Assembly: GCA_016748015.1 (NCBI GenBank)
Contig: JAAOMT010000003.1
Coordinates: forward strand, 810,373 to 874,372
Reading direction: 5' to 3'
Length of the DNA stretch: 64,000 nucleotides
From: Geosiphon pyriformis uo1
Taxonomy: Eukaryota > Fungi > Glomeromycota
The notes beneath the pieces were generated by a model that did not search any database, was not told where the DNA came from, and worked only from the letters and a program-made list of their open reading frames with translations. Both the position numbers and the translations under genes were made by a program. Below, in pieces: positions 1 to 64,000 of this stretch. Positions within the stretch are counted from its first letter, which is position 1. Every line of letters begins with the position of its first letter.

Positions 1-942
1 TTGTTAACAATTAGCACACACTATATTCAGTAGATATAAAGAAAAAACCACTTTATATTCTTCTCAAATGTATTAACTATTAATAAAACTTTTTATTTAT
101 AAAAGCTTGGATAGTGCTAGATAAGAACTACTGGACATGTATCTGTTATTATTGCAAACCATGCTATTAAAAACATTTTGGTTATTCAAAACAACAAGGA
201 AAGTAAGACAATGAATCATGTTTTGCTTGCAAAGAAATGCTATTTGATAAAAAAATATGAAACAACATTTCTGGTTAAGAAGAAATGTGTAATACATCAT
301 GTTAATATATGATCTTTATTAATAATTAGATAAGTTAAGAAACACTTTTTAATATTGTATAAAATCAAATACTTTTATGTTTAGACAGTTATCTACACAA
401 TAAAGACAAAATCTGGCAAATAGCAAATGCCAAAGTCAAGAATGCTTTGTCCAATAAAATATTGGCAATTAACTTACCAAAACCAGTTAAAACTATTCTT
501 ATTTCGAATCCAGATGCATTTTTTGATATCTTAGGTAATCCAGAATAATTTTATAAACACTACCAAGACTTAGCACCTACTAGAGAAAAACAAAAACAGT
601 GTTTGAAACAATTAAACACAAAACTGTGTAAATATTGCCTAATTCTCAATGATTTCGATTATTGTAATAATTGTAATCTTATTTACAATCTACTATCATA
701 CATAATCTATTCAATCTCTGAAGAAGAAGAACTAATTAGTGAGTACATATTGGAATCAAAATCAAAAATTAATCACAATTCAAACTCTAACAATAATAAC
801 AACAATGATTCTAACTCTCTTCACTACAGTAATGACAATGATGATTCAAACTTTAATTACAACCCCAAACAATATATTGTATTTTCAGATCTAGCAATGA
901 AGCAAGAACTCAAATAGTTTAATAATAACAATGAAGGTATTA

Positions 943-1337
943 TGCCAAAACATATACATAATATCAATACAGAGTTTGATTTTAAATATCTAAAAAAAAC
1001 TGTCATCAGATTGAAACCATATTTATATACCAGTATAGATCTGAAAATAGTATTGGAAATTTCAGCAACAATAATAGTTTAACTAGCTTTTAGATATAGC
1101 TTAGCAAAAAAAAAGATTAATATTAGAAAAAAAATAATTGATACAAGATATGTAGAAAATATTATTGTAATGCTACAAAATAATTCAGAAAAAAAATACA
1201 TTATTAAACCAAACAAAAAAATAGCACAGGCAATATTTTTGTCTCTGGTTAAAATAGTTTAATTAGTATTAATAAAAAAAAGAGAAGAATTAAGGATCAC
1301 AACCAGAGGAAAAAATGAATTCAGATTAACAGGTAGA
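943..1337 (+). pseudogene. dUTPase domain within Gypsy element A pol (decayed)
   Basis: Reads PKHIHNINTEFDFKY...LAFRYSLAKKKINIRKKIIDTRYVENIIVMLQN...KIAQAIF...TRGKNEFRLTGR; these are the five dUTPase motifs (AGxDL, RSSLA, GIIDxGY, IAQ, RGxxGFGSTG) altered mostly by G>A/C>T changes. Confidence 0.9.
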
Positions 1338-4300
1338 ATAAATATACCAATTAATATAACAGAAAAGAAACCAATTAATAAGAGAGAAATTATTTCTATT
1401 AATTAATCAATTTCTATTCCACTATATGACCAGTATATATTAGTAATAAAGAGAAAAATAAAAGACCAGTCTCAGATATTTGAAGTAAAACCAACTATTT
1501 GTAAATTAGAAAAGATTAGAATTACCAATTTCTATATACCAGCCAAGAACAATAAACACATTAAAATTCTTATTTATAATACAACTAGAAACACCATTAA
1601 AATACCAAGCAGACTTACTATCAAATACTTAAGCACTAAAGTTGAGAACCATCTACCAAACATCATTCCAGATTTTTCACAACTGTATAAATATGTGGAT
1701 ATTATATCACAAACTATTTACAAACAAAAAGAATGTTATTTGCTTCAATTAGAACAACTAAAGCAAATAAACTTGTAAAATTTAGACTTATTTTAACATA
1801 TACAACTCAAAATACTATTTAACAATTTTATTAACATTTTTGTCAGTAAAAATAAATTTGGCAGAACTAACATTATTTAGCTTAAATTAAAACTAAAGAT
1901 GTAATGCCAATAAAACAATAAGTGTACAAAATACTACCAGCAAGCCATAAAATTATTTGACAAAAAATCAACAGAATATTGAACAATGAGTTAATTCAAC
2001 TATCTATAAGTTTATGATTATTACCAGTAGTATTAATCTGAAAAAAGAATGAAAAAATCCACTTTTGTGTAGATTATAGAAAGCTCAACAGTATTACTCG
2101 TGAAAATAGTTATCCAACTCCATAGATTCAAAAATTATTCAATGCATTTGAAGAAAAAAAATAGTTTTCAACATTAAATCTAAACAGTAGTTATTGACAA
2201 ATAGTCATAAAACCAGAGGGTAAAAAAAAAACTGCATTTACTACAAAAAAAAAAATTTTGAATTTAAAATTATGTCTTTTAATTTAACCAATATTTTAGC
2301 CACTTTTCAATAATTCATAGAAATTGTTTATACTAAATTATTATAGAAATTTATAGTAGTCTATCTAGATAACACTAATATGTTCTCAAAAACATTTAAT
2401 AATTATCTATATTATTTTTAGCAAGTGTTTAAGAGATTAAGAAAAGCTGGATTAAAACTGAATGCAAACAAATATTTCTTTGACAAAACAAAACTGAAAT
2501 TTTTGGAACATGTTGTAAGCAAAAACATCATTAAAACAGATCCAAATAAAATTGAAATAGTTAAAAACTTTTCAATATTAACAAATCTTCCAGAATTAAG
2601 AGCATTCTTGGGATTTGCTGAATACTATTACCACTTTATTCAGAACTTCTCCAAACTGGCTCAACCACTTTACTAGCTTTAAGCAAAAAACGTGAAATAT
2701 AAATGAACTGAAACCCAACAAAAAGCTTTAAATATTTTGAGAAAAAAACTTATTTAAGTCTTAGTATTAATTTATTCAGATTACAACAAGTTATTCATTA
2801 TTACTACTAATGTATCAAGTTAAATATTGGGAATCATACTGTCTCAAAAAAGATCAGATGGATAAGAACATTTAGTAATATATGTCAGCAAAAGTTTAAG
2901 TTCAGCTGAAAAGAATTATAGAATTTTAGTATTGGAACACTTAGCTATTTATTAAACTGTTATCAAATAAAAGAAATATTTGAGTTAAAAGTTTAATGTG
3001 TACACTGATCACAAAGAATTAACATCAATTCAAAAACAAAAATTTGAAGATGATTACTATGTAAGATAAAAAATAAAACTATCACTATTCAATTATATAG
3101 TACATTATAAAAAGAGAAAAAAAAATAGAAATGCTGATAATTTGTTACAAATAAAACAAATTTAAAAACATTTTCAACCCAAAAAATATAACAAAAGATA
3201 AACACACAAAATATCAACAACTTTAATATTATATTAATACTCAACAGTTCAAAGAGAAATTATCTTAAAAAAAACAAAACAACATAAAACAACAAGCCAA
3301 ATATTTTATCATTTGCCAAGATATATTATACCAAAAAAACAGAAAATACCTAGATCAGTTATTCAGAATAATCATAAAGCCAAAGAAAAAAACAATACTA
3401 TTTAACATGTATTTAAATCTAACAGCAGAATATTTTTATAAAGAAGCAATTATGAAAAGAATCAAAAAAAGATACTATTAGCTATTTATGTATCCAAATA
3501 TCAAGCAATATGTTCAAAATTATGATGCTTGTCAAAGAAAAAAAGGAATAAAACCCAGTAAACTGCTAAAACCAATCAAAATAGAACAACTATTTGATTG
3601 AATTGGAATTAACTTAGTTGAACTATTAACAATAATCAGTAAAGACAATTGTTATATAGTAGTAACTATAGACTATCTTACAAAATAACCAGAAGTTAAA
3701 ACAATCCAAAAAGCAAATGCAGAATTTGTAGCTGAATTCATTCACTAGAATTTGATTTGTTAATATAGATGCCTAAAAGAATTATTGTCAGATCAAAAAA
3801 CTTACTTTGTAAACAGAACATTAACAAAATTGAGTTAAAGATTTGAAATTAAGAGACTATTACCATCACTATACTATTTATAAACAGACTTAGTTAAAAA
3901 GTTCAACAAAATATTATATAAAGCAATAACCAAGATCAGCCAAAAAAACCAAGATAAATAAGATTTGTTTATACCATTAGTATTATTTGCTTATTAAACA
4001 ATAAAGCAAGATATTATATAAACAACACTATTTGAACTTGTTTATAGTAGAACAATAATATTACCAGTTGAGATAAACATTAATACATATCCAACAAAAC
4101 TAATAACAGAAGCCAATTTCCAAAGAACATTGTTGAAAAAAACATATAAATTAATAAAAACTTTGGAAAACAAAAGATAAAAAGCAGCTAATAACATTCA
4201 AAAGTTACAAAAAAAACAAAAAAAATTACATGATAACCAATTATTAAATAAACCAGTTGAATTTAAGATTGAAAACAAAGTACTTTTACATCATACCAAA

Positions 4301-4542
4301 ACAAAAAAACAATGGAGTAGAAAATTCAATCCCAAATGGGATGAACCATTTCACATTGAAAAAATTCTAGAAAATAGAGCTTATAAACTAAGATAGAACA
4401 ACATAAAAATTGACTAAAACTATATTACAATATAGTATTATTATCTATTAGTAATATTTCACAATTGGGAGTACAACAAATACTTGTTTAACCAGATGAA
4501 ATTCCACAAAATCTAAAACCAATTATAATTATTAATATAAAC

Positions 4543-5243
4543 ATGTCAAATTGATCTACAAAAATAGTATATAAAAACACAGTAGATGTGATAACAGCAA
4601 CAATAAAAGATGAAAATTTCAGATCACATCTACTCAATAGCTCAACAATTATTTCAGACCATAAATCAACAACAATTAGACATGAAAATTGTTATCAACC
4701 ACCAAATAATTTGTTATCAAAACACAACAAGGGAAAAAAAACAGAAATAATCTCATATTAGTGACCACAGAACCTAACAAATATTGGTTAAATAAAATCA
4801 TAGAAAAAGTAAAGAACACTTTTAAAAAAATACCAAAAATAATTTCAACAGAAAAACTAATCAAGGAAAATTAAAAGCTATGAATAGAACAACTTTCAAT
4901 AATATATTATTATTATTAGCTAAAACAAAAGCTAAATTTTCAGAAATTATACATCAATAAATCTAAAAAAATATTCAATCAAAAAATAATACAACAGATT
5001 AAAGAGTTTATTAAAAAAAAGACAAATTCAAAAATATATATCAAAAATATTTACTGACTATATATTATATTTTAAAACTATTCAGAAATACTACTACACT
5101 AAAAAATAGAAACAATAACTGTTAACCAGTGAAAAAGAATAAACAACTCTTAATGTAAAGAAATAAAAAACAGAATTAAACAAACAATATTAGAAAAAGA
5201 AGTAATAAACTTAATTCAAAATGAAAATTTTGACAGAGCTTAA
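4543..5243 (+). pseudogene. Accessory ORF3 of Gypsy element A (after integrase, before PPT), unknown function
   Basis: ATG 4543, TAA 5241-5243; amino-acid blocks shared with element B 6552-7267 (QQLF, MNxTxF..LLLL, ILEKEVINLIQ). Confidence 0.65.
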
Positions 5244-5263
5244 TATTAAAAAAAAGAAGATAA

Positions 5264-6193
5264 TATTATTCATAGAAAAAATACAAAGAAAGAAAGCTAG
5301 AAAAACAAATAAAAAAATAGACCAATAGAAGAATAATACTTAATACATGAGCACAATGTCAAAAAACTATGACATATTGTTCAACAATATGCACAGTACT
5401 AGTGAATTAAGACACACTGCTCAGCAATATAAGCAATGTCAGTAAATTAGAGCATACTGCTTAACAATATAAGTAATATTAGTAAATTAAGACATATTAT
5501 TTAAAAAAATATAAGATCTTATAGAACAAAAAATATGTATATATAGCAAAAATATTAAAAACAGAAAAAACAGAATTCATTTCAGAATTAATATCCTTAA
5601 TTATTAATTATTTCATATCTCTCTTTTCAAAAGATAATTTTTTACAACTTGAAGCAAAATCTAATTACATATCAATAAAATATCTATTATTATTTGAATT
5701 TATATTATTATTATTGATTAAGAAATATTAATTATCTCTATTCTATTAACACTCTATGTTAATAAAATCCAATACTACACTAGAATAATAGTTCTTGATC
5801 ATGGTTATTAACAGAATACTAATTTTCTTTTATTTTATTTTTTTTATTTCTTTGCTTTATTTTTTGCTGTTTACTAAATTAATTCAAGAATTAACATATA
5901 GAGTTATTGATATCAAAAAAAATTAATAAAAGACTCAGAAATAAGAATAGAAATTCGAAAATTGAGGATAGCTTACTAAAAAGAACCAGCTATTAAGTTG
6001 AGAAAAAAATTCACAGAATACACTTTTAGAAAAGTATTAAAACAACTATTGAATCTCTGTCTATTATACAAAGAACTTAACCAAAATCTTCAAATCACTA
6101 AAACTTTTAAATATTACCAATGTCATTAAGCTATTGAGCACCAAGTTACGAGTTTATTATTTGTTTTTACATCTTAAATAATTACCTGTAACA
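5264..6193 (+). repeat. 3' LTR of element A (~930 bp)
   Basis: Starts TATTATT (inferred deaminated TGTTACT) just after purine tract AAAAAAAAGAAGA; ends TGTAACA, forming the terminal inverted repeat; colinear with 7286-8099. Confidence 0.8.
5371..5500 (+). repeat. Degenerate 40-bp tandem repeat (~3.3 copies) in LTR A
   Basis: Units start at 5371, 5411, 5451, 5491; consensus near GACAYACTGCTCARCAATATAAGYAATRTYAGTAAATTAA. Confidence 0.8.
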
Positions 6194-8099
6194 TTATATT
6201 GATATTAAAAAAGTAATATAATAATCAATTATTAGGTAAACAAGCCAAATTCAAAATTGAAGACAAAGTATTTTTACATTATATCAAAGTAAAAAAACAA
6301 TAGAATAGAAAGTTTGACTTCAAATAAAACAGTTTATTTCACATCAAAAAAATTCTTGAAAATATACATATAAATTAAGATAAGACAACAAAATCTTAGT
6401 TAAAATAACATATTGTAATTAACTGAAATTATATTACAATATAGCATCATTATCTATTAATAATATTCTATAACTGAAAGTACAATAAATATTAATTTAA
6501 CCAGATAAAATTTTATAAAATCTGAAACCAATCATAATTATTAACACAAATATGTCAAATTAATCTATCAAAACAGTATATAAAAAACCAACACATGTAA
6601 CAGAAAAAATAAAAATTACAAACAATATTTACTTTTTAATCCAACAATTATTTTAACTTATTAAACATCAAAAACTAAACATAAAAATTACAATTAATCA
6701 ACAAATTATTCAATACAAAGACACAAAAAAAAACCAAAACTCTAATATAAAATACAATATAAAGTACATATAAAGTCTAAAAACATAATAGAAATTATAA
6801 TAGCAAAAGTAAAGATATTATTAAAACTACTAAAGACAATAGTATTATATAAGAAGTTAATAAGAAAAAATTGAAAATAATGAATACAACAATTTTTTAG
6901 AAACTTTTGCTATTACTATTTAGAACAAAAACTTAATATTCAGAACTTATATACAGATAAAATAAGACAAATGTTTAATACAACAATATTGTAACAAATA
7001 AAACAATTTGTAAAAAAAAACAATTTATTTATACAAATACAAACAATATACCAGTTATAAACAGAATTCTAAAACTGTTTAAAAATATTATTATACTCAA
7101 TAATAAATACAGTAACTATTAATCAATTGAGAAAAATTACAAATATTCAATTTAAAAAATTATAAACCAAAATTGTCCAAGTAATTTTAGAAAAAGAAGT
7201 AATAAAATTAATTCAAGAGAGAGATTTAAGAAAGCTAGAAAATTTAAAAGATCTTAATAAAACTTAATATTAAAAAAAAAAATATTATTACTTATAAAAA
7301 TAAGAATTATAATAAGTAGAAAAATAGCCAATAAAAAAGAAATATAGTAAAAAAAAAATTTCAAGATTTTTCTTAAGAAATTGTAGAATTTTAAGATTTT
7401 TTTTAAAAAAATTAAAAAATTTCATATAATACAAATTATATATATATAGTAAAAGTATTAAAAGCAAAAAAAAAACAATTGGCAGACAGAATAATAACTA
7501 GTAATAAGTAATTATTAAATACTTCTTTCTTTAAAAAATAGTTTTTTATAACTTAAAATGAAATTATATTTATATTAATAAAACATTTATTATTATTCAA
7601 TTCATGTTATTATTACTTGATTAAAAAAATCAATCACTTCTATATTATTAACAATATATGTTAATAAAATTTAATACTTAATTACATTAGACCAATAGCT
7701 TTAATTAGAACTATTAATAAAATACTAATTTTCTATTTCTTTTTTTATTTTTTTTTTATTTTTTTTTATTTTGTTTATTTTGTTGTTTACTAATTGATTA
7801 AAAAATTAAGTGTTGAATAATTAACATTAAGAATAGTCTGATAAAAAACCTGTAAAACAAGAATAGAAAACTTAAGAATAGTTTATTAAAAGAGCATAAC
7901 TGCCAAAATAAACCAGCCACTATGTTAAAATTAAAAATTAAAAAAAAATTATTAATTAAATTTCTGTTTATTATACAAAAAACTCAACCAAAATTTTTAC
8001 ACTTTAAAACTTTCAGAAATTACCATTATTAAATAGCAATTAAGTACTAAGTTATGGATTTGTTATTTGTTTTAACATTTTAAATAATTACTTGTAATA
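6194..8099 (+). mobile_element. 3' remnant of related Gypsy element B (integrase C-terminus, ORF3, 3' LTR ~7286-8099)
   Basis: Colinear, diverged copy of ~4210-6193 (FKIEDKVFLHY, ORF3 ATG 6552, LTR start TATTACT 7286, end TGTAATA 8099); truncated on its left by the LTR of element A. Confidence 0.85.
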
Positions 8100-8934
8100 A
8101 TATTAAGAAAAACTTGGCTTTTTTAAAAACATCTAACATATTGTCAATTCTTGGAAAAAGATAAGTATCTTTAATTGTTACACTATTTAATTGTTAATAG
8201 TTAACACAAAATCTGAATTTTTTTTTGACAAAAATTATTGATAAAATCTAAAGAGTTCTTAATAATTAAATAAATCTATTATTAAGTATTTATTGAACAT
8301 TTTTTTTAATGAATTAATAATTAACTGGTAATACTTAATAGGCCTGTTGTTATTTTAGAATAGTGTTTTCAGTGTAAATTTAATGCCATATAATATTGGT
8401 TTTTTCAAGATTGTTGTTATTTTTTGTAAATATATTAGCATATTTTGTGATTAACTATTTTAATTGTCTTTGTTATTAAGATTTTAAGAAACTTATGTTA
8501 ATTCAAAAAAGCTTTTCTTTAATAATATAATAGTTTTTAATAGTAAAAAGAATATTTGGATTTGAAAATAATAGATATTTTACAATTTTAATAAAATTTG
8601 AAATAATCTGTAAGATTTTATTTTGAAAAATGTTACTATATATAATTTTAATTTCTAATTTATTTAAAAAAGCAATAGAATAGTTGTTAAAGTTGTAAAA
8701 AATAACCTGGAATTTTTTTATTTCTTTTGAAATATAAATGTTTAGGATTAAAATTTTGTGTTTCAAACAAATTTGTTTATTTGATTCAAAAATTTGTTAA
8801 GTGATAGTAGATTTTTGACAAGTATAAATTTTGTGATGTTTTTCAAAAGATGAGATAATAATTGGTTAAAGAAGTCGAAAATTCTGGTGAGATTCATTTT
8901 GTACATTAAAAACTATATTTATTAAAACTGTAAA

Positions 8935-9365
8935 TTATCTAGTTGAACTAAAACTTTAAGTTTCTTTGTTGCTTTTGCCTAATTGCTCTTTTTAATTAAC
9001 TGGTTGTAAATTTAAAATGTTAATTAAGAGTAGATATATTGCTTAAGCAATCTTTTTAGTATGCTTAATTTTGTATGGTTTTTTGGTTTCATTTTGTAGC
9101 ATAATTATGATATTTTCTGTGTATTCTGCATCAATAATTTTTTTTACATATTAATTTTTTTGCTGGCCAGGAATAATTAAGAAACAATTTGAATCATTAT
9201 TCTCAGTAGAATTTTAAAAACAATTTTAAAGTTGATTTTTGTTAGAGACTTTGATTAGAAAACTAAGATATCTTTGTCTGAATATTATAAATTATATTTA
9301 GCATTAATTTCGTGAATTTTTTTTGACTTTATTTCTTGTTTATTGTTGTCAAAGTATTTGAGTTG
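8935..9365 (-). pseudogene. dUTPase domain within Gypsy element C (decayed)
   Basis: KKIHEINAKYNL*Y...FLASKKIN..KKIIDAEYTENIIIMLQNETKKPYKIKHTKKIA*AIYLLLI...ET*SFSSTR; same position as in element A but diverged sequence. Confidence 0.85.
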
Positions 9366-12300
9366 TATGGCAAGCTAATTTTTAATCAGATAAATTAGAG
9401 TTGTTATAATTTTTTTTTTTGGCTTAGATTTTCTAAATTCGATTTTATACTCATTATTTTTACTGAACAAAGAGATGTTAAAAACATAGCATTCTGAACA
9501 CTATTAGTTATCACAAGGTGTAACATATTTTTTACATAACAAAATTTTTATTTACTCTAATTATTAAATTTAAGTTTCTTTGGTCAAGTATATGTGACTT
9601 GTAATTTAGTTATATATATTACTTCATTTTTATAATTGTATTCTATAATTTCGAAAATATATTTAATATACTTAGCTTTTTTTATCTGTGATGTCTTCTT
9701 GAATTCTTTTATTGATTAGAATTATAACCAATTTATAAATTATCTTAGCATTATATAAATAGTAATAGAATTTGTTTAAAACACTATTGTATACTGTATT
9801 AAAAAAAGTTTCTTTGTGGACTTTTTCTAAGATCTAAAGAACATATTAACAGGTTTAATTATACACTTCTTCTTTTATTGCAATATTAATCTAGTTGTAT
9901 TTTTCTAATAATAGTTTTTTATATGTAAAACAAGAAGTGTTGTCCTATTTTCTATTTTATTTGGAATATTCAAATTATTCTTAATAATATGCTTTATAGT
10001 AATAACAAATATAAGTTTTATATTCTTTTTCAGATAATATACAAGTTTTCATAGATGAAAGCTTTTTGTTATCAACTATTAATTTTTTCAAAAATTTTCT
10101 GTTTCATTTTTTCAGTTTAATTGGATATTAATTCAAAAGCCATGTAAGTTTCAGTAATTGGTTTTTTTTTTCTTCTTTAAATTCGAATCCAAAAGCTTTT
10201 TCTGACTGTTTATTGAAAATATCACAAATAATAAGTACTTAGATATATTGTTTTTGGTATAAAATTTTGAGTTTTTGGGTTTTTTAATTTAGGTTTGTAT
10301 TGGTCTTAAGAAGCTAATTATTTCTAATAAGAGGTTAGTATTAGAGTACATCTATAATAAAAACTTTAATTAGAATAGTAATTCCATTAATTGTAAATAA
10401 AAAGTTGTTAATTTTTTTAACTAAAATTTTCTTTATATTATCAACTATAACAATAATTGTTTAAGCAGATCTATTAATATTTTATTTAAGTTGTTATATT
10501 AACTAATAAATAATAATGCTTTTGGCAAATCTATTATTTAAAATTAATCAAATTTGTTTTTTTATACTTTAGCTTTTATGTACAAAGCAGTAATTGCTTT
10601 TTGTTTTGTAACTGTTATATTATTAAGCAAAAATAATAATTCATTTGCTTTGAATTTAAAAGAAAAAATATTAGAAAGATTGGTATTTTTGGCAATTTTT
10701 GCTGATAGAATAATGTGATTATTGTTAGAAAAATTTTGTCTTAATGTTATAGTTTTACTTTCAAAAAATGCAGTTTAATAAAAATATAATTCTTTAGGCA
10801 TTGTTAAATAACTAAGTTAAGTGTGAAAATGATTATGTCTTTGTTAAACTTAGTTTTAAAAAACCAATTAATTGTTAAAATTAAATCTATTGTTGTTTAT
10901 TGCCAATTAGTTTTGAGATACAAATTGGTTTTGTTGAACTAATCTTTAAACAAGTACTTAATATTGCTAAACTGGTAGTTGTGGATATTATTATTGAATT
11001 AGTTATGAAACAGATTAATAGTAATTGTTTTAATATTAAGGTTTTAATAAATAATAAGTTGGAGATTAATAATAGAATTGCTATGATTAAGAATAATATT
11101 AATTATTTCTTAATTGTTGATCTTTTTGTATTTTTTGGCAATCTTAATTTTAGTGTTCTGAAATTCTATAATAGTAATAGCTTTGAGATTGGTTGTTTGA
11201 TAATAATAAATAGTTATTGTGATTGTATTATTAAGGTAACCAATATTTTTGTTATTGGTTAGTAAAATAGTTTTCAATTTTTTTGGTCAGTTGGTTAATC
11301 TTTTTTTAGCTATTAAGCTGGCTTTTTTAATGAAATTAACAAGTTTTATAAAGTTGGCTTTTTTTATAGTTATTTTATAGTTTTTTATATGTCAAATGGC
11401 TATAGCTAAATTTGTTGGTGCATGAAAACAAACTTTTTTGATTAATTTATCTTTTAATTTAATAATAAATTGGTTCAAAATTTGAGCATTAGAATAATAG
11501 TTATTGGTTTCTAATTGTTGAATTTTTTGGAAAAATTTGTTAAACATTTCGAAATAGGTCATAACAAATTTAGAAAGTTCTTGTTTGATAGTTTGAAATT
11601 GATTTTAGAGTATAATAAAGATGTTGTTATTGGTAAATTGTTTTAAAAAAACATTTTTGAATGCTTACTAGTTTTCAAAGAATTTGTTCAAGTTTTTAAA
11701 TCATTTTTTAGCAGTTTCTTGAAGAAAATATAAGATTGTTTTTAATATTTTAGCTGCATTTTATCTATTTGTACCTTCTGTTTTTGAAACTTTGTCAAGC
11801 CATTCTTGAAAACTGGTATTAGTATTTTCTTTTGTGAATTCAATAATTTTTGTAATATAAGTAGTTGCTATTTTTTTTGTATTTTTGTTTTTAGTAGTTT
11901 TTTTCTCAGTAAATTCAAAAATGTTTTTGTTGTTATCAAAGTAGTTACTTTGGTTTTTAGCTAAAAAATCAAGAAGCTTTGTGCTGATAAAAACTTGTTT
12001 AGGCTGTTGTATTAGGCTTTTTGGTAATATAAAGTTTTCTGATCTTAAAAAACAATTAAGTATTAAATTTAGTGTCTAAATTTGTATAAATAAAGCAGAA
12101 AATAGTGTAATTAAAAGTGGTAGTTTAGAACTAGTTCTTTGTTTAGGTATTTATAAATGTTAAAAACTTGTTTTTGGTATATTGGGTGTTGTTTGAACTG
12201 ATTATGTGTTTTTTTTTGCCATTTTTGCTTGTTTTAAGCTTAAATTTAAGTTCAAAAATAAATTGTGAATCAACAGAGTATTTTTCTTTGCAAAATTTGA

Positions 12301-12832
12301 TAATATTATAATCAAGTTCTTTAAAATAAATAGCATAATTGTTAGCACTAATATTCTTTAGATTTTTGTTTAAGTAATAAATAAGATTTTCAAGGAGTTT
12401 TTATTTGATTTCTATGATATTATAATTTCCAAACAGATAATTGTTGATTTAGTTTTTAATGTATTGGAAAAATGTTTTCTTAAAAGCTGTGATTTTATCT
12501 TGGATTTTAAATTAACTGATAATACTTTAAAGTTATTATGTTTAATATAATTACTACTTTAAAGTTGTTGTTATTATATTATTTCTATAAAAAAAGTTAG
12601 TGAACTTCTGATAACTGAATTTTATCTTCAAATTATTTCCTATAATTTGAATTACTGGACTTATAAATAAAATGGCTAATTCTGTATTAGTTACTATATA
12701 TAAATACTTTATAGTAAAAGTCAATTTTTTTCCAGAAATTGCTTATCTAGAAACTTATTAAAAATGTGTAGTTATTTTGCTGTAAAAGTTAACTTTTTTA
12801 CAGAAATCTTGTTTATAGACTATCCTAATAAT

Positions 12833-13454
12833 TATTATAAAAAAATATAAAAAATATAAAAAAAATAGACTTTTGTTTTAAAATTAATAGTTAATTAATT
12901 TCAAAATATTAGTTGGTTTTTGGAAATTTGCAAGTAAAATAATGGAAATTGGGTTTTTAAAAATATTTAATATTTTTATTTCTTTTGATATATAAAGAAT
13001 AATTAATTTTAATTAAGATAATTCTGAGTAAAATAATTCTAAAATAAAATTTTTTTTTTTTTGAAAAAAAACTCTTCTTTTATACAATTTGTTATAATAC
13101 TAGTTTATAAACTTGAAATTTTTTTTTGTTATAATTTCAATAAACTAAAAATATATTTTAACAAATTATATATTATTTTAATAAACTATTAATTATTTCA
13201 GTAAACTATTTATTATTTTAGCAAATTTTTACAAATTTCGACAAATTCTTGAATATTATATAGTTTAGAGTATTATGTAATTTAATTATTCTAATTTCTA
13301 TTATACAAATTGGATTATTAATTAAATAGTAATATTTAATAATTTAATTAAATAATAAATAATAATTGAAATAATATTAATATATATTAATTAATAATAG
13401 AAATTAGTAGAATAATTTCATGCTAATTTAATGGCTAAAATTTTATTGATAACA
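12833..13454 (-). repeat. 5' LTR of element C (~620 bp) with 20-bp tandem repeats at ~13140-13250
   Basis: Termini TATTATAA (12833) and GATAACA (13454); similar to 47791-48356, including the 20-bp periodic AAACTR..T.A.TTT block. Confidence 0.6.
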
Positions 13455-14210
13455 GTATTTTTGGGTTTGTATATGTATTTTATAAAGACTATATATAAGA
13501 AATTGCCAGTTGCTATTAAAAAAAAACTTTATAATAGGAGTTATTCTAGTGTTTGTGTTTAATATATAATTAAATAGAATTTTTTGATCATATTTTTACT
13601 TATTTAAATGATGCTGGTTTTCATAAAAATGTTATGTGAAAGATAATATCTTATTGAAAAGCTTTGGTTGGTGCTAAAATGTCTTTAATATTAGTAATAA
13701 TTCAAGACTTTTTGTCAAGTTTGTTAAATATTGATTTATATAAGATTATTAATAAAAGTTTTGTTTTAAGAAGCTGGTATAAAAAAACAGTAATAGTGTT
13801 TAAAAATAAAAAAAAACTGCTTTTATTATGATACAGTTTGTTTGTAAGTTTGTTGAACATCACAAAATAGTATTGTGAATTCTTAGATCTAAATTTAGGA
13901 CAAATATAGAGAGTAGTGGTTTGATTAATAATAAAAATGTGGTTTCAGAATTGTTGTATTTTATGTTATCTCATTTGTCAAATAATATTGTTTGTTTGTT
14001 TAAAGTTAATAAGACATTTGTAATTGGTTTCAGTTTTTGTAAATTTTGTTTGCTTTTTCTGGTTTGAATAGTAATGTTTCTATTTAGATAAATATATAAT
14101 GTGGTCTTAACTGATCTAAATAACTGATCATATGTAAAAAATACATAAGTTATATTTAGTTAGAGACTTTTAATTTGTTTTTTTGTACTAGATAATAATT
14201 AGGCTCTATT

Positions 14211-14255
<45 letters not shown>
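13455..14255 (+). mobile_element. 3' end of a decayed LINE-like (non-LTR) retrotransposon with a (TAA)n tail
   Basis: LYMYFIKTIYKKLPVAIKKKLYNRSYSSVC..EFFDHIFTY resembles the C-terminal CCHC-knuckle region of LINE ORF2 proteins; followed by a short 3' UTR and (TAA)~14 at 14213-14253; left side cut by LTR C. Confidence 0.7.
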
Positions 14256-14258
<3 letters not shown>

Positions 14259-15529
14259 TATTATTGTATATTGTTAAAAACTATTTATATGTTTTTAAAT
14301 TATATATTTTTTTTTGTGGTTTTTTATTTAAGTAACAATGGCTAAATTATTTTTTAAAAATTATTTAAAATATTTAAAGTAAAATTAATATAAATTTTTT
14401 AAATATAAACTAAATTTTCATTTTAATCTAATTTTATAATAGTTTTTGTTAACTTGTTTATAAGCAATAGTAATTTAATAATTAAACAAATTATTATACC
14501 AATTAAAACTAAAAATTAAATTATTTAACTTTTTATTAATAAAAATATAATACAAATCTTTTTTTATGTTTTTAAAATTGTGTTTTTAACACACAGAATT
14601 TTAGTTAATATATAATGTAAATTTAGTTTCTTTTATTTTTTAAATATTGTGCTGTGTTTTATTTTATTTTTATTAAAATTATTATTTAAGACACTAAACA
14701 ATAATAATATTATAAATAACAATTCTTTAAATTAAACTAGTTATTAGAAAACAAAATAACAAGCCCAATTTAGCATTTAAGAAAGTTTATTTTGCTTTTA
14801 AATTCATAATTGTATTTAACTATAAACTGTACTTAATATTAATAAAAAGTAGATTTTCCAAATATTTTTTATAAAATAAAACAATTAATTATTGATTCTA
14901 ACAATAAAGGATTTAATTTAATTAATTTATTTATTTATAGATTTAAAAGTAGCATCTCCTCCGATCATTTTAATCACAAATTTATAATTTACGAGTTTAG
15001 TCAAACTTTTGAACCTTTAAACTTTCTAAAAAATCACTTCCATAAAAATCCCATGATACATTTCAAGAGCTGGAGTAAAAAACAAATTTCTATTGTTTTT
15101 TTTTTGTCTAAAACCAAATTTTCTCAAAACACGACAAATATAATGCTATAATAATTGAACAAAAACCGAATGTTTTGTGATGTGATTACAGAGATCAAAT
15201 GACATGAGAATTAAGAAATGCCCGCCAAACTCCCATAATTTATGATAATTTACAAAGAAAAAAGAGAAACTAATAAGAAATAGGAGATTGTTTGTTTGAG
15301 TGTTTTCGTCCAAGAAACTTTATGATAACTTGATTTTACCTTAGACTAGAATTTCGATTTTGGGAGCGATAAAGAGTTAGAAATGCACAAAAAATATCTA
15401 CAATTAAAAGCTATTTAACAAAATATAATATAAATTTGAGTAATATATATGATAATTTATAAAATATAATAATGATACTCTATAATTTTGCCCAACAGGA
15501 ATGTCCTTTTTTTTGGCGTTGTAAATGTT

Positions 15530-18500
15530 CTATAAGACTTGGGATCGCCGACCCTCTAGCGCCTCAAGCGCACCTCTGCGCGAACTTTGGACTGCATTGC
15601 TACCCCGCCTTTCTTGTTTTATTCTATTTTTTGCCATCACGGAGTGTGTTGTTGAGTTGGCTAATCGATCAAACACATCGCCCGTTGGCGTAGCGCATCT
15701 GCTATGCGAATGATGACTGCACATGCTAGTCACCGACATGTTATCGTCATCTTCAGGTGAGGAACGTCCGTAATTCCAAGATGATACTTTTGATAAATCT
15801 CTGGACTCACGTTGACCCATCGAAGAGTATGAACGTTTAACTTCGCCGCCAAAATACCCAGAATCTCTAGGTTGCTCATGATCGCCGCCAGCGTAGAAAC
15901 CAAGGCTTGTGTTACTATTTCTTTGAGCTTCACGTGAAAAAGATCCACGATGAGGATTATCCCTCGGTTGTTGACAACGTTCATTTGGTGGAGTTTTGGG
16001 TGATTGATCGGACCAATGCACATGTTCATTTGATGAATTAGAAAATTTTTTGAGGTGTCCTCTTCTACCCGATCCTTTATTACTATAAGTATCAAAGTAA
16101 GCATTGGATTAGCATTTTTGTCAATAAAATGTCCAGAAAAATGGAAACGATAATAGAAAGTTAAATAAGTTTACCTATAATCAGAATCAGAACTGCTATT
16201 TCTCGAGTGACCATGAATATCCGTAGTCGTGCGTCTTAGCAATGCTTCACGTTGTAACGAGTCCCGAGGGGATTGAGCTGAAGTGGGTGATGCAGGTTGA
16301 AGATCTCCACTTTTCCTATGGCGTAATGGCATGTTTAACCAACCTTGTGGTATCGGTGGTTTTGGGGATAAATTTACGGGTGACGAAGCGTAAGCTACAT
16401 CTTGTTCAATCGAGTTTCCAAAGTAAGAATTTCTTTTCGATTTCTCAGAAGAATTAAAATTAGTTCGAACGGAAAGTGGTGAAGGATCGACCATAGGACC
16501 AGGTTGTTGTAAAGAGTTTTCGTAGATCCGATCAAACAAAGAAAGAGTGTCGTTGGCGTCATTTTCAACGTCATTAAGTTCCAACTCAAAGCCTGAAGGT
16601 GAAACTGGACTGGGGGTTCTGCCCCCATATTGAAGTTCACTTTCAAGTTCTTTATTTTTTTTCTCATACATCACGGTTGTCAGTACCGCAGCTCGGCGCA
16701 TTGACAGCAAGGTCTTTCTCAACTCATTGATCGTCTTTTCTTGATGTGCCATTGTCATTTGACGAGACCATTCGCCGGTACGAAGATTAACGACATCTTT
16801 GAAGAAGGATTCAAGCACAGTTTGTTGTTCAAATGAATCCAAATTTCGTAATATTTTCATTGCCGTATCATAGGCAGCCTCGGGAGTTGCATTCGGTGGT
16901 AACGAGAATGACAATTTTTTCCTGTCACCAGATGATTTCCTTTTCTTCTTGGAATCTTTACCATCCTCACATTTATCGCTATCATCTGAAGATCTTCGTT
17001 GAGAGACGATATCGTGAGGCACATAGGAGTTCGCATCCGCGACGGGTTCACCGGTTAGGGTATTACTGGCGATGTTCGCCGCAGCTTCGGCATTCAAGGC
17101 CTTGATTCTGGCGTTAATATAAATTATTTCAGAATTAATCATTTCAATCTTGTCGTCCAAATTTTGTGCCAGAGCTTGTTGAGTGTAATTAACATTTCCA
17201 TTGGAATCAAAATTATCGGCAATGATTCTTTCACGTTCCGACAAGCTTTCTTGTTTTTCAATCGCAAGATTATCACGTTTCTTGAGCAATTCATCAATCA
17301 ATGCCATTGATTGTTTGCCCGTAATGTATTGTGCGATAGCTTGATCGAGAACCTTCTTTTTCTCATTACCATCAGCGAATATTTCGGCCTGAATGGTAGA
17401 AAGGTCATCAGAAGTGCGGCGGCTTGGTGGTTGATCTTTGGTATCGGTCTCAGGTGCAACCTTGTTCGCCCGCTTACCACGGAATGCTTTGGCGATAGAT
17501 CTTGGGGTAGTGGTACGTTTCAATAATCCCATGACGGACTTGAGTTTATTGTTCGTTTGTAGAACTTCTTTGTTTCTCTTTTCAAGAACAAGTTTTTGAA
17601 CTTCATGAGCACGTTCAATACGTTTCTTTTCTTGCTGTGCGGCCTTTTCTTTACGACGAAGGTTTTGAATTTCACGTTCATTACGTTCTGTCATTTCACG
17701 AATACGTTCAGCCTCGTCCTTCATGCGTTTAATCAAATTTAATTTTTCCGCTTTGTGTTGCTCAAGTTGAATCTTCATGTTCTTGAGCATAGACTCATTT
17801 TGATTTTTAGTTAACTGACTGGTTTGGGTCGCTTCATTATATCTACGACGTAAATCACCGATTTCACCAATCAATTTCTTCATCTTGTGCTCGTAACGAG
17901 CTTTCAGCTCTGAAAGAATAGATGTCTTATCACGTGTGCTAACACCACCGACACGTTTCATAGCAATGTCTCTTTCTCGTTGCAATTGAATCAAAGATTG
18001 TTGCATTAGATCCACTTTTTGTTCGTACTGTGTACGCATCAAAGTGAACTCTTGTTCGGCTCTCTCTAATTGCGAAACGAGTTGTTCTTTAACCGCAATA
18101 TCGGCTTGAATTTGATGCAACATACGAGTAAGAGTGAGCGCATTTTGTTGCTGAGAAGAATAGCCGGTACTATTTTGCGACGATTTCGTGGACCCTGGTG
18201 AAATTGGGTGATCCGAGAAGCTGACTGATCGACTCGAATTGGAGGTCCGTCGTGGTGGTTGTTGAGCCTGACCACTAGAGCCAGGTTCTTCCCAGGCTGG
18301 AACTTCAATAGTTTGGATATCACTGAAAGAGACGCTACTTGATCGGCGGTTTTCATTTTGAAGGTGATTTCGCATCATTTGATCAATATAACTTTCACTC
18401 TTCGTTGAAGAAGGAGTCTTAATTAATTGACACAAAACTGGATCGTCGTGCATAGATCCACCATTTTTCAAGAACAATAAACCTTGTTTGATTTGTTCTT

Positions 18501-21500
18501 TGGCTTTTTCTAGTGTATCCCTCGCACTGCGACGCCTTAGTCTACGAGTAACCTTAAAGGCACTATCTTCACCCCATTGATCCCCTTCTCCACCTGCTTC
18601 ATCATGATTTTTTTCGTCATTATCTTGCTCATCATCATCATCATCATCATCATCGTTGTCAGGTTGGTTTGCGTAATGAGCGAAGATATTTTTGGCTTCT
18701 TCCAAATTAGCTGGTTTCATAACACCGTGAGAAGGTAGAGCGGCAGGGAAGACTTGTTGAGAAGACTGTCCTTGTTGCTGATTTTCTTGATCATCCAAAA
18801 TCTGGAAATGACCCTCAGCACGAGATGAAGAGCCTTTTTTACCTTTTGTCCGTTTGGTCTTCTTGCCTTTCCGAATTTTTTTGTCAGGGCTTTGAGTTCT
18901 TGGGGGTTCATCATCGCTCATGTGCTGAATGTGAGGAGATTCTTCCAAGAAAGAAATGTGACCCTTTTCACGATTAGAATTAGCAGTTGCCATGGAAGAT
19001 TTTCTTCGGTTCATTAATCCTCCAGAACCGGTTTGACATTGAAGTTCAAGATTTTGCTTCTTGAGATCGTTAATTTCTTGAAGATATTTCTCAATCATTG
19101 GATTTAAATGTACCGTGGAATTATTTTGGCTTTGGCCATTCATTTTTCTTTCGGTCAATAAATGTTCTCGTTCGGCTTGTACTTGAGAAAGTTCTTGTTC
19201 AAGTTTGATAGATTTCATCTTTTCTTGACCAACTAAACAGCGCAGTTCATTAATTTGCTCTTCGTAAACACGTTTTGCCTCTTCATCGAGACCACCGGCT
19301 CGAAGTGATGTAATCTCCATTTGGAGTCGATTGATTTTGTTTCGTAGTTGGTTGACTTCGACCGAAGACCCACCATAGGTTTCATTAACGCTGACCTTGT
19401 TCTTGATATTACGAGCTCGATTGGCGTATTTAAGGGTGTTGAGTGTCTCCATAAAGTTGGAGTCAGCCGGTGATATACATGCCAACATTAAAGTTTGACT
19501 AAGGAAAAGGGGTGTAAAGGATATGTTCAAGTCAGAATTGAATGGTATCTAATCGTATGACAAACTATATACGCAAATCAAAGTATTACCTGTTACCACC
19601 CAATGAATCTTGTAGGAGTCGAGTTAATTTTGAATCTCGATAAGGGACATGAGTTACTTTTCGTGATTCGTCACCAAGAGCGCTAATCACATTGCCCAAA
19701 GCCAAGAGACCACCATTAATGGCAATACCTTCTTTGGCTCGATCACCAACTGCATTTGTTCTCTTTAATCTTTCAGAGCCGGCTAAATCGACAAAGTGAA
19801 ATTTCGAGGTAATTTTTGAAGTTAATGGTTTATTTTTGTTCTTTTTAGTGACAGGTTGCTGAGCAACTTGTGGATTATTTTCTTTATCCGCATCCTCATC
19901 AATTCTATTTTGTCGTAGTATCACGGAGAATATGGCATGTGATCGGGATGACACCAAGTTCATGTCGGTGGAAGCTACTGTTCGACATAATGAACCTTTT
20001 TGCAGTTGCCTTTTGAAAAGAAATTTTGGCATTAAAAATAAATATTTGGATTAGAGCATGAAAGTCTAACAACTTTACTCACTCTAATAGTTCATCGGGT
20101 GAATTAACTGGCACTTCTTTAACGCCAGCCCAATATATTTGTCCGTTTACATCTTCCCTAATCATTAATTCATTCTTTCCTTTTTTATGATCGCCATGAG
20201 TTTGTGGATTTAAGAGATCGATCAAGTCTTCGTTGTATAGCTCGAGGAAGGACACCAATACTTCATATGCGAATGCTGGATTCTTTTCTTTCCTTGCTTC
20301 GAGTCCTTCGAATAATTTATAGATGGCCCGTGGAACAATGCCTAAAGTAGAGGGCGCAATAAAATTAAATGTATAAATTTGGTTAGTCAAATTAATGATC
20401 GACGATACAGGGTTACACCGGACACGCCCGAGCTGCATAATGATGTGAAATGCACAAAAATCCCAAAAGGTGTTTTTGAAACGAGCGAACGTTGCGGCCG
20501 AATAAATCCTAACTTGAGAATGCTAGAATTTCTTTAACGTACCTAAATGTTCTGGTGGAATATTTGAACCGTCTAGGGCTGTACCCATGCTATAGGTTTT
20601 ACCACTACCCGTTTGTCTAAAAGAGACATGAAATTTAGGTTTTATTCCTGAAAAGGAAAACAAAGATAATTTTACACTCAGAATACCAAAATGACATACC
20701 CATAGGCTAATATTGTTGTGTTATATCTATTTTTGAAGTAGAAACAATGAGAGTAACAACAGAAAAAAATTAGAGTTATGAAGCGGGGATAAAAGAAAAT
20801 AGGCAGTGCGTCAGAGTGTGCGGATATTGTAATGCTTCGGACAATGATTTTTGTAACCAAATTTTGGTAAGTCGACCAAAGTCGGACAATCTTATATCAT
20901 GTGTCAGAAGAGTTTTATTTGTAAGCCAATGGTCGATATTCTCTTTTAAAAAGATTCGCATCTAGCACACACACACACACACACACACATCCTACAGCCT
21001 GCAAAGAAAATGTTTGATGATTGACAAGATAATGTGAGCTAGTCACACCTACTTACCCTTCAATCAACTTTTCAACCATTGGTCTGGCACACTCCTCGAA
21101 CACGTCTTCCTGCTCAGTGTCCGATGAAAATACATGGTCGAAGGTGAAAGATCGGTCAGTGCCAATAAGAATTTGTGGTGCGTCCGGTATAAACGTGATG
21201 CATTCACTGCAATTTTGGAGTGTTTCTTTATTGTTTAAGGGTCGGACTCGAAGAGCGACTCTGTATTTTTAAAAGTTTTTTTAAAATTTGAAAGATGTTG
21301 TGTTTTCGAGTCGCCGAGAAGGATATAGAGAAAGATAAAAGATTTAAAGAAAATAAAACAATTAGTAAACATGATTAGATGTTATTTATTGGGAAGAAAA
21401 AAATGGAGAAAAGTTTCGTGTGTAAGAAATTTGTTATTTTTCGTTATTAATTTAATAAATGTGGGACTGAAGATTGGCAAATACGCTGTATTAAAGGATG

Positions 21501-21514
21501 ACTGTAAAAAGGGG

Positions 21515-21568
<54 letters not shown>

Positions 21569-21600
21569 AATTATTCTTACCGTACTGATGTTGAAGTCAT
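15530..21600 (-). CDS. Kinesin-4 family motor (KIF4/KIF21/KIF27-like), 8 exons, 1626 aa
   Basis: Exons (minus) 21600-21581, 21260-21057, 20726-20700, 20616-20543, 20341-20083, 20009-19590, 19498-16175, 16082-15530; all GT-AG and phase-consistent, 4881 nt. Motifs [82 protein letters not shown]; long coiled-coil stalk. Confidence 0.96.
21518..21564. repeat. (GA)n microsatellite in kinesin intron 1
   Basis: Directly visible. Confidence 0.95.
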
Positions 21601-22236
21601 GATGGTGATGATGATGATGATTATAAAGAGGTAAATTGTGGAAGCAATTTTGGAGGATTTTAGGTGGGGAGTAGGGTTTCGTGAATAAGTAAAAATAAAT
21701 GAAAAACAAAGTTCGCCAAACTTTTTATATACGATGGCTGGTATTACAAGGTTTTATATACAAGAAACAAGGTTTAAAAATATTGGGTCGAGGAATGCAC
21801 AAAAAAAGTGTGATGTGAAATTTTAAAGATTTTTCAATAATCAATAGCTTGTAAAACGACGAATACTTTGTGAAAACGTAAAAAAAAATGCAAGAGAAAC
21901 GAATAATGTTGAAAAATGTGGTTTTTGATTATTTTTTTTTCGAACGTAAAAGTCCGGTAAAGAGTCAGCGACCGCTGAAAGGGATAAATAAATAGTTTTT
22001 TTTTTAGAATATTTGAAATATATGTTTGTTTAATGTAATGTGATAAGAGCTTTTATCACCAAACTTAAGAGATTTTATAATAAATGAATGTATTATAAAT
22101 TTAAGGATCTGTTTCTTATATTTTGTATAAAATAAAATTGTATATATTTAAAAAAAAAAATGTTAATTTTTTTGGTATGATTATTTTGAAACGGGAACGC
22201 GAGAAACAAAAGTCGAATAATTGAATCCCTGTCTAT

Positions 22237-22237
<1 letters not shown>

Positions 22238-22286
<49 letters not shown>
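22238..22286. repeat. (TAA)n microsatellite
   Basis: Directly visible; similar tracts at 26319-26374, 26830-26870 and 41348-41470. Confidence 0.95.
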
Positions 22287-22287
<1 letters not shown>

Positions 22288-25200
22288 GGAGGTGAAATTT
22301 AATAGAATGTGAATTGTAGAGAGAACAGACACAGAAAATGGTTTTTATTAAAACAGAATTGATGATTTGTTTATATTTCGTTGTAATGGTTGCAATTCTA
22401 ATTTGATGTGTTTGTATAAAAATGTCTTTTCACACTGTTCAAGTTAAAACTCCCAAAAAAAAAAAAGGGTTTGTTTTTAAACTAGAAACAACTCTAAGAC
22501 AAAGAGGTGTAAAGAAAAAAAGAATGAAAAGAAAAATTCGGTGTTACTTATATCTAAAATCTCGGGAAAAAGTGTTATTCTTTAAAAGATTTCTCCTACA
22601 TTCTCAAGAAGGAAGGTCAGTGTGTTGGATGCAACTAGGAGCTGTACAGCATTACACACATTTTAGGAAGTTAAATCATGAAAATTATCTAAAGAGGAGA
22701 ATATGAGAAAGTTAAAATAATAAATCAAAAATGTGAAGGGGAAAAGTATTTGAATCATAAAGATGAATAAAAAAAGTTATTCCTTACATCCCATTTGATG
22801 TCTTATAAAGAGAAAGAATTAAAAAAAGACGCGTTTCAAGTTTGCATATTATATATTATATTATATTTTTAATTTCTTTTTCATAATTGGGGAACATCTG
22901 CTCATATAACTGCCACATTGTCTTTAAAATATGTAATTATTTTTATTGAAACGAGTGATGATAATAATGATGATTATGATTATGATTATGATTATGATTA
23001 TGATATAAAGATCACATAGTAAAATAAATTATATAATTAGAAAGGAACCAGTTTAATCAATTTAAAATAAATCAAATAAATTTCTATTTTAAAAATAAAA
23101 AATTTTATAGATAGTCTCTTATTTTATGTTCTAGTCATAAAATTGATATCTTTCTTGTTGAATTTTACAACTTTTCTTGAAAATTTTGTTGTTCCTATGT
23201 TGTTGTTTTTTTTTGACTTGTTCCCAGTATGCGTGATTTAACTTGAACTCCATTATTTGAGTAACAACGATTTCTATATCCGCAATGAATGAGTTGGTAA
23301 AAGTCTGAGGCTCTGACAATTTTTGATTCATTCCCAAAAAAGTTAACTTTCTCAAATGATTACGCGCAACCGGCAAACAATTGAATCTCTTATATTTTTC
23401 TAGAAAAAAATTACTACCAATTAATTGTACAAGCCGTGAGTTCATTGCCTGATTACAATATTTCCTTTGGGTTCACTCATACAAGCCTCTCTACTATTCC
23501 TTTTGTTTTCACGCAAAAGATTATTTTTCTGACTTAAACCAACACTTGAAGAAAGAAAATTTATAATGAAAAATATGCTTATTTTTTGTCAAGATCCAAA
23601 AATTTCGCAAAAGTTGCTTTACGCGTTCACAAAAATTTCCTCAAACAATGGCGTTTAATCTGTTGTGTGATCAGTCTTATACCTGTGGTAATACCATATC
23701 TTAATAATAATTTAGCAAAAAATAATTACGTGTAGATCCTGGGAATGTAAAAAACAGGCTTTTCTTTTAAAACCTCTACCGTGTTTTTTCACTTAAAGTT
23801 TTTTGCACTGTTTAGGGTACAAGATGGAAATCGAGAAACAGAGGTTTTAATTTACACAAAATATATTAATTCTTTCAACTTTCGGTTACAAAGGTCAGTT
23901 GTACATACGCAACCTTAAAATTATAACACGAAATTTTGGATCATTTTAATTATGTTCCATATTTCAGTATGGAGGTTTCGATTATGAGTAGTCCTATTGC
24001 AAGTTTCTTCTTTTCTTGAACTGGTAAATAATGTTGGCATGGACTCCCATCATTCTACTTGGCATAACCACTTGATGACACTGTAAAAAATACTTTGAGT
24101 CAACGACCTTGATGAGATTGCAACTTTCAACACGAAACTCACTTCCTTAGAAACCTATTTACATAATTCTTGGAAATGAAAATTTTTTTTCCTCATCCTT
24201 TTCCCCTCTGGAAAATCATCTCGTCATGAACCATCCAGAACTTTCGAATGGTACAGCATCACAAATTCGTAATCGTTGAAATTGTGGGGCCCTAAATTTT
24301 TAAAATTCTTGAAACTCCAAAATTCTACTCAACTTCGAAAAGCTGCAAGTATAACGGATAATTTAACAGTTGCACTGATTAGAACTTTGAAGTCATCGAT
24401 TTTCAGAAAATCATTGAATGATTAGTGTGCAAAATAATGCCACACACAAACTTTGAGTACCAACGGACATTCCAAAAGAGAAGAAATCTTGTTTTATCCT
24501 CTCCAAAACTAGCCATTCAACGGAATATACTAGCAACATCTGGATAAGTACAAAACATTAGCATCAATTTAACCTAGAAAAGTTCAGGTAATACGGTCAC
24601 GACCCTTTTTCTTTAAAATAACTTGGATTTTCATTTACTTTCAACTTGCAAATCTATCTGATATTATATCTCGAGTGATAGTTGCTGAAAAAGGGAAGAA
24701 ATCAGTCAAAGTGTAGAACAAAAAAAGATTTTTAACAAAAAGTATGATGAGGGAGAAATAAAATGATGGAATGAGCGGATGATTAATATTGTCAAAAATA
24801 TATATCAAAGACATAATAAAATTTATTTAACTGACCGTAATTATATAAAGGGCAGCAGTTTCCAGTTAAATGTTATTATTGAAAATTCATGGGTTTATAT
24901 CAACGCCCATAGTTCCTAACTCAAAGATTTTTCCGCACACGAGATGAATGTTATATCTAAGAAATTTGAGGATACTTGGTCAAATAAATCATGAAAACTA
25001 GATCAAGTTCAATACGTATCTTCCCTATCCAAATTAATCCAAGATTTCTCCTAGCTTTTTCAAAGAACTTTGAATCGATAAATGAAGAACATTTCGAAAA
25101 TGAATAAAGCAATTCTTGTTATTAAAATAGGTAAATGAAATTAGAGGTATTTCATATCTTTTTAGCCATGATTTACAACAATAATTATGCACAGTTTTAA

Positions 25201-26317
25201 ACTACGGAACGGTGACGGCTAATGTTGTTGATGTTTCTACTGTTGTTGGCCATTACTTTACAAGTTTTACTCTCAATAATTGAGTTTATTTACAAATTTT
25301 CTAATTCAGAAACTTCCTAAATGGATTTCGAGAAAATTCTTTAACCAGTTTTTGTAGAGATAAAGCTTTATATTTAATTAAGGTTAACTTTGGGTTAAAA
25401 ATATTTTACTTTATTTTATTTTATTTTATTTTATTTGATATTTCAAAAGATATCCTCTTTTAATGAGAATTCCCCAGGATAATAATAGATGAGTTCAATT
25501 TCGTAAGATTATTTCAGGAAAAACAAGATGTCGACAATGCCAACTATTGTTAAAAAACTTGCTTTTAGATTCCTGTGAAAAGCAAAAATATTTACAAAAG
25601 TTGAAGAACTGAATTAAAGTAACTTCATGTACATTGATAATTTCGAATTTCAAGATATTCTCTATTTTTCCTCTATAAAATTGATTATGGCAAGTGTTTG
25701 CTGGTTCAACAATAAGTTAAAAAAAAAAGATTGTCATGTGGAATAATTTTCTTGGATCGCTGATAAGATATAATTGGGAAATTTCTGGTTCACTTTTCAA
25801 ATGAATCTGACTCTCATCTTTTCTTTCTTTTGATTATTAAAAATAACAATAAAAAAAAAAGGTTAAAAGGATATTTTTTTAGTGATTTTAAAGATTTTTC
25901 CGTAATTAATCGAGCAAGCAAGCCAATCTTCATTATAGAATTGGTAAATATTTAGGATAGGTTAAAAACCTTATTCTTTATTCGATTTTCATTTTATTTT
26001 CTCAAATTTTTATGATATACATCTTTTTTCATTAAAAATACCTTTTTTTTTTTAAACTCAACAAATCGGCAATAGTAATAATTTCCGAATAAATTTAAAC
26101 AAAGAAACGGTTAATTAAAATATTTTTCTTTAAATGTTTCTTTTATCTATACAAAAAAACCTAGCTCAAATCATAATACCCAATTAAACTAAATGTAGCC
26201 AATCGACGCATTGTACCACACCAATATTAAGTTCATCAAAAAAAAAATGCACAAAAAATACCTCGTGTAAATTTCAATTTTTTAACTCGAAACCTTGCTA
26301 ACAAAATTTGGTTTTTA

Positions 26318-26374
<57 letters not shown>

Positions 26375-26826
26375 TGAAATTAAAATTTTTAAGTTATTTT
26401 GATGCTTGAAGGGCTGAAATTAAATGAAATGGGAAAGTGATTATTTCAGGTGGTGCATAAAAAATTCTTTAAAATTAAAAAATGTGCAAATTTAAATGTA
26501 AATTAATGTTGATGCCTAATTTGATCCTAAAAATATTAAAAGTAACTTTTGATGACTAATTAATACACATAAAATCTTTTAAGCATAATTATGGTTATGA
26601 ATATCATTATTTCGGGGTTTCCAAAATTCTTTTTTGCCGATTATTAAAAGGGGCAATCTTATTGATATATGATGTAAAAACCAGGGTTTGTTAGTACAAT
26701 TTCAGCCTGTATTTATCATGGTCATTATTACCTAATTTATCCTTTTTTTCTGACAGCACAGCAATAACGTTGTGTTAATATTACGATAATTGTTCAAGCC
26801 TTTTTTCATTCACATGATTCACGGTC

Positions 26827-26870
<44 letters not shown>

Positions 26871-28321
26871 TTCAACTTTTATTAATAATTTTATTTTATT
26901 CACAATAAAACGTCATTTGGTGTCTGTTATGTTGATCTTTGATTCAGACAAAATAATTTGTTAAACGCTCGGTTTAAACCCACCCATCCCCACACATGCG
27001 AAACTCTCTTCATGTTTTTCCTATTGTGTTTAATAAAAAAATCCCACGCTTACTAATACAATCATGATAAACGAAATTTACAAGGCGAAGTCGACAAGAG
27101 ATCAAGTTAGTGCTATTATCTTCAATGTCATTGTTGATGTTTGTTGTTGGTAAGTTCTCGTACGGTTTTGGGAAACATTTTCCAATTGCTTGAGATTTCT
27201 TAATCAGAGTGGCTAAAATTTCCATGATATAATGGGAATGTCGAGTTCTTCAACTTCAAATCTAAGGTTGGTGCAAAAATCATCAAGGAGGATCATGAAT
27301 CACAGACGCAAGCAAAGGTTATCACAGTAAATTTAAACATTTTGTGAGATTTGATATTCGAGTCTCCGATTTCGAAATTGAGAGAACAATGGATAAAAAG
27401 TGAGATACAACTCAATCGTAAAAATTAAAGAAAATTACCCAATATTTCACTTTTTATAAATGGAATTTTGGCTGAAATTTAATACGGCAATGATTTTTTG
27501 CACATGAAAACTTGCTTCCCAGATTTCAAAGATTAATTGAATGCTTTCTATCAATTTGTGTGTGTGTGTTGACCTTTAAGTATTAATTATTTATGTGTTC
27601 ACTTTGAAACCTCAATCTCAATTTTCACATACAAATATTCTTGACTTTAACAGTTATGTGGATTGAAAAAATTTCACACCATTGTTCTCGCGTTTTTTCT
27701 TATGTGTACAAGTGAACTTTTACAATTCTTTTAATTTTCAGATTTCCAGTTTGCATAAATTTAGTAAGATCTGATTATATCAGAAAATTTCCAACCCCAG
27801 GTTCGTATACTGCCGTTAATAGTATTAATATCTTTTGTGAGATTCAAACATATTAAAATTCGGTAAAACATAGACAATATCCCCAAACTTTACGATTCTT
27901 TCCATATTTGAATCTGATGGTTAGATTTCTTTTTAATTGGGCGTCATTTATTTTTTCAAAGCTAATCCATTATTTTCAAAGCTCTAAGCCAGCAAGCAAA
28001 CTCCATGAAAAGACCCACGTGCATGTCAAAATATCCGATTTATTGGCGTTAAAAAAATGTGAATTTGGGAATTTGGCGTATCGAAATGCGAGTTTCAAGT
28101 GTCAATCAGATGATTAAAATATGTATTCAAGTCGCACAAAAATTGTTTCCAGATTAACTGATAGTTTGGGAAACATATTCTTTGGTTTCTTGTGATAAAA
28201 TTGACCATCAATAACAAAATTCGAAATTTCCAAATGATCAAATTATACCTTTTGAAAGAAATTCTAATTTGTTCCAAGGGTATCTTACCTCCGAATGAAG
28301 GAGAAAGTCTCGGTCGTCACC

Positions 28322-28626
28322 CTTCTTCTTCTTCTTCTTCTTCTTCTTCTTCTTCTTCTTCTTCTTCTTCTTCTTCTTCTTCTTCTTCTTCTTCTTCTTC
28401 TTCTTCTTCTTCTTCTTCTTCTTCTTCTTCTTCTTCTTCTTCTTCTTCTTCTTCTTCTTCTTCTTCTTCTTCTTCTTCTTCTTCTTCTTCTTCTTCTTTT
28501 TCTTCTTCTTCTTCTTCTTCTTCTTCTTCTTCTTCTTCTTCTTCTTCTTCTTCTTCTTCTTCTTCTTCTTCTTCTTCTTCTTCTTCTTCTTCTTCTCCTC
28601 CTCCTCCTCCTCCTCTTCCTCCTCAC
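28322..28626. repeat. Long (TTC)n/(GAA)n microsatellite (~90 units, one interruption) followed by (CCT)n
   Basis: Directly visible; explains the poly-S/K/R/L ORFs in the ORF track. Confidence 0.98.
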
Positions 28627-31600
28627 ATGAATTTGAGAGGAGGGGGTGGAGGAACAAAATCAATTCTTTCAAAATCAGCAACATTTGGAATAATACTTTG
28701 CAGTGTTTGCTTTGGGTCATGTGTGATAAATCTGATGAAAGGTATTTTTTCATTCTACTGATTGCTCCAAAAAGCTTAGCGAATATCATCCCCATCTAAG
28801 CATAAAAGGTCCACCAAAAATCAATTTTAAATGAACAAAAAAAAATCAAGTATAACCATTTTAAGAACCAGAAAGCGCCCAACAATGTAAATATTGCGGT
28901 GGTCGACTGCAAATGTAAAATAAGTTGTAGAACTGTAAAATGCAGGTTTAATTAATCAGAGACAGGGAGTGACAGAAATAGATGTAAACAAATATGTAAT
29001 AGGAAAATAATTGAATCAAAATCACTTGATTTCCTTCTTGCTACTTGAAAAAGATGACATTTTGTACTAATATTTGAGCAAAAAAATCATTGGGTAAAAT
29101 GGATTGATCAACAAAATGCTAACTCATCAAAATTGAAACCATTATGCATCCCGGAAATCTATTGATGAAAAAATGGTGAAAATTGCAACTCGCGTCTTGA
29201 GTAAAACTAAATTTTAGATAGTATTCGATTTAATTTGCATAATTAACCGTGGGTTGCTTAAATTTTCGAATCAAAGTTTGGATCTTATTATATTTAACCT
29301 TTTTGAGATCCAAAATTTATGGTTGTCAAGTTTGCAGAATAATTATTGTGAAAATTTACGACTTTTGAGTAATGGGGATTCTTTAAAGTCTGATTGAATT
29401 TCTAAATTTGAATTTCTTGAATCATTTAAAATTTTTCTCATTACTAAAACTTTCAAGTTTTCGCCTCAAGTGAGTAGAGAAATGATTTTCTATTATTTAT
29501 TTTCTAAAAACATCCCTGGAACGAAATTTTCTGATAGCAAACAAGAATTTTTTTTCTCATCGGCTAATAACGAATGTGATAAACGGGGAACATTTACTAT
29601 CGAATATAAGTCTTGGCTCCTCAATAGATCTCAACAACTTTCTTTCTTAAAACGCCCGATTACCTTTCGGAGGATGCATTCTTATGATCATTTTGCTGCA
29701 TAATTGCATCGTAGATCAAAATTCTTTTTTTATTTTTTGACTGAGTTACAATATCATAAACCTTTTCACGGAAATACCACAACGAGAAATCACAGCCACG
29801 ATTTATTATAAGCTTAAATAGAAATTTGTGATAGATTAATATTTGATTTTCTTACAATACTCTTTTTCATTCAATTTATGATTGAAGATCGATAAATTAT
29901 TTGACATTTTTTAATCGGCCATTAGTTAATTGAGCAGGTATACCAATAAGAAGATTGGTATTGAAGATACTGATCTTAATGTTTATATTTGTGATTTTCA
30001 AAGAGAGTGACAAGTAGGTAAATCATAATTTATGAAAGAATGAAGCTTTTTTGGATAGATATGATTTGTTGAGAATACAGGAGCTAATTTGATTTCAGAT
30101 TGTGTGTGTGAAATAATAATAACACTGAAACAGGGGAAAAATAGAGAAATTTTGAATAAATCCTAATCCAAAAGATATTAAGTAATCAATTCAAAGAATT
30201 ATTAAATGCTTTCAAAAAAAATTATTAGATCTAGCGATCCTATCTCGATGTACAATTAAAATGACTGGAAATAAAAAGTGTTCAATAAGAAAATTTTAAT
30301 TCTTTTGCAAGATCAAAGAAGGTAATTATTTTATTTTTTTTAAAAAAAAAATTCAAATGTATTTAAAAATTTCAGTGTTTTTAAAAATAAGAATTTAATA
30401 AAATTAAAATTATAATATAATTATAATTTTCTTAATAATTTTGAAATTTTCATAAATAAAATTTTTTAAAGCAAATAAATTAGATTGTAAATAAAAATTA
30501 ATAAAATAAACAAATAAATTTTAAATTTATATGTTATTTACATGTATTTGTTTTTTTATAACATTTTTTATTATTTTAAAAAACCAAATTTAATAAATAT
30601 TATTGTTTTATTTATTTTTATAAAAATAATATGTATTAAATTAAAAAATTGGTCACATTTGATAAATTTATTAATTATATAATATAATTTTGATTTAATT
30701 AACAATTTGGACATAAAAATTATTTTTGATCATCTAATTTTTTCATCTAATTATTTTTTTTAAATCAAATATTCTGAAGCAAAATTCATAAATTTGATGA
30801 TTTTTGGCTAAATATTTTTTATCATTTTCTAATTAAATATTGGTTTTTCTTAACAATGACCAAAGGATCTAGGCATTTACACGATCTGCTAATTGCATAT
30901 CAAAGGTTCATCTTCATTTGGTTGCTGCTGCAAACAAATAAAAATAGTCTCAAACGTACAAACAAACACACAAAACCCTGAGTTTTCCAAAGTTGATTAG
31001 CGGGATTAATGGATTGTAAAACTAGCTGACAGACACCTTAGATGCATTGTCGACGTGACCAAAGTCGGCAAAATGTCGATCTGATCTTTGTCCTAAAAAA
31101 ACCAACCGACCATAGATCCTTTTTCAAAAAGATTTCGTTTTCGACAATCAACTTTTTAGAAAATGAAATATTCGGGTTTTGGATTTCAGTAGCACTTTAA
31201 ATCTGTTTTTACTGGTAGAAAGTCTTGAAAGTGTCCATTTTTTTTTTGACTGATAGAGAACTTTTAATCTTATCGATTTAAAAGATTCATGATTAATCAT
31301 TCTAAATTTCAAATAGGAATTCAAAATTTCAAAATCATTTCTGAATTTTCTTTTAAGAAAAAGTATTAGCTAACACTCTTTCCAGCATGTGCTCTTGCAT
31401 TATATTCTAATTCCAGGAAAAGTTAGTCACCTTGCCAGAAAATCGCGAAAACTTCTATTATCCATATAAAATAAGTATCTGTCAAGTTATTTGCGAAGCT
31501 ATATTCATAAATGTTGACGCAAGAAACTTTGAAAAATTGTTAGATTTCTTGTTCTCTTTGAAACTCAGGTCTTCACTGTATAACATCATATTATTCCTGA

Positions 31601-34600
31601 AAATAAAGCTAAAAAACGCCAATTTCCCTAAAACACCCCTAGTTAACTTTTACATTTTGTTTTCCCATTTTACTATTGAGAACGTTCCCTTTTCAAATTT
31701 AGCTATTTCTATCTTTTAATAATATTATTAATAACAATAGAATTTGTAAACCAATCTCAGCAGGACTGTACAAGCTGTGTCAACCATTCCTTAATCTCTT
31801 GGAACAACCGAATTCAACCTTTAGCTTGTTTTCACACTCTACACATGCTATTGCTGCCATCATTAATTATGCTTTAGAAAAATTTACGCCCGACTACAAA
31901 GGATCATTTACTTTTAAAAATCGCGACTTTATATGAGATCTGGGATATTTCTGAGTTTCTTATTTTTAGTATTTGAAAGTACTTTGCGTTTTGTAAAAAT
32001 TTTCCAAAATTTTTTATTGTACTATAAGAATTTTTGAATCCTGTATTCCCTCTAGTAAAATCAGCAGCAGGCACATAAAATCGCTTCTTTTGATGAATTA
32101 TCCGAACCACGCGGCCTTTTTTTTCATATTTTCAATCATGTTTCATAGTCCCTTTGAGTACATGATCATAGTTTCGAGTAAGCATAATTGACGTCTTATG
32201 CAGCGTTTATAATACTAAACTACAATCTGGAAGCCTGAGAAGATCTTTAAATCAGGAGCAAAAAGAAATTCTTTCCAGCTGTTGCTGCTGCTGCTGCTGC
32301 TACCAACTTATAAGGTGATATCATTTTGAACAGGTTTTATTTCCTTTCAAAAATAATTTCATTGTTCAATTGGCTAAATAATGGTTCATTGTCATACACT
32401 TTGTTTCTTCGGTCAAGAATCCACAAGTGTAACATCACACAACTAAAGTTTATTTCAAAACTTCCAGCCTTTGGTACCCCAGAAACAGACCCATCCCATT
32501 GTTTCAACAGAAACCAGTTTTTAAATAAAACCTTAAAAAGTTGGTCTCTTTTATTGTTCCCCACGATATTCCTTGAAAGAAAGTCACAGGTATTATCCCA
32601 AGTCACGAAATTATCACTTATCCATGTAAATCAAACAAAGTAGATTACCATCGGAAACACGTGTGTACTACCACAACCTAAAATTTTAAAGTTTCTACTG
32701 CGGCCAACTGAAAATAACGCGGAGATACTTCTAAAACGCGCGGGGGGTTTTTAGAAGGTGGAAAAGGCAGATTTCATGAAAAGATGGGAATTGCCGAGTT
32801 AATTGATATTAGCAAGGGATAATTTGTCACAACTTGGTCTTCACCATCATATATTTTTTGCTTATGAAAGGCAAAACACTAGCACAACATAGCTCTACTT
32901 TGATCTATTTACCCTTAAAAATACCATATTACTTCCTGGTTTCTGTTCATTGATAGCTTTCAAATCACACAAGGAAAATGAAAAGATTTCTTTGTGTCAG
33001 GAACCTAAAAATTACCCACACACATACGTCCCATTCCCCTTATCTCCCTCTTTCATATGTAAACAAGAGCACAAAATCATTTGCCCAGAATCAAAACAAA
33101 AAAGAGTCCAAAGAAACGGGGAAAAAACTGAACTTTATTTTGATTGGTCTCAGATTTTTCGTATGGTTTTGAAAAATTGCCGAGATTTCGCTCTTTTTCA
33201 ATCGCTGCGAATGAATGATAAATTTATCAAGTATCGTCGTTCAATCTTTTTCCTTATACAGGTCTTTGGTATTGTCTGGTGATCCATCCGTGGATTCCGA
33301 AAGATAGATGTCAAAGCTAGAAGGATCCGACGGAAAAAAGAATGGCGGCGCAATAGGATATTGTTGAGTCCATTTTGCGTGTAGATGTGTGTGTATCAGT
33401 ATCGCATCTGCTGTTGCAGTCTGCAGAATAATGAAGAAGGATTTTGGTTGTTGTTACATGAAAATCCAATAGTTCTTGGGCTTTTTGAGTGCTTATGTGT
33501 TTGTTGATTCACCTTCATCAACACCGCCTACCATACCATCACCATCACCATCATTTTCTACTCTTCCTATTTTTGAAGACCCATCACACTTTTTTAATCA
33601 CCAAACGTATAATTGGGTTGGGAAAATTAAATAAATGCAAACAAATTAAAAAAATGTCCCATATATCTAATTTATATACTGGGTCTGATATCTTTCATAC
33701 TCCCACGCCAATTCAACAGAAGATCTAACACGTCTCCTATTCTCATCTCCTCTAACTATTTAAAAACTCTTCTCATCCTTAACCCAATAATATCTCGTAG
33801 AGAATTACCACAAGATTCACTACAATCAATGGGACTATTCCGGAGAGAGATTAAAAATTAATAAGAAAATATTTAGAAATATATATAGAAAACTTTATTA
33901 AGATTATTATGGTTACTTCTCATTAATGTCCTAACTGCCGATATGAGATTAACAATATTATTTTTGAGTGATGGTCCATCCCCGCCAAATCCTTGATCTG
34001 AATGGCCGCTCATTCCAACTTTGATGTTGTCAAAAACGCAGTTATGTTGGATAAAAAATAGAGTTTAGAGATTAATAAATTAAAATTAAAATTAAATAAA
34101 GAGAAAATATATGTCAACATTAAGAAGGATGAACCATGAGTATGATCCAATATCGAGTTAAAGAAGAATTTTTCAAAATAACTAATTTTTAAAACTTATA
34201 TGCCACTACTGATGTTTTATCTTGGTCTTACACCTCAACATCGAACTAGAATTTCCTGGTTCTAGAGTATTGTTTCGGTATTTTACCTTTTGCAGCTACT
34301 TTTTTGATATTCTTGAATCTCTTCAAAAAAAAAAAAAATCCTTCAAGGTGAAATAAGCCCATGCCAAACTCAAAACAACTTACTTCTTGCAAGAAATCTT
34401 TCTTCGTTCAAGACTGCCATGGCGTTGATTACCAGCAGTATTACATAGAGTATCTGCCCGATAGATAAGACCATTGTTGAATGTTTATGAAACTAGACAA
34501 GTGCAAAAATAAACTTGCTAGTAGAAATCTATGTTGTTCTTCGTTCATTCGTGCGACCTATGATTTCTTAGGTTAGCAGCTAATTTGATTTGTTTAATTT

Positions 34601-34673
34601 GATGACATTTTGATCCAAAAGTCACCCTCCTGAAATTTAAATTTTGATCGAAAAAATTTCCTTCTGGCTGGGT

Positions 34674-35828
34674 ATGGCTTGGAGGATACGAGTATCGCCA
34701 CTTGGTAAGCTCTTCTTCTTGACTACTATTTGTAAAAGACACTAAGGTAGCCTTGACGAAAAAGAGCTTCGTGCCAACATAGTATCAAACCTGAAAAACT
34801 ATGCCGTTACTGTTCACCTCAACCTTCACTATCACAGTAAAAAGGTTTCAGTTTCACGAAATCTATTTCAACCAATATGCTTTAATAGGTAAATAAGATA
34901 ACATTGGTAACACTAAAAAGAACTGATTTTTGATTTTTCTCTCTATTAACTCACTATTTATTTGGAGAACCTTTCGTACCACAACTTTTGCTGGAGCTGA
35001 AACCAAACCACCACCTATAACACCTGCTAGTCGAGGATCCGGTTTGATTTTTGATTTTGAGGAGCAAGCCTTTGACGAAGAAGAAGATGATGATGATGGG
35101 GGTAAAGCAAAGGAAAAGACGATAATAGGAATTAGAAAATCTAAAGAACCTTTGGCAAAAATGGTTGGAGATTTTGGTGAACCAGTTGTTACTGAGGCAA
35201 AATTTAAGCATAAGGAGGTAAGAATTTGTTCGAATTTTTTCAGAAATGGTATAAATTATAATAATCTCATTTATTTATAAATTGCAATTTTTTTTAGCAT
35301 CGATATTCTACCAAGGACTTTCATATATCACCACGTAAACTTACATTTTTAGCCAGGCAGATTGCCGGAAAAAATGTGGGTGATGCTATAAATCAGATGC
35401 AGTTCTCACCAAAGAAAGCAGCCAAAAAAATCATGCATTCATTATGTACGGCGAGAGATCATGCTTGGCGATACAAAATGATGGATCCTAAGAAACTTTA
35501 CATAGGTTGGAGATTTTTTTTATAAATGATTCTTATTTAGGATATCTATTAACATTTATTTTCTTAATTTTCTCGTTCGTTCTAAGAACAAGCGTGGGTC
35601 GGCAAAGGGCTCTATCGCAAAAAAATAGAGTATCGTGCCCGTGGTCGTTTTAATTTTCTCAAAATAAAAAAAGCACATATGAAATATATTATTAAAGAGG
35701 CTGCAGAAGAAGGGGAAGGAAAGCCTAAGAAATCTTGGAGGACACGTAGAGTCAAGCTCAAAAAGTATTTTATTCCGCTTAAAGACGATAAACCAATTTA
35801 CGCGCCAGCACCTTTTTATAATTGGTGA
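34674..35828 (+). CDS. MRPL22: Mitochondrial large-subunit ribosomal protein uL22m
   Basis: Exons 34674-34704, 34783-34888, 34968-35217, 35298-35505, 35587-35828. Core FHISPRKLYILARQIAGK...QMQFSPKKAAKKI...LYIEQAWVGKG...RARGR is uL22; N-terminus MAWRIRVSPLVSNLKNY looks like a mitochondrial presequence. The first two exons and the GAG acceptor at 34967 are less certain. Confidence 0.9.
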
Positions 35829-36419
35829 TCCTAATCCGTATAGTATTACTATGTGCAACCGATCAATCAAATGATTATGGAAAGAATTATTCAAATGATG
35901 AGTATAATTTCAATTTTAATGTATGGGTGATGTGAGCATAAAAAGTGTGGGGTAAGAGGAGATTTTTTCAGATTTTTAATTACACTGGATCTCAAAGAAA
36001 ATTTTGTGTTGGATATATATATATTGTTAATAATGAGAGACAATGTGTATTTCGGTTTATATTGTTATCTTCATCCTTGTTCGTAACATTGCGCCCTTGA
36101 ATAGTTTTATATATTGCCACGTTTTTTGGGGTTTTTAATAAGCCTGCGTGGCGAGAGAAATTAAAAGTGAGTGCAGATTGCAGACGCGAAGACTTGGACT
36201 AATTAAGGTTTGATGCTACAAAGTTTTAATTAAACGTACGCGCGGACCAAGTCAACCAGGCAGACAGGCATTGGGTAAGATATTTTGGAGCTTGCATCCT
36301 GACTCGATCTTTTTGACATTTTACAATCAAGATGATCATCTAATTCATCATCTTATGGAGTATTATAACCAAAAAATTTTATTTAGTTGTTAGTCACAAA
36401 AATTCAAAAAGAGTCGAGG

Positions 36420-36474
36420 CATCATCATCATCATCATCATCATCATCATTATTATAATTATTATAATTATTATA

Positions 36475-36527
<53 letters not shown>

Positions 36528-36534
36528 CATTATT

Positions 36535-36589
<55 letters not shown>
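36420..36589. repeat. Compound (CAT)n-(TAT)n-(CAT)n microsatellite
   Basis: Directly visible. Confidence 0.95.
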
Positions 36590-38384
36590 ATGATATATTT
36601 AACGTATTTCACGCACATGTTTATATTATCGTTCAAGTCAAAAAAATATTATTCTTTCTTAAATGGAAAGAATTATAGATTAACGAGAAAATATAGTAAA
36701 AGGCCCTCCCTTTTATAGGATTGAAATGATTAGTGTATGGAATCTTGAGAAGAAAAAGAAAAGCATAACGAAAAGAGAATTAGGCAATTATAAAAAAACT
36801 TGAGTTGTTTCAAGTTTAGACGAGCAATTGAGAAAGGCGGCAAGGACTTATTTTTCAGCTTTTCAGCCCATGTGTTGTGTTTGCGGTGTACGACAAGTAG
36901 ATGTGATTATTTTATTTGTAAAGATTGGAGGGATCTGGACAAAAAATGATAATAGAAAATCTTTACTTACCAGATATGCAAGAAATTCCGGGAATCAACG
37001 TAGTACAATTTTTCAAAGCACCCAAACCAGTTTTTCTAAAAACGGAAAATTCGTGACTGGGAACAATTAATAAAATACGTGAGACAATTAACAAATTTTC
37101 ATTATAGATTTTTGTTATATATTTTTTTAATTAAGAAACTGTAAGATTTTTTTTTATGAAAAAAAAAGTCGAAAACCGGGTAATTGTTAAAAAAATGGTG
37201 AACATTGTTCGAAAAAAATAATAATAAATTAATATCAAATTAAATATTTGTGGCTTTTTTTGCATAATTTTTTCATAAAACCCCAGTTTAAAAAAATGCA
37301 AAAACCATTTTAAAAAAATCAAATAATGGGACATTGTGTCAAATCAATACAGTGTATAAATTATATAATAGAAAGGTGATATTTTCGAATATCACAATGT
37401 GATAAATAAAAAAGATCATCGCATTAATATTTATGTCACGATCTCTTTTTCTTTTTTTTTTTTTTTTTTTTTTTTACAAAAAAAGAAAAATTAAGTACAT
37501 GTACAGGATATATCGTCCGGGAATTCCTTTCACGATTACCTGTTTAAGAAAATTAAAAGGGAAAATTCTCACGCGAATGACGAATGATGGCGCGGATAAA
37601 AGAAAAAAAGAAAAGGAAATTTTTTCACTGTATTCTCGAGGAGAGGGGTAATAGATGAAAAAAGTGAATTTGGTACGGATATAGTTTTAAAAGTTAAAAA
37701 TTGTGAACCATTTTTCAATGCTGCAAGATAAAAAAAAGTTTTTGAATTTGAAATTCGAAAAAAATTTTTTTCTTGTTTTTTGTTTTAAATAGATAAAAAT
37801 GATCTAATGAATAAAAGATTAATGTATCCCCTGCCGTAGGTTGCATAAATTTAAAAAGAATAGATAAATGATAGTGATTGTGATTGTGATTTTTTAATTT
37901 TCAAAGTTTTTTACCTGGATCCTGATAGTCTTTGATTATTTGTAATGAATGAAAGAAGGAAACTTTGAATATATGGAAAAAGAACCTGCATAGTTGTTGA
38001 ACCCTTTTTTTGAATCTCACCACCCGTGTATCTCAAAATAAATAAATAAATAAAAGAAACAAAATGGTAAAAATATTCTTCAATTTCAAATCTTGAAACG
38101 ATTCAGGAATCACGTTCATTTACTGACTTCACAGTGCAACTTTGAAATTATTAAAGTTTTTTAACGTTAAAAAAGTTACACACATATTTATTTTCAAACA
38201 TCTTGACAATGGATAATGATCATAAAGACCGTGAGATAAATAATTGTGAGAATAAAAAAATGTCAAAAAGAAACATAAACTATATTAGTTCGTATAATAA
38301 ATTCGGAAAAATTGAGATCAAAAATGATGACAAGAATAAATGTAAATGGTAAAAAGCAACGGAGATTACACAGAGATAAGGTAA

Positions 38385-41362
38385 TGTATGCATGTATGTA
38401 TGTATGTATGTATATATGTATGAATGTATGTATGTGTATATGTGTATATGTGTATATGTGTGCATGTATATATATGTATGTGTTATGTTCGTCTTATCCC
38501 TTTAGTTTCTTTATCGCAGTTTTTTTTTTTTTTTTTAATATTATTTCTCGAATTTGGTAATTTTCATATCAAATGATATCAAAAGACTAGAAAGTTTTTG
38601 CGTTAGGTGATACTACTTTTACACTTAATTATCTTGATCAAAAATTATTGAGAATACGTTTAGGAATGCATCGAGTCTTTGCATACTGTTCAAACATGCA
38701 AAATTTTAACTAGTTAGTTTCATGATTTCGTATTTGCTGATGGTAAATTGGGAAGTTTTAGAAGAGTGCACGGAAGGAATACATGTATGAGATGAGATGA
38801 AATGAGAATTTATTGAGGGAAAATAACAGGAATAGCGTTACATATTATTTGGTACTCTAATGATCTTTGATGATAATAAAATTTAAACCTTGTTTGATAA
38901 AATTAGAGTTTTGTGATCAAGTTTCAAAGATAGTAATTTGCATGCTAGAATTTGAAATTTCCAATTTCTTTTTCTTTTTTTTTTTGTGTTGTTTGAATGA
39001 ACATTTACTTTTTTTGGACAAACAGTAGTAAAAATATATATGTATCGAAGAAATAAGGTGTTACACATACTAGTGATTATAAAGTTTTTTGTAATACTGT
39101 TTGGGAGGGGGGATTGATTGATCAATTGAATTGAATTGAATTGAATTGATTTAATTGATTTATTTATTTATTTATTTATTCATTCATTCATTCATTAGTT
39201 GATCCTTAATAAGAAATATTTTATAAAAAACTTTATTTTTTGCGAATATGCGATATGAAAATACTTTAAATGTATAAAATTTTTTTGTACAATGAAGAGT
39301 TCAGAATATTTTGAAAAATTATAAATTAAAAAAATTTTATATTTCAAATATGAATTTAAGTTTAAAATATTTAACATTATTTGTAATTTTTTTGGATCAT
39401 TTAAGGAAATATTTTAATTGTTGTTTATTTAAAATTTATATTTGACAATAACAATAACAATAACAATAAGAATAAGAATAAGAATAAGAATAAGAATAAG
39501 AATAAGAATAATAATAATAATAATAATAAGAATAAGAATAAGAATAAGAATAATAATAATAATAAAAACAACAATAACAATAATAATAATAATAAGATTA
39601 TTATTATTATTTAGTTTCAAAATAGATAAAATTATAAATAAAAAGTGAAGAAAAAGATTCAATAATCATTAATTGAAGAAATTAATTTTTTTCAAGTAAA
39701 AGAAAATAAGATTAAAATATCAATGAGATTATCTTTGAGATTTCAAAAAATCTTTTAAACTAACAAATAATATTTAAAAGTTTTCAAATTTATAAAAAAA
39801 AAAAATTTGCATGAAGTATATAATTATAAAAATTTCATAATTTTTGAAATACATATATTTTGATTGAATTGGTACTATATTATTCAAAAAAATGGTATTT
39901 AAGTTATTTTAAATTGAGAAAAGACTTTAATATTTAATTTTATTCGGTTGTATCAAAAGAACAAACATGAGAAATATTAAAAACTCTTTTTTTTTTCACT
40001 TTTGAATTTACGAATCTAGGGATTTTTAATATTTTTGAAAGGCTGAACTGAACTGCATGATCACCTGGTACAACATTTTTAAATCAAGACATATATGTGG
40101 GTGAAAGGTGAAGATTTCAATGATGCAACATAATGTACATAGAGAATACAGCTTAATAAACCAAGGCAACAATAGGAAATGGTTTTCTATCAAAAATTCT
40201 TAGAATCCTGAGAAAAATAAAAAACTTGAACCAATAATCACGTTTCCATTTTTAGGTTTTTCTATGATCATTGAACTCTCAATAGAAAATGCAGCTGAAT
40301 TAAATTGATCTTGTTTTTTATCACTATGGTACTATTAAAAAATATTTTTTAAAACAAAACTTGAAACGAAATAACTCGGGGATTCTAATTTTTTGAATGT
40401 GTGTGATATGATATGATATGATATGATATGATATGATGATTCAGGGAAAAAAGAATTATAATTTCTGTTCAATTGATAAATCTATTGACTTCAAATTAAG
40501 GAAATTTAAATATTTTTTGATGTGTGATCAATAATGATTTTTTTATTTTTTTTTTCAAAGTAAAACTTTTTAGTAAGAGGGATAAATGATAACGCGTGAC
40601 GTAATCTTTTAAAATCTTAATAATAAAAATTTGATATTTTCATGACATATTACGATGATGTATTGGATATATGTCACCAAAATTTAAATCACCAATTAAA
40701 TCATGATAGTTGAATCATCACACACAAAAATTTGCAAACAAAAGCATAAAAACAAACCAGCATCCAACTTGTTATAAATTTCAAAATATTTGTCGTTGAT
40801 CATAATGGGAAATAATCATAAAGTAAACATTTTCTTAAAAAGGTTTACAGGCCATGTCAAAACATGTAATACTAACAATTTTTTCCATAAGAAAAAATGA
40901 GTAGTAGTAATTTAAATTTTTTTACACTTCAAAGATTCTTGTTAAAATTTAGAATTTGGGTCCGTGGAGATGTTAGTTTTGGTCAAGTAGAATCTTGAGA
41001 AAGAGTAATATTATTCAGTTAAAAATATTATTAAGATTAAAAATTTATTTATTTATTTATTTATTTTGTTTGTTTGTTTGTTTTGTATTGTTTTGTTTTT
41101 GTTTGTTTTTATTTGTTTTTATTTAATTATTTGTTGATATTTGGATATTTGAATATTTAGATTTTCATCATATTTAATAGTACCACGCGAAAGGACACGT
41201 TCTAGGAAAATTTATCATTTCCATTTCCGTTTTCCTTGAATTAAATAGGAATTATGGTCTAGATTTCGTTGAAAAGCTCAAAATTTCTTAGTCAAAATTC
41301 TAGAATCGCATTTTTAAGAAAATAAATCATGATAAGAATTTAATTGGTTATTATTATTATTA

Positions 41363-41421
<59 letters not shown>

Positions 41422-44400
41422 GTTGTTGTTGTTGTTATTATTATTATTAATATTGTTATTATTATTATTTAATACTTTTTTACCAATGAGCATAAGAGAT
41501 TTCGATAATGATAATCTTAAGAACATTAAATTTTTAATTTGTGATTTTTCTAAATAATAAAATAATTCGAGAATTAACTCGATTAATTCATAAAATATAT
41601 TAATACCGTGGGAAAATACTTTTTTTGTCAAAAATTTACAGCTGCGATAAATGATTTTAGAAATTTTTCTTTAATTTACTACTCGTCCGTTATAGTAGAC
41701 ATTCGATTTATCCCATAGAGGAAAAATATGATACACTTATTTGTTTCACAGTAATTTTATGAGATGAATGTATGACTGATAGGATTTCTAATTTTGTACA
41801 TTCGTAAATTAAAAAGCCTTAATAAAATTTACAAAAGAAAGTTTTCAACCAATAAAAAAAAATTTTTGGCGGATATGGTTTTTGACATTCTTACCATGGT
41901 AAAAGTTAGTAAACTATTATTAAAGCATGGTTAACATGAGTGATAAAAATGCAGAGAGAATCCACCGAATATTTGTGAATGGGTTTAATAATAAGCATCT
42001 GACATATATTTTTTAATTATTACCAACAGTAAAAATCATCTTAAAAGCTTTCATCATAAGATCAAAACTCGAAAATTTTTTGTATTTTTGATTTTTGATT
42101 TTTGGTGATTCGTTTATGTTCTATATGACGCGTGATACGTATATCAAAAATATATATTAATTATGATTATCAGCCATGAAATCTGTGATATGTTACAGTT
42201 GCATTAAAATTATCTTGTGATAAATCTATCAAATAGTAAATTTTAAAAATTTAAAACAGTAATTTTTTTTGACATGTTGATTAACTGTGCAGAAATTTTT
42301 AAAGTTGAGATTTCAATTGTAACTTCTTTTTTTTTTTTTTTTTAAGCATAATTATCTGAGGCATGGAAATGACGAAATTCAAAATAAGCATAATAAAATA
42401 AATAAATAAATCATTATTTTCATTAAAGATTAAATATTTCTATATTTAGTATTATTTCAAAGTTTAAAATTTTAAAAAACTTTAAAAATTTTGGTCATCT
42501 TTTTCATGCATCAATTTAAAAAAAATACAAATTATATGTATAAAAAGAAGAAGAAGAAAAAGAAAAAGAAGAAGAAGAAGAAGAAGAAGAAGAAGAAGAA
42601 GAAGAAGAAGAAGAAGAAGAAGAATAATTATTATTATTATCACCATTATACCACAATATCAATACTTTTATTCTCGTGTACATTATTTGTTATGTGCATT
42701 GAATAAAAGAATCAACAAAAAAAAACCTTTTTTTTTCACCAAATTTTTTAAAAAAAAAGAAATTATCAACCTTTTGATCATTGAGTTCAACCTGCATGAT
42801 CAAAAGCCAATTTTTTAAGCATAAATACAAAATCTTTTTTCTATTGTTCAATGTTTAATCATTTTTATGTTACCATTATGATTGATTTTCTTTAAAAAGT
42901 AATCGTAATGGCGTTAATACAGTATTAAACAATGTTTAAAGTCTGGAGAGTTCCACAATAGGAATTTTTCAATTACTTTAAAAATATTTTTTCGGATCAA
43001 AAAAAAAAGAAGTGACACCAAATATCAAATAGTCAAACATTCATGATTTTCTCTCGCGTGCTCACAATATACATTATACATTATACATTTTACATTTTAC
43101 ATTTTACATTATACATTTTACATTTTACATTTTACATTATACATTTTACATTATACATTCAATGAAAAAAAAATCTAAAATCTAAAGGATGAATTTCTCA
43201 GCATTGTATGCACAAATTGGACTATCATGGCGTCTGGGAACGTACTTTCAAAAGATCATCAGTGATCATGATTTGTTGCATTGTCCTGCCACGTGAATAT
43301 TTTTCAATCTAATTGGGAAATTTGTAATTTGATGATCGAACAAAAAGAACAATTGACATGTTTTACCTTTTGTTCTTTTTAGATTAGTTTTGGGATTTCA
43401 ATAGTTTTCTGCAGAAAAAGAAGGAAATTATTTTTCGCTAAAGTGATCATGAGGATTCACACTTTCAAGTCTAGTTTTTTGAATATCAAGGTAAGATCAA
43501 AGGTGGAAACCGAAGGTCATTAAAACTCAATCAAAAACACGCAAATCACATTTACTCAGTTTCAAGGGAATTTTTCGTGTGAAAATTTTAAATCGGACTT
43601 ATCCATTATTATTATTACTAAGAGCTGACATATAAACTTTTGAGTTTATAACTATACTGGTTTTTTGTTTATATTTTTTTGTATATTGGTTTTCAGTTGG
43701 TAAAGGCTTGACTCAGGTTCTGATTGAAATTGAGAACAATTTAAGTCACCCACCTAACCATCCATCCACTCACTCACTCGCTCACTCACTCACTCACTCA
43801 CTCGCTCACTCACCCACCCACTCAAAAGCAACCAGTTCATTATGCTAAATTTGTGTACAATGAGCTGACATGTAAATTGAGACTTTTTTCTGCAATTTCA
43901 TTTTGTTTGTTATTATTTTAACAAATGCGAATTATCGTAGTTTTTGAATTATTCCTCCCAAATTTGAAATATTTTCATTGTATTTTGAAAAACGCCACTA
44001 TCATACTATCACACTAAAAGCTCAGTGATTGTCTTTTTGAACAACAAAACAAAAACAAAAACAAAAATAAAAACAAAAACAAAAACAAAAACAAAACAAC
44101 AACAATAATAATAATAATAATAATTTATATGCTTTTTTGGAACATGTTTTATCAATCGATAAATCATTGGCAATCAAAAAAAATCCTCTTTTTATTTTCG
44201 TTCTTTTTTTTTGACATTTTCAAATTTTCATGCATACATTATAAAATAATACCGCCACATTTCCTTTAAATGATTGAGATAAACGACTCGTGTTAAATTA
44301 TGTAAAGATATATGGGGGTTTATTCTCGTAAGGGTATTTACCGTAAAAAGTGAGCTATTGATGAGGTTTTTGTTTTGGTTTCTCGGGTCAATATTTTCTG

Positions 44401-45815
44401 CCTTTCATAATTGAATAGAACAAATGTTTATTGTTTAAACAATGTCTGGTTTCAATACCAAATGAAAAAAAAAACGTGAGATCTACTGAACAAAGGTAAA
44501 AGAAATTTGTGAATCCTTTTGTTGAGAAGAGTTGATGATAATGAAAAAGGGTTGGAATTTTTTTTTATCCTTAAACCGTGTGAATGCTAATTAAGAAATC
44601 TCAAAAAAGAAAAAAGATTGAAAATGAATTTTTTTTTCCAAGAACAAATTTTATACGTAAAAAATATTTAATTGAAAAATAAAATTTGTTCAAAAGAACA
44701 TTTAAAGTTGTTTAATAATAATAAAACATAATATCTTTAAAGATTGAAAAAAAAAACCTACAAAAATAAAATTTAGAAATTTAATGATCATCATCAACAT
44801 CAAATTAGAATCTTTTAAACGTATATCACGTAATTTCCCAAATATCGTTTTACAAATGTGTTTGTGTGATGGTGATTGAACAGTTTTTTTTTTTTAATTC
44901 TGAAAATGATTATTATGATTTATTGATTATTTACTGATTATTATTGATTATTGATTCCCGAAAATTAATTTTTACAAGACTAATTAAATTTAGGATAGTA
45001 AAAAATGTTTATCAAAAAAAATTTCGCATTTCCGGAATTTTCATCTCATTTTGGTAATTTGGCGCACGCTTCAAAAGATTGTCTAGATTCATGGTAACTT
45101 TTTTTTTTCCAATTACAATTTAGATAAGAAATTTCAAAAAAATTTCGGTCTAACACTCAAAAAATAAAGACAAAGACAGTTACAAAGAGCATTTTATGTA
45201 TGAATGACGAATCTATAAAAAAATTGGGTTATCTATGTCATTTGCGTGGATTGACGGATTTCTTGCACTTTAATGGAAACACACCTCAACATTTTTTATT
45301 TTTTTACGTCTATCATGTTTTAATTATTTGGATCTTCATGTTGAATGTAGATTCAAATCGTCATTATTAGCATTTTGGTACCCTTTGTTGACTGACAGAA
45401 ATTCATTCCAGGAAATGAAAATTTTTATCTTTAACTTTAATATTCAAGTAAAGTTTAATTTTGACAAAAAAAGGTTCAAAAACTTTTTTCAGCACTTCAA
45501 AGTTTGGTTAAAAATTTTTAAAAAGAGGATGATCTAACATTTTTAACTAATTTGTTTGAATTCCTAAAAAAAAAGAAAAAAGAAAGGGAAATCTGAAAAA
45601 AAAGGGGCTAAAATGAAACATATATATTTTCGATTAAAAACAAATCCTTATAAACTATTTCATGACATTTCCTTGAAAACCCGAAATAGTTCATGCTGAA
45701 TCCTATAAAAATTATTGTTCCATACATGCCCAAGTTTGGAAAATTTTTTTAATGATCTTATTAACAAAAACAACCCTTTTCTTGGAAATACCCATTAAAT
45801 CTTCGATTCCCAACC

Positions 45816-45848
<33 letters not shown>

Positions 45849-46353
45849 TTAATTTCACATCAACTGATCCCTTCAATCCTTTTAACTCTTTTTACCCAAA
45901 AATAGTAAATTAGAATTTCGGATTTTCCTTTAATTTAAATTTATTATAATATATATAAAAATAGTTTTATTTTTATTTTGTTCTGTAGATGCAGATGATA
46001 ATGATGATTCAGATTTAATAAATGCGTTTCACGCGTGCGCGCATTTACAGGTCATTATTATTATTTTCACAATTCTTTGTTTCACAATATATAATTGATT
46101 AATAATTAGGAAACTTGATTTTAACAATTAGGGAACTTGATTTTAACAGTTAGGGAACAACTTTTATGTGATTATTGTGATTCAAAAAGGTGATTCAAAT
46201 GGGAAATCACTTTTGTTCAATTAAATTTATTTATTACTATTCCTAACTTAGATTTGTAATCATTTAGTCTAAATTAGTAATATCTTTTCTTTAGAAACCT
46301 TCTCACATTCTGCAATCTGCACTCAAATTTTTGCGTTTTATCATATCTTTTTT

Positions 46354-46388
<35 letters not shown>

Positions 46389-46737
46389 CTCTATCTCTTA
46401 AGCTGTAGAAAATTAACACATGACAGTTTGATTGTTCCTATCGCATAATTAAAACTACTACCTTGATTTCTTTTTTATGTATCATGTGAATTGCCGTTAA
46501 AACTTTAAACTAAGGCGAATATCGGAACAAAATATTTTTAACGTATATATTGTCACCACGCGATAGTTTTTAATTTTGTTCGTTTTAGTAAAGTCGCTTC
46601 TTGGTACTCTTTACAAAACCTATTATAACTGATGTTTATCATGGGATGATGCGTTAAATATTTCAAATTTTTAAAGTTCAAGAGTTGATAATTTTTGAGT
46701 TCATATGTTATAGTTATGAATAAGGAGTAAGTAAGTG

Positions 46738-46770
<33 letters not shown>

Positions 46771-47152
46771 TTAATTATGTATTGGTTATGATATTTAACT
46801 TTTGGTTGTATATTTCTTTCAAAATGGCTAATTTTATAACGTCATCATCAAAAGACAAAATGAAAGTAGGATTTTAAACAGGTTACTATTATTATAATTC
46901 CTGGTTGCATTAAAAGCGTCAATATGAATGGTCTTTTATACTACCATTATTTAACATTTATCTATGGATGGCTTTCATGCTATTTGAGCCAAATTTACTC
47001 AAAAATTTTTTTTTCTTGAATGAGGAATGAAGTTTTTAAGGGATTAATTCTCTACAAATGTTTTTACATTACTATGAATCATGCTATGAAAGACACAAAA
47101 TGCATGATATCATTGATAAAAAGAGAAGAAAAAAAACCATAATCAATTCAGT

Positions 47153-47199
<47 letters not shown>
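38385..47199. repeat. Field of simple repeats: (TATG)n 38385-38482, (AATTG)/(ATTT)/(ATTC) 39125-39197, (AATAAG)n 39446-39600, (GATAT)n 40406-40436, (AAG)n 42545-42623, (TACATT)n 43069-43160, (CACT)n 43766-43823, (AAAAAC)n 44045-44100, 22-bp unit x2.5 at 46104-46158, (AGTA)n 46726-46771, (GAT)n 47153-47199
   Basis: Directly visible; coordinates approximate. Confidence 0.9.
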
Positions 47200-47201
<2 letters not shown>

Positions 47202-47790
47202 ATCGCTATTTTCGTAAAATATTGTTGAAAGGCGTTTCTCTTATTCACAAAAAATGTGCATATTTATTGCCTGCAGTTTCAGGAAAAAAAAGATTTTTTT
47301 TTTTTCAAGTCTTACAAATAAAAAATATAATTCAGGTTTCATATTATTTTTAGTAACATTTTTTTGTGTAATTTATTTATTTATATCAAAAAATTTGGGT
47401 TTTAATAATAATAAATTAAAAATAAAAATAAATTTTAACAAATATTTATTATTAAACAGATTTTAAGTTTTAATTGAAACAGATTTAAAAAATAAACAAA
47501 TCAATAAATGAATTAATAAATAAATAAATAAATAAATTTTTCAATTAAATAAATATTCATATTTTATCATTTAACTTAAATAAATATTAAAATAATTCCA
47601 AAAAATTAAAAAACCAAATTAAAAAATACATGAAAAAGAATTTAAAAAAAATTATTTACTAATTTATGTTATTAATATTTAAAAATATATTTATTATTTG
47701 AATTTTTTGATTTATTGTTTTTTATTGAATCAATATTAAATAATATATTACTCACTTAATTTATTAAATAATTGATTTAAAATGTAATTT

Positions 47791-48356
47791 TGTTATAAAT
47801 TTTAAGTTTTTTTTTAAATTAAAAAATTACAATACTTCCTTATTTTGGGTTTAGTAATTTAAATTAAAATTAATGTATCTGAAATTAGTAGCTAAAAAAT
47901 TGTGAAGTTATTAGAAATTTTTTTGTTAAGTATAATTTGGTTAAAAAAAATTGTTTTAATGAATTATATTTATTTCAAGCATAAAAATTATTATTCTGTT
48001 GTAAAATACATTTTTTTAAAGAACTTAAGCTTTTTTTATACAACTTTACATAGGTTTTAGCAAAATTATACAAATTTCACTTTGAACTGTTTGAATTTTA
48101 TTTAAACTGTTTGAAATTTGACTAAACTACTTGAAATTCTAGTGAAACTGTTTAAATTAACTGAATTTTTATTTGTATTACTTGAAATTTTTTAAAGTGA
48201 TACATAATCTAATTATAATATTTTAATTATACTTGTAAATTCATGTAAAAATCTGAAACATTGTATTATTAATAATTGAATAATTAATATTAGATTCATA
48301 ATAAAAATTACGAATAATTTTATGATAATTTTTGAACTAAATTTTAATTAGTAACA
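47791..48356 (-). mobile_element. Probable solo LTR related to element C
   Basis: Termini TGTTAT...GTAACA; right end resembles 13400-13454; contains 20-bp tandem repeats (TAAACTGTTTGAAATTT..) at ~48080-48160 like LTR C. No clear target-site duplication. Confidence 0.6.
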
Positions 48357-48979
48357 ATAGTTATAGTTTAATTGAAAAATTGGTATAATAAACAAAAAGT
48401 CTGTTGGTTAATATATATATATATATAATAAACGCTTTGCATAATATTTTTATAAATAAAATATTTCTATCATTTATTTATAGTAATAATTTAATTATAT
48501 TTCTACAGTTATATTGTTTTATACTGGGTTTATAGTAATTATTTTTAATATATTTTACTGTTAAAAAAATTTTTCTTTTCCCGTATTTAATTAATTATAT
48601 ATTTAGTTACTAATGTTATGTACTTGACAATTTATTATTATTTTAATTAGTTATTAACTTGATTATTACCCAAATAATTAATTTAATAATTATTAAATAT
48701 ATAAATAAACATTCTAAAGTTGTAAAAAATATATTTAATTATTTAAGTACCAATAACACAATTTATTTTTTTTGAACTACGTTTTTGCTAGTAGATGATT
48801 TATTAAAAAAACAAAATAATATTTGGTATTAAATTTTAAAAGCACAAATTAAAATAAAAATTGTAATTGTGAAACTAATTACATTAATTGAATTTCTTAT
48901 TCATTTAATTTGCTTCTTAAGTATAAATTCTCTTACTTATTTTTATTTTTTTATACAATAACTATTTTCTTTGCTATTT

Positions 48980-49460
48980 ATTAGCATATTATTTCAATTT
49001 GTAACCATATGTTGCTAATAGTAAAAAAAAGCTTTATAATAAAAATTACATATTTGTTTGCTGTGTAGACATTAACACAAAAGTTGGCATTAAAGTACTT
49101 GTTAAATATTTGGTATTTAATGATTGAAACATACCAATATAATTCTATAATTCTTCAAAATTTAAAAAAGTTAAAGTTTTTGTATACAAATATAGAAATA
49201 TAAACATGTACACAACTTTGGCCAAAAAATTTGTATATTAAATTAATAAGATTTTTTAAAAATGCTAAAATAGCAGAAGTTAAAATTGCAAATTTAGTTC
49301 AAAATTTTATGATAATGTATTATAAAAGAATTTGAATTCCTTTAACTAAAATGAAATTGAACTTGAAAAAGAGTAATTTGATTGTTAATAACAATTTTGT
49401 GTTAATATGTTAAGTTTGTAGATTTTGGACAAATGTAATTTATAGGATTGAAAAAACTGT
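48980..49460 (+). mobile_element. Decayed LINE ORF2 C-terminal fragment
   Basis: VANSKKKLYNKNYIFVCC and FKNAKIAEVKIANLVQNF...RI*I resemble the LINE relic at 13455-14100; CpG-free, AT-rich. Confidence 0.45.
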
Positions 49461-50299
49461 TAACTAAATTACATTAAACCATATATAAAACAGACAATTA
49501 AATCCAAAATTAGCATATAGCTGCTAATAATAAATAGTTACAAAATTTTGCTAAAAACATTTTTAAATTTCAATTTGTAAAATTATTAAAAACTATAATA
49601 CAATATATTTATAGAAAATATTTTATTAAAAAGCATGAAATCAAAGCAAATTTTAAGGAAACTATAATTAATAAAAATTATAATTAAAAATGAACCCTTT
49701 ATAGAATTTTGAGAAAGTTTAAAACTTTCAAATAAAAAAATCTGAATAACGAAACTTTCATAATGTGAAATCTTTCGGAATTATGATTTTTCTGCAAACA
49801 TAATATCGATACGTTTGCCGCGAACTAACTGTTTATATATATAAACCCGTAGCCGTACAACCATTCGTTCAATACAGATTTCCATAAAATAGAAAGCTTT
49901 CTTTCCTTAAAATTGGGAAAATATTGCCTTATAATATTCAAGCCGGAAATCAGTTCCTTATTTTCTGTTAAAGAAGCAATGTTTTGAAAGATATTATTCA
50001 ACAGATTTATTTTTTTTAGATTTTATGTATGAAAATTTTCAGCGTTTCCATTCCCACCCACAATATCTAAGGGAAAATATTAAAGAAAACTTCAAGATAA
50101 TATGATTCTTAAATATATGGAAAACTATAAGAGGGTTGATTGTCTTTGAAAAGCAGGATAAATATTTTATATATTTAGGGTTCCAGTAAAATAGATGAAG
50201 ATTCTTTTATTGTAATTTCATCAGAAGAATCACAATAAATCATATTCAGAAAATCTATAGGAGGAAAGAATCCCTTATAATAGATGGAACTTCAATCTT

Positions 50300-50957
50300 T
50301 CAAAAGCACCTATTCTTCATATCAATCATGCCATTCAAAAGGTCCTTGAATTCTGCTTTCCAGTATGGATACCCACGCTGAATCGCCTTTCGATACCAAA
50401 ATAAAGCCTTATGCACATCTCGTTCCGTCCCCCGACAATACCTGTGACATCTTGCTAAATCTAATTGCGCAGTGGCAACACCACTTTTAGCAGATCTTAT
50501 ATACCACAAAAATGACTTTCTCTTGTCAATCTTCGTCCCAATACCTTTTCGATAACAATATGCAACATCACATGCCCCACACGGACATCCCCCCTCGGCT
50601 GATTTCAATGTCCAATAAAAGGCTATATTTAAATCCTTCTCAATCCCAATTCCTCCTCGATAATACCATCCAAGTTGACTTTGCCCATACAAAGTCCCCG
50701 GATTGTGCCGACACTTTATACCAGCCTATCGCTTTGTGATGAATTCGTGTGCCTACTCCATGGCGATAGCAGAATCCAAGTAGACAAGCGTATTCGGGAT
50801 TGGATGGTGCAATTTTCAAAAGTTGTTTAAAGATCTGTTCTGCTTCCATGTTTTTGGAATTTAGCCATTTATGTATTTCTCCATACAAGTTCCTATTAAT
50901 GAGGCCTGGATCAGCTGCTGAAGTGAATATTTTTAATAATTCTTCCATTAATTTCAT
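50300..50957 (-). pseudogene. Sel1-repeat protein, frameshifted paralogue of 54618-55256
   Basis: ORFs 50640-50957 and 50300-50692 together match the 212-aa paralogue; +1 base at GGGGACTTTGTAT versus GGGGATTTGTAT (~50693) and -1 base near the stop. Assembly error cannot be excluded. Confidence 0.85.
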
Positions 50958-51328
50958 TCCTTAAAAATATCTAGATAAATAAATAAGTTGATTTCAAATA
51001 TTTTCGTAACTTCGATTTCGAAAATTTTAGTACCTGAAAACAAGTTTCTAAATAGCTATTATCTTAGGATTGTTCTCATTAATAATCGTACTGTTTCACA
51101 AATAAATTCTGTACCTGATATTGGTGATGAAATAGGGTAGCTGATAATGGTTAGGAAAGGGAATAAGGTATTTGAAATATGCCGCAAAAAGAGTCCAAAA
51201 GCTAAATTTTGAATGACCTAGTAATTTAAACCTGAAGAAAAAATAGTACCGTATATGACCGGAAATAAGAAACCTATTTTGGTGATCATCAAGGCGATGC
51301 CAATCACCGATTTGTAATCACATTATGA

Positions 51329-53818
51329 GGGGGGGTATATGTTTAACCAATGGTTTATTAGAACACGTATTTTATTGTTGCCTGCTTGATTGATTTTTTC
51401 AACGAGCTTTACGTGTTTTTTTTTCAACAAGCTTTATGTGTTTTTTTTCGATAAGTTTTACATGGTTTTTTTGACGAGTTTTGATCGTGTTTTTAAACTT
51501 AATAATGAGCACTCCTAAGCCTAACACCTATACAAGCCCTAACCTTACCCTAACGACACCTTTCAACCCGACTTCTAATGAAAAACGGGCCCTTTTAGCC
51601 ACTGTCTCTCTTTCCCTAACAAACACTATTATCACCCCTACTATCCTTCATACCACACTTCCCTTACCACCTTTAAACCTCACTTCTGATAAGAAATGGG
51701 TTCTCCTCTTTAATGTTGACAGTCCATTTGAGGCTCCGAAGGAAGAATTTGACAAAGTTTGGTAGCCTCGTTTCAAATTTATGGACACAGTATTATTCTT
51801 GCAAACTTCTCAATAGTGACTCCTGGAAGGTTTTTGTTTGCCATCTCACCGAACACCAAAACTCGAGTGAGTGAAAAAATAGTGAACAAGAAGACAATGA
51901 GTGAGAAAACAAAGAAATTTCCACCAAGAAATGCAAGTGGCGATGATTTTGGCCATCTGGTTCTTGTCATACAAAAATAAAAGTATTGCGGTTAGTTTCC
52001 ACCAAGATGGTCAAAATTGAAAATTTTAAAAATTCTCTGAATCATTCTCATATTCTCTCAGATTGTGACAAGTTGAAATGCCCTGAAATTTTTTAAACCT
52101 TGGTCAAAGAAGAAGCCGTTAAGTGTTATCCTCGAATAGTCATTGTTAACGCTGTCAAGTAATATGCCAATACACTAAGTCTTGGTAATTGTGCTCAATA
52201 TTTAAGATGGAAGGAAGTTGCAAACATCAAATATAAACTTTGTGGACCTATGAAGGCTTACCTTATTGGTAGTACCAAGTTAGAACAAGACATTTTGGAG
52301 ACCATGTCACATCTAAGCAATCAAGAATATCATACCAAATGATATTGTATTTTTTGCCAGTTTTCTGAAGGTGCATTGTTTTCGCGCATTCCAAACAACT
52401 TGAAAAACTTTGGTGTCATTGATGGTTAACTGATGGATTCTACACACAAAACCAATATGCATAACTGGTGCCTTTTAGATTATATGTTCTGGATGGATAT
52501 AAATGTTGGAATGTTGGTGCACATTTTTTTGTAAACAATAAGAATAATAAAACTACCATTGAAGCATTATAAATTATTAAAAAAAAGTGTCCTTGGTAGA
52601 TTCCTCAGTTTTTTTTTTAGATTAGAGTAATGCTGAGACAAATAGTATTAAACAAACTTTCTCTGATCTTTCTAGTGGTAAACAAGAGTACAAAATATTT
52701 CTCTGTACTGTTCATGTTATGAAGACATGAATATCAAAAATTTATGATAAATAAACTTGTGAAACTATGGTTTTGGCAATACATAAGAGAACAAAAATTG
52801 GCTGTAAACAATTATTTTAAGATATTATTAATTTTTGTTTGGTTTCTACTATCTCTACATATATCAAAAGAAACTATATAAGAAACATTTACTAGTGGGT
52901 TCTTTGAACACATTAATATTTACCTTTTCTTCTACAAGTTACTTTTACAAATTCTTTTGAGTCTTAACATAGTGAGCTCAAAAGAACAACATCTTATTTG
53001 CATGAATTAATTGGTAATTTTTGTTGTGTTATTTTATTTTATGTTATGTTCTTTTGTATTATCAGTTTTGTTCTAACTTTTATATTGTTTAATTTTATTT
53101 CAGGTGCTGCTTATAAAATCATTGTTTTTAATATTAAGAAAAAAACTGATTTTGAACATGTTGCTTTTAATTTTTGTTAGAAGAAAATGAAATTACATAA
53201 GTTTTTCTTTCCTTTGCAACAAATGCTTGTTCAAAAGGCTTCTGCAGCAATGAATAGGTTGGCAAAAGGCAAAAATGCATCAGGACTTACTTTTCTTGAT
53301 TATTATTGTTTATTTCGAAATCAATATTTATTATCATGCAAACATATTTTTATAAACATGAAGTTGTTAATGGTCAATGTTTGAAGAATGTTTCAAGAAT
53401 TATTTGAAGAAAGTGGATTTAAAGTTTATCAAGGATGTGAATTGGTGAAAATAGATGTTTTTAAACAAACAGAAAAAGAAAAAAAAGTGGAAAATTGCCA
53501 CCTTGTTGTAAATAAGTTAACAGAAAGACTGTGTAATGTGTATTTTAGAGCTGAAGAGAATGATGTTGAGCAGGCAGAAATGTTTATTAAGAATTTAGAG
53601 ACTTCTTTGTATTTACTTATCAATAATTTTGATACAACCTAATATAATTTTTTAATCTTAGTCAAATGTCTAAAGATTCGCTTCACTTGATTCCAAAATT
53701 TACAGCTTACATTTAATTCGACTAATAGTAATGTTATATTTTATATAAATAAAATAAATTACATAATAAAATCACATAATAAAATCATGTGAAATGTACT
53801 CCGCTTTAGCCAACCCCC
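51329..53818 (+). mobile_element. Decayed MULE (Mutator-like) DNA transposon
   Basis: N-terminal C..C..HxH zinc finger (VFVCHL...SCHTKIKV...NHSH); MULE core LMDSTHKTN (~52432), FFLD*SNAE, IFLCTVHVMKT (~52700), TNSFES*HSELK (~52950); GT-AG intron ~53013-53103; bounded by a G-run and a C-run; ~25-bp subterminal repeat x4 at 51394-51495. Ends uncertain. Confidence 0.85.
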
Positions 53819-54617
53819 AAAATTAGCATATAGTAGCTAATATAAATTTTTCGGATGTAAATTAGTTTAACGAAGCTATTAAAAACTACATTAATAATAA
53901 TAAATAGTTACAAAATTTTGGTAAACCATTTTTAGATTTCAATTTGTAAAATTATTAAAGTTATAGTACAATATCTTTATAGAAAATATTTTATTAAAAA
54001 GCATGAAATCAAAGCAAAATTTAAGGGAACAATAATTTTTCTGCCAATATAATATCGATACGTTTGCCGCGAACTAACTGTTTATATACATAAACCCGCA
54101 GCAGAACAACCATTCGTTCAATACAGGTTTCCATAAAATAGAAAGCTTTCTTTCCTTAAAATTGGGAAAATATTGCCTTACAATACTCAAGCCGGAAATC
54201 AGGCCCTGTTTTCTGTTAAAGAAACAATATTTTTCAAGATATTATTTCACAGAATTTTATTTTGAAAGCTTTTCATCTTTTTAGATTTTCGTAATTTTAT
54301 TGTATGAAAATACCTTGAAAATTTTCCATATAATTTAAGCGTTTTCATTCCCACCCACAATATCTAAGGGAAAAAATTAGAGAAAACTTCAAGATAATAT
54401 GATTCTTAAATATATGGAAAACTATCAGAGGGTTGTTTGTCTTTGGAAACAGGATAAATATGAGATATATTTAGGGTTCCAGTAAAAATAGATGAAAATT
54501 CTTTCATTGTAATTCATCAGAAGAATCGCAATAAATCATATTCAGAAAATCTATGGGAGGAAAGAATCCCTTATAATAGATAGAACTTCAATCTTTCAAA
54601 AGCACCTATTCTTCATA

Positions 54618-55256
54618 TCAATCATGCCCATTCAAAAGGTCCTTGAATTCTGCTTTCCAGTATGGATACCCACGCTGAATCGCCTTTCGATACCAAAATA
54701 TAGCCTTATGCACATCTCGTTCAGTCCCCCAACGAAGCCTATGACATCTTGCTAAGTTACATTGCGCAGTGGCAACACCACTTTTAGCAGATCTTATATA
54801 CCACAAAAAGGACTTTCTCTTGTCAATCTTCGTCCCAATACCTTGTCGATAACAATATGCAATATTACATGCCCCACACGGACATCCCCCCTCGGCTGAT
54901 TTCAATGTCCAATAAAAGGCTATTTTTGAATCCTCCTCAATCCCAACCGCTTCTTGAAAACACCATCCAAGTTGACTTTGCCCATACAAATCCCCGGATT
55001 CTGCCGACACTTTATACCAGTCTATCATTGCTTTGTGATGAATTCGTGTGCCTATTCCATAGTGATAGCAGAATCCAAGTAGACAAGCGTATTCGGGATT
55101 GGATGGTGCAATTTTCAAAAGTTGTTTAAAAATTTGTTCTGCTTCCATGTTTTTGGACTTTCGCCATTCATATATTTTATCTTGCAAGTGCTCATCATTG
55201 AGGCCTGGATCAACTACTGAAGTGAATATTTTTAATAATTCTTTCATTAATTCCAT
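54618..55256 (-). CDS. Small Sel1-repeat (HCP-like) protein, 212 aa
   Basis: Four Sel1 repeats (LLGFCYHYGIGT, SQLGWCFQEAVGIEEDSKIAFYWTLKSAEGG, NIAYCYRQGIGTKIDKRKSFLWYIRSAKSG, AQCNLARCHRLRWGTERDVHKAIFWYRKA); no kinase domain or signal peptide. Confidence 0.92.
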   Translation of the reverse strand: MELMKELLKIFTSVVDPGLNDEHLQDKIYEWRKSKNMEAEQIFKQLLKIAPSNPEYACLLGFCYHYGIGTRIHHKAMIDWYKVSAESGDLYGQSQLGWCFQEAVGIEEDSKIAFYWTLKSAEGGCPCGACNIAYCYRQGIGTKIDKRKSFLWYIRSAKSGVATAQCNLARCHRLRWGTERDVHKAIFWYRKAIQRGYPYWKAEFKDLLNGHD

Positions 55257-56530
55257 TCCTTAAAAATATTTAGATAAATAAATAAGTTGATTTCAAATAT
55301 TTTTGTAATTTCGATTTCGAATCGTAAATTATAATTTTAATACCTGAAAGCAAGTTTCTAAATAGCTATTATCTTCGGATTGTTCTCATTAATAATCGTA
55401 CTGTTTCACAAATAAGTTCTGTACCTGATATTGGTGCTGAATTTCGAAATAGGGTAGCTGATAATGGCTAGGAAGGGAATAAGGTATTTGAAGTATGCGC
55501 AAAAAGAGTCCAAAAGCTAAATTTTGAATGTACCTAGTAATTTAAACCTCACTGATCTATATTCTTCGACTATATTCGCATCATAATTGGTCTTTGATCC
55601 TTGGGAAAACTCAGAGCTGTGAAAAAAACTATTTCTTTGTTCGTAATATTATTTATATTTATTATATTATTTTATATTTAAAATTCGCAAAGTTTATAAA
55701 TTATTAAAGGAATAATTGAAGTCGGATCTTTGAATATCAGAAATTGTCAAGTATTAGATAATTATGGTTCCCGTTTCTCCATCCCAAAGGGTTTTTGCGA
55801 AATTTCTTTAATCGCAGCTTTGAAATAATATTTCTCACAATATTTCCAGCAAAAAATATTAACATTGATATTTCTGGTTCAGGGAATTCATCCAGATTTT
55901 CCAGTCTTTACAATTCGAACAAATGTTATTAACCCCCCCCTCCCTTTTTAAACCAAAAAACTTGAGGATTTTTGATAGTTAAAGTGTGTGATAGGCTTCA
56001 TAATTTGCCTCCAAGAGTTTGAAAGTTTGGAACGAATAAAAAATTTAAAAATGGGATTTTCATCGATTGCTTAAAGATCCAAAAATATTACTGGAAATAA
56101 TTTTATCTATCGCGTAGAAGTTTCTCGGCCTTATTTATTTCGTGAAAAAGTATGTTTTCCTATGAGCTACTTTGTGATTAATCTACAAAGAATTTTAGAC
56201 TAACAAGTATTAGGTAAACTCCAAAGGATGATTCATGAAAATCCAAGATGTGAATTTGTGATTGCGTAAAAGCTTGATAATGCACTTTGAAAGCCTAGTG
56301 AGTTTATTGTTATGAAGTCAATTATTTTACCACGAATTGTTTGAAGGCTTAGGGTGCAACTTTTGAAGAGACGAAATTTTTTTTGGTGAATGTCATCTTT
56401 TGGAAATCGGATAATTTGAGAACTCTATATTTTAAAGCCCTTTTGTTGTACTTTAAGTTTTTTACTTTGGATAATTATCATGTAAAGCCTTCTGAAAAAT
56501 TCTCGAACCGTAGAAACTATATAAACTTCT

Positions 56531-57184
56531 CTAATTCCATTTAAGATGATGGGGAAAGAAAATATCATTTAATTCTGCATTACAATACTGACATCCCTTA
56601 TCCACAAGAGCTTTTCGATACAAGGCGATAGCTTTATGAAGATCCTTTTCGATGCCCCAACACAATTGATAACATTTCCCAAGGTGAAATTGCGCCATAG
56701 AAACATTGAATTCTGCAGATTTCATGTACCAATAAAATGTCAATCTTTTATCCAGCTTTGTTCCAACTCCCCATCGGTAAGCAGAAGCAAGATTACAAGC
56801 CCCACTCGGATTTCCTCCTTTTGCTGATTTTAGAAACCAAAAAACCGCCTTTTCAAAATCTTGTTCCACCCCGAATGGTGTTTGATAACACCATCCAAGT
56901 TGATTTTGACTGAAATGGTCGTCAATCTCTGCAGTAATTTTATACCATTTGAAAGCTTCTTTTTTTTTGATTACCGTTCCAATTCCATAATGATAAAAAA
57001 TGGCCAAAATACAACCGTAGATTGGTTCAGTTTGCGTTATTTCAAGTAGTTCGTTGAATACTTCGTCCGTTTCAAGTTTTTGGGATTTTCGCCATTTTTC
57101 AATTGCCACCAAAAGATTTTCGTCGTCGCCACCAGGGTCATTGACAGAGGAAACAATTTTTAATAAATCTTGAAGCGATGTCAT
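56531..57184 (-). CDS. Small Sel1-repeat protein, 217 aa (older paralogue)
   Basis: Same layout (VNDPG N-terminal motif, SQNQLGWCYQ..FGVEQDFEKAVFWFLKSAKGGN, AQFHLGKCYQLCWGIEKDLHKA); intact ORF. Confidence 0.92.
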   Translation of the reverse strand: MTSLQDLLKIVSSVNDPGGDDENLLVAIEKWRKSQKLETDEVFNELLEITQTEPIYGCILAIFYHYGIGTVIKKKEAFKWYKITAEIDDHFSQNQLGWCYQTPFGVEQDFEKAVFWFLKSAKGGNPSGACNLASAYRWGVGTKLDKRLTFYWYMKSAEFNVSMAQFHLGKCYQLCWGIEKDLHKAIALYRKALVDKGCQYCNAELNDIFFPHHLKWN

Positions 57185-58321
57185 TTTTTACAAGGTGATT
57201 TTGAATTTGTCTTGGTATTTAATTAGGCCTCCTATCGGGTTATATGATGTTGATCAAAATTCTTGTTTTTAGAAAGTAGCGTTGATTTTATCAGTACTAT
57301 TACACAGAATCAAGAGATTCACCCCTTGCTTTATAAAAGCTAGTGAATAGGGTTTCCCATGATCGCCTAACTGATTATTTAAAAGTTCTAGTCCACAAAT
57401 AGATATTATATAAAAAGGCAGATTATTCTTAATATTGTCCCACCTGGTTGCATACCTCCCGAGAATTACACAATAAAACCTATGTCCCCTATATATATCA
57501 AAGTTCTTATATATTTTTGATTTGTTCCTGACCTGTTCAAAATAACGAGAGAGTAAACTAAAAAATCAAAACATTTTGCGAATTTTGAGAGATTTCGAAT
57601 TGAAAATTTATATTCAATACATTGCTTTTCTCTTGATTTTTAAATAAACTTTTCTTTTACTTTTTAAGATTCAAATAACATAGGACTTTTAGCAATATAT
57701 CGGGAAATACCATTGAATTTTTTTGCCTCTAGTCAAATGATAAGCCAGGTGAAAAGAATTTATTTACTTATTTATTTATTATGAAAAAGTTTGAACAAAG
57801 TCTGAAAAGAGACAAAATAATATTACATATTGAGAAATCAATAATCTAAATTTCAGTAGCTAAGAATAGAAAAAAGTCAAAAAAGAACTACAATATCCTG
57901 AGAAAACATGTATAATGTTTTAAAACATCGAAAAAACTATAATTTCAAAGAAATCAACGTAATTTAAAGGTGGATGGTTTCATTGATAAACTTTCATGTT
58001 CCAGATAGAAACTTTTCAATAGGAATCTTTGCCATATTATTATTATTATTATTATTATTCAAAAAAATTGTTGAATATTGCGAAAACCAAAGATTCTGGA
58101 CAGTAATAATGATTGTAAAATTAAGTATTATACATGTATATATATTAAAGATTTCTTTGAGGGAAAAAATTGGATAAATAATTATGATGATTTTTCGATG
58201 CTAAGCAAAAGAATAATGAAAAATTAAGTCTTTCAAAAATAATAAAGTTTAAAATTTCGAAAATCATAGAACCTGAATTTTTAAATATGAAATCAGAATT
58301 TTTTAAATTTGAACATTCATA

Positions 58322-58629
58322 TTAAATATCGTGCTTAGAAGGTTTGCAAGCAGGATTAATTCCTATTTCTCTCCTTCCAACGAGCCGACCACATGGTATT
58401 TGTCTCTGGTTCCTTCGATGTAGTAAAACTAGGGATCTAAAAAATTTGAAACTATTTAGATTCTAAGGAAACTCAATTTTAATCATGAATGTTCAATTGC
58501 GCTTTACTTTTTGTTCATAGCAATAATTTCAATTTGGCTTCTAGCAGTTATTGGTCTCGCAACTGCTTTGTTAAGCATTAGAAGGGAAAATATGAATGAC
58601 AAGAAGGCCAAGGTCAATGTTCGTAACAT
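58322..58629 (-). CDS. Putative small secreted peptide precursor, 2 exons, 78 aa
   Basis: Exons 58629-58508 and 58436-58322 (71-nt GTAAAG...TTTTAG intron): MLRTLTLAFLSFIFSLLMLNKAVA-RPITARSQIEIIAMNKKSLVLLHRR-NQRQIPCGRLVGRREIGINPACKPSKHDI*. Signal-peptide-like N-terminus, dibasic site, two Cys. Not in the ORF track. Confidence 0.6.
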
Positions 58630-60978
58630 TTTTTCTCGATTTAAAATAAGACTGCTCTCACAATTTGGAGATAGTTTGGGACAGAAGGTAACTTGTAAAG
58701 AGCTTTAATATTATTGAGGATATCTTTAATTTTAATAGGATTTGTGTGCACGCGGAGTTCAATAATTTTCAACGCTTGCGTTTATTTATTTATTTATTTA
58801 TTTCAAACTAATCAAAATTGTTTACCAGAAATTTTACAAAGATATACAGTCTTTTTATATTAAATTCAATTTACTCTGGGAAAAATTAAAAATTAAAAAA
58901 AAAATTAGTTTACGCAAAAATTGGCATTATATCAAATGCACAAAAGCTCATTTGAAAATTATTCCATCAATACCATATGGTCAAAGTAATAAAAATAATG
59001 TTTCTCAAAGCTTATGTTTATTGCGGACTCATTGTGTTACCGATTTAATGATTAGGATTTGAAATTCTGGTCAATAAGTGGTAGCAATGAAAGGTTTTGG
59101 AGCTCAAATTTCCTGAGCCACTATTCCTTTTAACTTGTTGGACAAAAAATGCAAATCGGAATTCTTGTTCATCAATGAGAAGCTAATTAAAATAAATAAG
59201 TTTAAACATTTTAACTTCACCACAGAAGCTTTTAATGCAATTAGAAATATTGCAAAATGAAATTAGTTATTCAAGACCTGCAATTACTTCATCTTAATTA
59301 CACTTTTTAGAAAAGTTTATTCCCAATTAGTCTTTTTCATTGAGTAAGCCTTTTATATAAACCTTTATTTAATTTTGCTATAACCACAAAGAAAAAGAAA
59401 TTCTTCAAGTCTTTTCAGGTTTACAATAAATACAACGCAGTGCTAATATCGTTTACCAAATCAGGAATTCAAAATAATTTTATAAATGAATCCACTTTTA
59501 TTTTCTTTATCATAATGAAACTGTGAAAATATGAATTATTCAGATAATTTTAGGAGCAATTCCATTTATTTTATAAAATTTAATTGAGTTTTAATCATTG
59601 AAAATATTTGGTTTTTTATAAAAACTTTAAATAAAAGTCAAATTATAATTAAAAATACGAAAAATTTTAAAATGAAAATTTAGCTGGTCTAAAATTCTTA
59701 TTTTTAAAATAATTTATATTAAAATTGGGCTTCATTTTCAATCAACTTGAATTTAAAAGAATTTGAAAGAGAAATACAAATATTCGAATATCCAATATCC
59801 ACTTTTTTAACATGATATCTTTGGTGTGTTATTATTATTATTATTATTATTCTTCTTCTTTCTTTGATTGAAACACGTATCTAAGAAATCAGTAAATAAT
59901 TACCATGTGAAAAAAATGATACAAGAATTAAAATGAAAATTTGTATTTTTATGGGCATTTGATTGTACTGTGCTTATCACCACATGGTCATTTAGTTGCG
60001 ACTAATGAAACCAATCACAAATTAAATTTAAAGGAATTTTTCATTGAAGGAAAATTAAGCGTGAGAAAAACAAAAAAAAGAATCTTTTGAGCTCTTTAGT
60101 TTTGATAAATTCCTATGTTTTATTATCCTTCGAAACCCCTTTTTTAGTATCAAATAAATTAGTAAAACTTTGGATAGTAATCACTTTGGTGAAAGTCTTT
60201 TTAGTTAGTTATTGAGCTGCTTTGTGTTTTTTTTTCGCTCTTTGGTTAATGCTTTATCGAGCTTTAACTTTTAAATCTACGAATTCCACTACATTTGCTG
60301 AATAATGAATTCAACTATTTACTAACAATTGTTTATTTACAAGAATCTTCAACCTCAAATAACTTCCAAGGATAAAATAGATGCCGCGACTCGATTACCC
60401 TTCTGCAATTTAAATAATACTTAGGTTTAGTGATAAAGAGACAAAACAATGAATGACCGATTTATTATTAGATTCTTGCTCAGAGACATAATTTTTTTTA
60501 GAACAAAGCTTGAAACCGTTTGCTTCAGAAAATAGATCTGTAATTTTCTTTCCAATCCTACCATCCATTGCCATACCCAATATTCCTTGAAAAAAATAAA
60601 TCTAGTAAAGTTCGACGAGGATATCAAAAATTAAAAGGCACTCGTCTTCCCCGGCGATCTGCAGAAACCCCAAATACCAAACAATGTGAAGGATTGATTG
60701 AGGTTATTGTAACACTTGACTCAAGGTTAAAATTCGAAAATTTTCGCTAGTCCAAATTGATAAAATAGTGGAAGTTCTAGTTCAAAATTTTCTTTCAATA
60801 TAAGACAAATACAAATGTTATGGCAAAATGATCGATTACCCTCCCTGAACAAAATAAGGGTAATTTCTATTGGTCATCTGATGTGTGACAAACCTCTCCG
60901 CAAAAAAATTTGTGGTAATAATATTTATCTCATTAATCATTTTGATCGAATTGAATCCTCGTAATGTTTAAATTCTAG

Positions 60979-61055
60979 GCTGCTAGAAAAGATATTGCAC
61001 TAAAAGGTGTCACATTCACTCAACCACATATGGGCAGCGATGAATTCGTACAATA
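60979..61055 (+). pseudogene. Possible class-3 lipase fragment
   Basis: After a CTAG acceptor reads AARKDIALKGVTFTQPHMGSDEFVQ*, resembling the lipase-3 TFGQPRxGN..FA motif and the neighbour's AVTFGQSRIGSIVFAEY. Confidence 0.4.
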
Positions 61056-61827
61056 ATGATATCTTCGATTTTTTGTATAACACTCACCAACGACTATGTC
61101 TCTGCAAACCTTTTACATATATGTAATTTTTGGGAACATTGAATTGGATTTGAGTTTTTCACATAACGAGTCTCATATTCCTAACCGAACATTTTTCGAA
61201 CTTTTTCTCCTATAATCTTTCTCATTTTTCGCTTTATCATATTTGACACTTCAAAAGGAGGAATAATAATGGCAAGTTAAGAATGCAATGAGTTTTTTGT
61301 GAAATTCATTCTGTAAACGTGTAATTTTTCGCCATATATATCCCACTGCTTTATCAAGTCTTTTAAACTTCTTCTTTTTGTGTCAGATGGTTGATCTTAC
61401 CAAATTGTCTTTTCATGATATCAAATTGTCCATATAAATGCAAATAAGAGTAATACATCCAATATCTTTGTTGACCCAATTTGCCTATTCCTTTAGTAGG
61501 AGAATACCATGTGAAGGGTGTACGAATGCCGGGGTCAATGGAGAAGGCAAAAATCGATGAAACTGGAGACGAAAGATTGTGGCGGCGGCGATTTCAATAG
61601 CAGCAAATAAATATTTTTATTGATAGGCAAAACTTTTGTACAGCAGTCAAGGATCAACGATAAAAGGATTATAAATAGGTAATCTTGCTGATATTAAAAA
61701 AATATCTAGATATCTTTCGTCAAGATGTGAGATATCTTGTTGCGCTATTATCAGCTTCCTTTTGTCCTGTTATAAAATGTGGAATCTATTGTATAACCTA
61801 TCAGGAAAGCGCAGCTTGACTCACAAA

Positions 61828-62883
61828 ATGTTCTCTTTAAATTATTATTCGGTGTTTTATTGTTCATAACAGGACAGTCAGTAGTTTTTGCCCAAAAATG
61901 GGAAAGAAAAGCGAGATCTTTTTGAGGGAAAACTTGAGCAACACTTAAGAACGTGCACTCAAAATGTTAGACGAAGGGAGCAAAATATCATCTTGATCAT
62001 CAGTGGTTTTTTATTTTTATGGTCCTGAAATGATTATTGAAGAATAGGCAACAAGAACCCACACTTATTCTGAATATATCAAAACTAAAGGGGGATATGT
62101 GGAAAATGAATAGGATGAAGATATCTTCTCCTGGATATTGTCAATTATTGAGGTGTTAAAGCTAGCAAATAACATTTTTAACACTGCAAAATTTAAAGTT
62201 TATTTCACTGGACACGCAATCGAAGGAGTTATTCAAAGAAGAAAAAAATATATTGTTCTTTTAATTTCTTATAAAAATATCATTAGTTTAATTCAGCTTA
62301 TACATTTATTTTTTTTGATATTCTTTTCAAATCATAGCTTATGCGGTATTGACAGCTCTTAAGGTAAAGGATGCTATTCTTCCAGCTATCCCTGAGATTG
62401 CTGTCTTAGGATTGAAATTTATCGCAGTCACTTTTGGTCAGTCAAGAATTGGAAGCATTGTTTTCGCAGAATATATTAATCATAAATTGGAAGTTCAACG
62501 TGTTAAACATTCAAACGATTTTATTTCGAACTTTATGATAAATTTTTCCCATAATCACATTTTCAGGCATCACGAAATGGAATATCGGATTACATTAAAG
62601 AATTGTCAATGCCCAGATTCAAATCTTGATCAATTTAATTTGGCATATGATGTTTTTCAGTGCCCTGAGTACTGGTCACATGATCTTGATAAAGCTGGAG
62701 AGAATAGGGTAGGTTAGAGAAAAATTGTTTTATTGTTTAAATATTCTCGACAACTGGACTAATTTAGTACTGATTTTGTAGAATTGTAACTCGGGGACTG
62801 ATGGTCATGGAACATCAGTGCATTTTGGGCCTTATTTTAATACCACATTCAAAGATTGTCATGAATTCTTGCCTCCTATTTAA
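61828..62883 (+). pseudogene. Secreted class-3 lipase-like pseudogene
   Basis: Frameshifted signal peptide (FKLLFGVLLFITGQSVVFA), VFYFYGPE, two in-frame TAG stops (~62045, ~62111), VYFTGHAIEG, AYAVL, VTFGQSRIG, RVKHSNDF, RHHEMEY, last exon NCNSG...VHFGPYFNTTFKDC...I* ending 62883. Confidence 0.85.
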
Positions 62884-64000
62884 TAAAAAGTTTAAAGATC
62901 AAACAAATTCGACTTTGAGTCTTTGTCCTCTAAAATACCTAAGAATGGAACAAATTTGAATTTACCATTTAGAGTTTAAGTTCACAATTCACATGGTTTA
63001 TTCTGTTAAAATTGAACTTTTTAAAGGATTTTTACAGTCTTTAATTATTAGGAAAACATAGATCAGCAGATTTCTGTTTGCCAAGTACCCAATATCATAA
63101 TTGTTTGAAATAAAATTTTTTTATTATCCCATTATCTGCCAAAAGGTTATTTTTTGAACCTTTTATACTATAAATTTGTATCAATGTCTCAAAAGCAAGC
63201 AAGTTTAGTTTAAGATATAAGAAGACTATTCAATATATCAAATTCAGTCAGCCTGTTTCAATCCTATTACTTTTTCTGACTTTGAATGTTCTAAAAGATT
63301 CATTTGATCATTTAGTAGAACCCAACAATATTTTAAATATATGATAGTATAGCCTTAAATTTCGTTCAAAAGGCACAAAAATAGACTCGAACCCAAATAA
63401 AATATTAATGGATACTTATTTTGTGAGTTTCGAATAAAGAAAATGTTGACGTCAAACTAAATCTCATTGCCTACCAATTCAAGCTTGTGTAGATTTCGTA
63501 AAGAAAAGATAGATATGGTATTTAAGCTTTATGAGAAAGATATATAAGGGTTCATGCTCCTAGAACAACATCATTAGAACTTTTCAATTCTGCCTTGTTC
63601 CTGAGTCACTACCATTCCTCTGTTGTGATATATGTCTTTTTTCGAGGAGAATATTTCTATAAAGTTTTTCATTTAAGAAAATAATTTTTCCTATAAATTT
63701 GTTGAAATTTCTTTTAATCATAGATTTAAAATTTATATTTACCTCTCGGAAAAATCATTATTCGGTAACGGTTTTGAAATATCGATTAAAAGACTTAGAA
63801 AAATCAATTCGATGATTAAAGCGTAAAAAAAATGTCTCGTGAACATTTTGAAAATATTTTTTGCTCTTGTTAACTTTTTTTTTAACAAACCTTTGAAAAA
63901 TATTGGGGCTCATTCAGGTAATTTATAGTCTTTACTTCCAAACCCTGGGCTAGATTGTGGATGATTTATCGAATATGAGTAATCAGTTCATATAAAGCAT

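What the first reader, a model, noticed from the sequence alone, without database searches (positions are those of the whole stretch)
1..13454. Gypsy family with a virus-like accessory kit: Zn-rich domain + dUTPase inside pol + extra 3' ORF
Combining elements A, B and C gives LTR-gag-PR-[~300 aa Cys-rich domain]-dUTPase-[possible dUTPase-like linker]-RT-RH-IN-ORF3-LTR. Two diverged subfamilies (A and C) share the pol inserts and two (A and B) share ORF3, so these are stable family traits. All copies were destroyed by C>T/G>A hypermutation. Inference: the accessory modules may be counter-defences against host silencing/mutation. This is the best candidate for an undescribed system in the window.
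Basis: partly seen in the sequence, partly recalled or inferred. Interest (0 to 1): 0.8.

Follow-up and report, generated by a model that had tools for sequence, protein, structure and literature searches.

The report
Fungal jumping gene with unknown extras
Three broken, likely nested copies of a very abundant fungal retrotransposon family carry a dUTPase (already known in such elements) plus two protein modules of no known family, a predicted zinc-binding domain and an extra gene, which likely served the element's own copying rather than protecting it from the host's mutations.

Summary
The layout is real. Positions 1-13454 hold three decayed Ty3/Gypsy copies, likely nested, of a high-copy family whose named relatives are all Geosiphon pyriformis proteins. 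The order is gag-PR-Cys-rich domain-dUTPase-weakly dUTPase-like linker-RT-RH-IN-ORF3-LTR.

An unnamed ENA protein (P0194, 1064 aa) keeps PR-Cys-dUTPase-linker-RT in one open frame, with all five dUTPase motifs and 13 cysteines shared with the fungal copies. Transversions between subfamilies pile up at third codon positions in the Cys domain, the dUTPase and ORF3, so these modules were coding and under selection.

The ~210-aa Cys domain (predicted three zinc sites, helical core) and the ~225-aa soluble, non-env ORF3 match no family significantly. A dUTPase between PR and RT, and extra ORF3s, are published for other gypsy elements.

Decay is transition-rich on both strands, with CpG almost gone and no CpA preference. 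Nothing supports counter-defence: a dUTPase cannot undo such decay. The scan earlier noted a similar Cys/His cassette in another genome. Verdict: a new variant of a known kind, with two uncharacterised modules; moderate interest.

The parts
1..6193 (+). Copy A: Ty3/Gypsy element, 5' part (LTR, gag, PR) outside the window
48..710 (+). A: Cys-rich domain, ~210 aa, three predicted C4 zinc sites around a helical core; 11 stops in this copy
711..899 (+). A: Ser/Asn/Asp/Glu-rich low-complexity spacer
900..1316 (+). A: trimeric-type dUTPase, eroded in this copy
   Evidence: Pfam E 1.5e-7; motifs intact in P0194
1317..1790 (+). A: linker domain, weakly dUTPase-like, no catalytic motifs seen
   Evidence: hhalign score 19.3 against at most 14.95 in 30 shuffles, probability only 2.9%
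1886..3150 (+). A: reverse transcriptase and RNase H, frameshifted
3341..4542 (+). A: integrase with GPY/F-SH3-like end; no chromodomain found
4543..5249 (+). A: ORF3, ~225 aa, two frameshifts (near 4600 and 4740), soluble, predicted helical
5248..5260 (+). A: polypurine tract (eroded)
   Evidence: sequence
5261..6193 (+). A: 3' LTR ending in CA
   Evidence: its end matches sequence translated just upstream of gag in P0008
6207..8099 (+). Copy B: IN end, ORF3 (6552-7273), purine tract, 3' LTR (7283-8099); second ORF3 subfamily
8100..13454 (-). Copy C: 5' LTR starting TG at 13454, gag (~12566-10771), PR (10559-10263), Cys domain (~10100-9480), dUTPase (~9365-8950), linker, RT start cut at 8100

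Best explanation
This is a cluster of three dead, likely nested copies of a high-copy fungal Ty3/Gypsy family whose pol carries a dUTPase and a predicted zinc-binding domain and whose 3' end carries a soluble extra ORF, all likely serving the element's own replication. Shown: the domain order, at least three subfamilies, past codon-level selection on the Cys domain, dUTPase and ORF3, and an open-frame relative. Inferred mechanism: the dUTPase keeps dUTP low where the element makes its cDNA, as in dUTPase-bearing retroviruses; the Cys domain, lying directly before it in the same polyprotein, most likely acts as a zinc-stabilised binding module that holds the dUTPase near the RNA/cDNA or the particle (about 40%); ORF3 is most likely a small helical adaptor protein, not an envelope. 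After insertion the copies were likely methylated and eroded by C-to-T change on both strands.
For: Domain order. Open frame and five dUTPase motifs in P0194. 13 of 17 P0194 cysteines equal the commonest residue in the other rows, against 102 of 215 columns overall (p 0.02). Transversions by codon position 1/2/3: Cys domain 15/6/28 (p 0.0006), dUTPase 17/18/45 (p 2e-5), ORF3 17/22/32 and 6/1/8 (pooled p 0.008), LTR control p 0.14-0.88. Three subfamilies with 100/97-100 support. Cys model pLDDT 69; residues 1-48 align to treble-clef fingers at Z 3-4.3. ORF3: 1 of 120 relatives has a membrane-like stretch. Decay: 1152 of 1320 listed changes are transitions, A>G 333 and T>C 365; CpG observed/expected 0-0.15 against 1.09 in a host exon.
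Against: No function was assayed. The tether role of the Cys domain rests only on position and fold type; no fold match reaches significance. The ORF3 model is poor (pTM 0.27). Only one open-frame relative was found, it stops inside RT, and whether it has ORF3 is unknown. The codon tests compare eroded pairs, are uncorrected for several tests, and aligned only 280 of 663 bases of the Cys domain; the linker and IN tests were uninformative.
Confidence: 0.72

Rival explanations
1. Counter-defence kit: the Cys domain is a chromatin or methylation reader (PHD/ZZ-like) and/or ORF3 suppresses host silencing, which let the family spread before it was shut down.
For: One of 82 rows matches a PHD-like Pfam family below its cut-off (E 0.0019) and three match LIM weakly; the first finger aligns weakly to ZZ and PHD fingers among other treble clefs. 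LTR elements cover 41.2% of the G. pyriformis genome (PMC11952901, passage), and related fungi methylate TEs (bioRxiv 2021.03.30.436303, passage).
Against: Ribosomal L24e, LIM and GATA fingers score as well or better; the extra cysteine that a PHD cross-brace would need is missing in P0194; the domain lies between PR and dUTPase, not on integrase; every fungal copy read decayed with the kit in place; a dUTPase does not act on deaminated cytosine in genomic DNA (established knowledge).
Confidence: 0.15
2. ORF3 is a movement or envelope-like factor that lets particles spread between nuclei or cells.
For: It sits in the env position, and the model ends in a long helix.
Against: No membrane segment in 119 of 120 relatives; no env or fusion family among the Pfam families shown (first 25 of 93) or in the fold searches.
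Confidence: 0.07
3. The extras are passengers: captured once, carried along, of no use to the element.
For: No known function; narrow spread (19 of 20 looked-up Cys hits and all 120 listed ORF3 hits are from one species).
Against: Third-position excess of transversions and cysteine conservation across subfamilies that are only about 40-50% identical in this domain.
Confidence: 0.06

Closest known systems
dUTPase-bearing fungal gypsy elements (PosPlaTy3-5 of Postia, elements of Phanerochaete, Tmt1 of Tuber; PMC2864245, passages)
   Same: Fungal Ty3/Gypsy with a dUTPase between PR and RT; the paper's figure legend also lists additional ORFs of unknown function in some fungal elements.
   Different: The paper treats these with chromodomain-bearing elements and reports independent captures; here no chromodomain was found, a ~210-aa Cys domain precedes the dUTPase and ORF3 follows IN. 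No direct sequence comparison was possible.
Juno, Vesta and TelKA LTR elements of bdelloid rotifers (PMC5408684, abstract and passages)
   Same: dUTPase between PR and RT, an extra zinc module in Juno, and a non-env ORF3.
   Different: Juno's extra module is a zinc knuckle after the dUTPase; here a much larger domain lies before it. Rotifer ORF3s are DEDDy, GDSL, env or TM types; this ORF3 matches none of them.
Burro/GYPSM1 giant gypsy elements of planarians (PMC6431247, passage)
   Same: dUTPase-like domain between PR and RT among several accessory modules.
   Different: Far larger, with env and apoptosis-related domains that were not seen here.
Yeast Ty3 Gag-Pol (PDB 7q5b, 4ol8)
   Same: Best solved-structure match of the RT of P0194 (E 2e-38); same PR-RT-RH-IN order.
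   Different: No match to the Cys domain, dUTPase or linker.

Membership tests
Ty3/Gypsy LTR retrotransposons | pol order PR-RT-RH-IN | tested here: met
Ty3/Gypsy LTR retrotransposons | RT closest to Ty3-type RT | tested here: met
   P0194 best PDB match Ty3, E 2e-38; no RT tree was built
Ty3/Gypsy LTR retrotransposons | paired LTRs (TG...CA), polypurine tract, target duplication | tested here: inconclusive
   A ends in CA after a purine tract, C starts TG; no copy has both LTRs in the window
Homotrimeric dUTPases | five conserved motifs with the motif-3 aspartate | tested here: met
   all five in P0194; Asp kept in 25 of 32 fungal rows, Asn in the other 7; definition from PMC4531489 passages
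Homotrimeric dUTPases | dUTP hydrolysis | not testable with these tools
   needs an assay
dUTPase-bearing fungal chromoviruses | dUTPase between PR and RT | tested here: met
dUTPase-bearing fungal chromoviruses | chromodomain at the end of integrase | tested here: not met
   no Pfam chromo match in A or in P0053/P0119; only about 47 codons lie between the SH3-like module and ORF3; the copies are eroded, so this is not absolute
env-bearing retrovirus-like elements | ORF3 with a membrane anchor or fusion-protein homology | tested here: not met
   1 of 120 relatives with a hydrophobic window above 1.6, a gene model with an unrelated tail; no env family seen
Rotifer-type enzymatic ORF3 (DEDDy, GDSL) | exonuclease or SGNH motifs | tested here: not met
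   P0026 has no Pfam match at E 0.5; none among the 25 of 93 families shown for 89 rows
PHD / ZZ / LIM reader domains | ligand spacing and fold of a cross-braced or tandem double finger | tested here: inconclusive
   only the first finger aligns, Z 3-4.3 over 38-45 residues, tied with ribosomal and GATA fingers; Pfam matches below cut-off in 1-3 of 82 rows
Classical CpA-directed RIP | preference for CpA | tested here: not met
   A against B: CA 94 of 148 differ, CT 101 of 148, p 0.46; unpolarised, one pair
APOBEC-type cDNA editing | one-strand G-to-A excess | tested here: not met
   A>G 333 against T>C 365, p 0.24; G/A 92 against C/T 87

The most novel reading that the evidence does not exclude
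The Cys domain is a new zinc-finger fold that reads chromatin or methylated DNA, and ORF3 is a suppressor of fungal transposon silencing: a retrotransposon-borne anti-silencing kit that drove the LTR takeover of the Geosiphon genome.
Probability: 0.12. Interest if true: 0.8.

Novelty: new variant of a known kind. Interest (0 to 1): 0.45.

Why it matters
It adds two uncharacterised, once-selected protein modules to gypsy elements, in the lineage with the largest reported LTR load among glomeromycete fungi (41.2% of the G. pyriformis genome, PMC11952901). P0194 offers a natural open-frame version of the Cys domain and dUTPase for direct assays. It also shows that many 'hypothetical proteins' of that genome are decayed pieces of this family: all 120 listed ORF3 hits and 19 of 20 checked Cys hits. 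If either module proved to counter silencing, it would be a rare example of a fungal retrotransposon anti-defence protein.

Tried and rejected
The ESM Atlas gave no answer.

The metagenome scan returned only ordinary dUTPases at 26-38% identity and no related element (56 loci). Viral-contig scans with P0194 and P0026 found nothing; single-protein patterns reach only close relatives.

PDB sequence profiles of the Cys domain and ORF3 gave one chance-level match each. PHROGs gave only dUTPase/dCTP deaminase as clear matches. Fold searches had no match at E 0.001 or Z 8; this does not show that the folds are new, and the ORF3 model is poor.

No RNA holder was listed. The codon tests on the linker and IN end were uninformative.

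One-strand editing and CpA-RIP were considered and rejected. The Geosiphon genome paper was not held (DOI recalled). Repbase, Dfam and GyDB cannot be searched here. A de-mutated consensus was not built; the natural open-frame relative served instead.
Full report
1. What is in the sequence. The first 15 kb are very AT-rich (15-25% GC) and hold only short open frames. Reading the frames with X at stops, Pfam finds a dUTPase (E 1.5e-7), RNase H (E 1e-20) and an integrase zinc domain (E 3.5e-6) on the + strand of 1-4500, and a weak dUTPase (E 0.003) on the - strand of 8100-14400. Mapping less-eroded relatives onto the window gives three copies. A (+, 1-6193) has Cys domain, spacer, dUTPase and linker in one frame, then RT, RH, IN, ORF3 (4543-5249), a purine tract and an LTR ending in CA. 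B (+, 6207-8099) has the IN end, ORF3 and LTR, 69-71% identical to A. C (-, 13454-8100) has LTR, gag, PR, Cys domain, dUTPase, linker and the RT start.

2. Family and host. All 17 long relatives of A's insert region are Geosiphon pyriformis hypothetical proteins (only proteins of 976-2785 aa were searched), and they show gag, PR and dUTPase in Pfam. ORF3 has 200 relatives at E up to 1; the 120 listed are all from that species and 80 were not shown. A profile of the Cys domain found 371 representatives at E up to 0.001, of which 150 were listed; of the 20 I looked up, 19 are G. pyriformis and one is unnamed. One DNA run laid 37,548 contigs on 1-8100 at 80% likeness or more; it may be the window's own sample and is no independent support. 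The host is therefore likely G. pyriformis or a close relative (inference; I did not test it with host genes). A tree of 37 rows has three well-supported subfamilies; A and C fall into two of them (both window rows have a biased composition, and P0194 has a long branch).

3. An open-frame relative. P0194 (unnamed ENA record, contig 19 kb) runs 1064 residues without a break: end of gag, PR 182-271, Cys domain 341-553, dUTPase 610-737, linker, RT from about 880 until the record ends. Its RT matches yeast Ty3 best (E 2e-38) and its dUTPase matches many trimeric dUTPases; all five motifs are present. Median identity to the fungal rows is 59% in PR, 54% in dUTPase, 39% in the Cys domain and 29% in the linker. 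13 of its 17 cysteines equal the commonest residue of the other rows, against 102 of 215 columns overall. The shared pattern is two CxxC pairs, a CxxC with a CxxxC, then a helical stretch and CxxCxxxCxxxxCxxC, enough for three zinc sites (zinc binding is inferred).

4. Were the extras functional? Because the decay is mostly transitions, I counted transversions by codon position between subfamily copies. Cys domain A/C: 15, 6, 28 (p 0.0006; 280 of 663 bases aligned). dUTPase: 17, 18, 45 (p 2e-5). RT: 18, 4, 21 (p 0.024). ORF3 A/B: 17, 22, 32 (p 0.025) and 6, 1, 8 (p 0.084), pooled p 0.008. LTR control in three frames: p 0.14, 0.56, 0.88. The linker (34 bases aligned) and the IN end (6 transversions) were uninformative. 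The p values are uncorrected.

5. What the extras look like. The Cys domain model (P0194 with 81 further rows) has pLDDT 69, pTM 0.45 and a confident helical core at about 86-133. No Foldseek match reaches E 0.001 in PDB or BFVD, and the best VIA Z is 5.2. Residues 1-48 align to treble-clef fingers of many kinds (L24e, LIM, GATA, ZZ, PHD) at Z 3-4.3. One of 82 rows gives a PHD-like Pfam match below the cut-off and three give LIM. ORF3 is about 225 aa, has two subfamilies that share the top residue in 73 of 172 columns, no membrane segment in 119 of 120 relatives, no consistent Pfam family, and a poor, mostly helical model without a fold match. The linker aligns collinearly to a dUTPase profile over 85 columns, score 19.3 against at most 14.95 in 30 column shuffles, but at 2.9% probability: a degenerate dUTPase-like fold is plausible, not shown. 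No chromodomain follows integrase.

6. The decay. CpG observed/expected is 0.07, 0.0 and 0.15 in A, B and C against 1.09 in a host exon. Of 1320 places where other copies differ in at least 30% of depth, 1152 are transitions, A>G 333 and T>C 365. At conserved cysteines the second residue is mostly tyrosine, and against close relatives the stops stand mostly opposite W and Q. There is no CpA preference (p 0.46), but an unpolarised TpC excess (109 of 136 against 73 of 125 for ApC, p 0.00015). This fits both-strand deamination of genomic, probably methylated, cytosine. TEs are CG-methylated in Rhizophagus, and RIP signatures were not detected in Gigaspora or Mucoromycotina (bioRxiv 2021.03.30.436303, passages). 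It does not fit one-strand cDNA editing.

7. Mechanism. dUTPases keep uracil out of newly made DNA and help retroviruses in cells with little host enzyme (PMC4531489, passages; PMC2864245). The same role is the likeliest here (inference). Such an enzyme acts on the nucleotide pool and cannot reverse deaminated cytosine in the genome (established knowledge), so it is no defence against the decay seen. For the Cys domain I favour a binding module that keeps the dUTPase near the nucleic acid or the particle, by position and by analogy to nucleocapsid-dUTPase fusions of betaretroviruses (recalled, from no call), about 40%; a chromatin-reader or anti-silencing role about 15%. ORF3 is most likely a soluble adaptor; its partner is unknown.

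8. Comparison with print. A dUTPase between PR and RT is reported for Postia, and dUTPase-bearing elements for Phanerochaete and Tuber (PMC2864245, passages). It is also reported for rotifer Juno/Vesta/TelKA, with an extra zinc knuckle and non-env ORF3s (PMC5408684, abstract and passages), and for planarian Burro (PMC6431247, passage); PMC2774666 (passage) mentions dUTPase in fungal chromoviruses. G. pyriformis has 41.2% LTR sequence (PMC11952901, passages; 'dUTPase' does not occur in its main text). PMC3248453 has no 'dUTPase' in its main text. Searches listed no paper whose title or abstract start describes this family or these domains; I saw listings only, apart from the papers named. The genome paper was not held, no supplements were read, and curated repeat libraries could not be searched, so a prior annotation there remains possible. 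Three further look-ups were empty.

9. Verdict. Observation confirmed; interpretation partly supported. A Ty3/Gypsy family with a known kind of passenger enzyme and two real but uncharacterised modules: new variant of a known kind, interest 0.45.

Noticed in passing
window 4230-5270 and 5480-6190 against 6210-8100: C/T differences between copies A and B are more frequent after T than after A (109 of 136 against 73 of 125, both strands pooled, p 0.00015). Unpolarised and from one pair; it may hint at the context of the mutating process.
   Followed up: partly
P0002, P0008, P0010, P0013, P0017 (N-terminal ~150-200 aa); window ~12566-12176 (-): Gag of this family has a long N-terminal extension before the capsid region, with no gag-type Pfam match in the rows scanned; a possible further unknown module.
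   Followed up: no
window ~5395-5490: A's LTR holds about three eroded ~42-nt tandem units, an ~87-nt stretch missing from B's LTR.
   Followed up: no
window 13455-14900: Further CpG-free, AT-rich stretch, probably another decayed repeat; no Pfam match in the three minus-strand frames.
   Followed up: partly
window 15530-20522 (-): Intron-containing kinesin gene with motor domain and KIF21A-like domain, uneroded, right beside the transposon cluster.
   Followed up: partly
window 49555-57187: Tandem duplication (about 4.3 kb period, mostly 81-97% identical) of Sel1-repeat genes on the minus strand.
   Followed up: partly
window 62319-62717 (+): Exon with a class 3 lipase match (E 1e-4).
   Followed up: no
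window 28165-28800, 36400-36660, 39400-39650, 41300-41540: Long trinucleotide microsatellites (TTC, AAT/ATT).
   Followed up: no
P0155 residues 161-435: The match to the phage dUTPase profile phrog_135 extends upstream over the last zinc site of the Cys domain; P0194 does not show this, so it may be an alignment artefact.
   Followed up: no

Follow-up and report, generated by a model that had tools for sequence, protein, structure and literature searches.

The window analysed here, 64 kb of Geosiphon pyriformis DNA, begins with an AT-rich block from which CpG has almost vanished. What removed it? The initial annotation described RIP-like C>T/G>A hypermutation in all contexts, confined to transposons, and suggested a different kind of mutational defence. 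We counted exactly 13 CpGs in positions 1–14940 (about 13 had been found by eye), where 148.6 are expected from local composition (observed/expected [o/e] 0.085, GC 0.20). The rest of the window contains 951 CpGs (o/e 0.90), and the right edge of the block is sharp, with CpG back at 14962. The kinesin gene beyond it had been called rich in CpG, and it is (Table 1). Low GC alone is not enough to erase CpG, because 14 AT-rich 500-bp bins between 20 and 46.5 kb keep theirs (72 observed, 73.8 expected). Within the window, CpG depletion is confined to transposon DNA.

Table 1. Features of the window discussed in the text.
Feature	Position	Strand	Basis or remark
CpG-erased AT-rich block	1..14940		13 CpG, GC 0.20
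Ty3/Gypsy element 1, decayed, high-copy family	103..5246	+	tblastn map, contig depth, Pfam
Element 1, dUTPase-bearing region	933..1790	+	PF00692, E 2.4e-10; 120 sister copies scored
Element 1, RT and RNase H relic	1901..3150	+	PF00078 (below cut-off), PF17917, PF17919
Element 1, integrase relic	3380..4400	+	PF17921; C-terminal part scored against 58 sister copies
Repeat, probable LTR by its position	5470..6197	+	71% identical to 7374-8103
Related subfamily, partial copy with integrase end, sequence downstream of it and probable LTR	6184..8103	+	
Ty3/Gypsy element 2, decayed, second family: gag, dUTPase region, RT start	8098..12664	-	
CpG-free AT-rich stretch, putative transposon origin	12700..14940		1 CpG, at 13239
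Control: kinesin gene, normal CpG	15530..20522	-	PF00225; o/e 0.88-1.32 per kb over 15001-21000
Control: linked Sel1-gene duplication, CpG kept	49777..55549	-	49777-51233 and 54026-55549, 88% identical

The block is mostly decayed Ty3/Gypsy DNA. Pfam matches in element 1 come in the Ty3/Gypsy sequence of RT, RNase H and integrase; the RT/RNase H relic carries stops and, near 2260, a frameshift. P0319, a sister protein of element 2, matches Retrotrans_gag, Ty3_capsid, zf-CCHC and dUTPase. The repeats at 5470–6197 and 7374–8103 are probably the 3′ LTRs of two copies; the 5′ end, needed for LTR pairing and a target-site duplication check, lies beyond the window edge. The C>T/G>A excess is confined to transposons as had been claimed, except that 12700–14940, which gave no Pfam match on the three minus frames, is only putatively of transposon origin. 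The named relatives of the window elements are Geosiphon pyriformis gene models, bearing out the guess of a glomeromycete source: the dUTPase region has 328 matches, and every one of the 120 listed is a Geosiphon model. No relative turned up when metagenomes were scanned with the integrase alignment. In sequencing run X1, 24474 contigs match window positions 1–4700, marking element 1 as a high-copy family, with a summed depth of 1e3–2.5e5 versus about 60 for single contigs. Runs X2 and X3 gave 2 and 0 such contigs, which carry no weight either way.

We scored the mutation spectrum at 170 non-CpG cytosine sites in 178 copies. Contexts were mostly deduced from amino-acid changes in gene models, with stop codons excluded and mildly damaged copies favored. 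Non-CpG C>T changes were found in 2676/15044 site-observations, versus 57/32216 (0.18%) for A:T>G:C and 112/106277 type-observations for transversions (about 0.1% per type). The non-CpG C>T rate is 111-fold that of A:T>G:C and 186-fold that of transversions, or 85-fold when all unexplained residues are counted as transversions. For this scoring 64 of 418 columns were dropped; keeping them all raises A:T>G:C to 692/40245 and lowers the C>T ratio to 11-fold. A test for bias from picking window-like matches showed that sites ancestral in the window are still mutated in other copies (1288/8654, 14.9%), and the C>T load is level across match ranks (0.175–0.187). In P0260, a relative whose 1064-aa frame is unbroken, 75 of 83 informative sites are ancestral.

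All contexts are hit. CpG survives in 53 of 317 Arg codons, a mutation rate of 0.89 per C versus 0.20 for non-CpG (about 4.6-fold) and about 400–850 times that of any one transversion type. Among non-CpG cytosines, 22% are mutated at CpC, 16% at CpA and 13% at CpT, or 18.9% at CHH and 14.2% at CHG. The median site rate is 0.21 after a 5′ pyrimidine and 0.095 after a purine (p 3e-8). Site rates showed no correlation with nearby CpG that would indicate spill-over (rho 0.004), and local GC had no effect on them (rho −0.07).

The window copies show the same damage. Of the 120 changed residues in element 1, C>T/G>A alone explains 106; for element 2 the figure is 62 of 73, so that a second family repeats the pattern; "almost only transitions", as first described, was an overstatement of a real bias. 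RKKIIDTR is present at 1125–1148, and the commonest residues in the 120 sister copies are R-G-G-I-I-D-A-G, as the motif reading had it. YLDN lies in the RT frame at 2362–2373, the ancestral motif being, we assume, YLDD; NNR is likewise in the sequence, with DSG as its presumed ancestor. The reported conversion of Q and W codons to stops holds for 3 of 22 Gln codons and for neither of the two scored Trp codons. Contig DNA, whose depth-weighted variant shares we used for kind of change and not for rates, agrees: at 4256–4355 all 14 variants of at least 2% are transitions, CpA, CpC and CpT sites included, and over 1–4700 transitions occur at 2209 of 2899 variable places. Stop-forming sites are low in the contigs (3.9%, 3.5% and <2%), a point against the explanation preferred below. 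Changes on both strands and in all four contexts (CpG, CpA, CpC, CpT) are confirmed. Saturation is not: the window copy is changed at only 71 of the 170 scored non-CpG cytosines, and the CpG bias remains. The least-damaged scored copy is mutated at 6 of 106 sites and none is undamaged, so a process of this kind would leave the whole family permanently inactive.

We then consider how the changes arise. There is no linkage between mutated sites (mean r 0.03; |r|>0.4 in 4 of 3555 pairs), whereas split columns form linked subfamily blocks, and site rates are reproducible across three subfamilies (rho 0.56–0.63). Each copy has thus mutated independently after insertion. Copies more heavily loaded with C>T also carry more of the other changes (rho 0.26, p 0.004), so the gain is roughly clock-like. 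The strands are balanced without overdispersion (chi2 85.7 versus 88.6 ± 10.4), and the scored copies show no local clustering of mutations.

Taken together, these results are probably best explained by transposon-targeted methylation of cytosines in all contexts, by an enzyme of the DIM-2/DNMT1 class, and deamination site by site. After insertion, each retrotransposon copy would gain single, independent C-to-T changes on both strands and in all contexts, with CpG most affected, followed by CpC, CpA and CpT, and with a preceding pyrimidine roughly doubling the frequency. The methyltransferase would likely mark transposon heterochromatin in CG, CHG and CHH, being guided by chromatin state rather than repeat pairing, and the marked cytosines would be deaminated during vegetative growth, probably with enzyme help. 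A passage of PMC8298701 states that the AMF clade has DNMT1, DNMT2, DNMT5, DIM-2 and RID, and one of PMC8647823 reports high mCG in Rhizophagus transposons. According to parts of PMC13297926, DIM-2 methylates all CpN contexts, is listed with a CpT preference and has a homologue in Mucoromycota. The context order found here is unlike that CpT preference and unlike the Dim2 mutator described in a section of PMC8016269.

Relaxed-context, RID-dependent RIP, in which repeats would be paired and mutated over very many weak rounds of a cryptic sexual cycle, is an unlikely alternative. The effect size is RIP-like (85–186 times background) and both strands are mutated. However, RIP, which needs RID and acts before meiosis, introduces its mutations in bulk, many in a single round and grouped on one strand. 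Simulated strand-exclusive rounds gave a chi2 of 3425 for one round, falling to 125 for 64 rounds, versus the 85.7 observed, which excludes up to 64 such rounds; only at least 128 rounds fit, with <0.3 scored mutation each. RIP has a narrow dinucleotide preference, usually for CpA; here CpG and CpC lead, not CpA, and the RIP indices over the block are negative against their thresholds (TpA/ApT 1.03; (CpA+TpG)/(ApC+GpT) 1.11). RIP is set off by any duplication of sufficient length and similarity, most of all by a linked one. The linked 1.5-kb Sel1 host-gene duplication is spared, with 25 of 36 CpGs present in both copies and an ordinary spectrum (62 transitions, 32 transversions), in what is a single case, partly coding and partly under selection. 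Without strand processivity or clustering, and with this duplication spared, the RIP-like mode of mutation is not supported in the form that the initial annotation gave it. The literature disagrees on the enzyme: the passage of PMC8298701 that gives RID to the AMF clade would favor RIP, and the listing in PMC13297926, which places RID in Ascomycota only, speaks against it.

Passive hydrolytic deamination of 5mC in all contexts, over long times and against a low replication-error background, differs from the preferred explanation in the deamination step only, which would proceed without enzyme help. It would account for changes that are independent, clock-like, strand-balanced and led by CpG. 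Fully methylated CpG in mammals shows a tens-fold excess of mutation, and the excesses measured here for both non-CpG and CpG exceed that level, making unaided deamination improbable too.

Somewhat less probable still is an AID/APOBEC-like or other 5′-pyrimidine-preferring deaminase acting on transposon DNA without methylation. The sequence preferences of such deaminases recall the 5′ pyrimidine effect and the lead of CpC among non-CpG contexts, and there is a mild coding-strand G>A excess after a 5′ pyrimidine (median 0.22 versus 0.14, p 0.03). However, no context is hit harder than CpG. Both strands are mutated, and after a 5′ purine their rates are equal (0.107 versus 0.091, p 0.67), unlike cDNA editing; clusters are absent, and the load varies continuously alongside the other changes.

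Whole paralogue pairs in the window have a ts/tv of 1.07–1.51, below the control value of 1.94; this comparison also picks up divergence from the time when the elements were still active, which confounds it, and only the conserved parts of the pairs are transition-rich (25:2 and 34:8, versus 91:96 further on). That low ts/tv and the AT-rich genome are what could favor an ordinary cause: CpG decay and general AT drift in old transposons, damage by UV, or an artefact of sequencing or amplification. Such a reading is very improbable because non-CpG C>T is about 100 times commoner than transversions and A:T>G:C, unique AT-rich bins keep their CpG, and contigs of depth 62 and 66, possibly from the window's own source sample, are identical to the window over 344 and 368 bases. 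UV damage was rejected: tandem CC>TT changes do not exceed expectation (128 observed, 146.6 expected), and the non-dipyrimidine sites ACA, GCA and RCA are mutated at 10–17%. Neither outcome that the initial annotation had named as refuting its reading, transversions comparable to transitions or an equal spectrum and rate in unique intergenic DNA, was observed, and the excess goes far beyond what age or AT drift would give.

The preferred explanation, all-context methylation plus deamination, resembles known systems in part. As described in passages of PMC8016269, Zymoseptoria tritici Dim2 is a mitotic mutator (>95% C>T, >98% at CpA) whose non-CG changes are transposon-confined, as here, and accumulate without sex through a DIM-2-class enzyme. 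The gradual, single-change pattern in Geosiphon fits such a mutator, with the enzyme link presumed. Unlike in Zymoseptoria, where CpA is specific and CpG spared, CpG leads here and CpC, CpA and CpT are all mutated, in a glomeromycete host. RIP (RID-dependent, in Neurospora and other Ascomycota) shares the very heavy load of C:G>T:A changes, with both strands of repeats affected, the sparing of genes and the inactivation of transposons, but not the lack of CpA preference, of positive indices and of strand-processive tracts, nor the spared linked gene duplication. A section of PMC4352252 describes CpG hypermutation of transposons in Basidiomycota, and at CpG and CpA in Tuber melanosporum; as in such methylation-linked decay (DNMT1/Masc2-class enzyme plus deamination), CpG is the main target and the changes are transposon-confined. 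In decay of that kind non-CpG cytosines would be expected to mutate near background, whereas here CpC, CpA, CpT and CHH are mutated at 13–22%, about 100-fold above it. The premise that methylation-linked decay is CpG-only was therefore too narrow, given the all-CpN DIM-2 of PMC13297926 and the non-CpG Zymoseptoria Dim2 of PMC8016269, as far as those passages go, and some variant of mutation coupled to methylation is likelier than a defence of an altogether different kind.

We found no description of a methylation-linked all-context mutator for this fungal group. Clutterbuck 2017, which going by its title reportedly deals with methylation-linked hypermutation of fungal transposons, may already cover related "lower fungi". 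A table in PMC12543289 (S14) scores five Glomeromycetes as no_rip; Geosiphon has no match in its supplement files 1–12, and six ids have none in file 14. A passage on Gigaspora margarita in PMC8647823 reports Glomeromycotina to be without RIP signatures. The signature found here is missed by standard indices, in a lineage that destroys its retrotransposons by C>T at RIP-like strength.

Hundreds of annotated Geosiphon "genes" are mutated transposon relics, as the dUTPase-region matches indicate, and divergence-based transposon ages in this genome would be inflated many-fold. Under the preferred explanation, methylation should occur at CHH and CHG, biased toward CpC and toward cytosines after a 5′ pyrimidine. 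The finding brings a long-standing question within reach of testing: does a mitotic mutator coupled to a methyltransferase exist beyond Ascomycota, and can fungi that lack known sex kill their transposons by mutation? Tentatively, Geosiphon, and perhaps a broader part of Mucoromycota, may possess an enzyme-driven, non-processive, all-context mutator of transposon chromatin that needs neither sex nor repeat pairing, leaves its own YC/CpC/CHH signature and goes unseen by RIP indices. If true, such a mutator would amount to a genome defence equivalent to RIP in fungi other than Dikarya.

We counted CpG dinucleotides directly. The AT-rich, mostly decayed Ty3/Gypsy block at 1-14940 (GC 0.20) held 13 CpGs versus 148.6 expected from local composition (o/e 0.085), and the other 49 kb of the window (GC 0.29) held 951 (o/e 0.90), confirming the near-absence of CpG reported in the initial annotation. 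AT-rich DNA at 20-46.5 kb did not share this loss (72 CpGs versus 73.8 expected in 14 bins), and CpG returned sharply at 14962, adjoining the kinesin gene. Classical indices for repeat-induced point mutation (RIP) were unremarkable in the block (TpA/ApT 1.03; (CpA+TpG)/(ApC+GpT) 1.11).

Features of the window
Feature	Position	Strand	Description
Element 1	103-5246	+	broken Ty3/Gypsy; dUTPase, reverse transcriptase (RT), RNase H and integrase relics
Partial copy related to element 1	6184-8103	+	
Element 2	8098-12664	-	second Gypsy family
dUTPase, in both Gypsy families	933-1790 and 8900-9551		
AT-rich sequence, no Pfam match in the three minus frames	12700-14940		
Microsatellite region	22200-44200		rich in long trinucleotide microsatellites (AAT, TTC, ATC); CpG-normal
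Second AT-rich block	47250-49750		GC 0.11-0.20; 0-3 CpG per 500 bp except in the last bin; probably another decayed element
Sel1-repeat genes	49777-57187	-	three short tandem genes; frame of first copy split

Element 1 is present in very high copy: 24474 contigs of sequencing run X1 match window 1-4700. Its dUTPase region gave 328 homologous matches, and 120/120 among the matches listed were Geosiphon pyriformis gene models; so were 8/9 and 52/52 named homologues in two other comparisons and 9/10 of those looked up in a third, which makes G. pyriformis or a very close relative the likely host. Hundreds of 'hypothetical proteins' annotated among the G9A89 gene models are hypermutated retrotransposon fragments, some chimeric, and the Geosiphon gene count is likely inflated.

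We derived the mutation spectrum from sister copies compared as proteins. The dUTPase region supplied 120 of these, and at the integrase end 58 of 61 were used (without proteins P0008, P0003 and P0044). There were 418 columns with at least 15 residues; we kept the 354 where a single codon and its C>T/G>A derivatives account for 93% or more of the residues, and dropped 64. Most of the 18 dropped split columns that we tested for linkage fell into linked blocks by subfamily, with r reaching 0.97, and thus likely reflect inheritance among active elements; mutated sites, unlike these, were unlinked. In the kept columns, C>T/G>A alone accounted for 4703/4985 changed residues. Transversions were far from comparable with transitions (44/46434 from G/C and 68/59843 from A/T, versus 2676/15044 observations at 170 sites where CpG is impossible), and A:T>G:C stood at 57/32216. 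The non-CpG C>T rate was 111 times that of A:T>G:C and 186 times that of transversions, or 85 times in the worst case, with every unexplained residue scored as a transversion; with all 418 columns used, its ratio to A:T>G:C was 11. Non-CpG contexts were indeed mutated, as first proposed: CpC in 1190/5385 observations, CpA in 254/1635, CpT in 294/2232 and ambiguous CpC-or-CpT sites in 938/5792. A 5' pyrimidine doubled the rate, and CHH and CHG were mutated at 18.9% and 14.2%. The CpG rate was 4.6 times the non-CpG rate, leaving CpG intact in 53/317 Arg codons (four sites). A separate hand-built count on integrase alone agreed.

Other comparisons bear on this spectrum. At the nucleotide level, all 14 variants at 2% or more in 4256-4355 were transitions, several at non-CpG sites, as were the changes at 2209/2899 variable places in 1-4700, contig depths being unreliable as frequencies. 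The second family (15 copies, unfiltered) carried 231 C>T/G>A versus 95 other changes (CpT 30/188, CpC 27/171, CpA 3/45). Picking matches by likeness to the window did not drive the result. Polarity was supported by P0260, a relative from an ENA record (75 ancestral, 8 derived, 29 other states). P0260 is unbroken (1064 aa; protease, dUTPase, RT), shows no sign of this decay, and may come from a mutator-free related host or be a young copy. Conserved dUTPase glycines were mutated at about 40-55%, and we therefore infer that the mutations postdate insertion and escaped selection. The presence of a dUTPase in both families may relate to how a deaminating host handles uracil. The window copies carry 2.4 times the load (C>T/G>A burden per copy) of the gene models, yet the proposed saturation does not hold, since the window copy was mutated at 71/170 non-CpG sites. 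The claim of almost exclusive transitions holds for 106/120 and 62/73 changed residues in the window's two elements, which C>T/G>A explains. Two results speak against the overall reading: whole paralogue pairs within the window had transitions/transversions of 1.07-1.51, with transitions prevailing in conserved parts alone, and values at stop-forming sites in contigs were low.

Load ranged about five-fold among copies (0.41-1.93). G>A and C>T loads were correlated (r 0.53), strand balance given load showed no overdispersion (85.7 versus 88.6 ± 10.4), and other changes rose with load. Among scored sister copies, neighbouring sites showed no positive correlation and CC>TT doubles no excess. The Sel1 duplication (1.5 kb, 88% identical, copies 4.3 kb apart) was spared (CpG o/e 0.8; 62 transitions, 32 transversions). 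Because the changes are unclustered and strand-balanced, with other changes tracking load, and this duplication is spared, the process looks like single hits building up over time on transposon DNA, not repeat-pairing bursts. Between the Sel1 copies lies a broken MULE-like transposase (51480-53640, +; motifs by eye), for which Pfam gave no fitting match. Its left end has GC 0.38-0.40 with CpG partly retained, followed by GC 0.31-0.34 with CpG mostly gone, then 0.24-0.26 with 0-1 CpG per 500 bp, a gradient that would be expected of a graded methylation domain.

Probably, a DIM-2/DNMT1-class enzyme would methylate cytosines of transposon heterochromatin in all contexts during vegetative growth, and these would then deaminate, likely with enzymatic assistance. 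DIM-2 works on all CpN and has a homologue in Phycomyces (PMC13297926, PMC7862722), all five methyltransferase types are stated for AMF (PMC8298701), and Zymoseptoria Dim2 raises mitotic mutation over tenfold, over 95% C>T; that mutator, however, acts at CpA (PMC8016269), whereas the block shows CpC, CpA, CpT and CpG. The hypermutation resembles RIP in its outcome, and to that extent the label RIP-like stands, but it departs from RIP in context, in processivity and in its response to a duplication. RIP in many weak rounds is an unlikely reading: simulation excluded strand-exclusive rounds at 64 or fewer per copy, each copy having 33.6 scored mutations, and the linked Sel1 duplication kept its CpG. 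Ranked after it, purely passive deamination is improbable, and an APOBEC-like deaminase is a still poorer candidate. Drift, UV or artefact is hardly credible. We class the hypermutation as a variant of methylation-linked repeat mutation.

Gigaspora margarita is reported to lack RIP signatures, and Rhizophagus transposons to carry high mCG by an assay limited to CG (PMC8647823); PMC13443276 likewise assays CpG only, and PMC11451569 and PMC12344493 give general context. Repeat-directed signatures are described as almost confined to ascomycetes, with five Glomeromycetes scored no_rip (PMC12543289, whose supplement files 1-12 gave no match for Geosiphon or Ambispora). CpG, CpA and CpT signatures are catalogued in PMC4352252, the main text of which has no occurrence of 'CpC'. 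For G. pyriformis, PMC11952901 gives an LTR content of 41.2%, and neither 'RIP' nor 'repeat-induced' appears in its main text. Our literature search, whose scope did not extend to Clutterbuck 2017, Bewick 2019 or the paper on the Geosiphon genome, met no report of the pattern from Geosiphon or elsewhere in the Glomeromycotina; those three may bear on novelty. Transposon hypermutation is real and well quantified in a lineage thought to be without one.
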